38,191 nucleotides of DNA from positions 1 to 38,191 of the forward strand of contig CAVLAC010000002.1 of NCBI GenBank assembly GCA_963661055.1. Direction: 5' to 3'. This stretch comes from a bacterium. Its GTDB lineage: Bacteria > Verrucomicrobiota > Kiritimatiellia > RFP12 > UBA1067. Positions 1 to 38,191 of the stretch are shown here, piece by piece. Within the stretch, counting starts at the first letter, position 1. Every line of letters begins with the position of its first letter. The notes beneath the pieces are model-generated. The model saw only the letters and a program-made list of their open reading frames with translations, did not search any database and was not told where the DNA came from. The position numbers were made by a program, and so were the translations under genes.

Positions 1-10
1 TTTTGAACGG

Positions 11-70
11 AACACCTAGGTCTTTTAATCAAAACACCTAGGTCTTTTGTTTGAAACACCTAGGTGTTTT
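11..70. repeat. Three direct copies of AACACCTAGGT(C/G)TTTT spaced exactly 22 bp apart (starts 11, 33, 55). The third is part of a perfect 16-bp palindrome AAACACCTAGGTGTTT (54-69).
   Basis: Read directly from the sequence. Each copy is centred on CCTAGG. The array touches the window edge and may continue upstream. Confidence 0.85.
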
Positions 71-116
71 GACGCTCACCTCTGCATCCCAGCTATGGTT
101 TGTGTATAAGGGGGCA

Positions 117-159
117 GTTTTAAACCCAAGAGTCACAGAGTCACAGAGGCACAGAGAAG
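117..159 (-). repeat. Triplicated-8-mer module in reverse orientation. Reverse complement reads CTTCTCTGTGCCTCTGTGACTCTGTGACTCTTGGGTTTAAAAC.
   Basis: Same architecture as the modules at 6018-6060 and 37126-37170: (N)TCTGTG units repeated 3-4 times, then a TTTAAAAC tail. Confidence 0.7.
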
Positions 160-203
160 TGGAGGGAGAATGTGCCGCGCCTCGTGCGTCCCAGCCAAAC
201 TGC

Positions 204-240
204 AATCCTGTAAATCCTGTTAATCCTGTCTAATCTCAAC
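204..240 (+). repeat. Triplicated-9-mer module AATCCTGTA AATCCTGTT AATCCTGTC followed by TAATCTCAAC.
   Basis: Read directly from the sequence. Same layout as the 37.1-37.4 kb modules but with a different unit sequence. Confidence 0.7.
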
Positions 241-294
241 TATGCAAATTTTACTTAGTAAGTAAAGATTGCATAGACAATGCGACCACGAATG

Positions 295-303
295 TGGTAT
301 AAT
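295..303 (+). promoter_or_regulatory. Extended -10 promoter element TGGTATAAT, 6 nt upstream of ATG 310 (leaderless arrangement).
   Basis: Exact TGnTATAAT. The same 9-mer recurs upstream of many genes in this window. Confidence 0.55.
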
Positions 304-309
304 ATAGGC

Positions 310-1464
310 ATGATTGAACGAGAAATAGCAAGTAGAATCAAGGCTTTTGTGCGCGAGTACCCTGTCGTAACCGTGACAGGTCCGCGGCAAAGTGGTAAGA
401 CGACGCTGATACGCGCGCTCTTCCCAGATTGGGTTTATGTTAACCTTGAATCCTTGGCAGAGCGGTCTTTTGCACAGGAAGACCCCATTGCTTTTTTGGG
501 GCAATTTAAGGGAAAGAGTGTCATTCTAGACGAAATTCAGCGTGTCCCTGAGCTACTTTCTCAGATTCAGGTAGTAGTCGATGAAGAACATAAATCGGAG
601 CGATTCATATTAACGGGCTCTCAGAACTTTTCGCTTATGCGCGGCGTAACCCAAAGTTTGGCAGGGCGCACGGCTCTTGTCACACTTTTGCCACTCTCCC
701 TCACGGAAATAAAAGGGCTCATTCGCGAACAGTCCCTCGATGAGACGATGTGGAAGGGGTTCTATCCGAAGATTTACAGCTCAAAGGTGTTGCCAACGGA
801 CGAGCTTTCGTTCTATATTCAGACTTACCTCGAGCGCGATATCCGTGAGGTTGAAAATGTGCGAAATCTACGGACTTTCTCGACATTTTTGCGTCTTGCG
901 GCGGGGCGTACGGGGCAAGTGTTGAATATTTCGTCGCTCGCGGCAGATGCGAGCATATCTCCCAAGGTAGCTTCGGAGTGGTTGTCGCTCTTGGAGGCAA
1001 GTTTTATCGTCCAATTGCTTGAGCCTTGGCACGCTAATCTCAATAAGCGACTCACGAAAGCCCCAAAGTTATACTTCACGGATGTTGGGCTTGCGGCAAA
1101 TCTCATTGGCATTACAGAGCCCACCCAACTCGCGGCACATCCCTTGCGTGGCGCACTCTTTGAGACAATGGTTGTTGGCGAATTCATTAAGGGCATTCTG
1201 AATACAGGTTCTCACGCAAGAATCAACTACTACCGCGATTCTAATCAGAATGAGATTGACCTCGTTGTAACGGAAGGCGACAAGGTCTCGCTCTACGAGA
1301 TAAAAAGTGGCTCAACCTATTCTAGTGATTGGATATCGACCATAAATCGCCTTGCCCCACAGTTTGGTAATGTCGTCCGTAAAGCAGTCGTTTACGGAGG
1401 CAACACCTCCCAGCGCCGTACGGAGTTTAATATCCTTTCTTGGCGTAGGGCTACACAAATTTAG
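310..1464 (+). CDS. AAA+ ATPase, DUF4143/COG1373-like ATP-binding protein
   Basis: ORF 280..1464. Walker A GPRQSGKTT and Walker-B-like VILDEIQ are present. Start moved to ATG 310 (MIEREIA) because the TGGTATAAT box lies inside the longer ORF. Confidence 0.75.
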   Translation: MIEREIASRIKAFVREYPVVTVTGPRQSGKTTLIRALFPDWVYVNLESLAERSFAQEDPIAFLGQFKGKSVILDEIQRVPELLSQIQVVVDEEHKSERFILTGSQNFSLMRGVTQSLAGRTALVTLLPLSLTEIKGLIREQSLDETMWKGFYPKIYSSKVLPTDELSFYIQTYLERDIREVENVRNLRTFSTFLRLAAGRTGQVLNISSLAADASISPKVASEWLSLLEASFIVQLLEPWHANLNKRLTKAPKLYFTDVGLAANLIGITEPTQLAAHPLRGALFETMVVGEFIKGILNTGSHARINYYRDSNQNEIDLVVTEGDKVSLYEIKSGSTYSSDWISTINRLAPQFGNVVRKAVVYGGNTSQRRTEFNILSWRRATQI

Positions 1465-1471
1465 CGAAATA

Positions 1472-1480
1472 TGGTATAAT
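1472..1480 (+). promoter_or_regulatory. Extended -10 promoter element TGGTATAAT for the hydrolase gene.
   Basis: Exact 9-mer located 36 nt upstream of ATG 1516. An AAGGAG Shine-Dalgarno lies at 1504-1509. Confidence 0.5.
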
Positions 1481-1515
1481 AAGTGTCGCTAATAATCGTT
1501 TAGAAGGAGAAATTG

Positions 1516-4500
1516 ATGAAGAAGGTTGTGTGTTCTGCCGCGATCGCGGCACTTTGTCTTGTGGCGGGGGCCACGGAGGGCATTGTGGAGTGGGATTTCC
1601 CGCGCTTGGGAAATTGCCACGAGGGAATGGCGTTCGCCGATGGCGTAACGGGCGTTCTTGTTTGGGGCGGCGGGGACGAACTGCGCCTCACGCTGGGGCG
1701 CGCCGACCTCTGGGATCATCGCGGGGGGTATCCGTGGACAGCCGACCAGAACTATAAGCACATCGTCAATCTTTGGAAGACTGGCGAAAAAGAGGCTCTC
1801 CTTTCGCTCTTCAAGAAAGAAACTCCCGAGGGTGAGCCCAGAAACCCCTATATGCTCCCACTCGGACGGCTTGTCGTGAAGATGAAGGACGCTCGACTCG
1901 TGCGCGGCGAACTCAATACCCGCACAGGTCTCGGCACGCTCTTCCTTGCCGATGGGCGCACACTCGAGATGGCGACCTCGCCCCAATCACGGACGTTTAG
2001 TATCCGTTTCCCCGAGGGGCTCGACTACGAGGTCTCGTCCATCCCTTCGATGGAGCAACCCATTGCCAACGCGGCACTTTCGAAGCTCGGATTCCGTGCG
2101 GCAGTTAAGCGGGAGGACGGCTTTGATTGGGAATTGCCTGCCGACCCGAGTGTCTCCGTCTCCTACCAAAAGAACGGACGCGATCTCGGGGTGGTCACCT
2201 ATCGCGATGGGAAGTCCGTCGCCCCTGCCACTTTTGACGCGGTAAAGGCGCAGTCCTTTGCTCATTGGCAGTCCTTTTGGGCACGGAGCGCCCGCATTCA
2301 TGTTCCTGAGCCCATTCTTCAGCGCATTTACGATTATGGTATGTACCGCTTTGGGGCGATGACGGACCCCAATGGCGTGCCGGCGGGGCTGCAGGGTCCG
2401 TGGCTCGAGGACGACAAACTCGTCCCTTGGAATGGCGATTATCACTTCAATATCAATGTGCAGGAATGCTATGCGCCCGCGTTCCGTGGCGGACACTTCG
2501 CCAACTTGAAGCCGCTCTTTAAGATGATGCTCGCGTGGCGGCCGCTTTTGCGTGAGAATGCCCGTAAATTCTGCGGTATTGAGGATGGCTATGTTATGCC
2601 GCACTCGGTCGACGATCGCGGCGTTTGCATTGGCGGATTCTGGACGGGCACCATCGACCACGGTTCTGCCGCGTGGATGGCGAGCTATATGTTCCGTTAT
2701 GTGAAATACGCGAAAGACACGGACTTCCTGCGTGAGGCGGCGTATGACTTCATGAAAGGGACGATGAATGTCTATCTCGCAATGCTCGAGGAAGATAAGG
2801 ACGGCAATTTGGCGATTCCGTTCGGTCCGAGCCCTGAGTGGGGGGCAACGGACTTTGAGAAGGCGGTGGGGCGGAATCCGAGCTTTCAGCTTGCGGCGTG
2901 CCATCGCCTCGCGAAAGACCTAATAAGCGCGGCAAAAATGCTGGGTGAGGAACCTGACGCACGGTGGATCGCCATCGAAAAGAAGCTACCCTATTTTGCC
3001 AAAGGCGAGCGCGGTATTGACATCTTCGAGGGAGTAGATTTAAATGAAACCCACCGCCACCACTCGCATATGGCAGGAATCTTCCCCTTTGATATAGTGC
3101 CGCGCTTAAACGGAGAGAATAAAGATGTTCTTGCGGCGACTTACCGCAATTGGGTCGAGCGCGGCACAGGACTTTGGTCGGGCTGGTGCGTGCCTTGGGC
3201 GAGCGTTTTGCATACGGATGCCGGCAATGCCGTCGCCGCCGTCGAAATGCTCCGTGCTTGGGAGCGGTATTACTGTGATGAGGGGCACGGTTCGCACCAC
3301 AATGCCGTTTGGGATGGCTTTACCGCATTTGATAAAGGACGCGGTGTTATGCAAATGGACGGACAATGTGCCGCGACCGCGGCAGTTTTGGAGCTACTCG
3401 TCCACGAGATTGAGGGTGAGCCGCAGTTCTTTAGGGGGTGTCCAGAAGATTGGAAGGAAGTTTCCTTTGAGAATGTCGCGCTTGCCGATGGTCGCCGTGT
3501 GAGTGGGTGCCGCAAGAATGGGGTTGCTTCCATTTGGGAGGCGGGCGGTGTCTTCTCGTCTGAGGAGAGCGAATGGCTCTCGGTCAAGGACGCGCCAGTC
3601 TTCACGGGCGAAGTGAAGGACGGTGCCCGCGCGGCAGATGGAACGAGCTGGTTCTATCGTGCCGTTACCAATGAGGAGAAGCTCGTTTCCGCTAAATGGA
3701 CCGTCTCGGGGCTCGGAGTTTTCGATGTCTTCGTTAATGGCAAGCGGGTTGGGACGGACTTCCTGAAGCCTGGCTTTACGCACGGCAAGAAGACGAGGTT
3801 TGCCTTCTCCTATGATGTAACGGAACTTATGAAGTCCGAAAAGGGCGGTGTGAATGACTTCGCGGCAGAAGTCTCGGCGGGCTGGTGGCGTGATAAAATC
3901 GTCAATTTTGTGGGCAAAAAGAGTGCTTTTCGCGGCGAATTGGTGCTAGAGTATGCGAACGGAACGCGCCAAGTCGTCGGCACTCGCGCGGCAGATTGGG
4001 CGAGTGGCGTTGCGGGCGCGGTGACCCACGCGGCAATCTTTGATGGCGAAGAGTATGATGCGCGGCAGATTAACCCGACGGCTGGGCAAGGGCTGAGCAC
4101 CGCTCAGACCGAGGCTAACCTCGAGTTCGCGGGCGAGATTTTGCCGAGTCCAGGCGCGGAAGTCGTTCTTCGCGAGGATTTGGCGATGAAACCCATTGAA
4201 GCCTATACTTGGCAGGGTGTGGAGGGCGCGAATTCTAATGAATATGGTCGCGTTATTCGCACGCATACCTTTATGCCAGGCGAGAAACTCTCCATTCGGG
4301 CGGGTGAGACACTGGTCGCAGATTTCGGACAGAACTGTGCGGGAGTGCCGCGCTTCACTTTCCGTGGCGAGGAAGGCACGGTTCTTACGGCGCTCCCTGC
4401 TGAAATGCTGAATGACTACAATGGCGCAAAGAGTCGCGGCAATGACGGACCTGAGGGTTCCGTTTACCGCACGAATTTGCGCTCGCCCGAGGAGGGAATG

Positions 4501-5994
4501 CGCGTTGTTTATACTTTCGGGAAGGGCGATGAGGCTGTCACCTATCTGCCGCGCTTTACCTTCTTTGGTTATCGCTATATCTCTATTACGGCGACGAAGA
4601 ATGTGGTTATTGAGTCACTCGAAAGCGTGCCCGTGAGTTCCGTCACGAAGGCGATGGAGTCGGGCAAGATTGAGGTGGGCGACCCCGACCTTAATCGCTT
4701 CCTCCAGAATGTGTATTGGGGACAACTTTCCAATTACCTTTCAGTGCCAACGGACTGCCCTCAGCGCAATGAGCGCCTCGGTTGGAGTGCGGATACTCAG
4801 GTCTTTTGTGAGGCGGGCTCGTTCAATGCGGATACGCGGCGTTTCTTTGCGAAGTTTACGCGCGACCTGCGGGATAATCGCTGTAAGGACGGCGGCTTCT
4901 CGTCCGTCGCCCCGCTCGCACAGTACGGAAACGAGACCTTCGTCTTTGGCTGGGCGGATGTCGGCGTGATAGTTCCGTGGACCATCTGGAAGCACTATGG
5001 CGATACAAGCATTGTGGAGGCGAACTGGGACGCGATGGTCAAGTTTGTGAAGAAACTCGATGAGACGAAGTACAACTTTGAGGGCAAAATTGGCTATATT
5101 TACGCGGATTGGCTCTCGTTTGAGACCTTTGAGAGTTTCGGCAACCGCTTTGGGAGCTGGAAGAAGTGGGGGAAGGACCCCGACGCACGCAATTATCGCC
5201 TCTTCCTTGCCGCGTGCTATTGGCTCTACGACGCACAATTGATGTGCGAGATGGGCGCGGCAATTGGCAAGACCGAGGATGTCGCCTACTTTAAGGAAAG
5301 CGCGGCACGGGCGCGGGAATATATCCGTAGTAAATTTGTGGAAGCGGACGGACTCCTCCTGAAGCCTATGCGCGGACTCCAAGCGGCGTGCGTTTTTGCG
5401 CTCAAGTTTGGCATTGTGGAAGGCGCGGCAAAAGAAGCAACGAAGAAGATTCTGCTCGACTCCATTGCCGCGCATGATGGATGCCTCCAAACAGGCTTCT
5501 TAGGGACGAGCTTCTTTATGGATGTCCTTGCCCAAGAGAATGAATGGGACGCGGCATACGGACTTCTTTTGCAACACAAGAACCCGAGTTGGCTCTATTC
5601 GGTCGACCAAGGCGCGACAACCGTTTGGGAGCGCTGGGATAGCTATACGAAAAAGGATGGCTTTGGCTCTTCGTGCATGAATAGTTTCAATCACTATGCG
5701 TACGGATCTGTCGCCGCGTGGGTCTATCGTAATGTGGCAGGTATCGCGTCCGACCCCAAAACGCCTGGCTTTAAGCGCCTCATCCTCGCCCCGAAACCCG
5801 ATCGGAGATTGGGGTATGTGAAGGCGAGTTATCGCTCGGCGGCAGGTGAGATTAAGAGCGCGTGGCGGTATGAGGGCAATAAGTGGCTTTGGGACTTCAC
5901 CATCCCCGAGGGCGTGACCGCCGAAGTGCATCTCCCAAATGGCACTGCCCCCGAAACCCTCCCCGCCGGCACCTATCACCGCGAACTCCCTTAA
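1516..5994 (+). CDS. Secreted two-domain glycoside hydrolase: N-terminal GH95-like domain fused to a C-terminal GH78 alpha-L-rhamnosidase-like domain
   Basis: Signal peptide MKKVVCSAAIAALCLVAGA. GH95-type motifs: LQGPW..PWNGDYHFNINVQECY and HRHHSHMAGIFP. GH78-type motifs: VPTDCPQRNERLGWSADTQVF and TVWERWDSY. ATG 1516 preferred over TTG 1513 on SD spacing. Confidence 0.8.
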   Translation: MKKVVCSAAIAALCLVAGATEGIVEWDFPRLGNCHEGMAFADGVTGVLVWGGGDELRLTLGRADLWDHRGGYPWTADQNYKHIVNLWKTGEKEALLSLFKKETPEGEPRNPYMLPLGRLVVKMKDARLVRGELNTRTGLGTLFLADGRTLEMATSPQSRTFSIRFPEGLDYEVSSIPSMEQPIANAALSKLGFRAAVKREDGFDWELPADPSVSVSYQKNGRDLGVVTYRDGKSVAPATFDAVKAQSFAHWQSFWARSARIHVPEPILQRIYDYGMYRFGAMTDPNGVPAGLQGPWLEDDKLVPWNGDYHFNINVQECYAPAFRGGHFANLKPLFKMMLAWRPLLRENARKFCGIEDGYVMPHSVDDRGVCIGGFWTGTIDHGSAAWMASYMFRYVKYAKDTDFLREAAYDFMKGTMNVYLAMLEEDKDGNLAIPFGPSPEWGATDFEKAVGRNPSFQLAACHRLAKDLISAAKMLGEEPDARWIAIEKKLPYFAKGERGIDIFEGVDLNETHRHHSHMAGIFPFDIVPRLNGENKDVLAATYRNWVERGTGLWSGWCVPWASVLHTDAGNAVAAVEMLRAWERYYCDEGHGSHHNAVWDGFTAFDKGRGVMQMDGQCAATAAVLELLVHEIEGEPQFFRGCPEDWKEVSFENVALADGRRVSGCRKNGVASIWEAGGVFSSEESEWLSVKDAPVFTGEVKDGARAADGTSWFYRAVTNEEKLVSAKWTVSGLGVFDVFVNGKRVGTDFLKPGFTHGKKTRFAFSYDVTELMKSEKGGVNDFAAEVSAGWWRDKIVNFVGKKSAFRGELVLEYANGTRQVVGTRAADWASGVAGAVTHAAIFDGEEYDARQINPTAGQGLSTAQTEANLEFAGEILPSPGAEVVLREDLAMKPIEAYTWQGVEGANSNEYGRVIRTHTFMPGEKLSIRAGETLVADFGQNCAGVPRFTFRGEEGTVLTALPAEMLNDYNGAKSRGNDGPEGSVYRTNLRSPEEGMRVVYTFGKGDEAVTYLPRFTFFGYRYISITATKNVVIESLESVPVSSVTKAMESGKIEVGDPDLNRFLQNVYWGQLSNYLSVPTDCPQRNERLGWSADTQVFCEAGSFNADTRRFFAKFTRDLRDNRCKDGGFSSVAPLAQYGNETFVFGWADVGVIVPWTIWKHYGDTSIVEANWDAMVKFVKKLDETKYNFEGKIGYIYADWLSFETFESFGNRFGSWKKWGKDPDARNYRLFLAACYWLYDAQLMCEMGAAIGKTEDVAYFKESAARAREYIRSKFVEADGLLLKPMRGLQAACVFALKFGIVEGAAKEATKKILLDSIAAHDGCLQTGFLGTSFFMDVLAQENEWDAAYGLLLQHKNPSWLYSVDQGATTVWERWDSYTKKDGFGSSCMNSFNHYAYGSVAAWVYRNVAGIASDPKTPGFKRLILAPKPDRRLGYVKASYRSAAGEIKSAWRYEGNKWLWDFTIPEGVTAEVHLPNGTAPETLPAGTYHRELP

Positions 5995-5995
5995 A

Positions 5996-6017
5996 GGTAG
6001 GGGCTGCCCGCCCTACC
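5996..6017. repeat. Hairpin GGTAGGG-GCTGCCCG-CCCTACC, apparently a collapsed member of the GGTAGG hairpin family. Lies immediately after the hydrolase stop codon.
   Basis: 7-bp perfect stem. Shares the GGTAGGGCGGGCAG / CCCCTACC halves (on the reverse complement) with the elements at 36.5-37.6 kb. Confidence 0.7.
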
Positions 6018-6060
6018 ATCTTTTCTCTGTGCCTTTGTGCCTCTCGGGTTAAAAAAAAAC
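6018..6060 (+). repeat. Triplicated-unit module ATCTTTTCTCTGTGCCTTTGTGCCTCTCGGG + TTAAAAAAAAAC
   Basis: Same layout as 37126-37170. Directly abuts the hairpin at 5996-6017. Confidence 0.65.
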
Positions 6061-6119
6061 GGACGCGATTAAGAAAGCGACTTTCGTGCAAAAGGATACT
6101 GTTCGGTTGGCGCGAAAAA

Positions 6120-6128
6120 TGGTATAAT
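6120..6128 (+). promoter_or_regulatory. Extended -10 promoter element TGGTATAAT, 12 nt upstream of ATG 6141, with no SD in between.
   Basis: Exact 9-mer. Confidence 0.5.
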
Positions 6129-6140
6129 AGAGCCAACAAT

Positions 6141-6647
6141 ATGCGAGCAAGGAGTAAAACTTTGGCGACAGTAAAAGATCCTCGTCCGTCGTGGGATGAG
6201 TATTTTATGGGAATTGCTGCGGTTGTAGCAACACGCAGTAATTGTCGTCGTCGGCATGTCGCGGCGATTATTGTGAAAGATAATCACATTCTCTCGACGG
6301 GCTACAATGGTACGCCCCACGGCGTGAAGAATTGCTTTGCGGGGGGGTGTCCGCGTTGTGCAGGGGCGACTCAAAGCGGCTCGCACTTGGAAGAGTGCCT
6401 TTGCGTCCACGCCGAGCAGAACGCGATTTGCCAAGCTGCGCTTTATGGGCACGCCTTGAATGGCGCGACGGCGTATGTGACGATTTCGCCCTGCCTAACG
6501 TGCGCGAAGCTCCTCATTAACGCGGGCATAAAGGAAGTCGTCTATGGCGGGGACTACGCGTTCTTGGATTCCGTCAAGAAACTCTTTCAGCAGGCGGGCG
6601 TGAAGCATCGCGCCTATAAGCCCACGAAGAAAGGCAAGAAGATTTAA
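6141..6647 (+). CDS. Deoxycytidylate (dCMP) deaminase / ComEB-type cytidine-deoxycytidylate deaminase
   Basis: Zinc-binding motifs HAEQNAI and PCLTCAK. The long ORF 5883..6647 is trimmed to ATG 6141 because its upstream part runs through repeats and the promoter. Confidence 0.85.
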   Translation: MRARSKTLATVKDPRPSWDEYFMGIAAVVATRSNCRRRHVAAIIVKDNHILSTGYNGTPHGVKNCFAGGCPRCAGATQSGSHLEECLCVHAEQNAICQAALYGHALNGATAYVTISPCLTCAKLLINAGIKEVVYGGDYAFLDSVKKLFQQAGVKHRAYKPTKKGKKI

Positions 6648-6689
6648 AGGTCTCGGCGAGAGCCGAATAAATTAAAGGAAAGAAGTAAG

Positions 6690-7454
6690 ATGAGAAAGAA
6701 AATCATCGCAGGCAATTGGAAAATGAACATCAAGCCGTCCGAAACTGCGGCACTTGTGAAGGGCATCGCGGAAGCGACGAAGGATATGACGAATGTCGAT
6801 ATCGTCTGCTGCACTCCCGCAGTGGATCTTCCCGCGGCTGTCGCGGCGGCGGCAGGCACGGCTGTTGAAGTCGGCGCGGAAAATGTGCACTGGGAAGCGA
6901 GCGGCGCTTTCACGGGCGAAATTTCGACGGGCATGTTGCTTGATGTCGGTGCGAAGTATGTGATTATCGGGCACTCCGAGCGTCGTCAATATTTCGGCGA
7001 GACGGATGAGACCGTGAACAAGCGTACTCGCGCGGCAATTGCGGCGGGGCTCACGGCGATTGTCTGCGTTGGCGAGACACTCGAAGAGCGCGAAGCGGGC
7101 AAGCTCAACGAAGTCATTGAGCGCCAGATGAATGTTGGTCTTAAGGATATTACGGCGGCGGACTGCGCGAAGCTCGTCATTGCCTATGAGCCTGTTTGGG
7201 CGATTGGTACGGGCAAGACGGCGACCCCCGATCAGGCGCAGGAAGTCCACGCACTCATTCGCGCGACCCTCGCGAAGCTCGTCGGAGCTGAAACGGCGGA
7301 AACGGTCCGTATCCAGTACGGTGGCTCGATGAAGCCTGGCAACGCGGCGGAACTCCTCGCGAAGAAGGATATCGATGGCGGTCTCATCGGTGGTGCCGCG
7401 CTCAAGGCGGACTCCTTCGCGGGCATCATTGCTGCAGCAGCGGCGGCGAAGTAA
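6690..7454 (+). CDS. tpiA: Triosephosphate isomerase
   Basis: Motifs AGNWKMN, IIGHSERR, AYEPVWAIGTG and QYGGS. Confidence 0.95.
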   Translation: MRKKIIAGNWKMNIKPSETAALVKGIAEATKDMTNVDIVCCTPAVDLPAAVAAAAGTAVEVGAENVHWEASGAFTGEISTGMLLDVGAKYVIIGHSERRQYFGETDETVNKRTRAAIAAGLTAIVCVGETLEEREAGKLNEVIERQMNVGLKDITAADCAKLVIAYEPVWAIGTGKTATPDQAQEVHALIRATLAKLVGAETAETVRIQYGGSMKPGNAAELLAKKDIDGGLIGGAALKADSFAGIIAAAAAAK

Positions 7455-8056
7455 TGGTACAATTTCCTACCAAAAAAGTCCTCGCATTCGCCGCGTTCGC
7501 GGCGTTTGCGGGGTGCTTTAATGAGCCTACGCCCGAGGAACAGTATGTTCCTGAGGGGGCTCATGTCTATTTGCAGGAAAAGGGGCTCGGCGATCTCTCA
7601 AAGGAAAGCCTGGACGCGGCGAAAATCGTCTATCTCAATCTCGACCGCAATGCCCTCACGAATGTCGCGCCTGTCGCTACGCTCACGAATCTCAAGTGGC
7701 TTCGGCTCAACCATAATCGCCTTGCCGCGCTCCCCGATCTTGCCGCGCTCAAGAGCCTTAGGCGCATCTATCTCGCGAATAATCGCCTGACGGCCGTTCC
7801 CGAAACGCTGAAGGATTTGTCGAGCTTGACGGATATCGAGCTTTCGGGCAACCCGATTACGGAAGTCCCCGCGTGGCTCGCGCAAAAGGAGGGACTCCAG
7901 TTCCTCTCGCTGAACCGCACGAAGATACAGAAGCTCCCCGCCGACCTTTCGGCTTGGCGCACCTTGAAGGCACTCCAACTCGGTAGCCTCAACCTTTCTG
8001 CGGAAGAAATGGCACGCATCCGCGCGGCACTTCCGAAGACGGCAATTGTATTTTAA
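7454..8056 (+). CDS. Leucine-rich-repeat lipoprotein
   Basis: Lipobox-like AFAAFAGC near the N-terminus. About 7 tandem 22-23-aa LxxLxLxxNxL repeats (e.g. LKWLRLNHNRLAALP, LRRIYLANNRLTAVP, LTDIELSGNPITEVP). TAATG overlap with the tpiA stop. Confidence 0.75.
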   Translation: MVQFPTKKVLAFAAFAAFAGCFNEPTPEEQYVPEGAHVYLQEKGLGDLSKESLDAAKIVYLNLDRNALTNVAPVATLTNLKWLRLNHNRLAALPDLAALKSLRRIYLANNRLTAVPETLKDLSSLTDIELSGNPITEVPAWLAQKEGLQFLSLNRTKIQKLPADLSAWRTLKALQLGSLNLSAEEMARIRAALPKTAIVF

Positions 8057-9484
8057 ATGTCCGCGCTCCTGCAAACACGAAAGAGACTCGAAGAATTAAG
8101 TAGCGGGTCTCTCGGGCGATTACTAGTTAAGTACTCGTGGCCCGCGCTGGTCGCGATGAGCCTTAATGCTTTCTATTCGGTAGTCGACCGTATTTTCATT
8201 GGGCAGGGGTGCGGCGTGGACGCAATGGCGGGCATTACGCTCGCGATGCCGCTCACGATGCTCTTTGGCGCATTTGGCGTCCTTATTGGCGCGGGGCACT
8301 CGGCGATTCTCTCGATTAAGCTTGGGGCAAATGACCGCGTCGCTTGTGAGAAGTTGCTCGGCCAGCTCATCGCTTTCAAGCTTGTTCTCTTTATCACTCT
8401 GACCCCACTCGTTTGCTTTAATCTTGATACCATTCTTGGTTGGTGCGGGGCTTCGCGTGTGACCCCTGGAGCTTTCGCCGCCGCGAAGGAATATTTGCAT
8501 ATCATCCTTTTCGCCTATATCTTCTCACATTTGTCATTCGGACTTTCCGCTATGCAGCGTGCGGAAGGCGGGGCGTTTCGCTCTATGATTTGTATGATTG
8601 TGGGGTTTGGCACGAACCTCATTCTCGACCCGATTCTTATCTTTGGCTTTAATATGGGTGTCGCGGGTGCCGCGTGGGCAACGAACATCTCTATGTTTTG
8701 CGCGTGCCTGTGGGCGTTCCGTTATTATTTGACGGGGCAAACCGCCGTCCGTTTGCGCTGGGGACGGATTGGCTTCCATAAGGGGCTCGTGTGGCGTCCG
8801 TTTGGCATTGGGTTTTCTCCGTTCTTCCAGCAGATTCTCGGCGCGATAATCACGGTCTCTTTGCAAATTGCCTTCACGAAATGGATGCCTGATGAAGCGT
8901 CCCGCACGGCGCAGATTGCGTCCCTCGGGGTCTTTCAAGCGTGCCTTATCCTTATTATGATGCCACTTTTGGGCACACAGCAGGGACTCCAGCCGATTAT
9001 TGGCTATAACTGGGGCGCTCGCAACTTCGGACGCGTCGCCGAGACGCTATCTTTGGGGCTAAAAGCCTCGGCGGTGCTGACGGTCATTGCTTTCATCATC
9101 CAAGTTGTGCCGCCATTGCCAACTTGGCTCGCGCATATGTTTATTTCGAGTGACCATCCTGAACTCATTAAGCTCGCGGCGCACGATTTGCAGGTCTCGA
9201 ACTCGATGATTTGGTGTATCTTCATTAACATTGTCTCGACCACCTACTTCCAGTCGATAGGGCGTCCGCGCGCGGCAGTTTTGCTTTCGCTTCTGCGCCA
9301 GGGCTTTTGCCTCTTGCCCGTCATTTGGTTCTTGCCGTACTTTATGGACGATAAACCGCTCGCGATTTGGCTCTGCATGCCGATTTCGGATGTCGTCGCG
9401 AACTTTGTCTCAATTTTTCCCTTGGCTTTACATATTCGCTTCTTGCGGCGGGTTCGCCCCCGCGCGGCGTTTAAGGAGGCTTAA
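8057..9484 (+). CDS. MATE-family efflux transporter (polytopic membrane protein)
   Basis: 475 aa with about 12 hydrophobic segments. The N-terminus (PALVAMSLNAFYSVVDRIFIGQG) is typical of MATE/NorM-like proteins. Starts directly after the preceding stop. Confidence 0.7.
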   Translation: MSALLQTRKRLEELSSGSLGRLLVKYSWPALVAMSLNAFYSVVDRIFIGQGCGVDAMAGITLAMPLTMLFGAFGVLIGAGHSAILSIKLGANDRVACEKLLGQLIAFKLVLFITLTPLVCFNLDTILGWCGASRVTPGAFAAAKEYLHIILFAYIFSHLSFGLSAMQRAEGGAFRSMICMIVGFGTNLILDPILIFGFNMGVAGAAWATNISMFCACLWAFRYYLTGQTAVRLRWGRIGFHKGLVWRPFGIGFSPFFQQILGAIITVSLQIAFTKWMPDEASRTAQIASLGVFQACLILIMMPLLGTQQGLQPIIGYNWGARNFGRVAETLSLGLKASAVLTVIAFIIQVVPPLPTWLAHMFISSDHPELIKLAAHDLQVSNSMIWCIFINIVSTTYFQSIGRPRAAVLLSLLRQGFCLLPVIWFLPYFMDDKPLAIWLCMPISDVVANFVSIFPLALHIRFLRRVRPRAAFKEA

Positions 9485-9487
9485 CCT

Positions 9488-10090
9488 ATGAAAACGAAGA
9501 TACTCGCTGTCGGACCTTTCGAGGTCAATTGCACGCTCTTGACGCGTCCCGACAATTCACTCTGGATTGTCGATCCAGGCGCGGAAGCGGAACGCGTTCT
9601 TGCCGAGTGCCGCGCTCTCGGCGCGACCCCTAGCGCGATTCTCCTCACCCACGCGCACTTCGACCACATTGGCGCAATTGCCGACTTGCAGCGCGCCTAT
9701 CCCGAGCTGCCCGTCTACCTGCACCCCGCTGATGTGCCTGCGCTCGGCGACCCGCGCAATCAAATGCCGCCCGAGTATCCGCTCGCGCCTGTGCCGAAGA
9801 ATATCCGCGACTGCCGCGACCTCGCGGGCGTGAAAATCATTGAGACACCTGGTCACACGCCTGGCGGTGTCTGCTACTTATTTGAGGAGATGAAACTCCT
9901 CCTCTCGGGCGACACGCTCTTCGCGGGTTCGTGTGGACGCACCGATTTCCCAGGCGGAGATTTCGCCGCGCTGAAGGCTTCGCTCCAGAAGTTGATGGGG
10001 CTTTCGGACGATGTTCAGGTCGTGCCGGGGCACGGACCGTACACCACAATCGCCCACGAGCGCGAGACAAATCCGTATGTAAACGGATGA
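9488..10090 (+). CDS. MBL-fold metallo-hydrolase (glyoxalase II-like)
   Basis: HxHxDH motif THAHFDHIG, plus TPGHTPG and later GH residues. AAGGAGG SD upstream. Confidence 0.8.
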   Translation: MKTKILAVGPFEVNCTLLTRPDNSLWIVDPGAEAERVLAECRALGATPSAILLTHAHFDHIGAIADLQRAYPELPVYLHPADVPALGDPRNQMPPEYPLAPVPKNIRDCRDLAGVKIIETPGHTPGGVCYLFEEMKLLLSGDTLFAGSCGRTDFPGGDFAALKASLQKLMGLSDDVQVVPGHGPYTTIAHERETNPYVNG

Positions 10091-10116
10091 AATTTTCCCC
10101 TAATTCGGGCAAAATA

Positions 10117-10125
10117 TGCTATAAT
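10117..10125 (+). promoter_or_regulatory. Extended -10 element TGCTATAAT, 9 nt upstream of ATG 10135 (leaderless arrangement).
   Basis: TGnTATAAT match. No SD before the ATG. Confidence 0.5.
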
Positions 10126-10134
10126 TAAAGCCGT

Positions 10135-11568
10135 ATGAGCACAGACGAAGAAGTAAAGATAGATCTTGGCGCGTTTGATTTTACGCCTGACTGGGCGAAA
10201 AAGGACGCGGGAGTCACGGTTGGCAAGATGCGCCCGCCGCGTGAAGAGGCGGCTACGGAGCAGCTTCCGCGCGAGGGACGGCGTGCACCGACGGGCGGCA
10301 AAAAGCCGTTTGGTTCGCGCAAGCCATTTGGTCGCCATGAGCGCGGCGGCAAGTTCGAGTCGCGTGAGGCGGCTCGTCCCCAAGAGCCGCGCCTCGATGT
10401 GGAGATTAAGGTACTGCCTGAGCCGCGTGCGCTCGGTACAGTCATCCGCAAGCTCCAGCAAGATCCGAGGGCGTATAAGTTTAAGGATCTCGCCTACTTC
10501 TTCTTGGATAATCCAGAGTCCGTCTTGTTGCGTGTTGCGGCGAAGCCTCCGAAAGAAGGAGCACCCGCGCCGCGCTTGTTCCATCAGTGCAAAGCGTGCG
10601 GATTTGCCGCGCTCAGTGAAGATGAGCTCGCCGCGCATATTCTCGCGACGCATTTGGGCGACTACTACGAGACGCGCGAAGTCGAGTGTGAGCCGCCGAA
10701 GGGCAATTTCGCGTGTGTCGCGAAGTGCGGACTCTCGGGCGTTGTTTTGGGACCGCCCAATATCCACGCCTTTAACGGACTCGTCAAAGAGATGATTCGC
10801 ACGCGCTATCCGAATATGACGGAAGACGAGTACCGCGCTCGCCTTGAGATGGTGCGCGACCCCGAAGCCATTGAAGCGTGGCGGCAGAGCGCGACGAAGA
10901 AGACGGTTTATGTCGCGAAGGGTGCGGAAGAGGGTGCGCCACAATTGACGCGGGAGCAAGCCGAGGCGGCATTTCGTCAGACTTTCCTCGCGCCGATGAT
11001 GGATACGCCGAAGCTCCTGATGATTACGGCCGAGAAGGCGCTTAAGAGCCCGATTCGCGCTTTGGCGCGGGCGGCGAACTTTGCGCTTGAGGATGAACGG
11101 CGCAGTCCGCGTGAGATGTGCTTTGCTTTGCGCGGCGCTTTGCACCACCGTAAGCTCAACTTCTTTAGGGCAAATGAGCCGCGCGGGACGGAATTCGTCA
11201 CGAGCACGACTTACAAGGTCTTTGATACGGCGCACGCTATTGCGGAACTCGCCCGTGTCTCGAACTTTGTGACGGAACATCCCTGCTCGATGCGCAATGA
11301 AATTGCGCCAGACGCGGAGTCCGCCAAGCACCTCGATTGGCTCGTTTCGACAGGGCACATTGTCGCCTATGTGAACGGAGCCTATTCGCCCGTGGAGAAG
11401 TTCCCGAAGTACGGACCCCAGTGGCGCAAGAAAGAGGAAGCTCCCAAGGCGGAAGCGCCTGTGGAAGAACCTGCGCCTGTCGCGGAAGTGAAGTCCGAGG
11501 GTGCAGAAGTAGTAGAAGAGAAGAAGGAAGAGGCTAAAGATGAAGTTTCCACTCAGTTGGCTGAATGA
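10135..11568 (+). CDS. Hypothetical protein with a basic disordered N-terminus, a C2H2-like zinc-finger motif and an acidic Lys/Glu-rich tail
   Basis: 477-aa ORF. CKACGFAALSEDELAAHILATH gives a CxxC...HxxxxH pattern. Arg/Gly/Lys-rich residues 30-80 and an EEKKEEAKDE tail. I recognise no family for it. Overlaps the pheT start by 29 nt. Confidence 0.6.
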   Translation: MSTDEEVKIDLGAFDFTPDWAKKDAGVTVGKMRPPREEAATEQLPREGRRAPTGGKKPFGSRKPFGRHERGGKFESREAARPQEPRLDVEIKVLPEPRALGTVIRKLQQDPRAYKFKDLAYFFLDNPESVLLRVAAKPPKEGAPAPRLFHQCKACGFAALSEDELAAHILATHLGDYYETREVECEPPKGNFACVAKCGLSGVVLGPPNIHAFNGLVKEMIRTRYPNMTEDEYRARLEMVRDPEAIEAWRQSATKKTVYVAKGAEEGAPQLTREQAEAAFRQTFLAPMMDTPKLLMITAEKALKSPIRALARAANFALEDERRSPREMCFALRGALHHRKLNFFRANEPRGTEFVTSTTYKVFDTAHAIAELARVSNFVTEHPCSMRNEIAPDAESAKHLDWLVSTGHIVAYVNGAYSPVEKFPKYGPQWRKKEEAPKAEAPVEEPAPVAEVKSEGAEVVEEKKEEAKDEVSTQLAE

Positions 11569-13975
11569 GTTTGTTAAGGTTGACGATATCGACCCCAAGG
11601 AGCTCGCCGAGCGTCTGACGCGGGCGGGCTTGCAGGTGGAGTCCATCGAAACCGTCGGGGGCGTGCCGCTCGCCGATACTTTTGTTGTTGTCGAGGTAGT
11701 CGAGTGCGAAATGCATCCTGATTCCGACCACCTGCATGTCTGCAAGGTGACGGACGGCAAGGAGACTTGGCAAGTCGTTTGCGGCGCTCCCAATATGCGC
11801 AAGGGCATTAAGACCGCCTTCGCGAAGATTGGGTCCGTCATTCCTGACGGAGGCTTTAAGATTAAGAAGGGCAAGCTTCGCGGCGTTGAGTCCTTTGGTA
11901 TGTGCTGTTCTGAGAAGGAACTTATGATTGGCGCGGGTGCGTCTGGCATTATTGAGTTCCCGCCCGAGACATCTGCGGGGACGCTCGTGAGGGATGCAGT
12001 GCTGGGCGAAAAGCCCGAGACCGTCTTTGAAGTTGAGGTGACATGGAATCGTCCCGACGCGCTTTCCGTCGTCGGCATTGCGCGTGAATATGCCGCGCTC
12101 TATAATCGTCCTCTTAAGATGCCCACTGTGGACTTCACCGAGAGCGACCTCGATGTTAATGACGAGGTAAAGGTCATTGTTGAAGACCCCGTGAAGTGTC
12201 CGCGCTACACGGCGCGAGTGGTGACGGAAGTTAAGGACGGTCCCTCGCCCGAGGTTATGGCGAAGCGGCTTGAGCTTTGCGGTATGCGCTCGCTGGGGCT
12301 TTGCGTCGATGTGACGAACTATGTGATGCTCGAGCTGGGGCAACCCCTGCACGCTTTCGACTACACGAAGCTCGCGGAGCGCACCATCGTCGTTCGTGAT
12401 GCGCGTGAGGGCGAAGTGATGAAGACACTCGATGGTGTGGAGCGCAAGCTTGACCCGTCTATGCTCGTCATTTGTGATAAGGTGCGCCCGAATGCCGTCG
12501 CGGGTATTATGGGCGGCGAAGAAAGTGGTGTCGCGGCGAGTACGGACTCCCTTCTTATTGAAAGTGCCCTCTTTGAGACGACTTCGACTAAGTTTACGGC
12601 GACGAAACTCGGGCTCGCTTCTGAGGCTTCGTATCGCTATATTCGCGGCGTTGATAAAGATCTCGCGGACTTCGCGAGCCGCCGCGTCGCCCACCTCCTT
12701 CAGAAGTATGGTGGCGCGAAGATTGCCCGTGGCATTATTGATGTCGATAATCGCGAAAAGCCGCTCAACCCCGATGTCACGCTCGACTTCGACCGTGCGC
12801 GGCGTTTGATTGGTATTGATATTCCGAATGAACGGATGGTGCAGATTCTCGTGGCGCTTGGGCTCACCGCACGCGACGCGGCACCTTACGCGGATAAGAA
12901 GTCCGTCGCTTTTGGCATTCCTTCGTGGCGCTATGACCTCTCGCTTGAGGCGGACTTGGTGGAAGAGATTGCCCGTGAATATGGCTTAGACAATATTCCC
13001 GATACAATGCCTTCCGCGCCCAGTATCTCGTATCTCTCGCAGGCGAGCTTTGAGGCGAAGGCGCGTATTCGTGAATGCTGTATCGCGCTCGGCTTCGCGG
13101 AAGCGATGCACTATTCCTTCCTTTCCCGCAAGGAAATGGACGACTTTGACGCGCGCAACGCGGCAGATCGCCTCGTGATTCCTGACCCTGTCTCGGTTGA
13201 GTATGGGGTTATGCGCGATTCGCTCTTGCCTCAGATGGTGGGGTCGCTCGGACGCAACGCGGCACATCAGCTTGATAAGGCGCTCCTCTTTGAGATTGGC
13301 AAGGTGTTCTCTAATAAGGATGGCAAGCCCTCCGAAGCGGAACGCTTGGCGCTCGGCTTCTTTGGTCCTGTCGGACGCGAGGCACTGCGTGAACGCGCGG
13401 CAGTTTCGGAAGAAGAGGCACTCCTTTGGATGAAGGGTGTTGTTGTGGAACTCATCACGCGCCTTCACGCGGGGCACCTCGAGTTCGTCGCGACTGACCA
13501 TCCCGCCTTCGCGAAGGGCGCGGCACTTCAGGTGAAGCTTAATAACCGCCCGATTGGCGTAATGGGTGTTCTTTCGGCGAAATTGCGCCATCCGTACCGC
13601 TTGACGACTCAGATGGCACTCTGCGAGATGGAGCTTAAGCCGCTTCTTAAGAATACGAATGTGGTGGGCAAGCTCGCCCCCGTGCCGCAATTCCCGCTCA
13701 TCCGCCGCGATGTCGCGCTTGTCGCCGACCCCACGGTCACTCACGAACAGATCGCGACAGTCATCCGTAAGAATGGCGGACGCGAACTCGTGAAGATTGA
13801 GCTTTTTGACATCTTTAAGGGCAAGGCACTTAAGGAAGGCAAGCGGTCGCTTGCCTACGCGCTCGAGTTCCGTTCGAATGAAAAGACGCTGACGGACGCG
13901 GAGGTCGGGCAAGTGTTCCAGCGCATCGTGGATGCGCTCGCGGCGTTGCCTGGCGTGGAGGTGCGCACGAACTAA
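11540..13975 (+). CDS. pheT: Phenylalanine--tRNA ligase beta subunit
   Basis: Classic N-terminus MKFPLSWLNEFV. 811 aa with the domain order expected for PheT. Confidence 0.93.
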   Translation: MKFPLSWLNEFVKVDDIDPKELAERLTRAGLQVESIETVGGVPLADTFVVVEVVECEMHPDSDHLHVCKVTDGKETWQVVCGAPNMRKGIKTAFAKIGSVIPDGGFKIKKGKLRGVESFGMCCSEKELMIGAGASGIIEFPPETSAGTLVRDAVLGEKPETVFEVEVTWNRPDALSVVGIAREYAALYNRPLKMPTVDFTESDLDVNDEVKVIVEDPVKCPRYTARVVTEVKDGPSPEVMAKRLELCGMRSLGLCVDVTNYVMLELGQPLHAFDYTKLAERTIVVRDAREGEVMKTLDGVERKLDPSMLVICDKVRPNAVAGIMGGEESGVAASTDSLLIESALFETTSTKFTATKLGLASEASYRYIRGVDKDLADFASRRVAHLLQKYGGAKIARGIIDVDNREKPLNPDVTLDFDRARRLIGIDIPNERMVQILVALGLTARDAAPYADKKSVAFGIPSWRYDLSLEADLVEEIAREYGLDNIPDTMPSAPSISYLSQASFEAKARIRECCIALGFAEAMHYSFLSRKEMDDFDARNAADRLVIPDPVSVEYGVMRDSLLPQMVGSLGRNAAHQLDKALLFEIGKVFSNKDGKPSEAERLALGFFGPVGREALRERAAVSEEEALLWMKGVVVELITRLHAGHLEFVATDHPAFAKGAALQVKLNNRPIGVMGVLSAKLRHPYRLTTQMALCEMELKPLLKNTNVVGKLAPVPQFPLIRRDVALVADPTVTHEQIATVIRKNGGRELVKIELFDIFKGKALKEGKRSLAYALEFRSNEKTLTDAEVGQVFQRIVDALAALPGVEVRTN

Positions 13976-14131
13976 ACGACGTGGGCTCTGGGTTGCTCGC
14001 GAATACAGCAGAAATTTCTTTGACCGACGTTTCGAAACTAGGGGTATTTCATCCCCCACTTGGAATACAGGGTTCCAGAGGTTCTGCACTACGGCAACGC
14101 GGGGTCTTTTATTCTTTTTAAGCCGCTTTGA

Positions 14132-14812
14132 ATGGCTTGCGCACTCATAATCCCCGCCTATAATCCGAACGGACGCCTCCCCGCGCTCTTGCGGGCGGTC
14201 GCCTCCCACTTTTCGAGGGTCATCCTCGTCGATGATGGCTCAACTGAGGGACGCGAATATATAGAGGAAGCGCGGCACTTGGTGAGCGAGGTGCTGGTTC
14301 ATCCTATAAATAGAGGAAAGGGTGCGGCACTTAAGACGGCATTCGCCGTCCTGAAGCCTGATGAGGATGCCGTCACGGCAGATGCTGACGGACAGCACGC
14401 GCCCGAGGACATCTTGCGCGTTGCCGCCGCGCTTGAGACTTGTCGTGAGGGGCTGGTGCTCGGATGTCGCAAGCGTGAAGGGGCGACACCGCTCTTAAGT
14501 CGGCTCGGGAACGGATGGTCCAGATTCTTTTTCCGCCTTTTAAGAGGTTTTAGCGTGAGCGACACCCAAACGGGGCTGCGGGGAGTGCCCGCGCCCCTTG
14601 TGCCGCACTTGCTGAAGTTGCCAGGTGAGCGGTACGACTACGAACAGGTTATGCTCCTCGAAGCGCGGCACTTTAGGGATAAGGTGGTCGAAGTTCCTAT
14701 TAAGAAGGTATACTTCGACGGAAACGCCGCGAGCCACTTTCGTCCGTTCCGCGACACTTTCCGCAACCACCTCGCCCTGCTAAAAGCCTTCTTTAAGACG
14801 AAAAGCGCCTAA
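14132..14812 (+). CDS. Family 2 glycosyltransferase (small, soluble type)
   Basis: Motifs IIPAYNP, VDDGS and DADGQH. Confidence 0.8.
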   Translation: MACALIIPAYNPNGRLPALLRAVASHFSRVILVDDGSTEGREYIEEARHLVSEVLVHPINRGKGAALKTAFAVLKPDEDAVTADADGQHAPEDILRVAAALETCREGLVLGCRKREGATPLLSRLGNGWSRFFFRLLRGFSVSDTQTGLRGVPAPLVPHLLKLPGERYDYEQVMLLEARHFRDKVVEVPIKKVYFDGNAASHFRPFRDTFRNHLALLKAFFKTKSA

Positions 14813-14823
14813 CTGCCGCGCTT

Positions 14824-14880
14824 ATGGCGAAAATTTCGTCACGAAAATTTCGCCATGACAAACTTTTTTCACTTTTTTGC
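14824..14880 (+). terminator. Putative intrinsic terminator: 15-bp-arm hairpin ATGGCGAAAATTTCG-TCA-CGAAAATTTCGCCAT (one mismatch) followed by two T6 runs.
   Basis: Read directly from the sequence. Located 12 nt after the glycosyltransferase stop. Confidence 0.6.
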
Positions 14881-14910
14881 ATTTTCCCCCTTGCGGGGGA
14901 AGTCAAAATA

Positions 14911-14919
14911 TGGTATACT
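14911..14919 (+). promoter_or_regulatory. Extended -10 element TGGTATACT for the secreted-protein operon.
   Basis: TGnTATACT located 36 nt upstream of ATG 14955. GAGGAG SD at 14941-14946. Confidence 0.5.
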
Positions 14920-14954
14920 ATTATCATCTTCAACGGATAAGAGGAGAATTAAAG

Positions 14955-16079
14955 ATGGCTAGACTACTTGACAAATGCTGGATAAGCGCGTGCGCCGCAC
15001 TCGCGTTTTCGGTTGTATCCGCAGCCGCCGTTCAGGACGACTTTGAGAGCACCGACACTGGTTCTACGCCCACAGGCTGGACGGGCAACGGGACGGTTGC
15101 AGCTGAAGAGTATACTTACACCAAGGCGGTCGGGCTTCCTCTTACGGATGAAGGGCAGGCACACACCAAGACCCTCGCTGTCTCGGGGCAGGCAGTTCGC
15201 ACCTATGGTGAGGATACAGCGACTGGCGAGTCGGTCACCGTGGATATGATGGTTAAGATTATGGCGGCGGATGATGTCCCAGATGCTCCTGACACAACCT
15301 CTGATATTCAGGTGGCCATCGCGACAGGTCCTGTGGCGGACGATGCGACGGTTGCTCCTATCTATATCTATAAGGGCACAACGACGGATGACGGAACCAC
15401 CTATGATTGGGAAGATACGGGCAAGTCGTATGAGACCAACTCCTGGGTGCGTCTTATGATGGTGATGGACTATGATAACAACGCGTGCAAGGTCACGATT
15501 GACGGCGATCTCATCGGTACGGTTAACTTCCCTGGCACATCGCTCACAGCGTCGAAGAAGGTTTCTTCCATTACTGTTGAAGGTTTGACCTCGCTTGACG
15601 ATGTTGTTGTAACAGGCAATGAAAAGAGTGCCTCCGCGCTCGACCCATTCCCAGAGAAGGCGACGAGTGAAACGGCAACAGTCGGCACTGACTCGGTTCC
15701 TGTCAAGCTCAACTGGCTCTATAAGAACGGCATTGACGGTGATGTGTCGAAAGTGATGGAGACCAAGTGCTCTGATGAGTCGGGTATGACCTATGCTCAG
15801 AAGTATGAGGCGGGTCTCGATATCGACGACAAGCAGAAGTTCGAAGTCTCCTCGATGTCGATTACGGAAGCGAAATCGGCGGTCTTCACAGTGCCTGGCA
15901 AAGCAGATTCCTACTCGGTTGTGATTGATTCGGACGGCACCACCACCACGGTGATCCCGACGACCAGCACTGAAAACGGTGTGACCACGGCGACGGTTGA
16001 TCTTTCTCAGGTCACTGGCAAGGTCATCAAGTTCCAGCTCAAGGCTAAGGCTGTAGACCCTAATGCAAGTTCTAACTAA
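14955..16079 (+). CDS. Secreted hypothetical protein A (374 aa), possibly with an N-terminal LamG/jelly-roll-like region
   Basis: Signal peptide MARLLDKCWISACAALAFSVVSAAAV. DDFES..GSTPTGWTG motif. Thr/Asp/Ser/Val-rich. Start trimmed from 14877 to the ATG with an SD. Confidence 0.7.
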   Translation: MARLLDKCWISACAALAFSVVSAAAVQDDFESTDTGSTPTGWTGNGTVAAEEYTYTKAVGLPLTDEGQAHTKTLAVSGQAVRTYGEDTATGESVTVDMMVKIMAADDVPDAPDTTSDIQVAIATGPVADDATVAPIYIYKGTTTDDGTTYDWEDTGKSYETNSWVRLMMVMDYDNNACKVTIDGDLIGTVNFPGTSLTASKKVSSITVEGLTSLDDVVVTGNEKSASALDPFPEKATSETATVGTDSVPVKLNWLYKNGIDGDVSKVMETKCSDESGMTYAQKYEAGLDIDDKQKFEVSSMSITEAKSAVFTVPGKADSYSVVIDSDGTTTTVIPTTSTENGVTTATVDLSQVTGKVIKFQLKAKAVDPNASSN

Positions 16080-16102
16080 TTTAAAGGAAAGGACGCTAGA
16101 AA

Positions 16103-16840
16103 ATGAATAAACTTTCAGTTATGATTGCGGCTTCCGCCCTCGCGTTCGGTGCGTGGGCGACCCCGAGCTTCGTGCAATTCTCGTCCGTCGGACCTGACAC
16201 CTACGCGGACGGCACAGAGGTCGTTGACGGCGAAATCTATGCGCTCGTTTCCGTCTCCAGCGATGGCAAGTTTGAGGGTATCAACTCGGACGGCACAACC
16301 GTCGACCCCAATGATAAGATTCTTTACGCCGCGCCGCTCGCGCTGAACGGACACTGCAAGAATGTGGTCTTCACCCTCAAAGATGGACAGCCCACCTCGA
16401 ATCTCGCGGTTTATTTGCTCGACACCCGCATCAAGGCGGATGACGGCACTTCTACGGTGGCAGGCGTTGATGAGAATGGTAAGTTGAAGCTCGTCAACAG
16501 CTATGCGGCAGTTGAGGACGCTATTTCGGGTGGCTCGGTCGCGAAGTCGACAAGCAAGGAGGTTCAGACAACGGCTCTTGCAACCGTCGCACTGGGTGAT
16601 GTCCCCACTCCTACGATTAAGGGCATCAAGGTCGTTGGCGCGAAGGTGGAAATCACTGTCGCGAATACCGTCCCTGAAGTTCGGTACACGGTTAAGGGCG
16701 GTGAAACACCGTCTAAGATCGACAAGAGAGACCTCGTTTCGGGCATCAATGGCGTGGCAAATGGCGAAATCACCCTCGTGGTGGATAGCGAAGCCGCTAA
16801 GGATTGCCGCTTCTTCAAGGTAACGCGCGCAACTAAGTAA
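16103..16840 (+). CDS. Secreted hypothetical protein B (245 aa)
   Basis: Signal peptide MNKLSVMIAASALAFGAWA. Beta-rich composition, no recognisable motif. SD AAAGGAAAGGA upstream. Confidence 0.7.
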   Translation: MNKLSVMIAASALAFGAWATPSFVQFSSVGPDTYADGTEVVDGEIYALVSVSSDGKFEGINSDGTTVDPNDKILYAAPLALNGHCKNVVFTLKDGQPTSNLAVYLLDTRIKADDGTSTVAGVDENGKLKLVNSYAAVEDAISGGSVAKSTSKEVQTTALATVALGDVPTPTIKGIKVVGAKVEITVANTVPEVRYTVKGGETPSKIDKRDLVSGINGVANGEITLVVDSEAAKDCRFFKVTRATK

Positions 16841-16853
16841 GGAGGATATGACG

Positions 16854-17636
16854 ATGAATATGAAAAGTATACTATTTGCCGCGACAGCGGCGCTCGCAGT
16901 CAGCCTCCAAGCCGAGGTGACAGCGAATAATACGCTCTGCCGTATCGAGGTCGAGAGCTCGGCGAAGAGCGTCATCGTAGCCGTCCCCCTCGTCGCAGTC
17001 GGTAGCGGGGATGTCAAGGTTACAGACTATATTATGACCACCAACCTCAAGGACGGCGACTCGATTCTTATGTGGGATACGAAGAACACGAAGTGGGTGG
17101 GCTGGGTCATCAGTAGTGGTGCTTGGGTGGCTCTAACTGATGTTTCTACGACTGGTGGCGTCAGCGCAGGGCAACCTGCAACCGATTCCGCTCTTGAGCG
17201 TGGTACGGCAGTTTGGCTCAACCGCTCTAGTGCAACGATTGAAGAGAACGATAGCTTCTATCTCTACGGGCAGGTCGCCTCGAGCACGGCTGATGGCGTT
17301 ACCTTGACGGCTCAGGCTGGTGGCTATACCCTCCTCGGCAACCCCACCACAGCGAGCCTCGACCTTAGCACGCTGAGCTGGAACGATTGCAATGAAGGTG
17401 ATACTATCTATCTGAGTAGCGACACGCAGGGTGGTATTAGCTACTATGAATATCGAGTTCCTACTGACGGCGCTGAGGCGAAATGGTGCTCAAAGGCAGT
17501 TACAAAGAATGATAAGGGCTTCTCGAAGACGACCTTTACGGCGATTTCTTCGGGAACGGTTACCCTTGCACCTGGCGAAGGATTTTGGTATAATAGTACA
17601 AGTTCTAGTAGTAGCCCGAGCGTGACTATCAAGTAA
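16854..17636 (+). CDS. Secreted hypothetical protein C (260 aa)
   Basis: Signal peptide MNMKSILFAATAALAVSLQA. ATG 16854 has the best spacing to AAGGAGG (16839-16845); ATG 16848 is also possible. Confidence 0.7.
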   Translation: MNMKSILFAATAALAVSLQAEVTANNTLCRIEVESSAKSVIVAVPLVAVGSGDVKVTDYIMTTNLKDGDSILMWDTKNTKWVGWVISSGAWVALTDVSTTGGVSAGQPATDSALERGTAVWLNRSSATIEENDSFYLYGQVASSTADGVTLTAQAGGYTLLGNPTTASLDLSTLSWNDCNEGDTIYLSSDTQGGISYYEYRVPTDGAEAKWCSKAVTKNDKGFSKTTFTAISSGTVTLAPGEGFWYNSTSSSSSPSVTIK

Positions 17637-17656
17637 ATTTGAGAGGAGAGTAAGAA

Positions 17657-18208
17657 ATGAAAAATAAAATTATAGCGGCTTTGCTGACAGCGACCTTCGC
17701 GTCCGTTGTCTCGGCACAGGTTCTTTATTGGCAGGTAAAGCCAGATGTCACGATTAGTGGTACTAGCACCACTGAGGGTAACAAGTGGAACTATGCTTCG
17801 TTTTGGGCAGTGAATAGTGATAATACGGCTTCATTGGTCACTAGTTACACATTTAATACAGACAAAACAGTAACAGATGTGAGTTATGTTGATACGACCT
17901 ACCTTTCTGGCAACACTCCCGCATATGTTAACTACACATCAACTGACTATACGGGCTACTCGTTCTACATTGAGTTGACCAATTCCTCTGGTGATACTGA
18001 TGTGGGTGTTGCTCGGTCGAATACTTTTGACTCGAGTAGTTTTGGTAATGCTCTTCAAGACGCGGCAAACTTCAATGCCAACTGGACGAGCATCAATGCT
18101 ATTGGCTCTGGTTTGACCTTTACGGCGATTCCTGAGCCGACGAGTGGGCTTATGCTTCTTGTGGGCGCGGCAATCTTGGGTCTGCGTCGCAAGCGCCAAC
18201 AGATTTAA
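17657..18208 (+). CDS. PEP-CTERM sorting-domain protein D (183 aa)
   Basis: Signal peptide MKNKIIAALLTATFASVVSA. C-terminus IPEPTSGLMLLVGAAILGLRRKRQQI has the PEP motif, a TM helix and a basic tail. Confidence 0.85.
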   Translation: MKNKIIAALLTATFASVVSAQVLYWQVKPDVTISGTSTTEGNKWNYASFWAVNSDNTASLVTSYTFNTDKTVTDVSYVDTTYLSGNTPAYVNYTSTDYTGYSFYIELTNSSGDTDVGVARSNTFDSSSFGNALQDAANFNANWTSINAIGSGLTFTAIPEPTSGLMLLVGAAILGLRRKRQQI

Positions 18209-18239
18209 ATCATTAACTTTCCTTTCTGTTATGATTGGA

Positions 18240-18263
18240 GGGGGGCGCAAGCCCCCCTTTTTT
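18240..18263 (+). terminator. Intrinsic terminator: GGGGGGC-GCAA-GCCCCCC hairpin (GNRA loop) followed by TTTTTT.
   Basis: Read directly from the sequence. Located 32 nt after the stop of the PEP-CTERM gene. Confidence 0.85.
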
Positions 18264-18275
18264 GGTTGTGGGCGG

Positions 18276-18356
18276 CTAGAGGGGCTAGAAGTTCTAGATT
18301 AGCTAGAAGTTCTAGTTGTTCTAGAATGGCTAGATTATCTAGCTCGGCTAGAATAG
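18276..18356. repeat. Nine tandem 9-bp units, each starting with CTAG (CTAGAGGGG, CTAGAAGTT, CTAGATTAG, CTAGAAGTT, CTAGTTGTT, CTAGAATGG, CTAGATTAT, CTAGCTCGG, CTAGAATAG).
   Basis: CTAG begins at 18276, 18285, 18294, 18303, 18312, 18321, 18330, 18339 and 18348, which is an exact 9-bp phase. Confidence 0.9.
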
Positions 18357-18389
18357 CGGCTTAGCCCGCTTTTAAGCCCTTGGGGCTCT

Positions 18390-18524
18390 TTGTTAAAACC
18401 CTTGCCCCGTTTGTTAAAACCCCACCCTGCTCTTGTTAAAACCCTTGCCCCCGTTTTTACAAGAGCAGGGCGGGGTTCTAAAGAGAGCAGGGCTGGGTTT
18501 TAAAGAGAGCAGGGCGGGGTTTTG
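18390..18524. repeat. Convergent block of 22-bp-phased repeats. Three forward TTGTTAAAACCC units start at 18390, 18411 and 18433. Three AGAGCAGGGC(G/T)GGGTT units, which are the reverse complement of the longer form of the same unit, start at 18462, 18484 and 18506.
   Basis: AACCCCACCCTGCTCTTG (18418-18435) is the inverted complement of CAAGAGCAGGGCGGGGTT (18460-18477) with one mismatch. Confidence 0.8.
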
Positions 18525-18602
18525 AAAAGGGGCGGCTTGCCTCTTAATTTTGGCTAATTTGGCCCCATTTTTAAAATAATTGCCCCCTTATGTCCTCTAA
18601 TT

Positions 18603-18611
18603 TGGTATAAT
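18603..18611 (+). promoter_or_regulatory. Extended -10 element TGGTATAAT, 7 nt upstream of ATG 18619 (leaderless arrangement).
   Basis: Exact 9-mer. Confidence 0.45.
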
Positions 18612-18618
18612 AGAGGCT

Positions 18619-18735
18619 ATGAAAAACGATAAAGTTTCGGTTCTGAGGCAGCAAACAAATTGGCAGGAACTCTATTTCTACCAAAAGACCGTTACGCTAT
18701 ATCAGCTAACAGTCGTCTTTTGTCGGCTCTTCTAA
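18619..18735 (+). pseudogene. 38-codon N-terminal fragment resembling a four-helix-bundle protein (the family carrying a Y..L.SYQ....YD.TV.FC.RF N-terminal motif)
   Basis: Translation is MKNDKVSVLRQQTNWQELYFYQKTVTLYQLTVVFCRLF*. It is below the ORF-track cutoff and stops where full-length members continue for more than 100 aa. Confidence 0.45.
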
Positions 18736-18758
18736 CCCTTGAGAAAGTAGGCTGTTTT

Positions 18759-18767
18759 TGCTATAAT
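18759..18767 (+). promoter_or_regulatory. Extended -10 element TGCTATAAT for the rdgB-fusion operon.
   Basis: TGnTATAAT located 43 nt upstream of ATG 18810. AAGGTGG SD at 18797-18803. Confidence 0.5.
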
Positions 18768-18809
18768 CTTAGGTGAAATGAGTAGAAGTACTTTGAAAGG
18801 TGGGCGCTA

Positions 18810-20141
18810 ATGCCTGAGATGAGAAAGCCGAAGCTTTATGTGGCAACACATAATAAGCATAAAATCCGTGAAATCGGCGAGATAATGTCCGATTACGAGA
18901 TTGTCGCTGATAACCCTGAGGGTGCCGAGGAGACAGCGGCGACTTTTGAGGGGAATGCGCTCATCAAGGTGCGTGCGATTGCGGTACGGCACTTGGGTTC
19001 GTGGTGTCTCGCCGATGATTCGGGACTTTGCGTTGACGCGCTCGACGGAGCACCAGGCGTCCATAGTGCACGCTATGCGGGTGAGCCCTGTGATACAGCG
19101 GCGAATAATGCGCTCTTGATGAAAAACCTCTCGGGTATCACCAACCGCCACGCGGCATTTGTCTCGGCGGTCGCTCTCATTGACCCTGCTGGCAAAGAGC
19201 ATGTCGTCGTCGGCAAGTGCCACGGACTCATCGCCGAAACGCCCTCTGGCAATGGAGGCTTCGGGTACGACCCCTTATTCATTCCCGAGGGCTATGAAAA
19301 GACTTATGCCGACCTCACAGAAGACGAGAAGAACGCGATCTCTCACCGTGGACGCGCCTTGCAAGCGGCGCGGGAAGTCCTTAACGCGGCGAAAGTTCCG
19401 CGCTCACGCGGCACTTTTCTCGCGTGGCTTCGGTTCTTTCGCGTTGTGAATTTGCCAACATTGCCAGGTGATGTGCTCGTCGGCGCGGCACTTGCGATTG
19501 CCGCGTGCAAAAATATGATTGGGCATTACTCGCCCGCGCCACTCGTAGCGTCCATTCTTGCTTCGTGCTGTCTCTATCTCTATGGACTTGCCGATAACGA
19601 TATTGTTGGCGCGGCGACAGACATAGATCGTCCGATTCCACGCGGCGAAATCTCCCTTGGCGCGGCACGCTTTGCGCGGGGGCTTTGCTGGCTCGGGGTC
19701 TTAATTTGTGCGCTCGTGGGAGGGCTTCCGCTCGCGTGGTGGCTCATTGCTTGTGTGCTTCTCGCTGCCATCATCGCCTATAATCGTCTGAAGATTGCTG
19801 TTTTGATGGGACTTTGTCGCGGACTCAATGTGCTTCTCGGCGCGGCAGTTTTTGGGATTGCCCCTTTAAAGGCTGTCCCTGTTCTTGGCGCGGCACTTCT
19901 TTGGACGCTCTTCATTACTGCGGTCACCAAGTACTCAGAAGGTGAGCACGCCGACCCCGCGAAGCAACGCCGCGTCGGGGTCTTGATTGGCTCGCTCATC
20001 TATCTGCAACTCGCCGTGCTCGTGGGGGCGACGCTAATTTGTCCTGTGCGTCCACTTCAGGCATTCCTTATTACTGGGGCAATCCTGCTCCTCGTCCTTC
20101 GGTTTATGAAGCGGGCATTCCCCCGCGTGGAGGCCTCATGA
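18810..20141 (+). CDS. Fusion protein: N-terminal RdgB/HAM1 non-canonical purine NTP pyrophosphatase (about aa 1-195) joined to a C-terminal UbiA-like prenyltransferase membrane domain (about aa 200-443)
   Basis: N-terminal motifs: ATHNKHKIREI, ADDSGLCVDALDGAPGVHSARYAG, GFGYDPLF, ISHRGRA. The C-terminal half has about 7-8 hydrophobic helices and an Asp-rich motif LADNDIVGAATDIDRPIPRGEIS. The frame is uninterrupted across the junction. Confidence 0.7.
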   Translation: MPEMRKPKLYVATHNKHKIREIGEIMSDYEIVADNPEGAEETAATFEGNALIKVRAIAVRHLGSWCLADDSGLCVDALDGAPGVHSARYAGEPCDTAANNALLMKNLSGITNRHAAFVSAVALIDPAGKEHVVVGKCHGLIAETPSGNGGFGYDPLFIPEGYEKTYADLTEDEKNAISHRGRALQAAREVLNAAKVPRSRGTFLAWLRFFRVVNLPTLPGDVLVGAALAIAACKNMIGHYSPAPLVASILASCCLYLYGLADNDIVGAATDIDRPIPRGEISLGAARFARGLCWLGVLICALVGGLPLAWWLIACVLLAAIIAYNRLKIAVLMGLCRGLNVLLGAAVFGIAPLKAVPVLGAALLWTLFITAVTKYSEGEHADPAKQRRVGVLIGSLIYLQLAVLVGATLICPVRPLQAFLITGAILLLVLRFMKRAFPRVEAS

Positions 20142-20163
20142 AGAAATTAATAGTTATTATTAC

Positions 20164-20190
20164 GGGGCGCAAGGGACTGCGCCCCCTACC
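20164..20190 (-). repeat. GGTAGG-hairpin family member. The + strand reads GGGGCGCA-AGGGAC-TGCGCCCC-CTACC.
   Basis: 8-bp perfect stem with the conserved AGGGAC loop and CTACC flank. Lies inside an operon, ending 3 nt before the GAGGAG SD of the next gene. Confidence 0.8.
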
Positions 20191-20203
20191 GTGAGGAGAA
20201 TTT

Positions 20204-21349
20204 ATGAGAAAGTTAACAGTCATTGCTGCGGGGCTCGGGTGGGATGTGCTTACCCGCAATAAGACGGAAAAGATTGCGGATCTCACCTTCACGCCCAAAG
20301 AAAGCGTCTTCCCTGCTGTCACTTGCGTGGCGCAAGCAACTTTGCGGACAGGGCTCACGCCCGCCGAACACGGCATGATTAGCAACGGAAAGTGGATGGA
20401 CGACCTTCGCAAGCCGCTCTTTTGGGAACAGAGTGCCCGCCTTGTGAAAGGGCACCGCGTCTGGGAGCGCGAAGACGGGGGAAGTCCCGTCGGGCTCTTC
20501 TTCCTTCAGCAGTCGCTCGGCGAATCGGCGAGTGTCATTGTCTCGCCCGCGCCCATTCATAAGCACGGCGGCGGGATGATTATGAGTTGTTATACGCGTC
20601 CAACTGAGATGGCGAAAGTCATAAGCCGCGTCGCAGGGAAGTTCCCGCTCCATCGTTATTGGGGCCCGCTCGCCTCCGCGAAAGTGGGACGCAACTGTAT
20701 TGCTTGGTTTGAGACGATGACAAGCGTGCAGGATGTGGAGGAAGCGTATCTCTATTTGCCGACTCTCGACTATGCCGCCCAGAAATACGGACCTGGCAGT
20801 GCGCAAGACCGCGCGGCGTTTCGTGAATTCACGCGGCAGATTGAGACGCTCTCGCGCCTTTGTATGCAGCGCGGATGCTCGATGTGCGTCATTGGTGACT
20901 ACAATATTACGCCTGTGACGGAAGCGGCGGTGCGTCCGAATGTCGTCCTTCGCCGTGCGGGACTCTTCAAGACACGCACCATAAAAGGAATGGCGTATCC
21001 CGACTTTTATCAGTCGTCCGCTTTCGCGATGTGCGACCACGAGTTCTGTGTATTAGAAGGCGAGAAGGCGGCGGAAGCTGAGAAAGTGCTCCTCGCGACA
21101 GGTGACTACACCTTGCCCGGCGCGGAAGCCGTGCCCAATAAGCGCATTCTACTCGCGAAACAAGGTTCGTGGTGCGAGTACAAGTGGTGGACCGATGACC
21201 GTGAGGCTCCCGACTTTGCCGCGCATGTCGATATTCACAACAAGCCCGGATACGATCCGCGCGAACTCTTCCTCTTCTGTAAAGGCGAGGTCAAGGGTAC
21301 ACACGGACGCAAGTGTGAGGTGGCTTATTCTGAAGGAGATGGACTATGA
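20204..21349 (+). CDS. Alkaline-phosphatase-superfamily protein (nucleotide pyrophosphatase/phosphodiesterase type)
   Basis: N-terminal pattern LTVIAAGLGWDVL..FPAVTCVAQATLRTGLTPAEHGMISNG is typical of this family (the nucleophile Thr lies in the TC context). Also a later GDYNITP. Confidence 0.6.
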   Translation: MRKLTVIAAGLGWDVLTRNKTEKIADLTFTPKESVFPAVTCVAQATLRTGLTPAEHGMISNGKWMDDLRKPLFWEQSARLVKGHRVWEREDGGSPVGLFFLQQSLGESASVIVSPAPIHKHGGGMIMSCYTRPTEMAKVISRVAGKFPLHRYWGPLASAKVGRNCIAWFETMTSVQDVEEAYLYLPTLDYAAQKYGPGSAQDRAAFREFTRQIETLSRLCMQRGCSMCVIGDYNITPVTEAAVRPNVVLRRAGLFKTRTIKGMAYPDFYQSSAFAMCDHEFCVLEGEKAAEAEKVLLATGDYTLPGAEAVPNKRILLAKQGSWCEYKWWTDDREAPDFAAHVDIHNKPGYDPRELFLFCKGEVKGTHGRKCEVAYSEGDGL

Positions 21350-22098
21350 AGATGAACTTCTGTGTGCCCGTTGGAGCATTCTTCGTTGGAATTGCGCTTG
21401 GTTTTGGGCTTGCGCCACGGGAAAGTGCACCGCAAGAAGCGACTTCCGAGCCGACAACTGCCGCGCCGAAGAAGAAGGACATCCTTCCTAAGCGCGAAGT
21501 GCCGCGCTCCGAGGAGGGTGTCCCTCAGGAGAAAGAAGAGAAAGCCCCTATCTTAGTTCGTGAGGAAGTGAAGGACTCGAAGAAGCAGCCCCATAGTCCA
21601 CACGACTATTTTGCCCGTATGAAGAAAGAGCGTCCGCAGGACTATATCAAGATGACGAACAATATGGCGAGGGCGAGAGCGGAGCGCCGCGCTAAGTTAG
21701 ATGATAATCTCAAGTTCTTATCGTCCATTGATGTTTCGAAGTTTAGCGAGGAAGCGACGGCGAATCATGAACGCCTTCAGGAGCTACTCGCGCGGCAGAC
21801 GGAACTCGCGGAGATAATGGACCCCTTACTGCATGAAAATGTGACCGAGGAAGATCGGCGCAAGAACTTCGATGAGATGATGACGGTCACTAGGGAAATC
21901 AACGAACTCAACGCGGCAGAACGCGATACACTCTTTCGGACGGTCGCCGAGGAGATGGGGTGCGCCGAGGAGGATGCGGATACTTTTGTGGAAACACTCA
22001 CGGACATCATAGATGCGACGGGAGGCAACTTCGGTGGGTTCGGTCCGCGTCGGAATTCGCCGCCGCCGCGTCCGCCCGCAGGAGGAGAACAGAAATGA
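21346..22098 (+). CDS. Membrane-anchored hypothetical protein with a charged helical ectodomain or cytoplasmic domain
   Basis: N-terminal TM segment FCVPVGAFFVGIALGFGLA, followed by a Lys/Glu/Arg-rich sequence and a Pro-rich tail. ATGA overlaps at both ends. Confidence 0.6.
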   Translation: MKMNFCVPVGAFFVGIALGFGLAPRESAPQEATSEPTTAAPKKKDILPKREVPRSEEGVPQEKEEKAPILVREEVKDSKKQPHSPHDYFARMKKERPQDYIKMTNNMARARAERRAKLDDNLKFLSSIDVSKFSEEATANHERLQELLARQTELAEIMDPLLHENVTEEDRRKNFDEMMTVTREINELNAAERDTLFRTVAEEMGCAEEDADTFVETLTDIIDATGGNFGGFGPRRNSPPPRPPAGGEQK

Positions 22099-23090
22099 AA
22101 GAGAAGAAGAAAGTTAATTCCATTCAGGATGTCGTCGATTTGGCGAGTGCCTTCTATGGGAGTGCGGTGCTATTTGCCGCGCTCGATGTGAATCTCTTTG
22201 AGCAAGTGGAGAAGGGGACGCTTGACACCTCCTCACGGGGCATGCGCCTTTTGGCGGATGCTTGTGTGGCGCTCGGACTTCTCGCGAAGAAGGGCGATAA
22301 GTACTCCAATACGCCACCCGCGCAAGCGACACTCATTCCAGGTGCGCCCGCCGACCTCACGAAAGCTATCCGTTATAATCGTGATGTGTATTGTGCGTGG
22401 GGCAAGCTTGCGGAGTTTGCTCAGACGGGGCGTCCCGTGGAAAAGCCCGCCATTCATCTTGGCGAGGACGCGACACGTACGAAGGCGTTCGCCGCCGCGA
22501 TGTTTGGACGTGCGATGGGCATTGGGCGCGGCGTTGTGCCGCTTCTCGATCTGCCGCGCAAGGAGGGTGCGCGGGTACTCGATTTGGCAGGAGGGCCTGG
22601 CGCGTATGCGATATTGATGTGTCAGCGTTGCGAGGGGCTGAGGGTCACGACCGTGGACTTGCCCGCCATTAGTGCGGAAGCCGAAGGCTATGTGACGCGG
22701 GCGGGACTCGCCGACCGTATCACTTGTCAGGCGGGTGATTACCATACGGACGACTTTGGCGAGGGACTCTATGATGCGGTCACGATCTTCGGTGCACTCC
22801 ATCAGGAGTCGTCGGTAGAGATTGTGGCGATTCTGAAGAAGGCCTATCGGGCTTTGAAGGCGGGAGGGCAAATTTTCGTCCTCGATATGATGACGGACTC
22901 CACTCACACAGCCCCCGCCTTCTCGGCGCTCTTCGCCGTCAATATGGCTCTCACTACTGAAAATGGCTGGGTTTTCGCGGATTCGGAGCTGAAAGGATGG
23001 CTCAAGGAAGCGGGTTTTGAGCCCGGTCCCACAGTCGCTGTGCCGCCCCCGATGCCTCATTGGCTCGTCGTCGCAGAAAAGAAATCTTGA
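22095..23090 (+). CDS. Class I SAM-dependent O-methyltransferase (family 2-like, with an N-terminal dimerisation-type region)
   Basis: SAM motif I VLDLAGGPGAYA. Downstream acidic and GGxxxVxD motifs (AGGQIFVLDMM). Start set to ATG 22095 (ATGA overlap, GGAGGA SD) rather than 21960. Confidence 0.7.
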   Translation: MKEKKKVNSIQDVVDLASAFYGSAVLFAALDVNLFEQVEKGTLDTSSRGMRLLADACVALGLLAKKGDKYSNTPPAQATLIPGAPADLTKAIRYNRDVYCAWGKLAEFAQTGRPVEKPAIHLGEDATRTKAFAAAMFGRAMGIGRGVVPLLDLPRKEGARVLDLAGGPGAYAILMCQRCEGLRVTTVDLPAISAEAEGYVTRAGLADRITCQAGDYHTDDFGEGLYDAVTIFGALHQESSVEIVAILKKAYRALKAGGQIFVLDMMTDSTHTAPAFSALFAVNMALTTENGWVFADSELKGWLKEAGFEPGPTVAVPPPMPHWLVVAEKKS

Positions 23091-23099
23091 ATTTCATAC

Positions 23100-23128
23100 T
23101 TGACGAAATCGCAAGAATAGTGTAAAAT
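23100..23128 (+). promoter_or_regulatory. Sigma70-like promoter: TTGACG (-35), 17-nt spacer, TGTAAAAT (extended -10), upstream of mreB.
   Basis: Read directly from the sequence; canonical spacing. Confidence 0.6.
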
Positions 23129-23156
23129 ATTAGTCAAATAATCGGAATTAGAAGAA

Positions 23157-24206
23157 ATGTCAGTATTCGGTAAGATAAGGTCGCTGTTCTCAACGGACAT
23201 CGGCATCGATTTAGGTACGGCGAATTCGCTCGTATACGCGAAGGATCGCGGCATTGTTTTGCGCGAACCTTCCGTCGTCGCTATTCAGGCGGGCTCCAAG
23301 CGAGTCCTCGCTGTGGGCGATGAGGCGAAGCGCATGTTGGGGCGCACGCCCGGTAATATCATCGCAATTCGCCCAATGAAATCGGGCGTAATTGCCGACT
23401 TCGATATTACCGAAGCGATGATCGCCTACTTCATCCGTAAGGTCTGCCCGCACCGCTTCTACTCGAGTATGAAGTGGGCGCGTCCGCGTATGGTAATCGC
23501 GGTGCCGAGCGGCATTACGGAAGTCGAGAAGCGGGCGGTCGAAGACGCGGCGCAAAAAGCGGGTGCGGGCAAGGTGTTCCTCATCGAGGAGCCGATGGCC
23601 GCCGCGATTGGCGTCGGGCTTCCCGTCAGCGAACCAGCGGGCTCTATGATTGTCGACATCGGCGGTGGTACGTGCGAAGTCGCGATTATTTCGCTCGCGG
23701 GCATCGTCCATAGCTACTCCGCACGCCAAGCGGGCGGTGACGCGATGGATGAATGCATTATGAAGTATGTGCAACGCGTCTATAACCTGCTTATTGGTGA
23801 ACGCATGGCTGAGATGATCAAGATTGAAATCGGCAGTGCTTACCCAACAGGCGAGGAGAAGACGCTCGAAATCAAAGGTAGGGATATTGTCGCAGGGTTG
23901 CCGAAGACTCTTACGATAACTTCCGAAGAAATCCGAAACGCTCTCAAAGATCCTGTGGGTCAGATTGTGGATGCCGTCCGTATCACGCTCGACAAGTGCG
24001 AGCCGGAACTGGCGGCAGACCTCGTCGACCGTGGGCTCGTACTCTCGGGCGGCAGTTCGCAGTTGCGCGGACTTGACAAGCTCTTGATGGAACAGACGGG
24101 ACTGCCCGTGACCATCGCCGAAGATCCACTCTCGGCGGTTGCGGAAGGTACGGGCGTCGTGATGAACGAGCTGGATTTCCTCGCGAAGAATAAAAGCGAA
24201 TCGTAA
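23157..24206 (+). CDS. mreB: Rod shape-determining actin-like protein MreB
   Basis: Motifs DIGIDLGTANSLVY, VIAVPSG.TEVEKRA and DIGGGT. Confidence 0.95.
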   Translation: MSVFGKIRSLFSTDIGIDLGTANSLVYAKDRGIVLREPSVVAIQAGSKRVLAVGDEAKRMLGRTPGNIIAIRPMKSGVIADFDITEAMIAYFIRKVCPHRFYSSMKWARPRMVIAVPSGITEVEKRAVEDAAQKAGAGKVFLIEEPMAAAIGVGLPVSEPAGSMIVDIGGGTCEVAIISLAGIVHSYSARQAGGDAMDECIMKYVQRVYNLLIGERMAEMIKIEIGSAYPTGEEKTLEIKGRDIVAGLPKTLTITSEEIRNALKDPVGQIVDAVRITLDKCEPELAADLVDRGLVLSGGSSQLRGLDKLLMEQTGLPVTIAEDPLSAVAEGTGVVMNELDFLAKNKSES

Positions 24207-24259
24207 AGTCCTAGGCGAGTCCAGACACTCCCGTGACAGGTGACGAAGGATTCGCGTAA

Positions 24260-25057
24260 ATGAGAACGAACAAGACGGCGGTAATAACTGCGTTGGCTCT
24301 CGCCATCGTCGGTAGCGTCGTTCTCGCCGTCTTTCGTGAAGCTTCCATTGAAGGGGTCTATCCCGTTGAGCGGGCGAAGTGTTTATTCACGCGGCACATT
24401 TGGGCGCGGATGAAGGGTGCGTTCAATGGGGCGGTGTATGCACGCGAGAATGCCCAGCTCAAGCGCGAAATTGCCGCGCTCTCAATGACGCTTGGGGATA
24501 ATGACCGACTTGAGACCGAAAATGCCCATTTGCGCGAAGTGCTCGGCTACGCGAAGCGCGAGCCTGGCAAGTGGATTGCCGCGCCCATACTCTCGGAAGG
24601 CGGTGCGGCGGCGGGTGCGCGCAAGACCATCCGTGTCGGCAAGGGTTCTCTCGCGGGAGTCGCGAAAGACCAAATCGTCCGTGTGCCCGAGGGACTTGTC
24701 GGGCGGGTTGAATCGGTTACGCCGCATACAGCGCAGATTGTATTGATTACCGACCCCTTCTTGAAGGTCTCGTGTATAGTAGAGGGGGCGGCGAGTCGTG
24801 TTTTAGGGATTTTGTCAGGTGGTACGGAAGAGATGCTCGTCTTGTCGCATATGACGGCGGGCGCGTCAATTCCGCCGCGTGCACGCGTCTTAACATCGGG
24901 GCTCGGTGGGGTCTTCCCAGCGGGCATTACGGTTGGCACATTTCTCTCAGATAAGTATAGCTCGGACGAAGTTATGCCGAGTATGCGGACGGGTGAAGTG
25001 CAACCAGCCGTTGACTTCGCGGCTTTAGAGGATGTCTTCATTCGTCATGAAAACTGA
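24260..25057 (+). CDS. mreC: Rod shape-determining protein MreC
   Basis: N-terminal TM segment. Coiled-coil motif LETENAHLREVL. Position between mreB and mreD. Confidence 0.8.
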   Translation: MRTNKTAVITALALAIVGSVVLAVFREASIEGVYPVERAKCLFTRHIWARMKGAFNGAVYARENAQLKREIAALSMTLGDNDRLETENAHLREVLGYAKREPGKWIAAPILSEGGAAAGARKTIRVGKGSLAGVAKDQIVRVPEGLVGRVESVTPHTAQIVLITDPFLKVSCIVEGAASRVLGILSGGTEEMLVLSHMTAGASIPPRARVLTSGLGGVFPAGITVGTFLSDKYSSDEVMPSMRTGEVQPAVDFAALEDVFIRHEN

Positions 25058-25502
25058 GTTCACAGCTTTGGCGTTTGCGATAGTCGTCCTCATCCTCGGG
25101 GGCGCGGCGGAAGAGTTGTCGCCGAATTTCCTGAGCGTGGGGCTTCCGTTCCTCTTTTCAATCGTCATTTGGTTCGCGATGCGCACGACTTATCTCGCGA
25201 CTTTCGTTTTTGCCCTCGCGGCGGGTACGATGGAAGATGCGCTTGCGGGGCTTCCGTTTGTGATGAGCACGAGCTACTTCGTTCTTTCCGCCGCGATTAT
25301 GCGAATCTTTCGGTTGCCTGTCGTCATTGCGCCGCTCCTTTATCTCGGCTACCAATTTTGGTTGTGGCTTTGGGTCGCCGATTTGAATGGCAGCCTCTTT
25401 TCGCGCTCCCTCGTGGCATTGCCTGTCGGGGCGGTTGTCGCATTTGTTGTTTCGGAATTGCTCGATTACATTGTGCACGAAGGAGGGCTCTATGAGAAGT
25501 GA
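25032..25502 (+). CDS. mreD: Rod shape-determining protein MreD (small polytopic membrane protein)
   Basis: About 5 hydrophobic helices, in the conserved position. Start ambiguous between 25032 and 25047. Confidence 0.65.
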   Translation: MSSFVMKTEFTALAFAIVVLILGGAAEELSPNFLSVGLPFLFSIVIWFAMRTTYLATFVFALAAGTMEDALAGLPFVMSTSYFVLSAAIMRIFRLPVVIAPLLYLGYQFWLWLWVADLNGSLFSRSLVALPVGAVVAFVVSELLDYIVHEGGLYEK

Positions 25503-27282
25503 GACCTTTTCTTCGCGCCTCGTTTGCGCTGTGGCAGGCGGATTTATAGTCTTGGGCTTCCTCGTCCTCGCCGTGAAGTTGAAAGTGGTGCAACTCGAGC
25601 AGGCGGCTCTTTATAAGGATAAGCAAGAAGCGCAATCGGTCCGTACCGTTCTCACGGCGGGGTGCCGCGGACGCATCCTCGACTGCCAAGGGCGGGTGCT
25701 CGCGGATAATGTTGGCTTAAGGCAGATTGTGGTGCGCCCTGAGGTGTTCCAAAAGAAGTCGACGGGCAATACCATCTCGAATATTGTTGCCGCCGTCGCG
25801 CGGGCGGAAGTTGTTCTCGGACGCCCTGCCGATATTACGCCGCGTGCCATTGCGCGTCATGTTAAGCAGGTTTTGGCGCTACCCTTTGTCGCGTGGAACT
25901 CGGTTACGGACGAGGAATTGGCGCGATTCTATGAGCACGAGCGCGAGTTGCCTGGCTTCGCGTGTGAAGTGGAAGTCTCGCGCTACTATCCGTACGGGAG
26001 TTCCGCCGCGCACTTAATTGGACGCGTCGGACGGGATAGTATCCGTGCTGTCACGGGCGAGAAGCGCGTCAATTTCGATGACCGAGAAATGCGCGGACGC
26101 GAAGGCATTGAGCGGTTTTATGATGGCTTCTTGCGGGGACGGCCTGGCACGGAAAATGTGCTTGTCGACGCGCGTGGCTTCGCAATTAAGGAATGGGTTG
26201 TCGTTGAGCCGAAGAAGGGCCCCGATTTGCAACTCACTTTGGACGCAGACATTCAGGTGGCAGTCGAGGAAGCACTGAAGGGACGCGTTGGGGCGTGCGT
26301 CGTCTTGGATGCTGAGACGGGCGATGTGCTCGCGGCGGCGAGTGCCCCCACTTATAATCTTAATGACTGTGTGCCCGTCTTTACCTCCGAATACTACGAG
26401 GTACTCAAGAATGATAAGTCGAAGCCACTTTTGAACCGTGCGCTGGTTGGGCAATATCCGCCTGGTTCTACCTTCAAGCCCATTTGTGCCTTGGCGGGAC
26501 TCGAGACGGATTGGACTCCCGATAATGTCTACGAATGTACGGGAGCGTATGTGCTCGGCAAGATGCACATTCGCTGTACGGCACGCTGGGGGCACGGCTA
26601 TCTCGATATTCGGGACGCGCTTAAGAAGAGTTGCAATCCGTTCTTCTGCAATTTGGGACTTCAGACAGGCACAAATGCGCTTTGTTCTGCCGCGCGGGCT
26701 TTTGGGCTTGGCTCGGGCACAGGAATCGACTTCCCATCCGAAGCGGCAGGGGTCGTGCCTGACGCGAATTGGAAACGGACTCATTACAATGAGGCATGGT
26801 TTATGGGCGACCTCGCCCAGATGTCCATTGGACAGGGAATGCTCCTCGTCTCGCCTTTGCAAATGGCGCGGGTAGCGGGGGCTCTCGGGACGGGCTATCT
26901 CGTGACGCCCCACATCAAGGCGAACTCCGTCGTGGAAGCGCGGCGTTTGCCGTTCAAAGAAGAGAATCTACAGGTTGTCCGTGAAGGCATGCGCCGCGTG
27001 GTGGATGGCGGCACAGGTCGGCGCGGCGGTGAGGGCGTGGAAGCCTATGTCATTGGCAAGACGGGCACGGCGGAAGTGGGCTCCGTGACGAATCGCCGCA
27101 AGCATACCTGGTTTATTGCCTATGCCGAGGCGAATGAGCTGACCTCGAAGCTAACAGCACTCTCGCGCCGCGTCGCCATTGCGATGGTCATTGAGCGCGG
27201 CGAATCGGGTGGCGGCACAACGGCTCCGCTAGTGGCGCGGGTTCTTAAGCACATCTACAACGCGAAGGAGGCTTCACTATGA
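25492..27282 (+). CDS. mrdA: Penicillin-binding protein 2 (elongasome transpeptidase)
   Basis: SxxK (GSTFKP), SxN (KKSCNP) and KTG (GKTGTAE) motifs. Start set to ATG 25492 (AGGAGGG SD) rather than 25387. Confidence 0.9.
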   Translation: MRSETFSSRLVCAVAGGFIVLGFLVLAVKLKVVQLEQAALYKDKQEAQSVRTVLTAGCRGRILDCQGRVLADNVGLRQIVVRPEVFQKKSTGNTISNIVAAVARAEVVLGRPADITPRAIARHVKQVLALPFVAWNSVTDEELARFYEHERELPGFACEVEVSRYYPYGSSAAHLIGRVGRDSIRAVTGEKRVNFDDREMRGREGIERFYDGFLRGRPGTENVLVDARGFAIKEWVVVEPKKGPDLQLTLDADIQVAVEEALKGRVGACVVLDAETGDVLAAASAPTYNLNDCVPVFTSEYYEVLKNDKSKPLLNRALVGQYPPGSTFKPICALAGLETDWTPDNVYECTGAYVLGKMHIRCTARWGHGYLDIRDALKKSCNPFFCNLGLQTGTNALCSAARAFGLGSGTGIDFPSEAAGVVPDANWKRTHYNEAWFMGDLAQMSIGQGMLLVSPLQMARVAGALGTGYLVTPHIKANSVVEARRLPFKEENLQVVREGMRRVVDGGTGRRGGEGVEAYVIGKTGTAEVGSVTNRRKHTWFIAYAEANELTSKLTALSRRVAIAMVIERGESGGGTTAPLVARVLKHIYNAKEASL

Positions 27283-28445
27283 AACTTCGCGTCCGTGACT
27301 TTAGCTTTACTTCGTTCATTACGATGCTGGTGCTTGTTGGACTCGGGGTGACGGCGATTGCCTCGGCGGGCGGTGCACGCGGCGGGGCATTCGCGAATAT
27401 GTGGCAGGCGACACTCGCGACGGCGGCGTTTGGGCTCGTCCTTTACTTCGTTTTGGCGTTTATTGATTACCGCATTATTGCTGATTTGCTGTCCGTCCCG
27501 CTCTACATTTTTGCACTGGTGACACTCATCGCCGTCCTCGTCTTTGGCTCGACTATTTATGGCGGACGCCGCTGGCTCTGGTTCTTCCAGCCGAGCGAAA
27601 TCTCTAAGCTTTGCATTATCCTTTTTATTGCGCAATTCTTCGGACGACTCGGCGAGCGCTTTAAGGGACAATATGGCTTTCGTGGCTTTCTTGTGGCGGG
27701 TGTCCTCGCGGGGCTTCCGTGTCTACTCATCTTGATGGAACCTGACTTAGGGACGGCGCTCACGCTTGTGCCTGCGTTGACGGTGATGTTGTTGACGGCG
27801 GGAGTTTGGCGAAAGGGCATTTTGCTTATGCTGGTTGTGGGCGGACTCTTTGCCGCGCTCATCCTCGGGGCTGTCTATGAAGCCGAAAAGCCAGGCGTGC
27901 CCGAACAGCGAAGCGAGGCGATTTTGCGCTATGTGCCACTGAAGGCGCATCAAGTGTCGCGGGTTAAGACCTTCCTTTTCCCAGGGGAAGATCCGCGTGG
28001 CGCGGGCTACAACTTGGCTCAGGCGAAGATTTCGATTGGTACAGGCGGCTTTCTGGGCAAGGGCATTGGTAAGGGAGAGAATAACCGCCTCAAGAATCTG
28101 CCGCCCTCCGTCTCGATGAATGACTTCATCTTCTGTGTCTGGGCGGAAGAGACGGGCTTCTTGGGCTCGCTCACGCTTCTGACGCTCTTTATGATTCTTT
28201 GCCTCTCGGGCGTGGTCATCGCTTATCGTGCGGTGGACTTACGCGGACGGCTTATCGCCATTGGCATTTCTACTCTTATATTCGTTCATGTCTACATCAA
28301 TGTGGGCATGGCAATAGGGCTTGTGCCTATCACGGGCTTGCCCTTACCATTCATTTCATCAGGGCGCACATTTTTGGTGACGGTAATGTGCGGACTTGGC
28401 ATCGTTCAAAGTATATCGTTACACAACAATGAGGAGTTGGTATGA
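27279..28445 (+). CDS. rodA: SEDS-family peptidoglycan glycosyltransferase RodA
   Basis: FtsW/RodA/SpoVE-type motifs GGRRWLWFFQPSEISKL and PLPFISSGRT. Follows mrdA with an ATGA overlap. Confidence 0.88.
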   Translation: MKLRVRDFSFTSFITMLVLVGLGVTAIASAGGARGGAFANMWQATLATAAFGLVLYFVLAFIDYRIIADLLSVPLYIFALVTLIAVLVFGSTIYGGRRWLWFFQPSEISKLCIILFIAQFFGRLGERFKGQYGFRGFLVAGVLAGLPCLLILMEPDLGTALTLVPALTVMLLTAGVWRKGILLMLVVGGLFAALILGAVYEAEKPGVPEQRSEAILRYVPLKAHQVSRVKTFLFPGEDPRGAGYNLAQAKISIGTGGFLGKGIGKGENNRLKNLPPSVSMNDFIFCVWAEETGFLGSLTLLTLFMILCLSGVVIAYRAVDLRGRLIAIGISTLIFVHVYINVGMAIGLVPITGLPLPFISSGRTFLVTVMCGLGIVQSISLHNNEELV

Positions 28446-30034
28446 ACCTATTTGGTTGGTTGAAGCGTTCTAAAATGAAACGCGAGATCATAATAAATGT
28501 CGAAAAGCTTGAAACCCGTGTGGCTGTTCTTGAGAACGGCAGGCTCGAGGAGTTTATGGTCGAGCATCCCGAGGAAGAACGCCTTGTCGGCAGTGTCTTT
28601 AAAGGACGCATCCAGAATCTCGAGAATGACCTTCAGGCGGCGTTCGTCGATATTGGCTTGAAGAAGAATGCCTTCCTTCACTATTGGGATATTATGCCCG
28701 ATGAGGATGCTTTGCTGGATGAAGATGATTCGCCGCGCTCGAAGGGTCGCCGCGCTTCGCGTCTCTCGGATGCTGAAATTGCTAAGCGCTTTCCTCCAGG
28801 GAGCGAGATTGTCGTGCAGGTCACGAAGGGTCCCATCTCCACGAAGGGTCCGCGTGTCGTCGCGAACCTCTCCATCCCAGGACGCTATTTGGTGATGATG
28901 CCAGGCGCGAAGGATAATCGCGGCGTTTCGCTGCGCGGCGTTTCGAAGAAGATTGGGGACGCGAAGGAGCGCGTCCGCCTAAAACAGATTCTCGACCGCC
29001 TGCCGCTCCCTGAGAATGTGGGGGTCGTCGTGCGTACCGCTGGTATGGGCGCAACGGCACGCGCTTTCGCACGCGATTTGCGCAATCTTGTCTCCATCTG
29101 GAATGAGATGCAGGGGAATATCCGTAATCTGCGCACGCCCTGCTGTATCTTCCAAGAGCCCGACCTTTGCGAGCGCGTGGTGCGTGATTGGTTGACGGAA
29201 GATGTGGACGCGATTATCATTGATGACGAGAAGAGCTTTGACAATATGCGCGAGATTACTTCCCGCATTTCCCGCCGCGCCAAAGCAAAGATTCGCCGTT
29301 ATGATGGTGACGCAAATATCTTCGACCATTACGGGCTCGACCGCCAGCTGAGCGAGGCGTTTGCTCGCAAAGTGCCGCTGAAGTCGGGTGGCTACCTCGT
29401 GATTGACGAAACCGAGGCTCTTATTGCTGTCGATGTGAATACGGGGCACTACAAGGGCAACGGCTCGCAGGAGGACGCGATTCTCGAGGTGAACTTGCAG
29501 GCAGTGGACGAAGTAGCGCGGCAGTTGCGGTTGCGCAATATCGGTGGCCTGGTCGTTCTCGACCTTATCGACATGAAGAGCCGTAAGCACCAGAAGCAGG
29601 TGTGCCGCGCTCTGAAGGAAGCGCTTCGCCGCGATCGGGCACGCACAAATGTCCTTGATATTAGCGAACTCGGACTCCTCGAAATGTCGCGTCAGCGCCA
29701 AGACCAGTCCATTCTCTCTCAGTTGACCTCGACTTGCCCCTACTGCCAAGGGCGCGGCATTGTGAAGAGTCCGCTCGCTGTCTCCATCGAGATTCAGCGC
29801 CGCCTTATTACGCTCCTTAAGAAGGCGGCTTCGATGAATAAGCCATTTGAGCCTAAGATTGTCATTGCCCCGCAGGTCATGCAACGCTTGCGCACTGAAG
29901 ACGCGGCGATTCTCGCGGGCATTCAGAAGGAGTTTAATACCCGCTTAACTTTTGTCTCGGAGTTACACCGCCATCCCGAGGCGTTCTCAATCCTTGACGC
30001 GGCCACCTCGCAAGTCCTGTATTCACAAATATGA
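28442..30034 (+). CDS. rng: Rne/Rng-family ribonuclease (RNase G-like)
   Basis: S1 domain VGSVFKGRIQNLENDLQAAFVDIG. Catalytic-core motif AVDVNTGHY. CPYCQGRG zinc link. Confidence 0.85.
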   Translation: MNLFGWLKRSKMKREIIINVEKLETRVAVLENGRLEEFMVEHPEEERLVGSVFKGRIQNLENDLQAAFVDIGLKKNAFLHYWDIMPDEDALLDEDDSPRSKGRRASRLSDAEIAKRFPPGSEIVVQVTKGPISTKGPRVVANLSIPGRYLVMMPGAKDNRGVSLRGVSKKIGDAKERVRLKQILDRLPLPENVGVVVRTAGMGATARAFARDLRNLVSIWNEMQGNIRNLRTPCCIFQEPDLCERVVRDWLTEDVDAIIIDDEKSFDNMREITSRISRRAKAKIRRYDGDANIFDHYGLDRQLSEAFARKVPLKSGGYLVIDETEALIAVDVNTGHYKGNGSQEDAILEVNLQAVDEVARQLRLRNIGGLVVLDLIDMKSRKHQKQVCRALKEALRRDRARTNVLDISELGLLEMSRQRQDQSILSQLTSTCPYCQGRGIVKSPLAVSIEIQRRLITLLKKAASMNKPFEPKIVIAPQVMQRLRTEDAAILAGIQKEFNTRLTFVSELHRHPEAFSILDAATSQVLYSQI

Positions 30035-32262
30035 AACAAAAAGCTCTTCTATTTGTCGCGCTCCTTGCGCCAATCCTTGGCGCTTATGCGGTTGATACGC
30101 CCGCGCCACTCGTGTGGACGGACGAGTCCAAATCGCGTATGGCGGTGAGTGCCGATAGGCTCGCCGCCGACCGTGAGACGGGTGCCTTTACGGCGACGGG
30201 GAATGTCCGCGTCGTTTCGTGGCCGTTCGAACTGATTTCGGATTCCGTGACGCGGGATGAGAATGGAGAACTTAAGTTCACCGCCCCCTCTAGCGTGACA
30301 ACTTGTACGAATGAGTGGGAACACCTACATTGGCGGGTTTATGGCGAGTTTAAGTATGCGACGGACGACTATGTGCTCCTTCGCAATGTAAAGCTTCGCC
30401 TCTTTGACATCCCCGTCTTTTGGATGCCCATTTGGTACTATCCGCTCAATACGGACTACGGATGGCGCGTAATGCCAGGCTACACCTCGCGCTGGGGCGT
30501 GTATGTGATGACGAAGTATGTCTACAAGATTGCGGGCAGCTTCGAGGAAGGCGCGTGGGGCCTTGGCGCAAATACGCGCGTTGACCTAAGAAAGATGAAC
30601 GGACTCGCCTTAGGGCAGACCTTCAACTGGCAACTTGGCTCCTTTGGGCGCGGCAAATTCAAGGTTTACTATGCGTGGGACGAAGACTACGACCGCTATA
30701 CGCGGCACTGGACGGACGCGAATCGCTGGAATTACCAAAACTGGGGTAGTACCATCGATCGCGACCGCTATGCGCTAACCTTCGAACATCGTTGGGAGCC
30801 CACCGAGCGGGATGTCTTGCGGGTTGATGCGGCGTATTTGAGCGACTCGTATATTCAGCAGGACTTCCTTAGACCAAGGCTCTTCGGCATTAAGAATGAT
30901 TTGACCCTGTGGAACTCGAGCGAAATTGCGTGGGAGCACATCGAGATGTTGATGAGCTTCGGACTCAACATCTCGGGTCCGTTGAACGACTTCTATTCGG
31001 GCGTCTCGCGTTTGCCTGAGGCATACTTTGATATGAACCCAACTTCCATCTTCGGGTTGCCCCTCATTTATGATTCCTCGACGCGCCTTGGTTGGCTCGA
31101 CCGTCAAGCGGCGAAGTATGGTTCAGCGAATACCGCCTTGCCGTATCGTTATAATCCTGGCCCGTGGGCGGACTATCAAGCCTTTCGTCTCGACACTTAC
31201 CATCGTGTCTCGTGGCCATTTAAGGTGGCAGACCTCCTCTCTATCGTTCCGCGCGTCGGTTATCGCGGCACTTTCTGGAATGCGGCAGGTCAAACTTGGG
31301 ACTCGAAATTGCGCACGACATGTAATGACGACAATGTCTATCGTTCCATTATTGAGGGAGGCGTGACGCTCTCAATGCGTGGGCGCGCCGACTTTGGTGA
31401 CTGGTCGCATGTTGTAGAGCCGTACCTCGATGTGCTCGTGCAGGATGCCTCCTACTCGGGGCTCTCCACGGCTTCGCGTCCGCTCCAATTTGACGCGATT
31501 GACGGGAGCTTCGATTGGCTCGACCAATTTGGTTCGCGCAGCCGCAACCTGCCGTATTCGTGGTATGGCGCGACGCTCGGACTGCGCAATACCTTCTATA
31601 AGAAGGATGAGAATGGCGACCGCCGCCCTGTCCTTGACTTTGATCTCTATACGCGCATGCAGTTTAATGATACGCAGTGGACGGCGGAGAATGCCTACCA
31701 TCGCCTCTCGTTGAATTCTGAAGACCCCAATTATGGCGGGAGCGGCGACACGGTCTTTGTGCCAGGCTTCCGTACGCGCTGGATGCCGTCCAAGATAACC
31801 CAGTTTAGTGCGTGCGCCGAATGGAATGGCGAGGACGATACGCTCGCTTATGCCTCACTCTCGTGGAAACAACGCGTAAATGAGAAGATTAGTTTTGACC
31901 TTACCTATACGCGCCGCGATAATCGTTGGTGGGACTATGCCTCCTCTTATACGCGCGGCACTTATATGGACTATTTTAACTGGACGAAGCTCTCGTATAT
32001 CCAGTTCTCCATCGACCACGATGTCTGCGACTTCTTCGCGTGGGGTCCCTACATCTCTTACGACTGTGAGATGTCGGATATCGATGAAATCGGCGGATGG
32101 TTTGATTTGCGGACGGACTGCCTAGGCTTCCGTTTCTACGCGAGCCACCAAAACTCCTATCGCCGCGTGGACGGTTCCAAGTACCTTGCCGACAACCGCT
32201 TCGGTTTCTTCATCTACCTGCGGGCACTCGGACCCGATGCGGCAACACCGCTCGGAGAATAA
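30031..32262 (+). CDS. lptD: LPS-assembly outer-membrane protein LptD-like
   Basis: Signal peptide present. OstA-like N-terminus (ADRETGAFTATGNVRV). Motif FDIPVFWMPIWYYPL...GWRVMPGYTSRWGV. Aromatic-rich beta-barrel composition. Lies next to lpxK. Confidence 0.7.
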   Translation: MKQKALLFVALLAPILGAYAVDTPAPLVWTDESKSRMAVSADRLAADRETGAFTATGNVRVVSWPFELISDSVTRDENGELKFTAPSSVTTCTNEWEHLHWRVYGEFKYATDDYVLLRNVKLRLFDIPVFWMPIWYYPLNTDYGWRVMPGYTSRWGVYVMTKYVYKIAGSFEEGAWGLGANTRVDLRKMNGLALGQTFNWQLGSFGRGKFKVYYAWDEDYDRYTRHWTDANRWNYQNWGSTIDRDRYALTFEHRWEPTERDVLRVDAAYLSDSYIQQDFLRPRLFGIKNDLTLWNSSEIAWEHIEMLMSFGLNISGPLNDFYSGVSRLPEAYFDMNPTSIFGLPLIYDSSTRLGWLDRQAAKYGSANTALPYRYNPGPWADYQAFRLDTYHRVSWPFKVADLLSIVPRVGYRGTFWNAAGQTWDSKLRTTCNDDNVYRSIIEGGVTLSMRGRADFGDWSHVVEPYLDVLVQDASYSGLSTASRPLQFDAIDGSFDWLDQFGSRSRNLPYSWYGATLGLRNTFYKKDENGDRRPVLDFDLYTRMQFNDTQWTAENAYHRLSLNSEDPNYGGSGDTVFVPGFRTRWMPSKITQFSACAEWNGEDDTLAYASLSWKQRVNEKISFDLTYTRRDNRWWDYASSYTRGTYMDYFNWTKLSYIQFSIDHDVCDFFAWGPYISYDCEMSDIDEIGGWFDLRTDCLGFRFYASHQNSYRRVDGSKYLADNRFGFFIYLRALGPDAATPLGE

Positions 32263-32271
32263 TCGTCACCT

Positions 32272-33456
32272 ATGCGTAAAGCCCGCCAGTCCGCAGTCGA
32301 AAGACTTGAGAAATACCTCGTGAAGGTCATCCAAGAGAAGGGTGCCGATCGCGATGTGTCGGACGGTATGCGCGCTCTTTTGCGCGTCTTGAAAGTACTG
32401 AGCTATGGCTTTGCCGCTGTCGTAGCCATCCGTTACTTCTTTTATCGCATAGGGCTTCTGCGGCGCTTCCCCTTGGGCATTCAAGTCATTTCCATTGGCA
32501 ATGTAACGGCGGGCGGCACAGGCAAAACGCCTGTGACGGAACTCTTTGCCCGCACCCTCGCGGCGGAAGGACGGCATGTCGCCATTCTTTCTCGCGGTTA
32601 TCGTCGCAAGGAGCGTCCCTTCTGGCAGCGCATTTGGGCACAGTCCGTTACGCCGCCTCTCGTGGTTTCGGATGGACGCCGCGTTTTGTTGGACGCGGCG
32701 ACGGGCGGTGACGAACCGTATATGCTCGCTTCTAACTTGCCGGGTGTCGCCGTTGTGGTTGACCGTGACCGCGTGAAAGCGGGACGCTGGGCGGTGAAGC
32801 GTCTCGGATGTGATACGCTTATTCTAGACGACGGTTTCCAGTACCAGCGCTTGAAACATTCTATCGAGGTGGTGCTCGTGGACGCGACGAATCCCTTTGG
32901 CAATGGGCATATGCTCCCACGCGGCATTTTGCGCGAACCCGTGCGGCATTTGAAACGGGCGGACATTATCTTTTTGACGAAGTGCCCCGACGATACGACG
33001 GAAGTGACGCGGGAGATTCGCGAGTATAATAAGACCGCTGAGATTGTGGAGTGCCGCCATTCCCCAAAACTTTTGCGCGATGTGTGGAGTCGCGAGGAGT
33101 TTCCGCTTGAGTGGCTGAAGGGCAAGACGCTCTGCACGCTCTCGGGCATTGCTTCGCCGCGCGGCTTTGAGGACTCCCTTCGGCACATGGGCGCGAAGGT
33201 GGTTTGGTGCGAACGCTATGCTGACCACCACCGCTACGACCCGAGCGAGATTCTCTATGCCCTCAATCGCACCGCCGATATCGGCGCGCAGGCACTCGTG
33301 ACGACTGAGAAGGACGCTGTGCGCTTCCCGCGCTTTGAGACGACCCCCGTCAAATGCCTCTACTTGCGCATTGCAATTGACATCCTCCAAGGGCGCGACT
33401 ATTTCACCCGTATTATTAACCGCATATGTTATTACGATTATGGCAGTAAGCATTGA
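32272..33456 (+). CDS. lpxK: Tetraacyldisaccharide 4'-kinase
   Basis: P-loop ISIGNVTAGGTGKTP and ILDDGFQ motif. Confidence 0.9.
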   Translation: MRKARQSAVERLEKYLVKVIQEKGADRDVSDGMRALLRVLKVLSYGFAAVVAIRYFFYRIGLLRRFPLGIQVISIGNVTAGGTGKTPVTELFARTLAAEGRHVAILSRGYRRKERPFWQRIWAQSVTPPLVVSDGRRVLLDAATGGDEPYMLASNLPGVAVVVDRDRVKAGRWAVKRLGCDTLILDDGFQYQRLKHSIEVVLVDATNPFGNGHMLPRGILREPVRHLKRADIIFLTKCPDDTTEVTREIREYNKTAEIVECRHSPKLLRDVWSREEFPLEWLKGKTLCTLSGIASPRGFEDSLRHMGAKVVWCERYADHHRYDPSEILYALNRTADIGAQALVTTEKDAVRFPRFETTPVKCLYLRIAIDILQGRDYFTRIINRICYYDYGSKH

Positions 33457-34093
33457 ATACGAAAAGAAGATAGGCGGAACTCTCATCGGCATTGACGAAG
33501 CGGGGCGCGGCCCTCTCGTCGGCGGCGTATATGCCGCCGCTGTAACAGTTCCTTTCGAGTCCCTGCAGACCTTGCTGGAAGACGACTGGCACGAAGTGGA
33601 TGACTCTAAGAAGATGCCCGAGAAGAAGCGCGACCAACTTATGCAGCTCATTAAGGTGACGCCCGGCTGTCGTTGGGCGGTCGCGAGTGCTACGGCGAAA
33701 GAAATTGACGAGATTAACATCCTTGAGGCGACCCACCTCGCGATGCGCCGCGCGACGGAAGACTTGATTGCTCAGATGGGAGAGGGCGCGAAGGGTGCGC
33801 ACATTCTCGTGGACGGCTTGCCAGTGGAAGGTTTGCCGCTCCCCTCGACGAGCATTATTAAGGGCGACGGACTTTCCCTTCTTGTCGCGGCGGCTTCCAT
33901 TCTCGCTAAGGCGGCACGTGATGAAGATTGTCGGCGGCTCGATAAGCTCTATCCCGGCTATGGCTTCGCGAAGCATAAGGGCTATCCGACCGTGGCGCAC
34001 TTGAAGGCGCTTTCCATCTTGGGTCCGTGCCCCGAGCATCGTATGACTTTTGCGCCCGTCATTAAGGCGAAATCGACGGCATTTCGCTTCTAA
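33440..34093 (+). CDS. rnhB: Ribonuclease HII
   Basis: Motifs IGIDEAGRGPLVGGV, DSKK and GYPT. Start set to ATG 33440 (17-nt overlap with lpxK) rather than 33335. Confidence 0.88.
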   Translation: MAVSIEYEKKIGGTLIGIDEAGRGPLVGGVYAAAVTVPFESLQTLLEDDWHEVDDSKKMPEKKRDQLMQLIKVTPGCRWAVASATAKEIDEINILEATHLAMRRATEDLIAQMGEGAKGAHILVDGLPVEGLPLPSTSIIKGDGLSLLVAAASILAKAARDEDCRRLDKLYPGYGFAKHKGYPTVAHLKALSILGPCPEHRMTFAPVIKAKSTAFRF

Positions 34094-34160
34094 TTTCACC
34101 TCATAGGTTTCGCCTATGGCAGGAAGCGTTGACTTCCGAATGGCGGCGCGGCGCAAAATA

Positions 34161-34169
34161 TGGTACAAT
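34161..34169 (+). promoter_or_regulatory. Extended -10 element TGGTACAAT upstream of the sulfhydrylase gene.
   Basis: TGnTACAAT located 51 nt upstream of ATG 34220. AAGGAG SD at 34205-34210. Confidence 0.45.
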
Positions 34170-34219
34170 ATTATGCGTTGACCCCGTTGGGGGGTCTCTA
34201 CTAGAAGGAGTCGAAGAAC

Positions 34220-35509
34220 ATGAGCGACACAGTAAAGAAATTACATGCCGAGACACTCGCGATTCACGCGGGCTGGAACGGCGACCCGGCGACGGACGCC
34301 TGCGCGGTGCCCGTCTACCGTACGACAGCGTATAACTTTAAGAACGCACAGGATGGTGCGGACCGCTTTGCCCTGAAGAAGGCGGCGAACATCTATGCGC
34401 GGCTAATGAACCCGACGGAAGATGTCCTTGAGAAGCGTCTCGCGGCACTTGAGGGTGGCGCGGCGGCTATCACGGTCTCTTCGGGCACGGCAGCCATCTA
34501 CTTCACCGTCCTTAATATTGCCGCCTCAGGTGATGAGTTTGTCTCGGCTTCTAACCTCTATGGCGGAACTTACACCCAGTTTGATGTGATTTTGCCACAG
34601 TCTAGCAACATCCACGCACGCTATGTGAAGGTGAATGACTTCGCGGCGACCGAGGCGGCGATTAACGAGAAGACGCGCTTTGTCTACATTGAGACCATCG
34701 GCAACCCAGGTCTCGATGTCGCGGATATCGAGCAATACGCCGCGCTTGCCCACCGTCATAACTTGCCGCTCGTCGTGGACGCGACATTCTCAACCCCCAT
34801 CCTTGAACAGCCCATTAAGTATGGCGCGGATATCGTGATTCACTCCCTCTCAAAGTGGATTGGCGGACACGGTGCGGGCATTGGTGGCGCGGTCATTGAC
34901 GCGGGCACATTTGATTGGACGGATAAGAAGTTCTCCCTTTACAACGAGCCTGACCACGGCTATCACGGCGCAATTTGGTCACAGCTCGCGGGTAAGCTCG
35001 CGTTTATCACGCGCTTCCGCACCGTCCCCTTGCGCAACTTGGGTCCGACCCTCTCGCCGGACGCGAACTGGATCTTCCTCCAGGGCGTCGAGTCGCTCCC
35101 GCTGCGTGCGGCGCGGCACTCTGAGAATGCGCTTGCCGTCGCCAAGTACCTGAAGAACCATCCGAAAGTGGCATGGGTGCGTTATCCAGGTCTCGAAGGC
35201 GACCCTTCGCACGAACTCGCCAAGAAGTATCTGCCAAATGGCGCGGGCGGAATGGTCGTCTTTGGTGTGAAGGGCGGCGTGAAGGAAGGTATTACGGTCG
35301 TGGATAGCTTGAAGCTCTTTACGCAACTCGCCAATGTGGGCGACGCGCGTTCGCTTTCGGTGCACCCCGCCTCTTCCACACACTCTCAGCTGACCGAGGA
35401 ACAGCAGTGCGCGGCGGGACTCCCGCCGGAACTCATCCGTCTCTCGATTGGTCTTGAGCATATTGATGACATCATTGAAGATCTTGAACAAGCCCTCGCC
35501 CGCATCTGA
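34220..35509 (+). CDS. metY: O-acetylhomoserine sulfhydrylase / aminocarboxypropyltransferase (PLP-dependent, Cys/Met metabolism family)
   Basis: PLP-lysine motif [18 protein letters not shown]-terminus. 429 aa. Confidence 0.88.
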
Positions 35510-35556
35510 CGCGGTGGGGCATCCCTAAAAGTAATTATAAGAAAGGAATTCTAAAA

Positions 35557-36477
35557 ATGGCAACTATCGCTAAGTCAATCCTCGAGAAGATCGGGAACAC
35601 CCCCCTCGTCGAGGTCTCTAATAAGCTCAACCAAGGCGGAGCCCGTGTGCTCGCTAAGGTCGAATACTTCAACCCAGGCGGCAGTGTGAAGGACCGCATT
35701 GCCCTCGCAATGATTGAAGATGCCGAAAAGAAGGGCATCCTCAAGCCAGGTGCGACCATCGTCGAACCGACGAGCGGCAATACGGGTGTTGGTCTCGCCC
35801 TCGTGAGTGCCGTTAAGGGCTACCATCTCATTCTGACGATGCCCGATACAATGTCCATCGAGCGCCGCAAACTCGCTGCTGCGTACGGAGCCGAAATCGT
35901 CCTTACGCCAGGCGCAAACGGAATGAAGGGCGCGATTGCCAAGGCGGAAGAGCTGAAAGCCGAGAAGGGTGCAGTCATCCTGCAGCAGTTTGAGAACCCC
36001 GCAAACCCTGAGCGGCACTATCAGACGACGGGTCCCGAGATTTGGACGGACTCCGATGGCAAGGTGGACGCTTTTGTCGCGGGTGTTGGCACGGGTGGCA
36101 CGCTTTCGGGCGTGGGCAAGTATCTGCGCGAGAAGAATCCCGCCGTCGCCATTTATGCCGTAGAGCCTGATACGAGCCCCGTTTTGTCGCAGGGCAAGTC
36201 GGGTCCGCATAAGATTCAGGGCATTGGCGCGGGATTTGTTCCGAAGACCCTCGATACTTCGCTAATCACGAAGGTCATCCCCGTCTCGGCGGAAAACGCT
36301 GGCACAACCGCACGTGCGGCAGCGGCGAAGGACGGACTCCTCGTCGGCATTTCTTCTGGCGCGGCACTTTGGGCGGCACTCGAGCTCGCGAAAGACCCGA
36401 GCTACGCGGGCAAGACGATTGTCGCACTTCTGCCGGATACGGGCGAGCGCTACCTCTCCACTTGGCTCTTCGCCTAA
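35557..36477 (+). CDS. cysK: Cysteine synthase A (O-acetylserine sulfhydrylase)
   Basis: Motifs [15 protein letters not shown] and GVGTGGT. Confidence 0.92.
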
Positions 36478-36487
36478 GTGATACGCT

Positions 36488-36513
36488 GGGCGGAAGGGAC
36501 TCCGCCCCCTACC
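36488..36513 (-). repeat. GGTAGG-hairpin family member. The + strand reads GGGCGGA-AGGGAC-TCCGCCCC-CTACC.
   Basis: Read directly from the sequence. Forms a composite with the + oriented copy at 36532-36558, since CCTACC...GGTAGG can also pair. Confidence 0.8.
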
Positions 36514-36531
36514 AACCTACGGCGTAATGCA

Positions 36532-36565
36532 GGTAGGGCGGGCAGTCCCTTGCCCGCCGTTTTTT
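36532..36565 (+). terminator. GGTAGG-hairpin family member (GGTAGG-GCGGGCA-GTCCCT-TGCCCGC) followed by T6. Likely the intrinsic terminator of cysK.
   Basis: 7-bp GC-rich stem followed by CGTTTTTT. Confidence 0.7.
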
Positions 36566-36849
36566 ATTCGCTTTATTTTGTGCCTGACAACATGCGGCAC
36601 GGCGGGCGGCAACCGTGCTAACCCGCCCTGATGCGGGCGTTTATAAAAAGGGCTCTAAGACATTCTATTGAGGGAACATCACGGACATTTCTGTCCGTGC
36701 ACCTAACCTCTTTTACGCACGAGGCGCGGCGAATCCGCCGCCTCGTGCCCGCCCGTCTCACTCCGCTCAACGCTCGCCCGCCCCTCCCGCTCCTCACCAA
36801 CCGTCTTTCTTGGCTTCGCCCGCTCTATAATTTTACACGACTACTTTGC

Positions 36850-36923
36850 GGGGCGGAAGGGACTCCGCCCCCTACCACCCCACAGTAGTGTAAGGTGGTA
36901 GGGCGGGCAGTCCCTTGCCCGCC
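36850..36923. repeat. Second composite unit: a reverse-oriented hairpin (36850-36876) plus a forward-oriented hairpin (36897-36923), bridged by a CTACCACC...GGTGGTAG stem.
   Basis: Nearly identical to the composite at 36488-36558 apart from the bridge sequence. Confidence 0.8.
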
Positions 36924-37125
36924 GCGTGATAGAGGTTGTAGGCGGCGAGGGGCGGGGGTTGCACGAGAGGAGCGGAGCGGCTCGCCGCCGTAAGAGAGAC
37001 ATTCTCACGCAACCCCAAACCTTGTCTAGGCAGGGCTGACTGAACGAAGTTTCTTGTCTAAGCGCGAAAGGCGGCAAGAGACCGCGCAACGACGGGTCGG
37101 GCGACACCCGCACGAGCCGCCCACC

Positions 37126-37248
37126 TCTTCTCTGTGACTCTGTGCCTTTGTGACTCTGTGTTAAAAACACATCTACAATTCTACAACTCTACACGGTTAA
37201 ACAACCGCTTCTCTCTCCCGATTCTCCCGATCTACACGGCTAACTCAT
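37126..37248 (+). repeat. Three consecutive triplicated-unit modules: TCTCTGTGAC/TCTGTGCC/TTTGTGAC/TCTGTG + TTAAAAACAC; ATCTACAAT/TCTACAAC/TCTACACGG + TTAAACAAC; CTCTCCCGAT/TCTCCCGA/TCTACACGGC + TAACTCAT.
   Basis: Read directly from the sequence. Each module is 35-45 nt. Confidence 0.75.
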
Positions 37249-37250
37249 AC

Positions 37251-37277
37251 GGGGCGGAAGGGACTCCGCCCCCTACC
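37251..37277 (-). repeat. GGTAGG-hairpin family member (GGGGCGGA-AGGGAC-TCCGCCCC-CTACC).
   Basis: Identical to the copy at 36850-36876. Confidence 0.85.
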
Positions 37278-37315
37278 AATCCGTTCCCATCCGTGTAATC
37301 CGTGGTTAAAAACAC
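37278..37315 (+). repeat. Triplicated-unit module AATCCGTTC/CCATCCGTGT/AATCCGTGG + TTAAAAACAC.
   Basis: Read directly from the sequence. Abuts the hairpin, as at 5996-6060. Confidence 0.7.
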
Positions 37316-37351
37316 AAAGCCGCCACTCAGCCCCGAAGGGGCTCTCTAAAA

Positions 37352-37391
37352 CCTCTCTGCGAACTCTGCGGCTCTGCGTGAGATAAACAAC
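37352..37391 (+). repeat. Triplicated-unit module CCTCTCTGCGAA/CTCTGCGG/CTCTGCGTGAG + ATAAACAAC.
   Basis: Read directly from the sequence. Confidence 0.7.
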
Positions 37392-37420
37392 CCCAAAATC
37401 ACACCTACCCACACGGGTAA

Positions 37421-37447
37421 TTGACGGGGGGGGTAATATGGTATAAT
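37421..37447 (+). promoter_or_regulatory. Promoter candidate: TTGACG (-35-like, 15-nt spacer) plus TGGTATAAT extended -10.
   Basis: Exact 9-mer at 37439-37447. Would give a leader of about 140 nt before ATG 37591. Confidence 0.5.
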
Positions 37448-37481
37448 ATTGTACTAATAAATGGCTGTAAAAGGCTGTTTT

Positions 37482-37569
37482 GGTAGGGCGGGCAGTCCCT
37501 TGCCCGCCGTTTGGTAGGGGCACGCGTCCCTGCGTACCCGTTGGTAGGGGCACGCGTCCCTGCGTGCCC
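37482..37569 (+). repeat. Three tandem forward GGTAGG hairpins (37482-37508, 37513-37539, 37543-37569) with stems GCGGGCA/TGCCCGC, GGCACGC/GCGTACC (one mismatch) and GGCACGC/GCGTGCC.
   Basis: Read directly from the sequence. All three share the GGTAGG flank and GTCCCT loop. They lie between the promoter candidate and the PEP-CTERM gene start. Confidence 0.85.
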
Positions 37570-37590
37570 GTAAAGAAAAGAGAAAGAAGT

Positions 37591-38163
37591 ATGAAAGAGC
37601 AGATAAAGAAAGTTGTTCTCGCGGCACTTGTCGCGGCGTTTGGTTTCGCCGCGCAGGCGGGCGATATGTATTGGACTATTAGCGGTGTTTCGTCCACAAC
37701 AGATAAACCGATGTCGGATGCCAATCCTTATACGGCATACTACTTCCTTTATGTTAATACGTCTAGCGTGAGTGAATCTTCTCTTGAACAAGTCGAGAAT
37801 ATAGTGAAGACTCAGAATCAGAGTGCCCTTGATTCGTGGGGGTCGAAATCGCAAAACCTAAAAACTGTAACAAGTACGGACGGTAATTTCACAAGTGAAA
37901 GATTTTATACTACTTCTTATTCTACTTCTGCACTTGCAATTATCATCAATGCGACGACCCTTGCGGACGCAACCTATTATATGGTTGCTAAAGTAGATGG
38001 AACTGGCAGTTATTATGTGCCAATAACAGATATCAGCAAAGATACTACAGCCACATTCGGCTCACAGGCGAACAATGTGTGGATTGCAATTCCTGAGCCG
38101 ACAAGCGGGCTACTTTTGGTGCTGGGGATGGCAGCGCTCGCCCTCAAGCGCCGCCGCGTGTAA
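37591..38163 (+). CDS. PEP-CTERM sorting-domain protein (190 aa), a likely paralogue of 17657..18208
   Basis: Signal peptide MKEQIKKVVLAALVAAFGFAAQA. C-terminus IPEPTSGLLLVLGMAALALKRRRV. Start trimmed from 37480 because the upstream part translates the hairpin repeats. Confidence 0.8.
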   Translation: MKEQIKKVVLAALVAAFGFAAQAGDMYWTISGVSSTTDKPMSDANPYTAYYFLYVNTSSVSESSLEQVENIVKTQNQSALDSWGSKSQNLKTVTSTDGNFTSERFYTTSYSTSALAIIINATTLADATYYMVAKVDGTGSYYVPITDISKDTTATFGSQANNVWIAIPEPTSGLLLVLGMAALALKRRRV

Positions 38164-38164
38164 G

Positions 38165-38191
38165 AGGCTCGGCTAGATTAGATAAGGCTCG
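38165..38191. repeat. Start of a CTAG-type repeat (GGCTCGG-CTAGATTAG-ATAAGGCTCG) matching units of the 18276-18356 array. Truncated by the window end.
   Basis: GCTCGGCTAGATTAG here versus GCTCGGCTAGAATAG at 18342-18356. Confidence 0.6.

Follow-up and report, generated by a model that had tools for sequence, protein, structure and literature searches.

A four-gene cassette of exported proteins ending in a PEP-CTERM protein in a gut Kiritimatiellia bacterium, a possible surface-display system

Results

A cassette of four genes, A, B, C and D, was identified in the genome of a gut Kiritimatiellia bacterium, within a stretch of 38,191 nucleotides that was analysed as a whole (the window). The genes lie back to back on the + strand and all four products are predicted to be exported, given their signal-peptide-like N-termini. 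The features are as follows.

14884..14901, + strand: palindrome TTCCCCC-TTGC-GGGGGAA, overlapping the -35 region
14911..14919, + strand: extended -10 promoter box TGGTATACT, 36 nt upstream of the start codon of A
14955..16079, + strand: gene A, 374 aa; signal peptide, predicted lectin jelly roll of ConA/LamG type over about aa 26-222, a short helical linker with a conserved NW...YAQKYEAGLD motif, and a C-terminal beta-sandwich (about aa 237-365)
16103..16840, + strand: gene B, 245 aa; behind the signal peptide lie a conserved N-terminal domain (FSS.GPD.YADG..V.DGE.YAL; LDTR), a linker rich in Ala and Thr, and a small C-terminal beta domain that closes with RFFKV
16854..17636, + strand: gene C, 260 aa (262 aa from an alternative ATG at 16848); signal peptide, then a beta domain of about 100 aa present as two tandem copies (GDxI...W...W...G.GFWY)
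17586..17594, + strand: candidate internal promoter TGGTATAAT, within C near its 3' end and 63 nt upstream of the start of D
17657..18208, + strand: gene D, 183 aa; signal peptide followed by a conserved strand, LYWQV, at the mature N-terminus and a variable core that includes an SF(F/Y)IEL motif
18125..18199, + strand: PEP-CTERM sorting signal of D (aa 157-181), IPEPTSGLMLLVGAAILGLRRKRQQI
18237..18266, + strand: strong intrinsic terminator 3' of D, with GGGGGGC-GCAA-GCCCCCC and T6 at 18237-18260
37591..38163, + strand: unlinked D-family paralogue, 190 aa, with a PEP-CTERM signal and its own TGGTATAAT box at 37439

The four genes form one self-contained operon. They are separated by 23, 13 and 20 nt (A/B, B/C and C/D), and a Shine-Dalgarno-like site precedes each start (AGGAG for A, GGAAAGGA for B, AGGAGG for C and GAGGAG for D). 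An independent gene caller gave identical A to C products in a public assembly, where D is cut by the contig end, and dN/dS values of 0.13-0.34 across A to D indicate purifying selection on all four. The signal peptides were read by eye from the sequence. This reading is supported by AF2 pLDDT values below 50 at residues 1-24 of A and 1-27 of C, and by natural fusions in which the match to the C domain begins at profile positions 9-24, past the signal peptide. Thus a first-pass annotation, which had described four open reading frames of these places and sizes, each with a Shine-Dalgarno site and a signal-peptide-like N-terminus, in a discrete transcription unit running from a promoter box at 14911 to a terminator, is confirmed.

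A promoter palindrome specific to the cassette and a terminator are conserved at the two ends of the unit. The palindrome core, CCCCTTGC(G/A)(G/A)GG, is present in the window and in 14 loci from several lineages, as a single copy per locus and always 65-85 nt upstream of gene A; neither the window nor the 269 kb of loci has a further copy. Because changes in its arms are non-compensatory, a DNA-binding site is preferred over a hairpin, and the palindrome is a candidate operator or specialised promoter element. The window has seven copies of TGGTATAMT, where chance would give 0.13, and every one of them is on the + strand. A TGnTA(T/C)A(A/C)T box occupies the same place in six related loci (L009, L010, L011, L014, L015 and L031) and variants of it are carried by three more (L003, L008 and L012). 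A generic sigma-70 scan missed this promoter since the -35 hexamer, TTGCGG, matches at only 3/6 positions. The box at 17586 is a possible internal promoter for D, and may instead be a coding by-product, as it coincides with the W-Y-N codons of the conserved GFWYNS motif. Terminator-like hairpins with a different stem follow D in L003, L008, L009, L010, L012, L013, L014, L015 and L031.

For the N-terminal domain of A, modelling gives a ConA-like lectin fold with a predicted jelly roll, in line with the LamG/jelly-roll likeness proposed from the sequence at first. The AF2 model (pLDDT 76.5) rests on only 17 sequences. A Foldseek search of PDB with it gave 92 matches at E<=1e-3, those listed being mainly lectin, glucanase or CBM domains of this fold; they included the lectin domain of calreticulin (3e-6), NTNH, GH16, CBM66 and galectins. 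For residues 26-222, E ranged from 3e-6 to 3e-4 and TM normalised to the target from 0.35 to 0.6. Against Pfam Laminin_G_3, A scored 18.3 bits (E 0.0027), under the cut-off of 27.6. Homologues of A were found in only 18 clusters by word-indexed search. A motif that had been likened to PVC-type surface proteins is conserved within the A family but matches no library model.

Neither B nor C has a match in Pfam, NCBIfam or PDB, and A to C together fall outside characterised families in profile searches, as had been suspected. B always adjoins the C/D pair, either upstream of C or downstream of D. C is novel. Its model is confident (pLDDT 81.2), and neither PDB (best E 0.012) nor BFVD contains a structural neighbour. 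The internal duplication was recovered by hhalign of the N-terminal against the C-terminal half (probability 84%, E 8e-6). The C profile retrieved 1,553 cluster representatives at E<=1e-3, and in some members of the family the C domain forms the C-terminal end of a protein of 430-2,980 aa.

The canonical PEP-CTERM signal that had been recognised by eye in D passes both general models, Pfam PF07589 (22.3 bits, cut-off 20.7) and TIGR02595 (24.3 bits, cut-off 16). All D homologues keep this signal, in which a PEP motif, a hydrophobic helix and a basic cluster make up the extreme C-terminus. The Sec signal peptide, MKNKIIAALLTATFASVVSA|QVLYWQV, as read from the sequence, combines a basic n-region with a hydrophobic core and a small-x-small cleavage site, and is likewise conserved. 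D is under the cut-off of the named PEP-CTERM subfamilies NF038129 (26.0/65), PEP_CTERM_TLD_A (26.8/100) and floc PepA (21.8/80), and fails FxDxF and other named subfamily models; the matches fall mostly on the C-terminal signal. The unlinked paralogue matches the D profile over positions 4-180 (E 1.2e-7) and scores 20.9 bits against the Pfam PEP-CTERM cut-off of 20.7. With two PEP-CTERM genes in the window, the genome has more than one PEP-CTERM substrate. No exosortase was found among the window ORFs scanned against Pfam. In relatives, a polytopic membrane-TPR gene adjoins D and matches no exosortase model.

The ORF upstream of A (14132-14812) encodes a family-2 glycosyltransferase (PF00535, E 9e-16). 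Its identity had been called correctly at first, but only close syntenic relatives (L001, L002 and L009) retain the gene, and it is missing from all other lineages. No exopolysaccharide locus was found with the cassette: this single glycosyltransferase lies upstream, and the neighbours in other lineages are unrelated. Downstream, in the window and in close relatives, lie genes for a Ham1-UbiA fusion, a type I phosphodiesterase and an O-methyltransferase. The membrane half of the fusion resembles EboC (NF035940, E 6.6e-22; 78 bits against a cut-off of 250), and of the set EboA-F only this EboC-like half and the phosphodiesterase were found. D is parted from the Ham1-UbiA gene by some 600 nt, with a strong terminator and a promoter-like site of its own (18739-18767) in the interval. 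The host also encodes a large GH95-GH78 enzyme. The window encodes LpxK, which indicates that the organism is diderm, and contains no secretin or other outer-membrane export gene.

Gene order in relatives, proposed in the first-pass annotation as a test of its own reading, is kept. Sets of the form A-B-C-D or X-C/D/B recur in about 12 lineages with C proteins only 30-60% identical, and a D gene follows the C domain in every locus with downstream sequence. All named relatives belong to the Kiritimatiellia/Verrucomicrobiota. The genomic contexts are unrelated, among them an integrase with a metal ATPase, a prophage-like region, dxs and MscS: one copy lies beside an integrase (L003) and another beside a prophage-like ERF/YqaJ block and a transposase-like gene (L007), while in most lineages the cassette sits among housekeeping genes. 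No conserved link to EPS, CAZyme or transporter genes was found. One MAG holds two copies. A, B, C and D have no homology to one another. Parts of the cassette are fused in some relatives: P0143 is an A-C fusion (A profile E 7e-34), P0220 joins the N-terminal domain of B to C (E 3e-16), and giant proteins of 2,300-2,980 aa terminate in a C domain. One relative has Beta_helix and InlB-type repeats, a feature shared with adhesins.

Cassette genes evolve 4-10 times faster than their flanks. Their dN is 0.13-0.21, against 0.001-0.074 in annotated flanking genes, and their dN/dS is mostly 0.19-0.34, against 0.01-0.13; an unannotated ORF (hyp250) is equally fast (dN 0.13). The composition is acidic, Thr/Ser-rich and Cys- and Arg-poor. 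The Thr/Ser richness seen initially is borne out (Thr+Ser 22.5% in the cassette and 10.6% in other window proteins), and Arg is 1.5% against 6.4%. Fast evolution with this composition fits exposed, possibly glycosylated proteins, and enrichment in glycosylation-associated residues has been described for PEP-CTERM proteins (PMC12188702). Compared with a 97%-identical strain, identity is about 100% across A, B and the first two thirds of C, and drops to 48-78% across the last third of C and into the start of D. GC3 of D is 0.47, against about 0.65 in the other genes of the window. This recombination mosaic of the 3' end of C and D, together with the atypical GC3, fits a joint exchange of C and D. 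No repeat of >=40 nt involving the cassette, as for a diversity-generating retroelement, was found within 14000-24000, and no reverse transcriptase domain was found in the window ORFs scanned.

Discussion

Our best explanation, held with somewhat less than even confidence, is that the cassette is a modular surface-display or adhesin system that is specific to the Kiritimatiellia, dependent on PEP-CTERM and exosortase, and previously undescribed. All four products would be exported by Sec. The PEP-CTERM helix would first hold D in the inner membrane, and an exosortase encoded elsewhere would then cleave D and hand it to an envelope or exopolysaccharide acceptor, so that D may serve as the anchor. 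C, the tandem beta-domain protein, could be an adaptor docking onto D, B a conserved core accessory subunit, and A a ConA-like lectin head binding glycan, whether from the host, from the diet or from the cell's own polysaccharide. In other Kiritimatiellia, one polypeptide would serve as both head and adaptor, as in the A-C fusion and in the giants that terminate in a C domain. Transcription would be driven by the extended -10 promoter under the cassette-specific palindromic site, and would end at the strong terminator. In diderms, a Sec signal alone takes proteins only as far as the periplasm. We infer a surface location, complex formation, subunit contacts, exosortase processing and glycan binding from these features, and the C-D and A-C contacts are guesses drawn from gene order and fusions.

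A-C and B-C fusions and giants ending in a C domain link the parts functionally, which falls short of proving a stable complex. The multi-subunit assembly that was first proposed is thus strengthened, short of proof, by the fusions and by the invariant C-then-D adjacency; nothing specific points to a fibre or a sheath. It is unlikely that there is no complex, and that the four are co-regulated, independently acting exported glycan-binding or envelope proteins of which D alone is sorted, for instance for periplasmic or surface oligosaccharide capture by a glycan-degrading gut bacterium. The lectin/CBM-like fold of A, the GH95-GH78 enzyme of the host, the lack of mutual homology among A to D and the confinement of the sorting signal to D would all suit this scenario. 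However, strict co-occurrence, an invariant C-then-D order in about 12 lineages and the fusions exceed what would be expected from co-regulation, and the cassette is never beside conserved CAZyme or transporter genes.

A polymeric envelope structure, the more specific form of the first-pass reading, seems rather improbable. It could be an S-layer, a sheath or a pilus-like fibre, with B or C as the polymerising subunit, D at the base and A at the tip. We see no sign of polymerisation. There are no matches to pilin, FimA/Mfa, PapD, usher or S-layer models, no lipoprotein signals in any of the four and a sorting signal on one subunit only, and C as the C-terminal domain of giants suits a docking module more than a repeating stalk subunit. 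These points must be set against an operon logic like that of tip/stalk/anchor pilus operons, an acidic, Thr/Ser-rich and Cys/Arg-poor composition as in S-layer and pilin proteins, strong Shine-Dalgarno sites, promoter and terminator that suggest high expression, and conserved mature N-terminal strands of B, C and D that could be donor strands.

By analogy with cyanobacterial scytonemin, in which the PEP-CTERM proteins ScyD/E/F act next to Ebo export genes, the cassette might be a periplasmic processing module for an exported small molecule, and PEP-CTERM proteins working with Ebo in the periplasm have been described (PMC12188702). We consider this very unlikely. The Ham1-UbiA gene with its EboC-like half, the phosphodiesterase and the O-methyltransferase downstream would fit, but the first of these is parted from D by terminator, spacer and promoter-like site, its EboC match is far under the cut-off, its adjacency is lost in all other lineages, and no catalytic motif or enzyme fold was found in A to D. 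That the cassette derives from phage or is related to defence, for example as a module for receptor binding or exclusion on mobile elements, is extremely improbable: the integrase, the ERF/YqaJ block and transposase-like gene, the two copies in one MAG, the atypical GC3 of D and the recombination mosaic are outweighed by the lack of any significant PHROG match (best E 0.0036), of PADLOC, phage-record or IMG/VR matches and of a BFVD structural match for C, by the housekeeping surroundings in most lineages, and by signal peptides and a PEP-CTERM signal that indicate a role in the cellular envelope.

Taken as a surface-display cassette, the system can be compared with several known ones. Like substrates of PEP-CTERM/exosortase systems (XrtA/EpsH-type; Zoogloea PepA, Nostoc CrtB), D has a signal peptide, a PEP motif, a hydrophobic helix and an Arg/Lys cluster. 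It also agrees with the PEP-CTERM proteins described so far in being rich in Thr and Ser and in having no other known likeness (PMC12188702). It differs in being the small last gene of a fixed four-gene module whose three other members lack the signal, with neither an exosortase nor an EPS locus adjoining. Within the ConA-like superfamily (LamG, calreticulin lectin domain, CBM66, galectins, GH16), residues 26-222 of A share the predicted fold, whereas A is under the sequence-model cut-off, has no evident GH16 catalytic motif, and carries the extra conserved linker motif and C-terminal sandwich.

The cassette shares with tip/stalk/anchor pilus operons (sortase-assembled Gram-positive pili and Bacteroidia type V FimA/Mfa pili) a small set of 3-5 exported beta-rich subunits, including a lectin-like adhesin and one dedicated anchoring subunit; Foldseek also matched A to the lectin module of PilC, a minor pilin of S. 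sanguinis, in which the head follows the same logic. Unlike sortase, type V and chaperone-usher pili, it has a sorting signal on D only and no lipoprotein boxes. No sortase, usher or chaperone adjoins it, and A to D and their neighbours gave no pilin, FimA, PapD, usher or isopeptide-domain matches in Pfam or NCBIfam. The C module of relatives is the terminal domain of single giants, not a repeating stalk unit.

Cohesin-dockerin cellulosomes and T9SS CTD cargo offer another comparison. The C domain, of about 235 aa and internally duplicated, resembles cohesin, dockerin and the T9SS CTD neither in sequence nor in structure, and its docking is suggested here by gene order only. As in those systems, however, a conserved C-terminal module is borne by highly variable N-terminal payloads, which range in size from a lectin of 350 aa to repeats totalling 2,700 aa, and the C domain always travels with the gene for a small anchored partner, D.

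Operon structure and composition

The four cassette genes lie back to back on the forward strand as ORFs of 374, 245, 260 and 183 aa, as the first-pass annotation had described them, with gaps of 23 (A/B), 13 (B/C) and 20 nt (C/D). The Shine-Dalgarno sequences it had placed before each ORF correspond to SD-like sites at all four starts, the strong GNRA-loop terminator was recovered 3' of D, and the ORF directly upstream of the cassette does encode a family-2 glycosyltransferase.

Features of the cassette in the window
14884-14901, 18-bp palindrome TTCCCCC-TTGC-GGGGGAA (TTCCCCCTTGCGGGGGAA), overlapping the -35 position, 9 nt 5' of the extended -10
14955-16079, + strand, gene A, ORF of 374 aa
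16103-16840, + strand, gene B, ORF of 245 aa
16854-17636, + strand, gene C, ORF of 260 aa
17657-18208, + strand, gene D, ORF of 183 aa
18237-18266, intrinsic terminator, GGGGGGC-GCAA-GCCCCCC followed by T6
295, 1472, 6120, 14911, 17586, 18603 and 37439, + strand, TGGTATAMT extended -10 boxes

The gene calls for A to C are identical in a public assembly with about 97% nucleotide identity here, in which D is truncated by the contig end. Relative to two relatives, dN/dS for A to D is 0.13-0.34, which indicates purifying selection and thus that these are real genes. The Thr/Ser-rich composition remarked on at first pass is pronounced: Thr plus Ser make up 22.5% and Arg 1.5% of A to D, versus 10.6% and 6.4% in the remaining window proteins. 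Signal peptides of A to D were assigned by eye; in the fusion proteins described below the C match starts past the signal-peptide positions, which supports cleaved-signal N-termini in the stand-alone proteins. Conserved single cysteines were considered as intermolecular disulfides and rejected, because a possible intramolecular partner exists in each window protein.

Promoter, palindrome and terminators

The promoter box assigned to position 14911 is an extended -10 element, TGGTATACT, which a generic promoter scan missed because its -35 is weak. TGGTATAMT occurs seven times in the window, on the + strand only, versus 0.13 expected from shuffles (about 50-fold over-represented). It is therefore a common promoter type of this organism and a simple promoter marker for this genome. 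A variant, TGCTATAAT, with a TTGAGA -35, lies at 18739-18767 ahead of the Ham1-UbiA gene.

The core of the palindrome is found once per locus, always 65-85 nt before gene A, in the window and in 14 further loci from lineages whose proteins are only 35-50% identical; neither the rest of the window nor the 269 kb of loci contains another site. Changes in its arms are not compensatory, and so the palindrome is more likely a protein-binding site than a hairpin. Between the stop codon of the glycosyltransferase gene and the cassette promoter (14826-14852), the 11-nt CGAAAATTTCG is present twice, 3 nt apart (GGCGAAAATTTCGTCACGAAAATTTCGCC), and may be another regulatory site. Window-type lineages have terminator hairpins with differing stems 3' of D, and in two other loci (L017 and L018) D continues straight into the following gene.

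Protein families and folds

When A to D were compared with Pfam, NCBIfam, PHROGs and PADLOC, the only match above threshold was PEP-CTERM, and PDB sequence profiles, searched with close and diverse alignments, gave nothing significant (best E 0.06), in agreement with the earlier description of the proteins as uncharacterised. No homology was detected among the four proteins themselves.

All Pfam matches of A are sub-threshold. An AF2 model built from 17 homologues (pLDDT 76.5) places residues ~26-222 among ConA-like lectin/glucanase folds, with the calreticulin lectin domain at 3e-6 and further matches to NTNH, GH16, CBM66, galectins and a streptococcal minor pilin (its lectin module). The LamG/jelly-roll likeness proposed from sequence is thus upheld at the level of a predicted fold. 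Beyond this domain the model has a short helical linker, in which the family-invariant motif NW...YAQKYEAGLD...KFEV is located, followed by a second beta-sandwich. B has a strongly conserved N-terminal domain (motifs FSS.GPD.YADG..V.DGE.YAL and LDTR), an Ala/Thr-rich linker and a small C-terminal domain with RFFKV at its end, and zero matches in Pfam, NCBIfam and PDB.

The model of C is confident (pLDDT 81.2, 49 sequences), and Foldseek found no structural neighbour for it in PDB or BFVD (PDB best E 0.012, TM at most 0.23), nor was there a match to PDB sequence profiles. The N- and C-terminal halves of C align with each other as homologues (hhalign probability 84%, E 8e-6), and both bear GDxI...W...W...G.GFW. 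When 1.84 billion cluster representatives were searched with the C profile, 1,553 relatives passed E<=1e-3 and 461 passed E<=1e-30, and the C-family members returned by an annotated search carried no precomputed Pfam domains. A is of a known fold, as modelled, yet outside sequence models, and B and C are unannotated families.

The PEP-CTERM signal reported on D passes the curated cut-offs; by this signal D is a bona fide PEP-CTERM protein, outside all named subfamilies. Three features are conserved in its alignment: LYWQV as the strand at the mature N-terminus, SF(F/Y)IEL within a variable core, and the PEP-CTERM tail. The idea of a hypervariable core was withdrawn, as the gap in the close relative L010 is a masked N run.

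Conservation of the gene set

A word-indexed search returned only 18 clusters of A relatives, none informatively named. The order A-B-C-D is common to every one of these relatives with sufficient flanking DNA, so the conserved order that the first-pass annotation had proposed to check was indeed present. In a scan of 31 loci with A, B, C and D profiles, D lies directly 3' of the C domain wherever downstream sequence is present, and B is always adjacent, either before C as in the window or after D (L019, L028, L030). Remote C homologues (30-40% identity) also occur in four-gene sets with the PEP-CTERM gene last (L014, L015, L017, L024, L031). We count about 12 lineages at C identity below ~60%, many of the loci being short metagenome contigs and several near-duplicates.

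The surroundings of the cassette vary. The pheT...Ham1-UbiA synteny of the window recurs only in the close relatives L009 and L010, an rve integrase and a heavy-metal ATPase are found around L003, and an ERF/YqaJ prophage-like block around L007. A metagenome scan for further contexts gave 8 short contigs only. Where source names were informative, they read only 'hypothetical protein' or 'TPR protein' and belonged to MAGs of Verrucomicrobia or Kiritimatiellae/Kiritimatiellia, and full-text searches of a literature collection found no published account of such a cassette.

Two cassette copies are present in one MAG, Verrucomicrobia bacterium UBA740 (L012 9173-9888 and L013 186-1390), with B split by a frameshift in one and A interrupted in the other, which could reflect pseudogenisation or assembly error. 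The record titles of the cassette contigs L010 and L011 read 'Lachnospira hominis' and 'Azospirillum sp. 51_20', which probably reflects mis-binning or mislabelling of MAG contigs; L010 shares synteny with the window at ~90% nucleotide identity.

Fusion proteins

Several C-family members are longer than stand-alone C, with the C domain forming their last ~235 residues. In P0143 (609 aa), A is present at full length (E 7e-34 over profile positions 5-361) and joined straight to C, and P0220 (1,257 aa) has the N-terminal domain of B (E 3e-16) at its start and C at its end. A segment with a terminal 'RYFK' abuts C in P0124 and P0129; it resembles the end of B by eye and gives no match to the B profile. 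The C domain is also terminal in six proteins of 2,300-2,980 aa, and P0218 additionally bears a right-handed beta-helix and InlB-type repeats. Downstream of three fusions there is D, or D and then B. From sequence, this arrangement suggests that C is a module joining variable heads to a core of D (and B). A single called ORF of 418 aa in L019 (9809-11065) covers both D and B, the PEP-CTERM tail of D continuing in frame into a B that has a signal peptide of its own; this is either a gene-caller read-through or a true D-B fusion.

In five loci, the gene directly 3' of D encodes one of a set of homologous proteins of ~800 aa with ~10 predicted transmembrane segments, a soluble region and C-terminal TPRs, and in L014, L015 and L031 the next gene specifies a further polytopic protein, of ~510 aa.

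Membrane-TPR (and ~510-aa) genes 3' of D
L014, 4760-8787
L015, 3999-7990
L017, 7524-8090
L018, 8379-10796
L031, 10001-13890

The membrane parts of both proteins have no match in Pfam, NCBIfam or PDB, and the window has no membrane-TPR homologue. For homologues of the membrane-TPR protein, which come from Kiritimatiellia MAGs, the only names given are 'tetratricopeptide repeat protein' and 'hypothetical protein'. The membrane-TPR protein may act in assembly, glycosylation or sorting, and both membrane proteins may resemble GT-C glycosyltransferases.

Rates and recombination

Compared with L009 and L010, dN for A to D is 0.13-0.21, versus 0.001-0.074 for annotated flanking genes; an unannotated flanking ORF (hyp250) is equally fast (0.13). 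The strain L001, 97% identical to the window overall, is ~100% identical through A, B and C to ~17300, past which identity falls to 48-78% across the final third of C and the beginning of D. The GC3 of D is 0.47, versus ~0.65 elsewhere. D and the C-terminal repeat of C look, from these sequence comparisons, to have been replaced jointly by recombination, as would be expected if C and D interact or share exposure to selection. No template/variable repeat of DGR-type diversification was found.

Other features of the window

Directly past the operon terminator (18267-18353) there are about 10 copies of CTAGA at 9-bp spacing (CTAGAnnnn), iteron-like and partly kept in L009 and L010. The following ~380 bp (18354-18730) are missing from both syntenic relatives and look like a small inserted element, with 21-22 nt repeats at 18369-18540 (four direct, three inverted) that form long hairpins, a TGGTATAAT box at 18603 and a 38-codon ORF (18619-18735) without a Pfam match. 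Rfam gave only sub-threshold miRNA-like matches on this hairpin-rich spacer.

A second D-family PEP-CTERM gene (190 aa), unlinked to the cassette, is located at 37591-38163 with its own TGGTATAAT box at 37439, and no A, B or C gene precedes it. Just 5' of it is a 1.1-kb non-coding stretch (36480-37590) with REP/MITE-like, partly inter-complementary repeats: three of GGGCGGAAGGGACTCCGCCCCCTACCA, three of GGTAGGGCGGGCAGTCCCTTGCCCGCC and two of TTGGTAGGGGCACGCGTCCCTGCGT. The stretch 18810-23090 encodes a Ham1 (XTP/dITP pyrophosphatase)-UbiA/EboC-like prenyltransferase fusion, a type I phosphodiesterase, a 250-aa exported protein and an O-methyltransferase. One 1,493-aa ORF (1513-5994) encodes both a GH95 catalytic domain and a complete GH78 alpha-L-rhamnosidase; together with LpxK and MreBC-PBP2-RodA, it fits a diderm, glycan-degrading member of the Verrucomicrobia/Kiritimatiellia group.

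Discussion

PEP-CTERM proteins leave the cytoplasm by Sec and are held in the inner membrane through a C-terminal helix; they are presumed to be processed by exosortase, ending up surface-attached or released, and are often glycosylated and associated with EPS (PMC12188702). From the linked genes we infer a glycan-binding surface complex. In this scenario, D would be the anchored subunit, C an adaptor docking onto D, B a conserved core accessory and A a lectin-type head, with head and adaptor forming one polypeptide in relatives. We hold this reading tentatively and give it a little less than an even chance.

A broader reading, which we consider rather unlikely, is that the C domain and D are a previously unrecognised docking/sorting system of Kiritimatiellia. 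The C domain (~235 aa, a duplicated beta module) would then serve as an all-purpose C-terminal 'plug', carrying variable surface payloads that range from small lectins up to adhesins of 3,000 aa, the socket would be the small exosortase-processed D, B would be a third core part, and the ~800-aa membrane-TPR protein after D in many lineages could be the assembly or glycosylation machine.

The Rosetta-stone fusions and the invariant C-then-D adjacency argue that A, B, C and D work together, and it is unlikely that they are independent exported binders. A polymeric fibre or layer, among the assemblies raised at first pass, seems to us quite improbable. The EboC-like and phosphodiesterase genes downstream would suit a periplasmic pathway like the Scy/Ebo system of Cyanobacteria (PMC12188702), in that an ebo-like fragment adjoins PEP-CTERM genes in the window, but a terminator separates these genes from the cassette and the arrangement is absent in other lineages and not conserved with the cassette, making this very unlikely. 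A phage or defence cassette is barely credible, with searches of PHROGs and PADLOC negative and zero matches in phage records or IMG/VR.

As a compact unit recurring across the lineage, the cassette probably contributes part of the exposed surface of Kiritimatiellia, widespread and nearly uncultured glycan degraders of animal guts and rumens. Such a role would be relevant to adhesion, phage reception and antigenic variation. The cassette provides a handle on three unannotated families, one of which comprises ~1,550 sequence clusters and lacks any structural relative, whether solved or predicted, and it aids the annotation of giant 'hypothetical' proteins that share the terminal C domain. A PEP-CTERM protein with an obligatory, identifiable partner is also a concrete experimental system for the exosortase-substrate question. 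With regard to known systems, no feature of a pilus, S-layer, T9SS, cohesin-dockerin pair or DGR was found in the cassette, and we rate it as PEP-CTERM-sorted surface proteins, themselves of a known kind, in a fixed modular four-part system.

Follow-up and report, generated by a model that had tools for sequence, protein, structure and literature searches.

How an enzyme that cleans non-canonical nucleotides from the cell comes to be translated in one piece with a membrane protein is the question raised by this locus. It lies in a 38,191-nucleotide stretch of bacterial DNA (GCA_963661055.1 CAVLAC010000002.1; hereafter the window), where an RdgB/HAM1 pyrophosphatase domain runs directly into a UbiA-like domain at the head of a short gene series (Table 1). 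The fusion is carried by a lineage of gut and rumen Kiritimatiellae. A literature search found no paper on an RdgB-UbiA fusion, so the impression of a sequence-only reading of the window that this architecture had not been described holds, and the gene is undescribed. That reading further proposed that the ITPase-like domain had been recruited for a step in a biosynthetic pathway. Our preferred answer, which we judge to be right with somewhat better than even probability when all of its parts are taken together, is that this is a genuine, lineage-wide fusion of a housekeeping ITPase and an EboC-like prenyltransferase, and that it heads a core operon with an EboF-type enzyme.

Table 1. Features of the fusion gene, the genes that follow it and their putative control sites, in window coordinates.
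Feature	Position	Strand	Description
Intrinsic-terminator-like hairpin and T run	18237..18266	+	10-pair stem, 7 GC pairs, T tail
Sigma-70-like promoter TTGAGA-17-TATAAT with TG extension	18739..18767	+	11/12 consensus matches, predicted
RdgB-UbiA-like fusion protein	18810..20141	+	single uninterrupted 443-codon ORF, ATG start, 443 aa
RdgB/HAM1 (d)ITP/XTP pyrophosphatase domain	18810..19391	+	aa 1-194, ISHRGRA at end
Junction and linker	19362..19421	+	~aa 185-204; no stop codon, no usable internal start
Shortened EboC-related UbiA-superfamily domain	19392..20141	+	profile matches, motifs, AlphaFold2 model, Foldseek
EboF-type alkaline-phosphatase-superfamily (Phosphodiest) protein	20204..21349	+	381 aa, no signal peptide; PF01663 E 1.1e-21
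250-aa protein, no family match, weakly conserved accessory	21346..22098	+	N-terminal hydrophobic segment, charged middle, Pro-rich tail
Family-2 SAM-dependent methyltransferase with N-terminal dimerisation domain	22095..23090	+	331 aa; ATGA overlap with preceding gene
Promoter-like site before mreB (23157)	23100..23128	+	sequence pattern

The RdgB-UbiA fusion is a genuine gene, neither a chance join nor an assembly error. The uninterrupted frame had been noted earlier, together with the lack of a stop codon or a Shine-Dalgarno-preceded alternative start at the junction, and each of these points is borne out. No stop codon is read at the fusion junction, and the first in-frame start codon past the RdgB part is a GTG at residue 213 (19446). 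Because this GTG sits within the conserved RVVNLPT helix and has no purine-rich stretch upstream, the UbiA domain could be made only as part of the fusion. Independent assemblies show the same unbroken frame (L004, at 89% nucleotide identity, L005, L006, and ENA and JGI contigs), as does P0121 at 98% amino acid identity. In a set of species-representative Kiritimatiellae genomes, one locus each, 33 of the 80 loci are fused, four have overlapping but separate genes and 43 are unlinked. Counted by protein, the fusion occurs in at least 120 clusters at 90% identity; the best 120 matches to the full-length query are all 433-467 aa long with both domains, and PGAP names these 'RdgB/HAM1' only. The four relatives with separate, overlapping rdgB and ubiA-like genes would be in keeping with a frameshift or chimera, from sequencing or assembly, that joined two genes in the window. 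We consider such an artefact extremely improbable, given the missing internal start and a continuous frame that recurs in dozens of independent NCBI, ENA, JGI and Logan assemblies at 54-98% identity.

The N-terminal half has the features of an ordinary RdgB. Residues 9-189 match Ham1p_like (PF01725; E 6.5e-63, 212.4 bits against a gathering score of 22.5), and the score against the RdgB/HAM1 model TIGR00042 (177.3 bits) is above its equivalog cut-off of 145.35. This half is 49% identical to the dITP/XTP pyrophosphatase of M. abscessus, for which a structure is solved (6WWD), and aligns with E. coli RdgB (1K7K) at about 38% identity; its top Foldseek matches are RdgB structures. It keeps every catalytic or substrate motif (TxNxxK, E, K, DDSG, FGYDP and SHRG), and across 42 fused proteins there is no variation at T13/N15/K18, E40-41, K53, DDSG 69-72, FGYDP 151-155 or HR 179-180.

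[quoted passage not shown] Residues ~205-443 match UbiA (PF01040) with an E value of 1.7e-07; the score, 31.2 bits, narrowly misses the gathering score (34.2), and a precomputed PF01040 match is present in many relatives of the domain. The best profiles are NCBIfam EboC (NF035940; E 6.6e-22, 78.2 bits, far below the equivalog cut-off of 250) and the SCO3242 prenyltransferase (NF045897; E 6e-18, 65.4 bits, far below the cut-off of 260), with a match that covers profile positions 1-207 of 292. AlphaFold2 predicts eight long helices preceded by one short amphipathic helix, and Foldseek recovers DGGGPS, UBIAD1, AfUbiA and ApUbiA at prob 1.0. Most of the domain's relatives stand alone, as proteins of 228-278 aa, and identity between the domains is 41-57% outside the window's own subclade.

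Conserved motifs in this half are NLPTxPGD, DNDxxGxxxDxxRPIPxG, YNRxK, MGLCRG and YSEGE. The string NDIVGAATDIDRPIPRGEIS, which the sequence-only reading had called a UbiA-type Asp-rich motif, is indeed present, but it is not canonical: NDxxDxxxD is absent from the UbiA half, where the first Asp motif is DNDIVGAATD (DNDxxGxxxD type), with an extra Asp ahead of the Asn and an invariant Gly for the central Asp. This substitution, together with a following loop four residues shorter than that of EboC, means that prenyl-diphosphate chemistry is not assured. Ahead of the last helices the second Asp-rich motif, DxxxD, is absent and KYSEGEH stands in its place; in this region only a Glu (E379 of the fusion) is common with EboC. 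The missing central Asp, the loss of about two helices relative to the ~300-aa relatives and the Pfam score under the gathering score would all suit a non-catalytic membrane anchor that only tethers RdgB to the membrane. We think this very unlikely. About 50 invariant positions (including DND, RP, YNR, MGxCR and E379) cluster in the cytoplasmic loops that build UbiA active sites, and in 43 of the 80 species the UbiA-like protein occurs without RdgB, usually translationally coupled to an EboF-like gene.

Three genes follow the fusion as previously described, for an AP-family protein, a single-TM protein and a methyltransferase, with a 62-nt spacer before the first and ATGA overlaps before the other two. 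By sequence, the AP-family gene is clearly homologous to EboF. Its product is 32-35% identical, over 85-97% coverage (E 1e-43 to 1e-52), to the AP proteins of ebo-type natural-product clusters, and all four matches that we inspected, from B. cereus, Haloferax, Streptomyces and Azospirillum, lie in such clusters. Thr40, Asp189, Gln193, Tyr233 and His367 are invariant; T40, Q193 and Y233 are common to the EboF proteins of B. cereus and Haloferax, and Gln193 and Tyr233 stand in for two His ligands of the AP superfamily. The N-terminal metal-binding Asp on strand 1 is missing (VIAAGLG in Kiritimatiellae versus VLDIISL and VLDIVGL in EboF). With the UbiA half matching EboC best, the earlier lead to ebo-type clusters was a good one, within limits. 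The ebo operon is defined by a core of eboB and eboE, usually with eboA and with eboD or ino1, and tblastn (E<=1e-4) found no match to eboA, eboB (TatD), eboD, eboE (TIM barrel) or ino1 in the window and 86 related loci (1.0 Mb). Given this local absence, the term 'ebo-type cluster' would fit these loci only as a two-gene remnant or core.

The predicted promoter lies 43 nt ahead of the fusion ATG, and the 75 nt that hold it are 98.7% identical in L004, the closest relative. The hairpin farther upstream ends the preceding gene (17657-18208) and marks the upstream edge of the unit. Between 20141 and 23157 nothing resembling a terminator was found, and the promoter-like site before mreB is the probable downstream boundary of the operon, judging from its pattern. 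The last gene matches both domains of the family-2 SAM O-methyltransferases, the methyltransferase domain PF00891 (E 5.9e-20, 71.9 bits against a gathering score of 22.3) and the dimerisation domain PF08100 (E 8.2e-09, 35.6 bits against 25.6), and its nearest solved relatives are the S-methyltransferase DsyB/MTHB (E 2.7e-30) and RedM. The window also carries a GH95-GH78 fusion as well as the envelope genes mreBCD-PBP2-rodA and lpxK.

If the four genes formed one conserved unit they should co-occur in related genomes, and this expectation held only for part of the set. The UbiA-AP pair is widely conserved, being adjacent in 38 of 70 loci and often forming a two-gene unit. The methyltransferase, on the other hand, is nearby in only 15 of 54 loci (15 of the 31 AP-carrying loci with at least 5 kb downstream), and the 250-aa protein, 50-78% identical within the window's own subclade and 29-36% outside it, is absent or replaced in many. 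Since the pair is so often adjacent and no other ebo gene occurs in the 1 Mb of flanks, the conserved core is the EboC-like and EboF-like pair.

Most likely, the fusion goes back to a translationally coupled pair of overlapping genes, rdgB and a ubiA-like gene, whose stop codon disappeared through a frame change. Where the two genes are unfused neighbours their overlap is ATGCTGA or GTGGCTGA, and a single frame change would fuse them. The lineage is prone to fusing small housekeeping genes with whatever adjoins them downstream: FolK relatives (one named Kiritimatiellia) occur joined to about 13 unrelated partner sets, with three or four cases in which FolK is fused to the ~300-aa sister clade of the UbiA-like domain; another locus (L084) has an RpiB-SHMT fusion, and the GH95-GH78 fusion of the window is a further case. 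The fusion itself thus probably came about incidentally, from neighbouring genes that overlapped, and its retention probably reflects a need for both halves rather than an ITPase step in the pathway. Fusion or adjacency does persist over deep divergence and is spread over several clades of an NJ tree of poor resolution, so the fusion may have originated repeatedly, or the RdgB-UbiA link may be under selection.

In a rival reading the ITPase acts in the pathway. It might, for example, supply IMP or XMP (a 6-oxopurine, a hydroxylated N-heteroaromatic ring) or process a nucleotide-like intermediate beside the active site of the prenyltransferase, and the later steps would fall to the EboF-like enzyme, of a nucleotide pyrophosphatase family, and to the methyltransferase. 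Of 80 species, 37 have either the fusion or the overlapping pair, and the link is retained where the AP and methyltransferase genes are elsewhere. Both domains face the cytoplasm by predicted topology, both soluble partners of the UbiA clade (RdgB and the EboF-like protein) come from nucleotide pyrophosphatase families, and the characterised EboC takes hydroxylated N-heteroaromatics. However, the RdgB half has the motifs and score of the housekeeping enzyme, the UbiA-like protein occurs with no adjacent rdgB in 43 of 80 species, and 14 fused genes lack an AP gene within 7 kb (in L023 the next gene is rpoN, on the other strand). Across 122 fused proteins the SHRG-to-VNLPT spacing ranges between 23 and 44 residues; the AlphaFold2 model of the whole fusion (pLDDT 86.8) has a pTM of only 0.58, with linker pLDDT below 50 at residues 197-199, and no interdomain packing is confidently predicted. 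A linkage would also be kept trivially once fused, and unrelated neighbours are often fused in this lineage. We consider a pathway role for the ITPase unlikely. Still less likely is its most specific form, in which the ITPase makes or holds IMP or XMP where the EboC-like domain opens to the cytoplasm, that domain prenylates the ring, and the EboF-like enzyme and methyltransferase trim and methylate it; if true, this would mean a new prenylated, methylated purine-derived lipid or signal of gut Kiritimatiellae. On the basis of the species that lack the RdgB link, the variable linker and the ready fusion of housekeeping neighbours, we read the ITPase half as a tethered housekeeping enzyme rather than a recruited pathway step, contrary to what had been proposed.

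With the ITPase as a tethered housekeeping enzyme, we infer the catalytic roles and the kind of product from architecture, homologies, distribution and conservation. The RdgB half would keep its ordinary job, the hydrolysis of ITP and XTP. The operon begins with the fusion and has the prenyltransferase and the EboF-type AP-superfamily enzyme as its conserved core; in the window's own subclade the membrane-anchored, poorly conserved protein and the family-2 SAM methyltransferase come next. Both termini and all conserved loops of the 8-TM domain are predicted to lie at the cytoplasmic face, where D262/N263/D264/D271 would hold the prenyl diphosphate and E379 would stand in the second site. The isoprenyl chain may be passed to a hydroxylated aromatic or cyclitol-derived acceptor, by comparison with EboC, which farnesylates hydroxyquinaldic acids in vitro (preprint 10.64898/2026.05.21.724671). 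As no other ebo gene is nearby, the ebo pathway does not itself indicate the acceptor. Acting on either substrate or product, the cytoplasmic EboF-like enzyme, with Thr40 as nucleophile, would remove or rearrange a phosphate ester or anhydride; methylation of the product would fall to the methyltransferase.

A different donor could suit the non-canonical first Asp motif. Like decaprenyl-phosphate phosphoribosyltransferase, the UbiA-like protein might put a phospho-sugar on polyprenyl phosphate, after which the EboF-like enzyme would dephosphorylate it (compare Rv3807c) and the methyltransferase would methylate the sugar. The gene set occurs class-wide among housekeeping and envelope genes (mreBCD-PBP2-rodA and lpxK here; pheT, rpoN or a lipid A acyltransferase elsewhere), one sister-clade member weakly matches the DPPR-synthase model, and a prenyl-phosphate role for EboC and EboF has been raised by Yurchenko et al. 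(PMC5133447). The best profiles, however, are EboC and SCO3242, and the window protein has no significant profile match to the DPPR-synthase model. Moreover, EboC has been shown to use FPP and aromatic acceptors, and the envelope context is not conserved, with flanking genes that vary by locus. We regard this envelope lipid-carrier role as improbable, and retain prenyl transfer by an EboC-like domain as the preferred reading.

Comparison with known systems places each part of the operon. The RdgB domain resembles the RdgB/HAM1/ITPA house-cleaning (d)ITP/XTP pyrophosphatases in being full length, above the TIGR00042 cut-off and complete in its motifs, but the known proteins are soluble stand-alone dimers whereas this domain is tethered to an 8-TM protein. 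The UbiA half has the fold of DGGGPS (6M31/7BPU), UBIAD1, AfUbiA and ApUbiA (Foldseek E 2e-4 to 5e-2) with one helix fewer than the canonical nine. NDIFDIEID...RPLPSG of DGGGPS aligns with its first motif, but identity to these solved enzymes is 14-18%, with Gly for the central Asp and YSEGE for the second Asp-rich motif. With the EboC clade it has in common the N-terminal R-x-x-N-x-x-T-x-x-D helix, RP after motif 1, MGxCRG and a second motif reduced to T...E; the ~300-aa relatives have about ten helices, and the UbiA half has eight and lacks some 50-68 residues (two helices). The decaprenyl-phosphate phosphoribosyltransferase and phospholipid phosphatase of arabinan precursors offer a similar succession, a UbiA-family membrane enzyme and then a phosphate-removing enzyme in a housekeeping/envelope context, but that phosphatase, of the PAP2 type, is of another superfamily than the EboF-like enzyme. 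To EboF the AP protein is a full-length homologue with the same Gln and Tyr replacements of the AP-superfamily His ligands, and EboF keeps the N-terminal metal-binding Asp that the Kiritimatiellae protein lacks. Relative to the eustigmatophyte/bacterial ebo operon eboABCDEF, EboA, EboB, EboD, EboE and Ino1 are absent from the 1.0 Mb of related flanks, a methyltransferase (at other loci a Cys-rich 336-aa protein) and the RdgB fusion are added, and the hosts are strict gut anaerobes. As in that operon, including its inositol-type, SCO3242-family variant, the EboC and EboF genes are adjacent and often overlapping, and B. cereus p1 has the same pairing of EboC-type and EboF-type genes as the window.

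We find that a complete RdgB/HAM1 pyrophosphatase and a UbiA-type domain share one uninterrupted 443-codon frame, as the sequence-only reading had described. Ham1p_like (PF01725) matches residues 9-189 (E 6.5e-63), and the remainder of the protein matches UbiA and EboC profiles. The earlier statement that the junction holds neither a stop codon nor a Shine-Dalgarno-preceded alternative start is also borne out by the sequence, where the first in-frame start past the RdgB part is a GTG at residue 213, which lies within the conserved RVVNLPT helix and is not preceded by any Shine-Dalgarno-like sequence. An AlphaFold2 model of the fusion, built on an alignment of 42 fused homologues (mean pLDDT 86.8, pTM 0.58), has a mixed alpha/beta N-terminal domain, a linker of low confidence (pLDDT <50 at residues 197-199) and then eight long helices. 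Using Foldseek, the N-terminal half retrieves RdgB/ITPA structures (E about 1e-12; 49% identity to 6WWD).

With the full-length protein as query, NCBI, ENA, JGI and Logan assemblies yield at least 120 clusters defined at 90% identity (433-467 aa, 54-98% identity, 91-100% of the query aligned). All have the Ham1 domain, and PF01040 is recorded for about half. The UbiA half alone retrieves mostly stand-alone proteins (228-278 aa, 49-59% identity) and a few longer matches that also bear PF01725. A genome scan with one genome per species gave 80 loci, nearly all from rumen, gut or faecal MAGs labelled Kiritimatiellae, Verrucomicrobia or Lentisphaerae. Both domains lie in one ORF at 33 of these loci, a separate rdgB sits directly upstream of the UbiA gene at four, and rdgB is absent nearby at 43. 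Three of the four adjacent pairs overlap (ATGCTGA in loci L018 and L026; GTGGCTGA in L009), each a single frame change short of fusion, and in L016 the separate genes are ~700 nt apart. Locus L004, the closest relative of the window (89% nucleotide identity over 8.4 kb), carries the same fused frame. The earlier reading had pointed to the phyletic spread of Ham1+UbiA proteins as a check on the fusion. Because the fused frame recurs in L004, at 33 of 80 species loci and in at least 120 clusters from several sources, an assembly or sequencing artefact is excluded for practical purposes.

A few bins in the scan bear evidently wrong names: L004, L005, L024, L027, L048, L058 and L063 hold a Kiritimatiellae-type locus under titles of other taxa (Lachnospira hominis, Azospirillum sp. 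51_20, Anaerovoracaceae, Barnesiella, Faecalibacterium, Alistipes, Methanomethylophilaceae), probably through mis-binning of the contigs or wrong labels on the bins. An apparent triple fusion RdgB-UbiA-AP in L021 was rejected; its 846-aa frame crosses a run of 63 masked N within the UbiA gene (L021 7621-7817) and is an artefact of the stored sequence. Also rejected were ORFs of ~1000 aa ending in a UbiA domain in L058 and L063, where the tblastn match crosses a stop codon.

The fused RdgB is probably a housekeeping passenger, and the simplest explanation of the fusion is that it is incidental. The sequence-only reading had proposed that the ITPase domain is recruited for a step of the UbiA pathway, which we now consider unlikely. 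The domain is a textbook RdgB that scores 177.3 bits against TIGR00042, the NCBIfam RdgB/HAM1 equivalog (cut-off 145.35), and all RdgB motifs are invariant in 42 fused proteins. The pair formed by the UbiA gene and the alkaline-phosphatase-superfamily (AP) gene occurs without rdgB in more than half of the species, 14 of the fused genes lack a nearby AP gene, and the linker, modelled without confidence, ranges from 23 to 44 residues. Coupling is favoured by three points: fusion or adjacency spans deep divergence, occurring in 37 of 80 species and in at least two clades of an NJ tree of weak resolution; both domains are predicted to face the cytoplasm; and both soluble partners of the UbiA clade (RdgB and the EboF-like protein) come from nucleotide-pyrophosphatase families. 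Fused genes stay linked trivially, so that persistence of the fusion is weak evidence. No second rdgB or folK was found in the window or the related loci.

Neighbour fusions are also readily made in this lineage, which argues further against recruitment. FolK relatives have about 13 unrelated sets of fusion partners, among them response regulators, cation-efflux proteins, HD domains and thiamine pyrophosphokinase, and other fusions of unrelated or neighbouring functions occur (table). Three or four FolK fusions carry a UbiA-like domain of the ~300-aa sister clade and lie among housekeeping genes (lipid A acyltransferase, IMPDH). Their reading as a pterin/nucleotide-diphosphate link is weakened by the variety of FolK partners and by the lack of an AP or methyltransferase gene at those loci. 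Since the lineage fuses small housekeeping genes to any downstream gene, a conserved fusion is by itself no proof of shared function, a caution for "Rosetta-stone" inference.

The assignment of the C-terminal half to the UbiA superfamily stands. UbiA (PF01040) matches residues ~205-443 with E 1.7e-07 and 31.2 bits, just below the gathering score of 34.2. Two profiles match better, the NCBIfam "UbiA-like protein EboC" (E 6.6e-22; 78 bits, cut-off 250) and "SCO3242 family prenyltransferase" (E 6e-18), and Foldseek returns DGGGPS, UBIAD1, AfUbiA and ApUbiA (prob 1.0, E 2e-4 to 5e-2). When 24 stand-alone and fused sequences are aligned, the invariant residues cluster in the loops that bear the active site in UbiA enzymes, in the motifs N-L-P-T-x-P-G-D, G-L-x-D-N-D-x-x-G-x-x-x-D-x-x-R-P-I, Y-N-R-x-K, M-G-x-C-R-G and T-x-Y-S-E-G-E. 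The UbiA-type Asp-rich motif noted earlier is present at the aligned site in altered form: NDIFDIEID...RPLPSG of DGGGPS aligns with NDIVGAxTD..RPIPxG, and therefore the central Asp of the canonical NDxxDxxxD is an invariant Gly in the window family, which has an extra Asp before the Asn. In contrast, EboC of B. cereus and Haloferax keeps the canonical NDxxDxxxD in a loop four residues longer. EboC and the window family share a reduced second motif in which only Thr and Glu are conserved. A profile search of 1.84 billion representatives found a tight core family, with about 20 clusters scoring >235 bits, whose members are stand-alone at 211-264 aa or reach 449-475 aa with added sequence. It is followed by a sister clade of about 300-340 aa, in which two further helices lie between motif 2 and the C-terminal ones, and then by EboC/SCO3242-like proteins. 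Judged by these clades and by the motif comparison with EboC, the window's UbiA half branches off the EboC lineage of the superfamily as a shortened and divergent form that falls outside the EboC equivalog. From the positive-inside rule and the even helix count, we infer that both termini and all conserved loops are cytoplasmic, on the same side as RdgB.

The AP gene is the best conserved of the set within Kiritimatiellae (72% mean column identity, versus 57% for the UbiA domain). A tblastn search of plasmids with its protein returned 60 records (31-35% identity, for most of them across at least 85% of the length), and all four inspected matches lie inside ebo-type clusters. In B. cereus p1 the match adjoins an annotated eboC, and in Haloferax volcanii pHV3 it is within an ebo-type cluster. 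The Streptomyces match is clustered with SCO3242 prenyltransferase, EboA, TatD and EboE, and that of Azospirillum pAB510b with EboA, TatD, DHQS-like, EboE and UbiA genes. In the alignment the Thr nucleophile T40 and Asp189 are conserved, as are D278-H279, D343, H345 and H367. Where NPP/PhnA enzymes have metal-binding His, the AP protein has Gln193 and Tyr233, replacements also found in EboF, whereas an N-terminal Asp kept by EboF is missing from the Kiritimatiellae proteins. By its ebo-cluster matches and the common Gln193/Tyr233 the AP protein is a homologue of EboF, and the missing Asp marks a metal site that is altered further.

The three genes downstream of the fusion follow with the short spacer and ATGA overlaps described earlier, and no terminator-like site was found between the four genes (table). 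The proposal that all four form a unit did not hold across species. Of 70 loci that extend at least 1.5 kb downstream, 38 have the AP gene directly after the UbiA gene, 4 have it within a few kb and 28 have none within 7 kb; in several loci the two are a two-gene unit followed by opposite-strand genes. Three of the 4 near-but-not-adjacent loci probably have LemA, M48 peptidase and CBM9-like genes inserted. In L033 (7796-11293) these separate the RdgB-UbiA fusion from AP, hypothetical and methyltransferase genes, and in L017 and L035 a similar length of DNA lies at that place. Of the 54 loci that extend at least 5 kb downstream, 15 have a methyltransferase along with the pair. The single-TM protein of the window is often missing, has 29-36% identity outside its own subclade (50-78% within), belongs to no Pfam or NCBIfam family and has no similarity to the same-position gene of L001. 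Flanking genes also vary: mreBCD-PBP2-rodA in the window, L004 and L006, pheT in L001 and rpoN in L023. In the window and 86 related loci (1.0 Mb), EboF queries match 47 loci and B. cereus EboC 70, whereas EboA, EboB/TatD, EboD, EboE and Ino1 queries from three ebo clusters match none. The earlier ebo-type lead thus holds for the EboC-like/EboF-like pair and fails, at these loci, for the other ebo genes. Based on the adjacency counts, sporadic methyltransferase, varying flanks and absent ebo genes, the conserved functional unit is this pair, with the methyltransferase and other genes optional.

Features of the window and of related loci and proteins
Feature	Location	Strand	Remarks
GH95 catalytic domain + complete GH78 alpha-L-rhamnosidase, 1493 aa	window 1513-5994
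Terminator-like hairpin	window 18237-18266		closes upstream gene
Promoter-like site TTGAGA-17-TATAAT	window 18739-18767		5' of fusion ORF; strong consensus match
RdgB-UbiA fusion ORF	window 18810-20141	+	uninterrupted 443-codon frame
Phosphodiest/AP-family protein	window 20204-21349		62-nt spacer after fusion
250-aa protein, one N-terminal hydrophobic segment	window 21346-22098		ATGA overlap; no family match
Methyltransf_2 + Dimerisation methyltransferase	window 22095-23090		ATGA overlap
Promoter-like site	window 23100-23128		precedes mreB
336-aa Cys-rich gene	L001 7866-8873; others, for example L041 7850-8842, L042 9715-10701, L043 9984-10982
FolK (HPPK, N-terminal) + ~300-aa UbiA-like sister clade	P0272, P0374, P0400, P0404; L084/L085 7001-8422
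RpiB (LacAB_rpiB)-SHMT fusion, 572 aa	L084 8491-10209

At 18 loci, the window not among them, the AP gene is followed by a highly conserved cytoplasmic 336-aa Cys-rich protein (55-78% identity) with invariant Cys75/185/189/220 and a C-terminal C-x5-C-x2-C-x2-C motif. It has no relatives in Pfam, NCBIfam or PDB, and comparison with E. coli UbiU and UbiV (hhalign probability <1%) gave no support for a U32-type (UbiU/UbiV-like) anaerobic hydroxylase. The protein probably carries Fe-S and acts in the same pathway.

Upstream of the fusion, the window has a repeat-rich intergenic stretch (18262-18735) with about 10 CTAGnnnnn units in tandem at a 9-bp period (18267-18351), three or four direct repeats of 21-22 bp (TTGTTAAAACCC...) and then three inverted copies (18369-18540), and a 38-codon ORF (18619-18735). 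No Rfam family scores above threshold in this stretch, and a riboswitch and known-RNA search of the 600-nt leader gave only sub-threshold miRNA-like hairpin matches from inverted repeats. Because L004 has 116 nt where the window has about 470 and lacks most of the repeats, the stretch looks like an insertion, iteron-like or MITE-like. Further upstream, four consecutive genes (14877-18208) encode apparently secreted proteins with signal-peptide-like N-termini and no Pfam match, the last with a PEP-CTERM-like tail (IPEPTSGLMLLVGAAILGLRRKRQQI).

By analogy with EboC, the EboC-like domain would bind a prenyl diphosphate at its cytoplasmic loops and transfer the prenyl chain to a hydroxylated aromatic or cyclitol-derived acceptor. 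EboC is active with FPP and hydroxyquinaldic acids (preprint 10.64898/2026.05.21.724671). The EboF-like enzyme may act on the substrate or the product, hydrolysing a phosphate ester or anhydride, and the methyltransferase, whose nearest solved relatives are DsyB and RedM, could modify the product. A serious rival is a lipid-carrier, DPPR-synthase-like role for the UbiA-like protein, given its class-wide distribution, housekeeping neighbourhoods and altered Asp motif.

No published mention of an RdgB-UbiA fusion was found in the literature, in agreement with the earlier impression that it is undescribed. Where clusters are named at all, the only name is [quoted passage not shown], so that the prenyltransferase half is invisible in the annotation of common rumen and human-gut bacteria. 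As an architecture the fusion is unusual. Neither PMC5133447 nor the preprint 10.64898/2026.05.21.724671, a 2026 study that has only just tied ebo to thallusin and saccharoquinoline, assigns a chemistry to EboF. A two-gene minimal system offers a simpler setting for the role of EboF with or for the prenyltransferase and may help to assign it. The EboC-EboF pair can exist without the remaining ebo operon, in strict anaerobes. The general kind of system is known, and this is not a new kind; what is new is a minimal EboC/EboF-like module, shortened, altered in its motif and often fused to RdgB, in anaerobic gut Kiritimatiellae.

Follow-up and report, generated by a model that had tools for sequence, protein, structure and literature searches.

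The DNA window analysed here, the whole 38,191-nt stretch corresponding to contig C2 of a 1.88-Mb metagenome-assembled draft genome (152 contigs, 91.6% complete, 54% G+C), carries a short hairpin motif at several places, which raises the question of what kind of element these hairpins are. A sequence-only reading of the window had listed ten sites and proposed a REP-like structured element, acting either as an RNA stability or terminator module or as the target of a dedicated transposase-like enzyme. It suggested counting the copies genome-wide, recording their orientation relative to genes and searching for a RAYT gene, and it named shuffled controls and the pairing of further aligned copies as tests.

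The window hairpins share one structural unit

We re-read the listed sites directly (the 1.3 kb at 36400-37700 and the two outlying sites) and scanned the window with the pattern GGTAGG-N7-GTCCCT, allowing at most one mismatch. All ten sites were present by both routes, and the arms quoted for them were correct and complementary. The same pattern gave a mean of 0.15 matches and a maximum of 2 in 100 dinucleotide shuffles, so that the ten sites clearly exceed the shuffled expectation. They comprise nine full REP copies and one degenerate remnant (5996-6017); the latter site had been described as a collapsed form and is better regarded as a decayed copy that has lost the loop and one arm.

The full unit reads T-GGTAG-[GGnnnnnn]-GTCCCT-[nnnnnnCC]-G and is 27-29 nt long, within the 20-40 bp of REPs. 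It consists of a 5-nt unpaired head, an 8-bp stem and a 6-nt asymmetric loop, and a single copy folds with a ΔG of -11.2 kcal/mol. The repeat thus stands as first read (GGTAGG plus a 7-8-nt arm), but its head boundary does not: the unpaired head is GGTAG, and the GG that follows forms the first two pairs of a stem of constant 8 bp (GG......//......CC), whose outer two pairs are always G-C. The features of the window are as follows (stem classes are defined in the next section).

5996-6017, minus strand: degenerate remnant, GGTAGGGGCTGCCCGCCCTACC, reading GGTAGGGCGGGCAGCCCCTACC on the minus strand
20164-20190, minus strand: REP class C (arm GGGGCGCA), solitary
35557-36477, plus strand: cysK (cysteine synthase A), 5′ of doublet 1; TIGR01139, 445 bits, cut-off 351
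36487-36513, minus strand: REP class A (arm GGGGCGGA), 7/8 pairs with the last pair broken; left half of head-to-head doublet 1
36514-36531, no strand: linker of doublet 1, 18 nt (aacctacggcgtaatgca)
36532-36558, plus strand: REP class B (arm GGCGGGCA), 8/8 pairs, followed by GTTTTTTATT
36850-36876, minus strand: REP class A, left half of head-to-head doublet 2
36877-36896, no strand: linker of doublet 2, 20 nt (accccacagtagtgtaaggt), member of the linker family aaccccacagtagcgtaaggt
36897-36923, plus strand: REP class B, right half of doublet 2
37251-37277, minus strand: REP class A, solitary
37482-37508, plus strand: REP class B, opens a direct triplet located in a PEP-CTERM 5′ leader
37513-37539, plus strand: REP class D (arm GGGCACGC), 7/8 pairs
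37543-37569, plus strand: REP class D, 8/8 pairs
37582-38163, plus strand: PEP-CTERM protein gene with the B-D-D REP triplet in its 5′ leader

Doublet 1 begins 10 nt past the cysK stop codon. The solitary class C copy lies in a 62-bp intra-operon spacer, antisense to both neighbours and directly 5′ of the ribosome-binding site of the next gene. The remnant, which retains a B-type arm with its loop and 3′ arm collapsed, is found 2 nt past the stop of a 1493-aa ORF. A gene-free island of 1.1 kb (36560-37480) separates cysK from the PEP-CTERM gene and also holds other repeat modules, namely three short T/C-rich units and then TTAAAAACA. The T/C-rich modules recur beside REPs elsewhere in the genome, e.g. 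at C36:1060-1200 and C21:8600-8719, and may be part of the same REP mosaic.

Head and loop are fixed across the genome while stems covary

The exact head-plus-loop pattern occurs 192 times in the genome (97 forward, 95 reverse), and the reversed-pattern control gave 0 matches. A tolerant scan yielded the genome-wide count that had been called for: 206 copies, which group into 134 clusters and are spread over 78 of the 152 contigs. The head GGTAG is kept in 200 and the loop GTCCCT in 194 of these copies; a T precedes the head in 151, and a G follows the stem in 191. GTAG is by far the top 4-mer before 8-bp hairpins: it occurs there 203 times, and the median of the other 4-mers is 9. Searches with a covariance model of the REP sequences recover copies at 44-47 bits.

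By their 5′ arm, the stems fall into at least seven classes. The four largest are A (GGGGCGGA, 70 copies), B (GGCGGGCA, 61), C (GGGGCGCA, 39) and D (GGGCACGC, 9), followed by E (GGTCGCGC, 7), F (GGGCGCGC, 4), G (GGTCACGC, 3) and singletons. Hybrid units occur occasionally, e.g. with the 5′ arm of class C and the 3′ arm of class A, and look like intermediates or recombinants.

Pairing was assessed at 191 genomic sites chosen by head and loop alone, leaving the 3′ arm unconstrained. All eight stem positions form Watson-Crick pairs at 164 of them and at least seven do so at 182; stems therefore stay paired once more copies are aligned. In an alignment of 44 distinct sequences, eight of them from other genomes, two-sided changes are seen at 6/8 stem pairs, and 92.6% of paired cells are complementary, compared with 58.4% in shuffles and 32-52% with a slid partner; as this alignment was partly selected for pairing, the 191-site test is its unbiased version. 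Both results bear out the earlier claim of compensatory stem changes with preserved pairing.

REPs lie within 150 nt of 35 of the 304 contig ends, counted over all contigs of the source genome, and the true copy number is therefore probably higher than 206. They are a major cause of assembly breaks in this genome.

Inverted neighbours form head-to-head doublets

The 134 clusters comprise 80 singletons, 42 pairs, 10 triplets and two 6-unit arrays. Inverted neighbours are arranged as 26 head-to-head doublets, which hold 52 of the 206 copies and have gaps of 9-22 nt (17-22 nt in 25 of the 26). Only two pairs lie tail to tail, 72 and 148 nt apart. A doublet almost always combines a B-type unit with an A- or C-type unit (12 A/B, 7 B/C, 1 A/A), and the single homotypic case compares with about six expected from class frequencies. 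The linker family aaccccacagtagcgtaaggt is present in most A/B doublets genome-wide, and this conservation of linkers suggests that both halves may be copied together.

A three-stem composite had been proposed for loci that combine a reverse and a forward copy. Structure prediction instead folds doublet 2 (36846-36927), as single-stranded DNA, into one long imperfect hairpin that is REPIN-like (ΔG -31.7 kcal/mol, z -6.55); the predicted fold of doublet 1 (36484-36562) is weaker. Judging from these models, the head-to-head doublets would act as composite units of the REPIN/BIME kind. Units in direct arrays are spaced by 3-4, 9-12 or 41-42 nt, the two 6-unit arrays run with regular periods of 31 nt and 38 nt, and longer mosaics (REP-linker-REP-linker-REP) recur in the genome.

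A single-copy RAYT gene is flanked by REPs

The search for a dedicated enzyme identified a RAYT candidate on a contig other than that of the window (C77:6976-7428, minus strand; 150 aa). The protein scores 81.6 bits on the NCBIfam model NF047646 (REP_Tyr_transpos), a small margin over the cut-off of 80, and 31.8 bits on Pfam Y1_Tnp, while it reaches 27.4 bits on the IS200 model (cut-off 55). Alignment to Escherichia coli TnpAREP (PDB 4ER8; E 1.3e-4, ~22% identity) places H71-L72-H73 on H59-M60-H61 and Y124 on Y115, i.e. on the HUH motif and the catalytic tyrosine as assigned and numbered in PMC3479197. The HUH and tyrosine residues are invariant across nine Kiritimatiellae homologues. An AlphaFold model computed from the alignment of these nine homologues (pLDDT 86.5) has 4ER8 as its best PDB match in Foldseek (TM 0.73, r.m.s.d. 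1.8 Å), compared with TM scores of about 0.5-0.56 for the IS200, IS608 and ISDra2 transposases. The C77 protein is a REP-associated tyrosine transposase (RAYT/TnpAREP), nearer to the RAYT clade than to IS200/IS605.

RAYT is single-copy, with one match in the source genome. The broader Pfam Y1_Tnp profile matched four ORFs, the C77 gene among them. The other three, of 340-350 aa (C51:6459-7523, plus; C39:9070-10167, minus; C13:20021-21088, minus), contain a Y1/HUH domain that resembles RAYTs only distantly (30-56 bits on NF047646, short of the cut-off) and is fused to a long C-terminal region, and no REP flanks were found at them.

On its 3′ side, the RAYT gene has one class A REP 8 nt past the gene end. 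Its 5′ side bears six identical class A REPs with a 38-nt period, starting 17 nt upstream of the start codon, and three more copies lie beyond this array. In total, C77 holds 11 REPs of the same classes as the rest of the genome. As REPs flank the RAYT gene on both sides, the locus constitutes a REPtron. The two loci are on separate contigs of a metagenome-assembled genome, so the linkage between the RAYT and the window depends on binning.

A GC hairpin tagged with GTAG at more than 100 copies corresponds to the definition of GTAG-tagged REPs (PMC3733652, PMC2817692). With some 206 copies, covarying stems and a REP-flanked RAYT gene in the same genome, the core proposal of a REP-like structured element served by a dedicated transposase-like enzyme is well borne out. 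We are highly confident that the hairpins represent a GTAG-tagged REP family of an uncultured gut Kiritimatiellae bacterium and that the single-copy RAYT on C77 is their cognate enzyme.

RAYT and REPs co-occur within the genus

We counted at least 539 relatives of the RAYT clade, drawn from Kiritimatiellia, Opitutae and other Verrucomicrobiota. Homologues in six other genomes (G134, G128, G132, G018, G066 and G084) share 40-51% identity with the C77 protein, and each is flanked by REPs that are GGTAG-headed and have their own stem and loop type. Even the closest congeneric RAYT is only 51% identical; its REPs are nonetheless very similar. Of 101 family genomes sampled, 76 contain hairpins headed by GGTAGGGCG, the highest count being about 228 copies; reversed controls gave 0-3 matches.

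A first set of 14 congeners had suggested an expansion unique to the source genome, an idea that was dropped when a covariance-model scan of 40 congeners revealed four further REP-rich genomes (66, 42, 20 and 17 matches). REP copy number ranges from 0 to about 200 among congeners. All four REP-rich congeners encode a RAYT (E 1e-27 to 5e-52), and it is absent from ten congeners with 0-13 model matches, save for one weak match (E 4e-4). Including the source genome, the tally within the genus is 5/5 REP-rich against 0/10 REP-poor genomes. Across the family the correlation is loose, with a match in about 15 of 22 REP-rich and about 29 of 79 other genomes, counts that mix true RAYTs with other Y1 proteins and come from incomplete genomes. 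We prefer the within-genus contrast because the family-wide comparison is confounded in these two respects. A loose correlation between RAYTs and REPs across genomes is also known from the literature.

A minority of copies lies in frame within genes

By naive ORF classification, 96 of the 206 copies lay inside ORFs. This was an artefact, caused by the antisense REP being open in all three frames together with over-extended start codons, and it was replaced by a codon-usage test. Only nine of the 134 clusters (13 copies) then proved to sit in an uninterrupted coding frame flanked on either side by coding signal; on these gene calls, which are crude, the family is predominantly extragenic. All 13 in-frame copies are antisense to their host gene, which is the orientation open in all three frames.

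Two of these loci could be compared with same-genus orthologues of 74-81% identity. In KsgA/RsmA (C81:7097-7972, minus) and CarA (C19:9114-10367, minus), the REP insertions are absent from the orthologues; they encode a peptide reading RGARDCAPY... in the alignments and occupy a variable loop or linker in both proteins. As the insert is specific to the source genome, we place both events after species divergence. From coding potential we infer seven further intragenic insertions (C38:5045-6592, C39:1932-4952, C51:10359-12986, C63:3346-5982, C63:6008-7738, C64:3838-4293 and C74:250-1419). Peptides added by in-frame REPs include RGARDCAPYQ and GAEGTPPPT. The CarA interdomain linker of one congener (G108, contig C60; alignment columns 187-245) contains another in-frame insertion made of short tandem repeats (RANVEVWKCENVEVCKCEN...); insertions or expansions seem to hit this linker repeatedly.

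REPs in the leaders of PEP-CTERM genes

Class D is concentrated in one context, with seven of its nine copies in a conserved leader common to six paralogous genes. These small PEP-CTERM genes, whose signal peptides begin MKEQIKKVV..., have near-identical promoters and leaders (window 37421-37581, C50:13640-13840, C9:1-170, C36:1-120, C85:7150-7325 and C92:7200-7375). Each leader holds two or three REPs, the classes differing by paralogue (BDD, BDB, DD, AD, DA and AD), and these 5′-leader hairpins may be co-opted copies. The promoter reads TTGAC-(G)n-TAATATGGTATAAT; the poly-G tract in its spacer ranges, by paralogue, from 8 to about 17 G and looks like a slipped-strand phase-variation tract.

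Improbable alternatives: RNA elements, host binding sites, CRISPR-like arrays or sponge RNAs

An obvious alternative is that the family mainly works as RNA, with intrinsic terminators or mRNA-stabilizing 3′ hairpins being selected on transcripts. RNA roles have been proposed in the REP literature (PMC3733652), REPs lie on the sense strand in the six paralogous leaders, and the copy at 36532-36558 follows cysK, continues into GTTTTTTATT and appears terminator-like in the scan. That copy, however, is the sole one in the window and one of only two in the genome with a terminator-like T-run (here T6): among 206 copies, a T-run follows the hairpin in two in the sense and two in the antisense direction. 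Among clusters with neighbours callable by codon usage, for which gene calls are crude, orientation relative to the flanking genes is even (16 same, 17 opposite), upstream 3′ ends and downstream 5′ ends are equally close (20:19), and the tandem:convergent:divergent ratio of 39:4:9 follows the genomic baseline of 925:111:96. Copies also occur in frame within genes, and a strictly kept unpaired head together with an asymmetric, one-strand loop better fits protein recognition of single-stranded DNA. Since T-runs are rare and orientation and context unbiased, the REPs are not a terminator or stabilizer family, and we regard a primary role in RNA as very improbable. The earlier suggestion of an RNA module accordingly does not hold for the family, although one member does resemble a terminator: judging from its sequence context behind cysK (TIGR01139), termination by the T6 copy is plausible, and this copy is likely a co-opted cysK terminator.

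The hairpins might also serve primarily as binding sites of host nucleoid or topology proteins, the RAYT being incidental. Their BIME-like mosaic, with conserved linkers between classes, does resemble E. coli BIMEs, which bind IHF and gyrase (PMC2817692). The REPtron structure and the within-genus co-occurrence tie the REPs to the transposase instead, and a range from 0 to about 200 copies between congeners is typical of mobile DNA rather than of a conserved host function; such a primary host role therefore appears highly unlikely. Finally, the regular 6-unit arrays of 31-nt and 38-nt period could recall CRISPR arrays or, given the GGA in the antisense loop AGGGAC, CsrA/Rsm sponge RNAs, and the Rfam model RsmW does match 37480-37574 on the minus strand. 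Array intervals, however, measure 3-12 nt and are identical between units, or 41-42 nt and conserved, so they are not unique spacers. The RsmW match, which is due to three tandem GC hairpins with GGA-containing loops, scores 40.2 bits against a gathering score of 52, and no CsrA gene was found in the source genome (91.6% complete), with control searches positive; we thus judge the match to be a chance resemblance. A CRISPR or sponge function is hardly conceivable for these arrays. The reading as a GTAG-tagged REP family with its own RAYT remains the one that we develop below.

A proposed model for REP recognition and spread

Characterized TnpAREP enzymes bind the folded REP in a strand-specific manner, read bases of the GTAG head and the loop, and cleave and rejoin single-stranded DNA (PMC3479197, PMC8266576). 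In group 3 systems, which have small perfect palindromes, some loop positions tolerate no change and stems are read largely as structure (PMC8266576). By analogy to the E. coli, Stenotrophomonas and Marinomonas TnpAREP proteins, the unit described here would fold into a hairpin on transiently single-stranded DNA and be bound strand-specifically by the HUH/Tyr enzyme, which would recognize the unpaired GGTAG head and loop bases by sequence and the stem mainly by shape. Such recognition would explain why head and loop are fixed and the strand is defined, while stems could drift via compensatory changes into the seven or more classes. Cleavage and rejoining of single-stranded DNA would allow units to be copied or rearranged, and direct arrays could arise from local amplification. 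Catalysis on these particular REPs, as well as which unit actually moves, is inferred.

A bolder proposal would see the stem classes as two functional partner types rather than products of neutral drift. The imperfect long hairpin of a B unit with an A or C unit would then be the RAYT's true substrate and the replicating unit, the RAYT would read only the GGTAG head and the GTCCCT loop, and continued activity in this lineage would account both for translated insertions within essential genes and for the varying sets of hairpins in the leaders of the PEP-CTERM surface-protein gene family. The scarcity of homotypic doublets (1/26 against about 6 expected) speaks for it. This scarcity would be explained equally well, however, if every doublet descended from a single ancestral A/B unit, and we consider the proposal rather unlikely.

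Our analysis documents a full REP/RAYT system, with repeat, transposase, REPtron, doublets and intragenic copies, for Kiritimatiellae, a PVC phylum that is mostly uncultured and has received little study. With head and loop fixed and at least seven compensatory stem classes, the family provides a natural series that predicts which parts of the hairpin are read by the enzyme. Annotators should recognize these REPs, as they break metagenome assemblies, yield spurious ORFs and extend housekeeping proteins by peptides. The current understanding of how REPs work is unchanged by the finding.

Comparison with known REP systems

The family is a lineage-specific REP of a well-described type, and GTAG REPs, REPtrons and intragenic REPs are already known. 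PMC3733652 describes all three as well as head-to-head dimers, PVC bacteria included, and reports intragenic REP insertion for Opitutus terrae and Rickettsia. The GTAG REP super-family (Nunvar et al. 2010, PMC2817692; Di Nocera et al. 2013, PMC3733652), to which O. terrae (Verrucomicrobia) contributes, shares with our family a short GC-rich hairpin with an unpaired 5′-foot GTAG, copy numbers above 100 in a genome, the coexistence of several stem classes, dimers in head-to-head orientation, a REP-flanked RAYT and occasional in-frame copies. The Kiritimatiellae REPs differ by their lineage-specific 8-bp stem and conserved 6-nt GTCCCT loop and, with crude gene calls, by having no detectable preference for 3′ ends or convergent gaps; their host, an uncultured Kiritimatiellae bacterium, belongs to a phylum outside both surveys.

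The resemblance to the E. coli TnpAREP/BIME system (Messing et al. 2012, PMC3479197, 4ER8) extends from the aligned HUH and tyrosine residues, the best fold match and the GTAG head to the alternation of two REP types in inverted orientation, although the Kiritimatiellae stem has no bulge. Its small perfect palindrome and conserved loop are closer to the group 3 pairs of Stenotrophomonas and Marinomonas (Corneloup et al. 2021, PMC8266576); judging from alignment extent, the C77 RAYT likewise appears to lack the ~20-residue C-terminal tail of the E. coli protein and to have extra N-terminal residues. The inverted pair of REPs around a short spacer, predicted to fold into one long hairpin, is shared with REPINs (Bertels & Rainey 2011, PMC3116915), but here the halves belong to different stem classes, so that the hairpin is imperfect, and there are only 26 doublets. 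Finally, Rickettsia palindromic elements and intragenic REPs offer a parallel to the in-frame copies, which are predicted to be translated and to occupy variable loops or linkers in housekeeping proteins; in contrast to the Rickettsia elements, which bear a CGTC tag, our family is tagged with GTAG, and its intragenic copies are a minority (about 13 of 206), all antisense to the gene.
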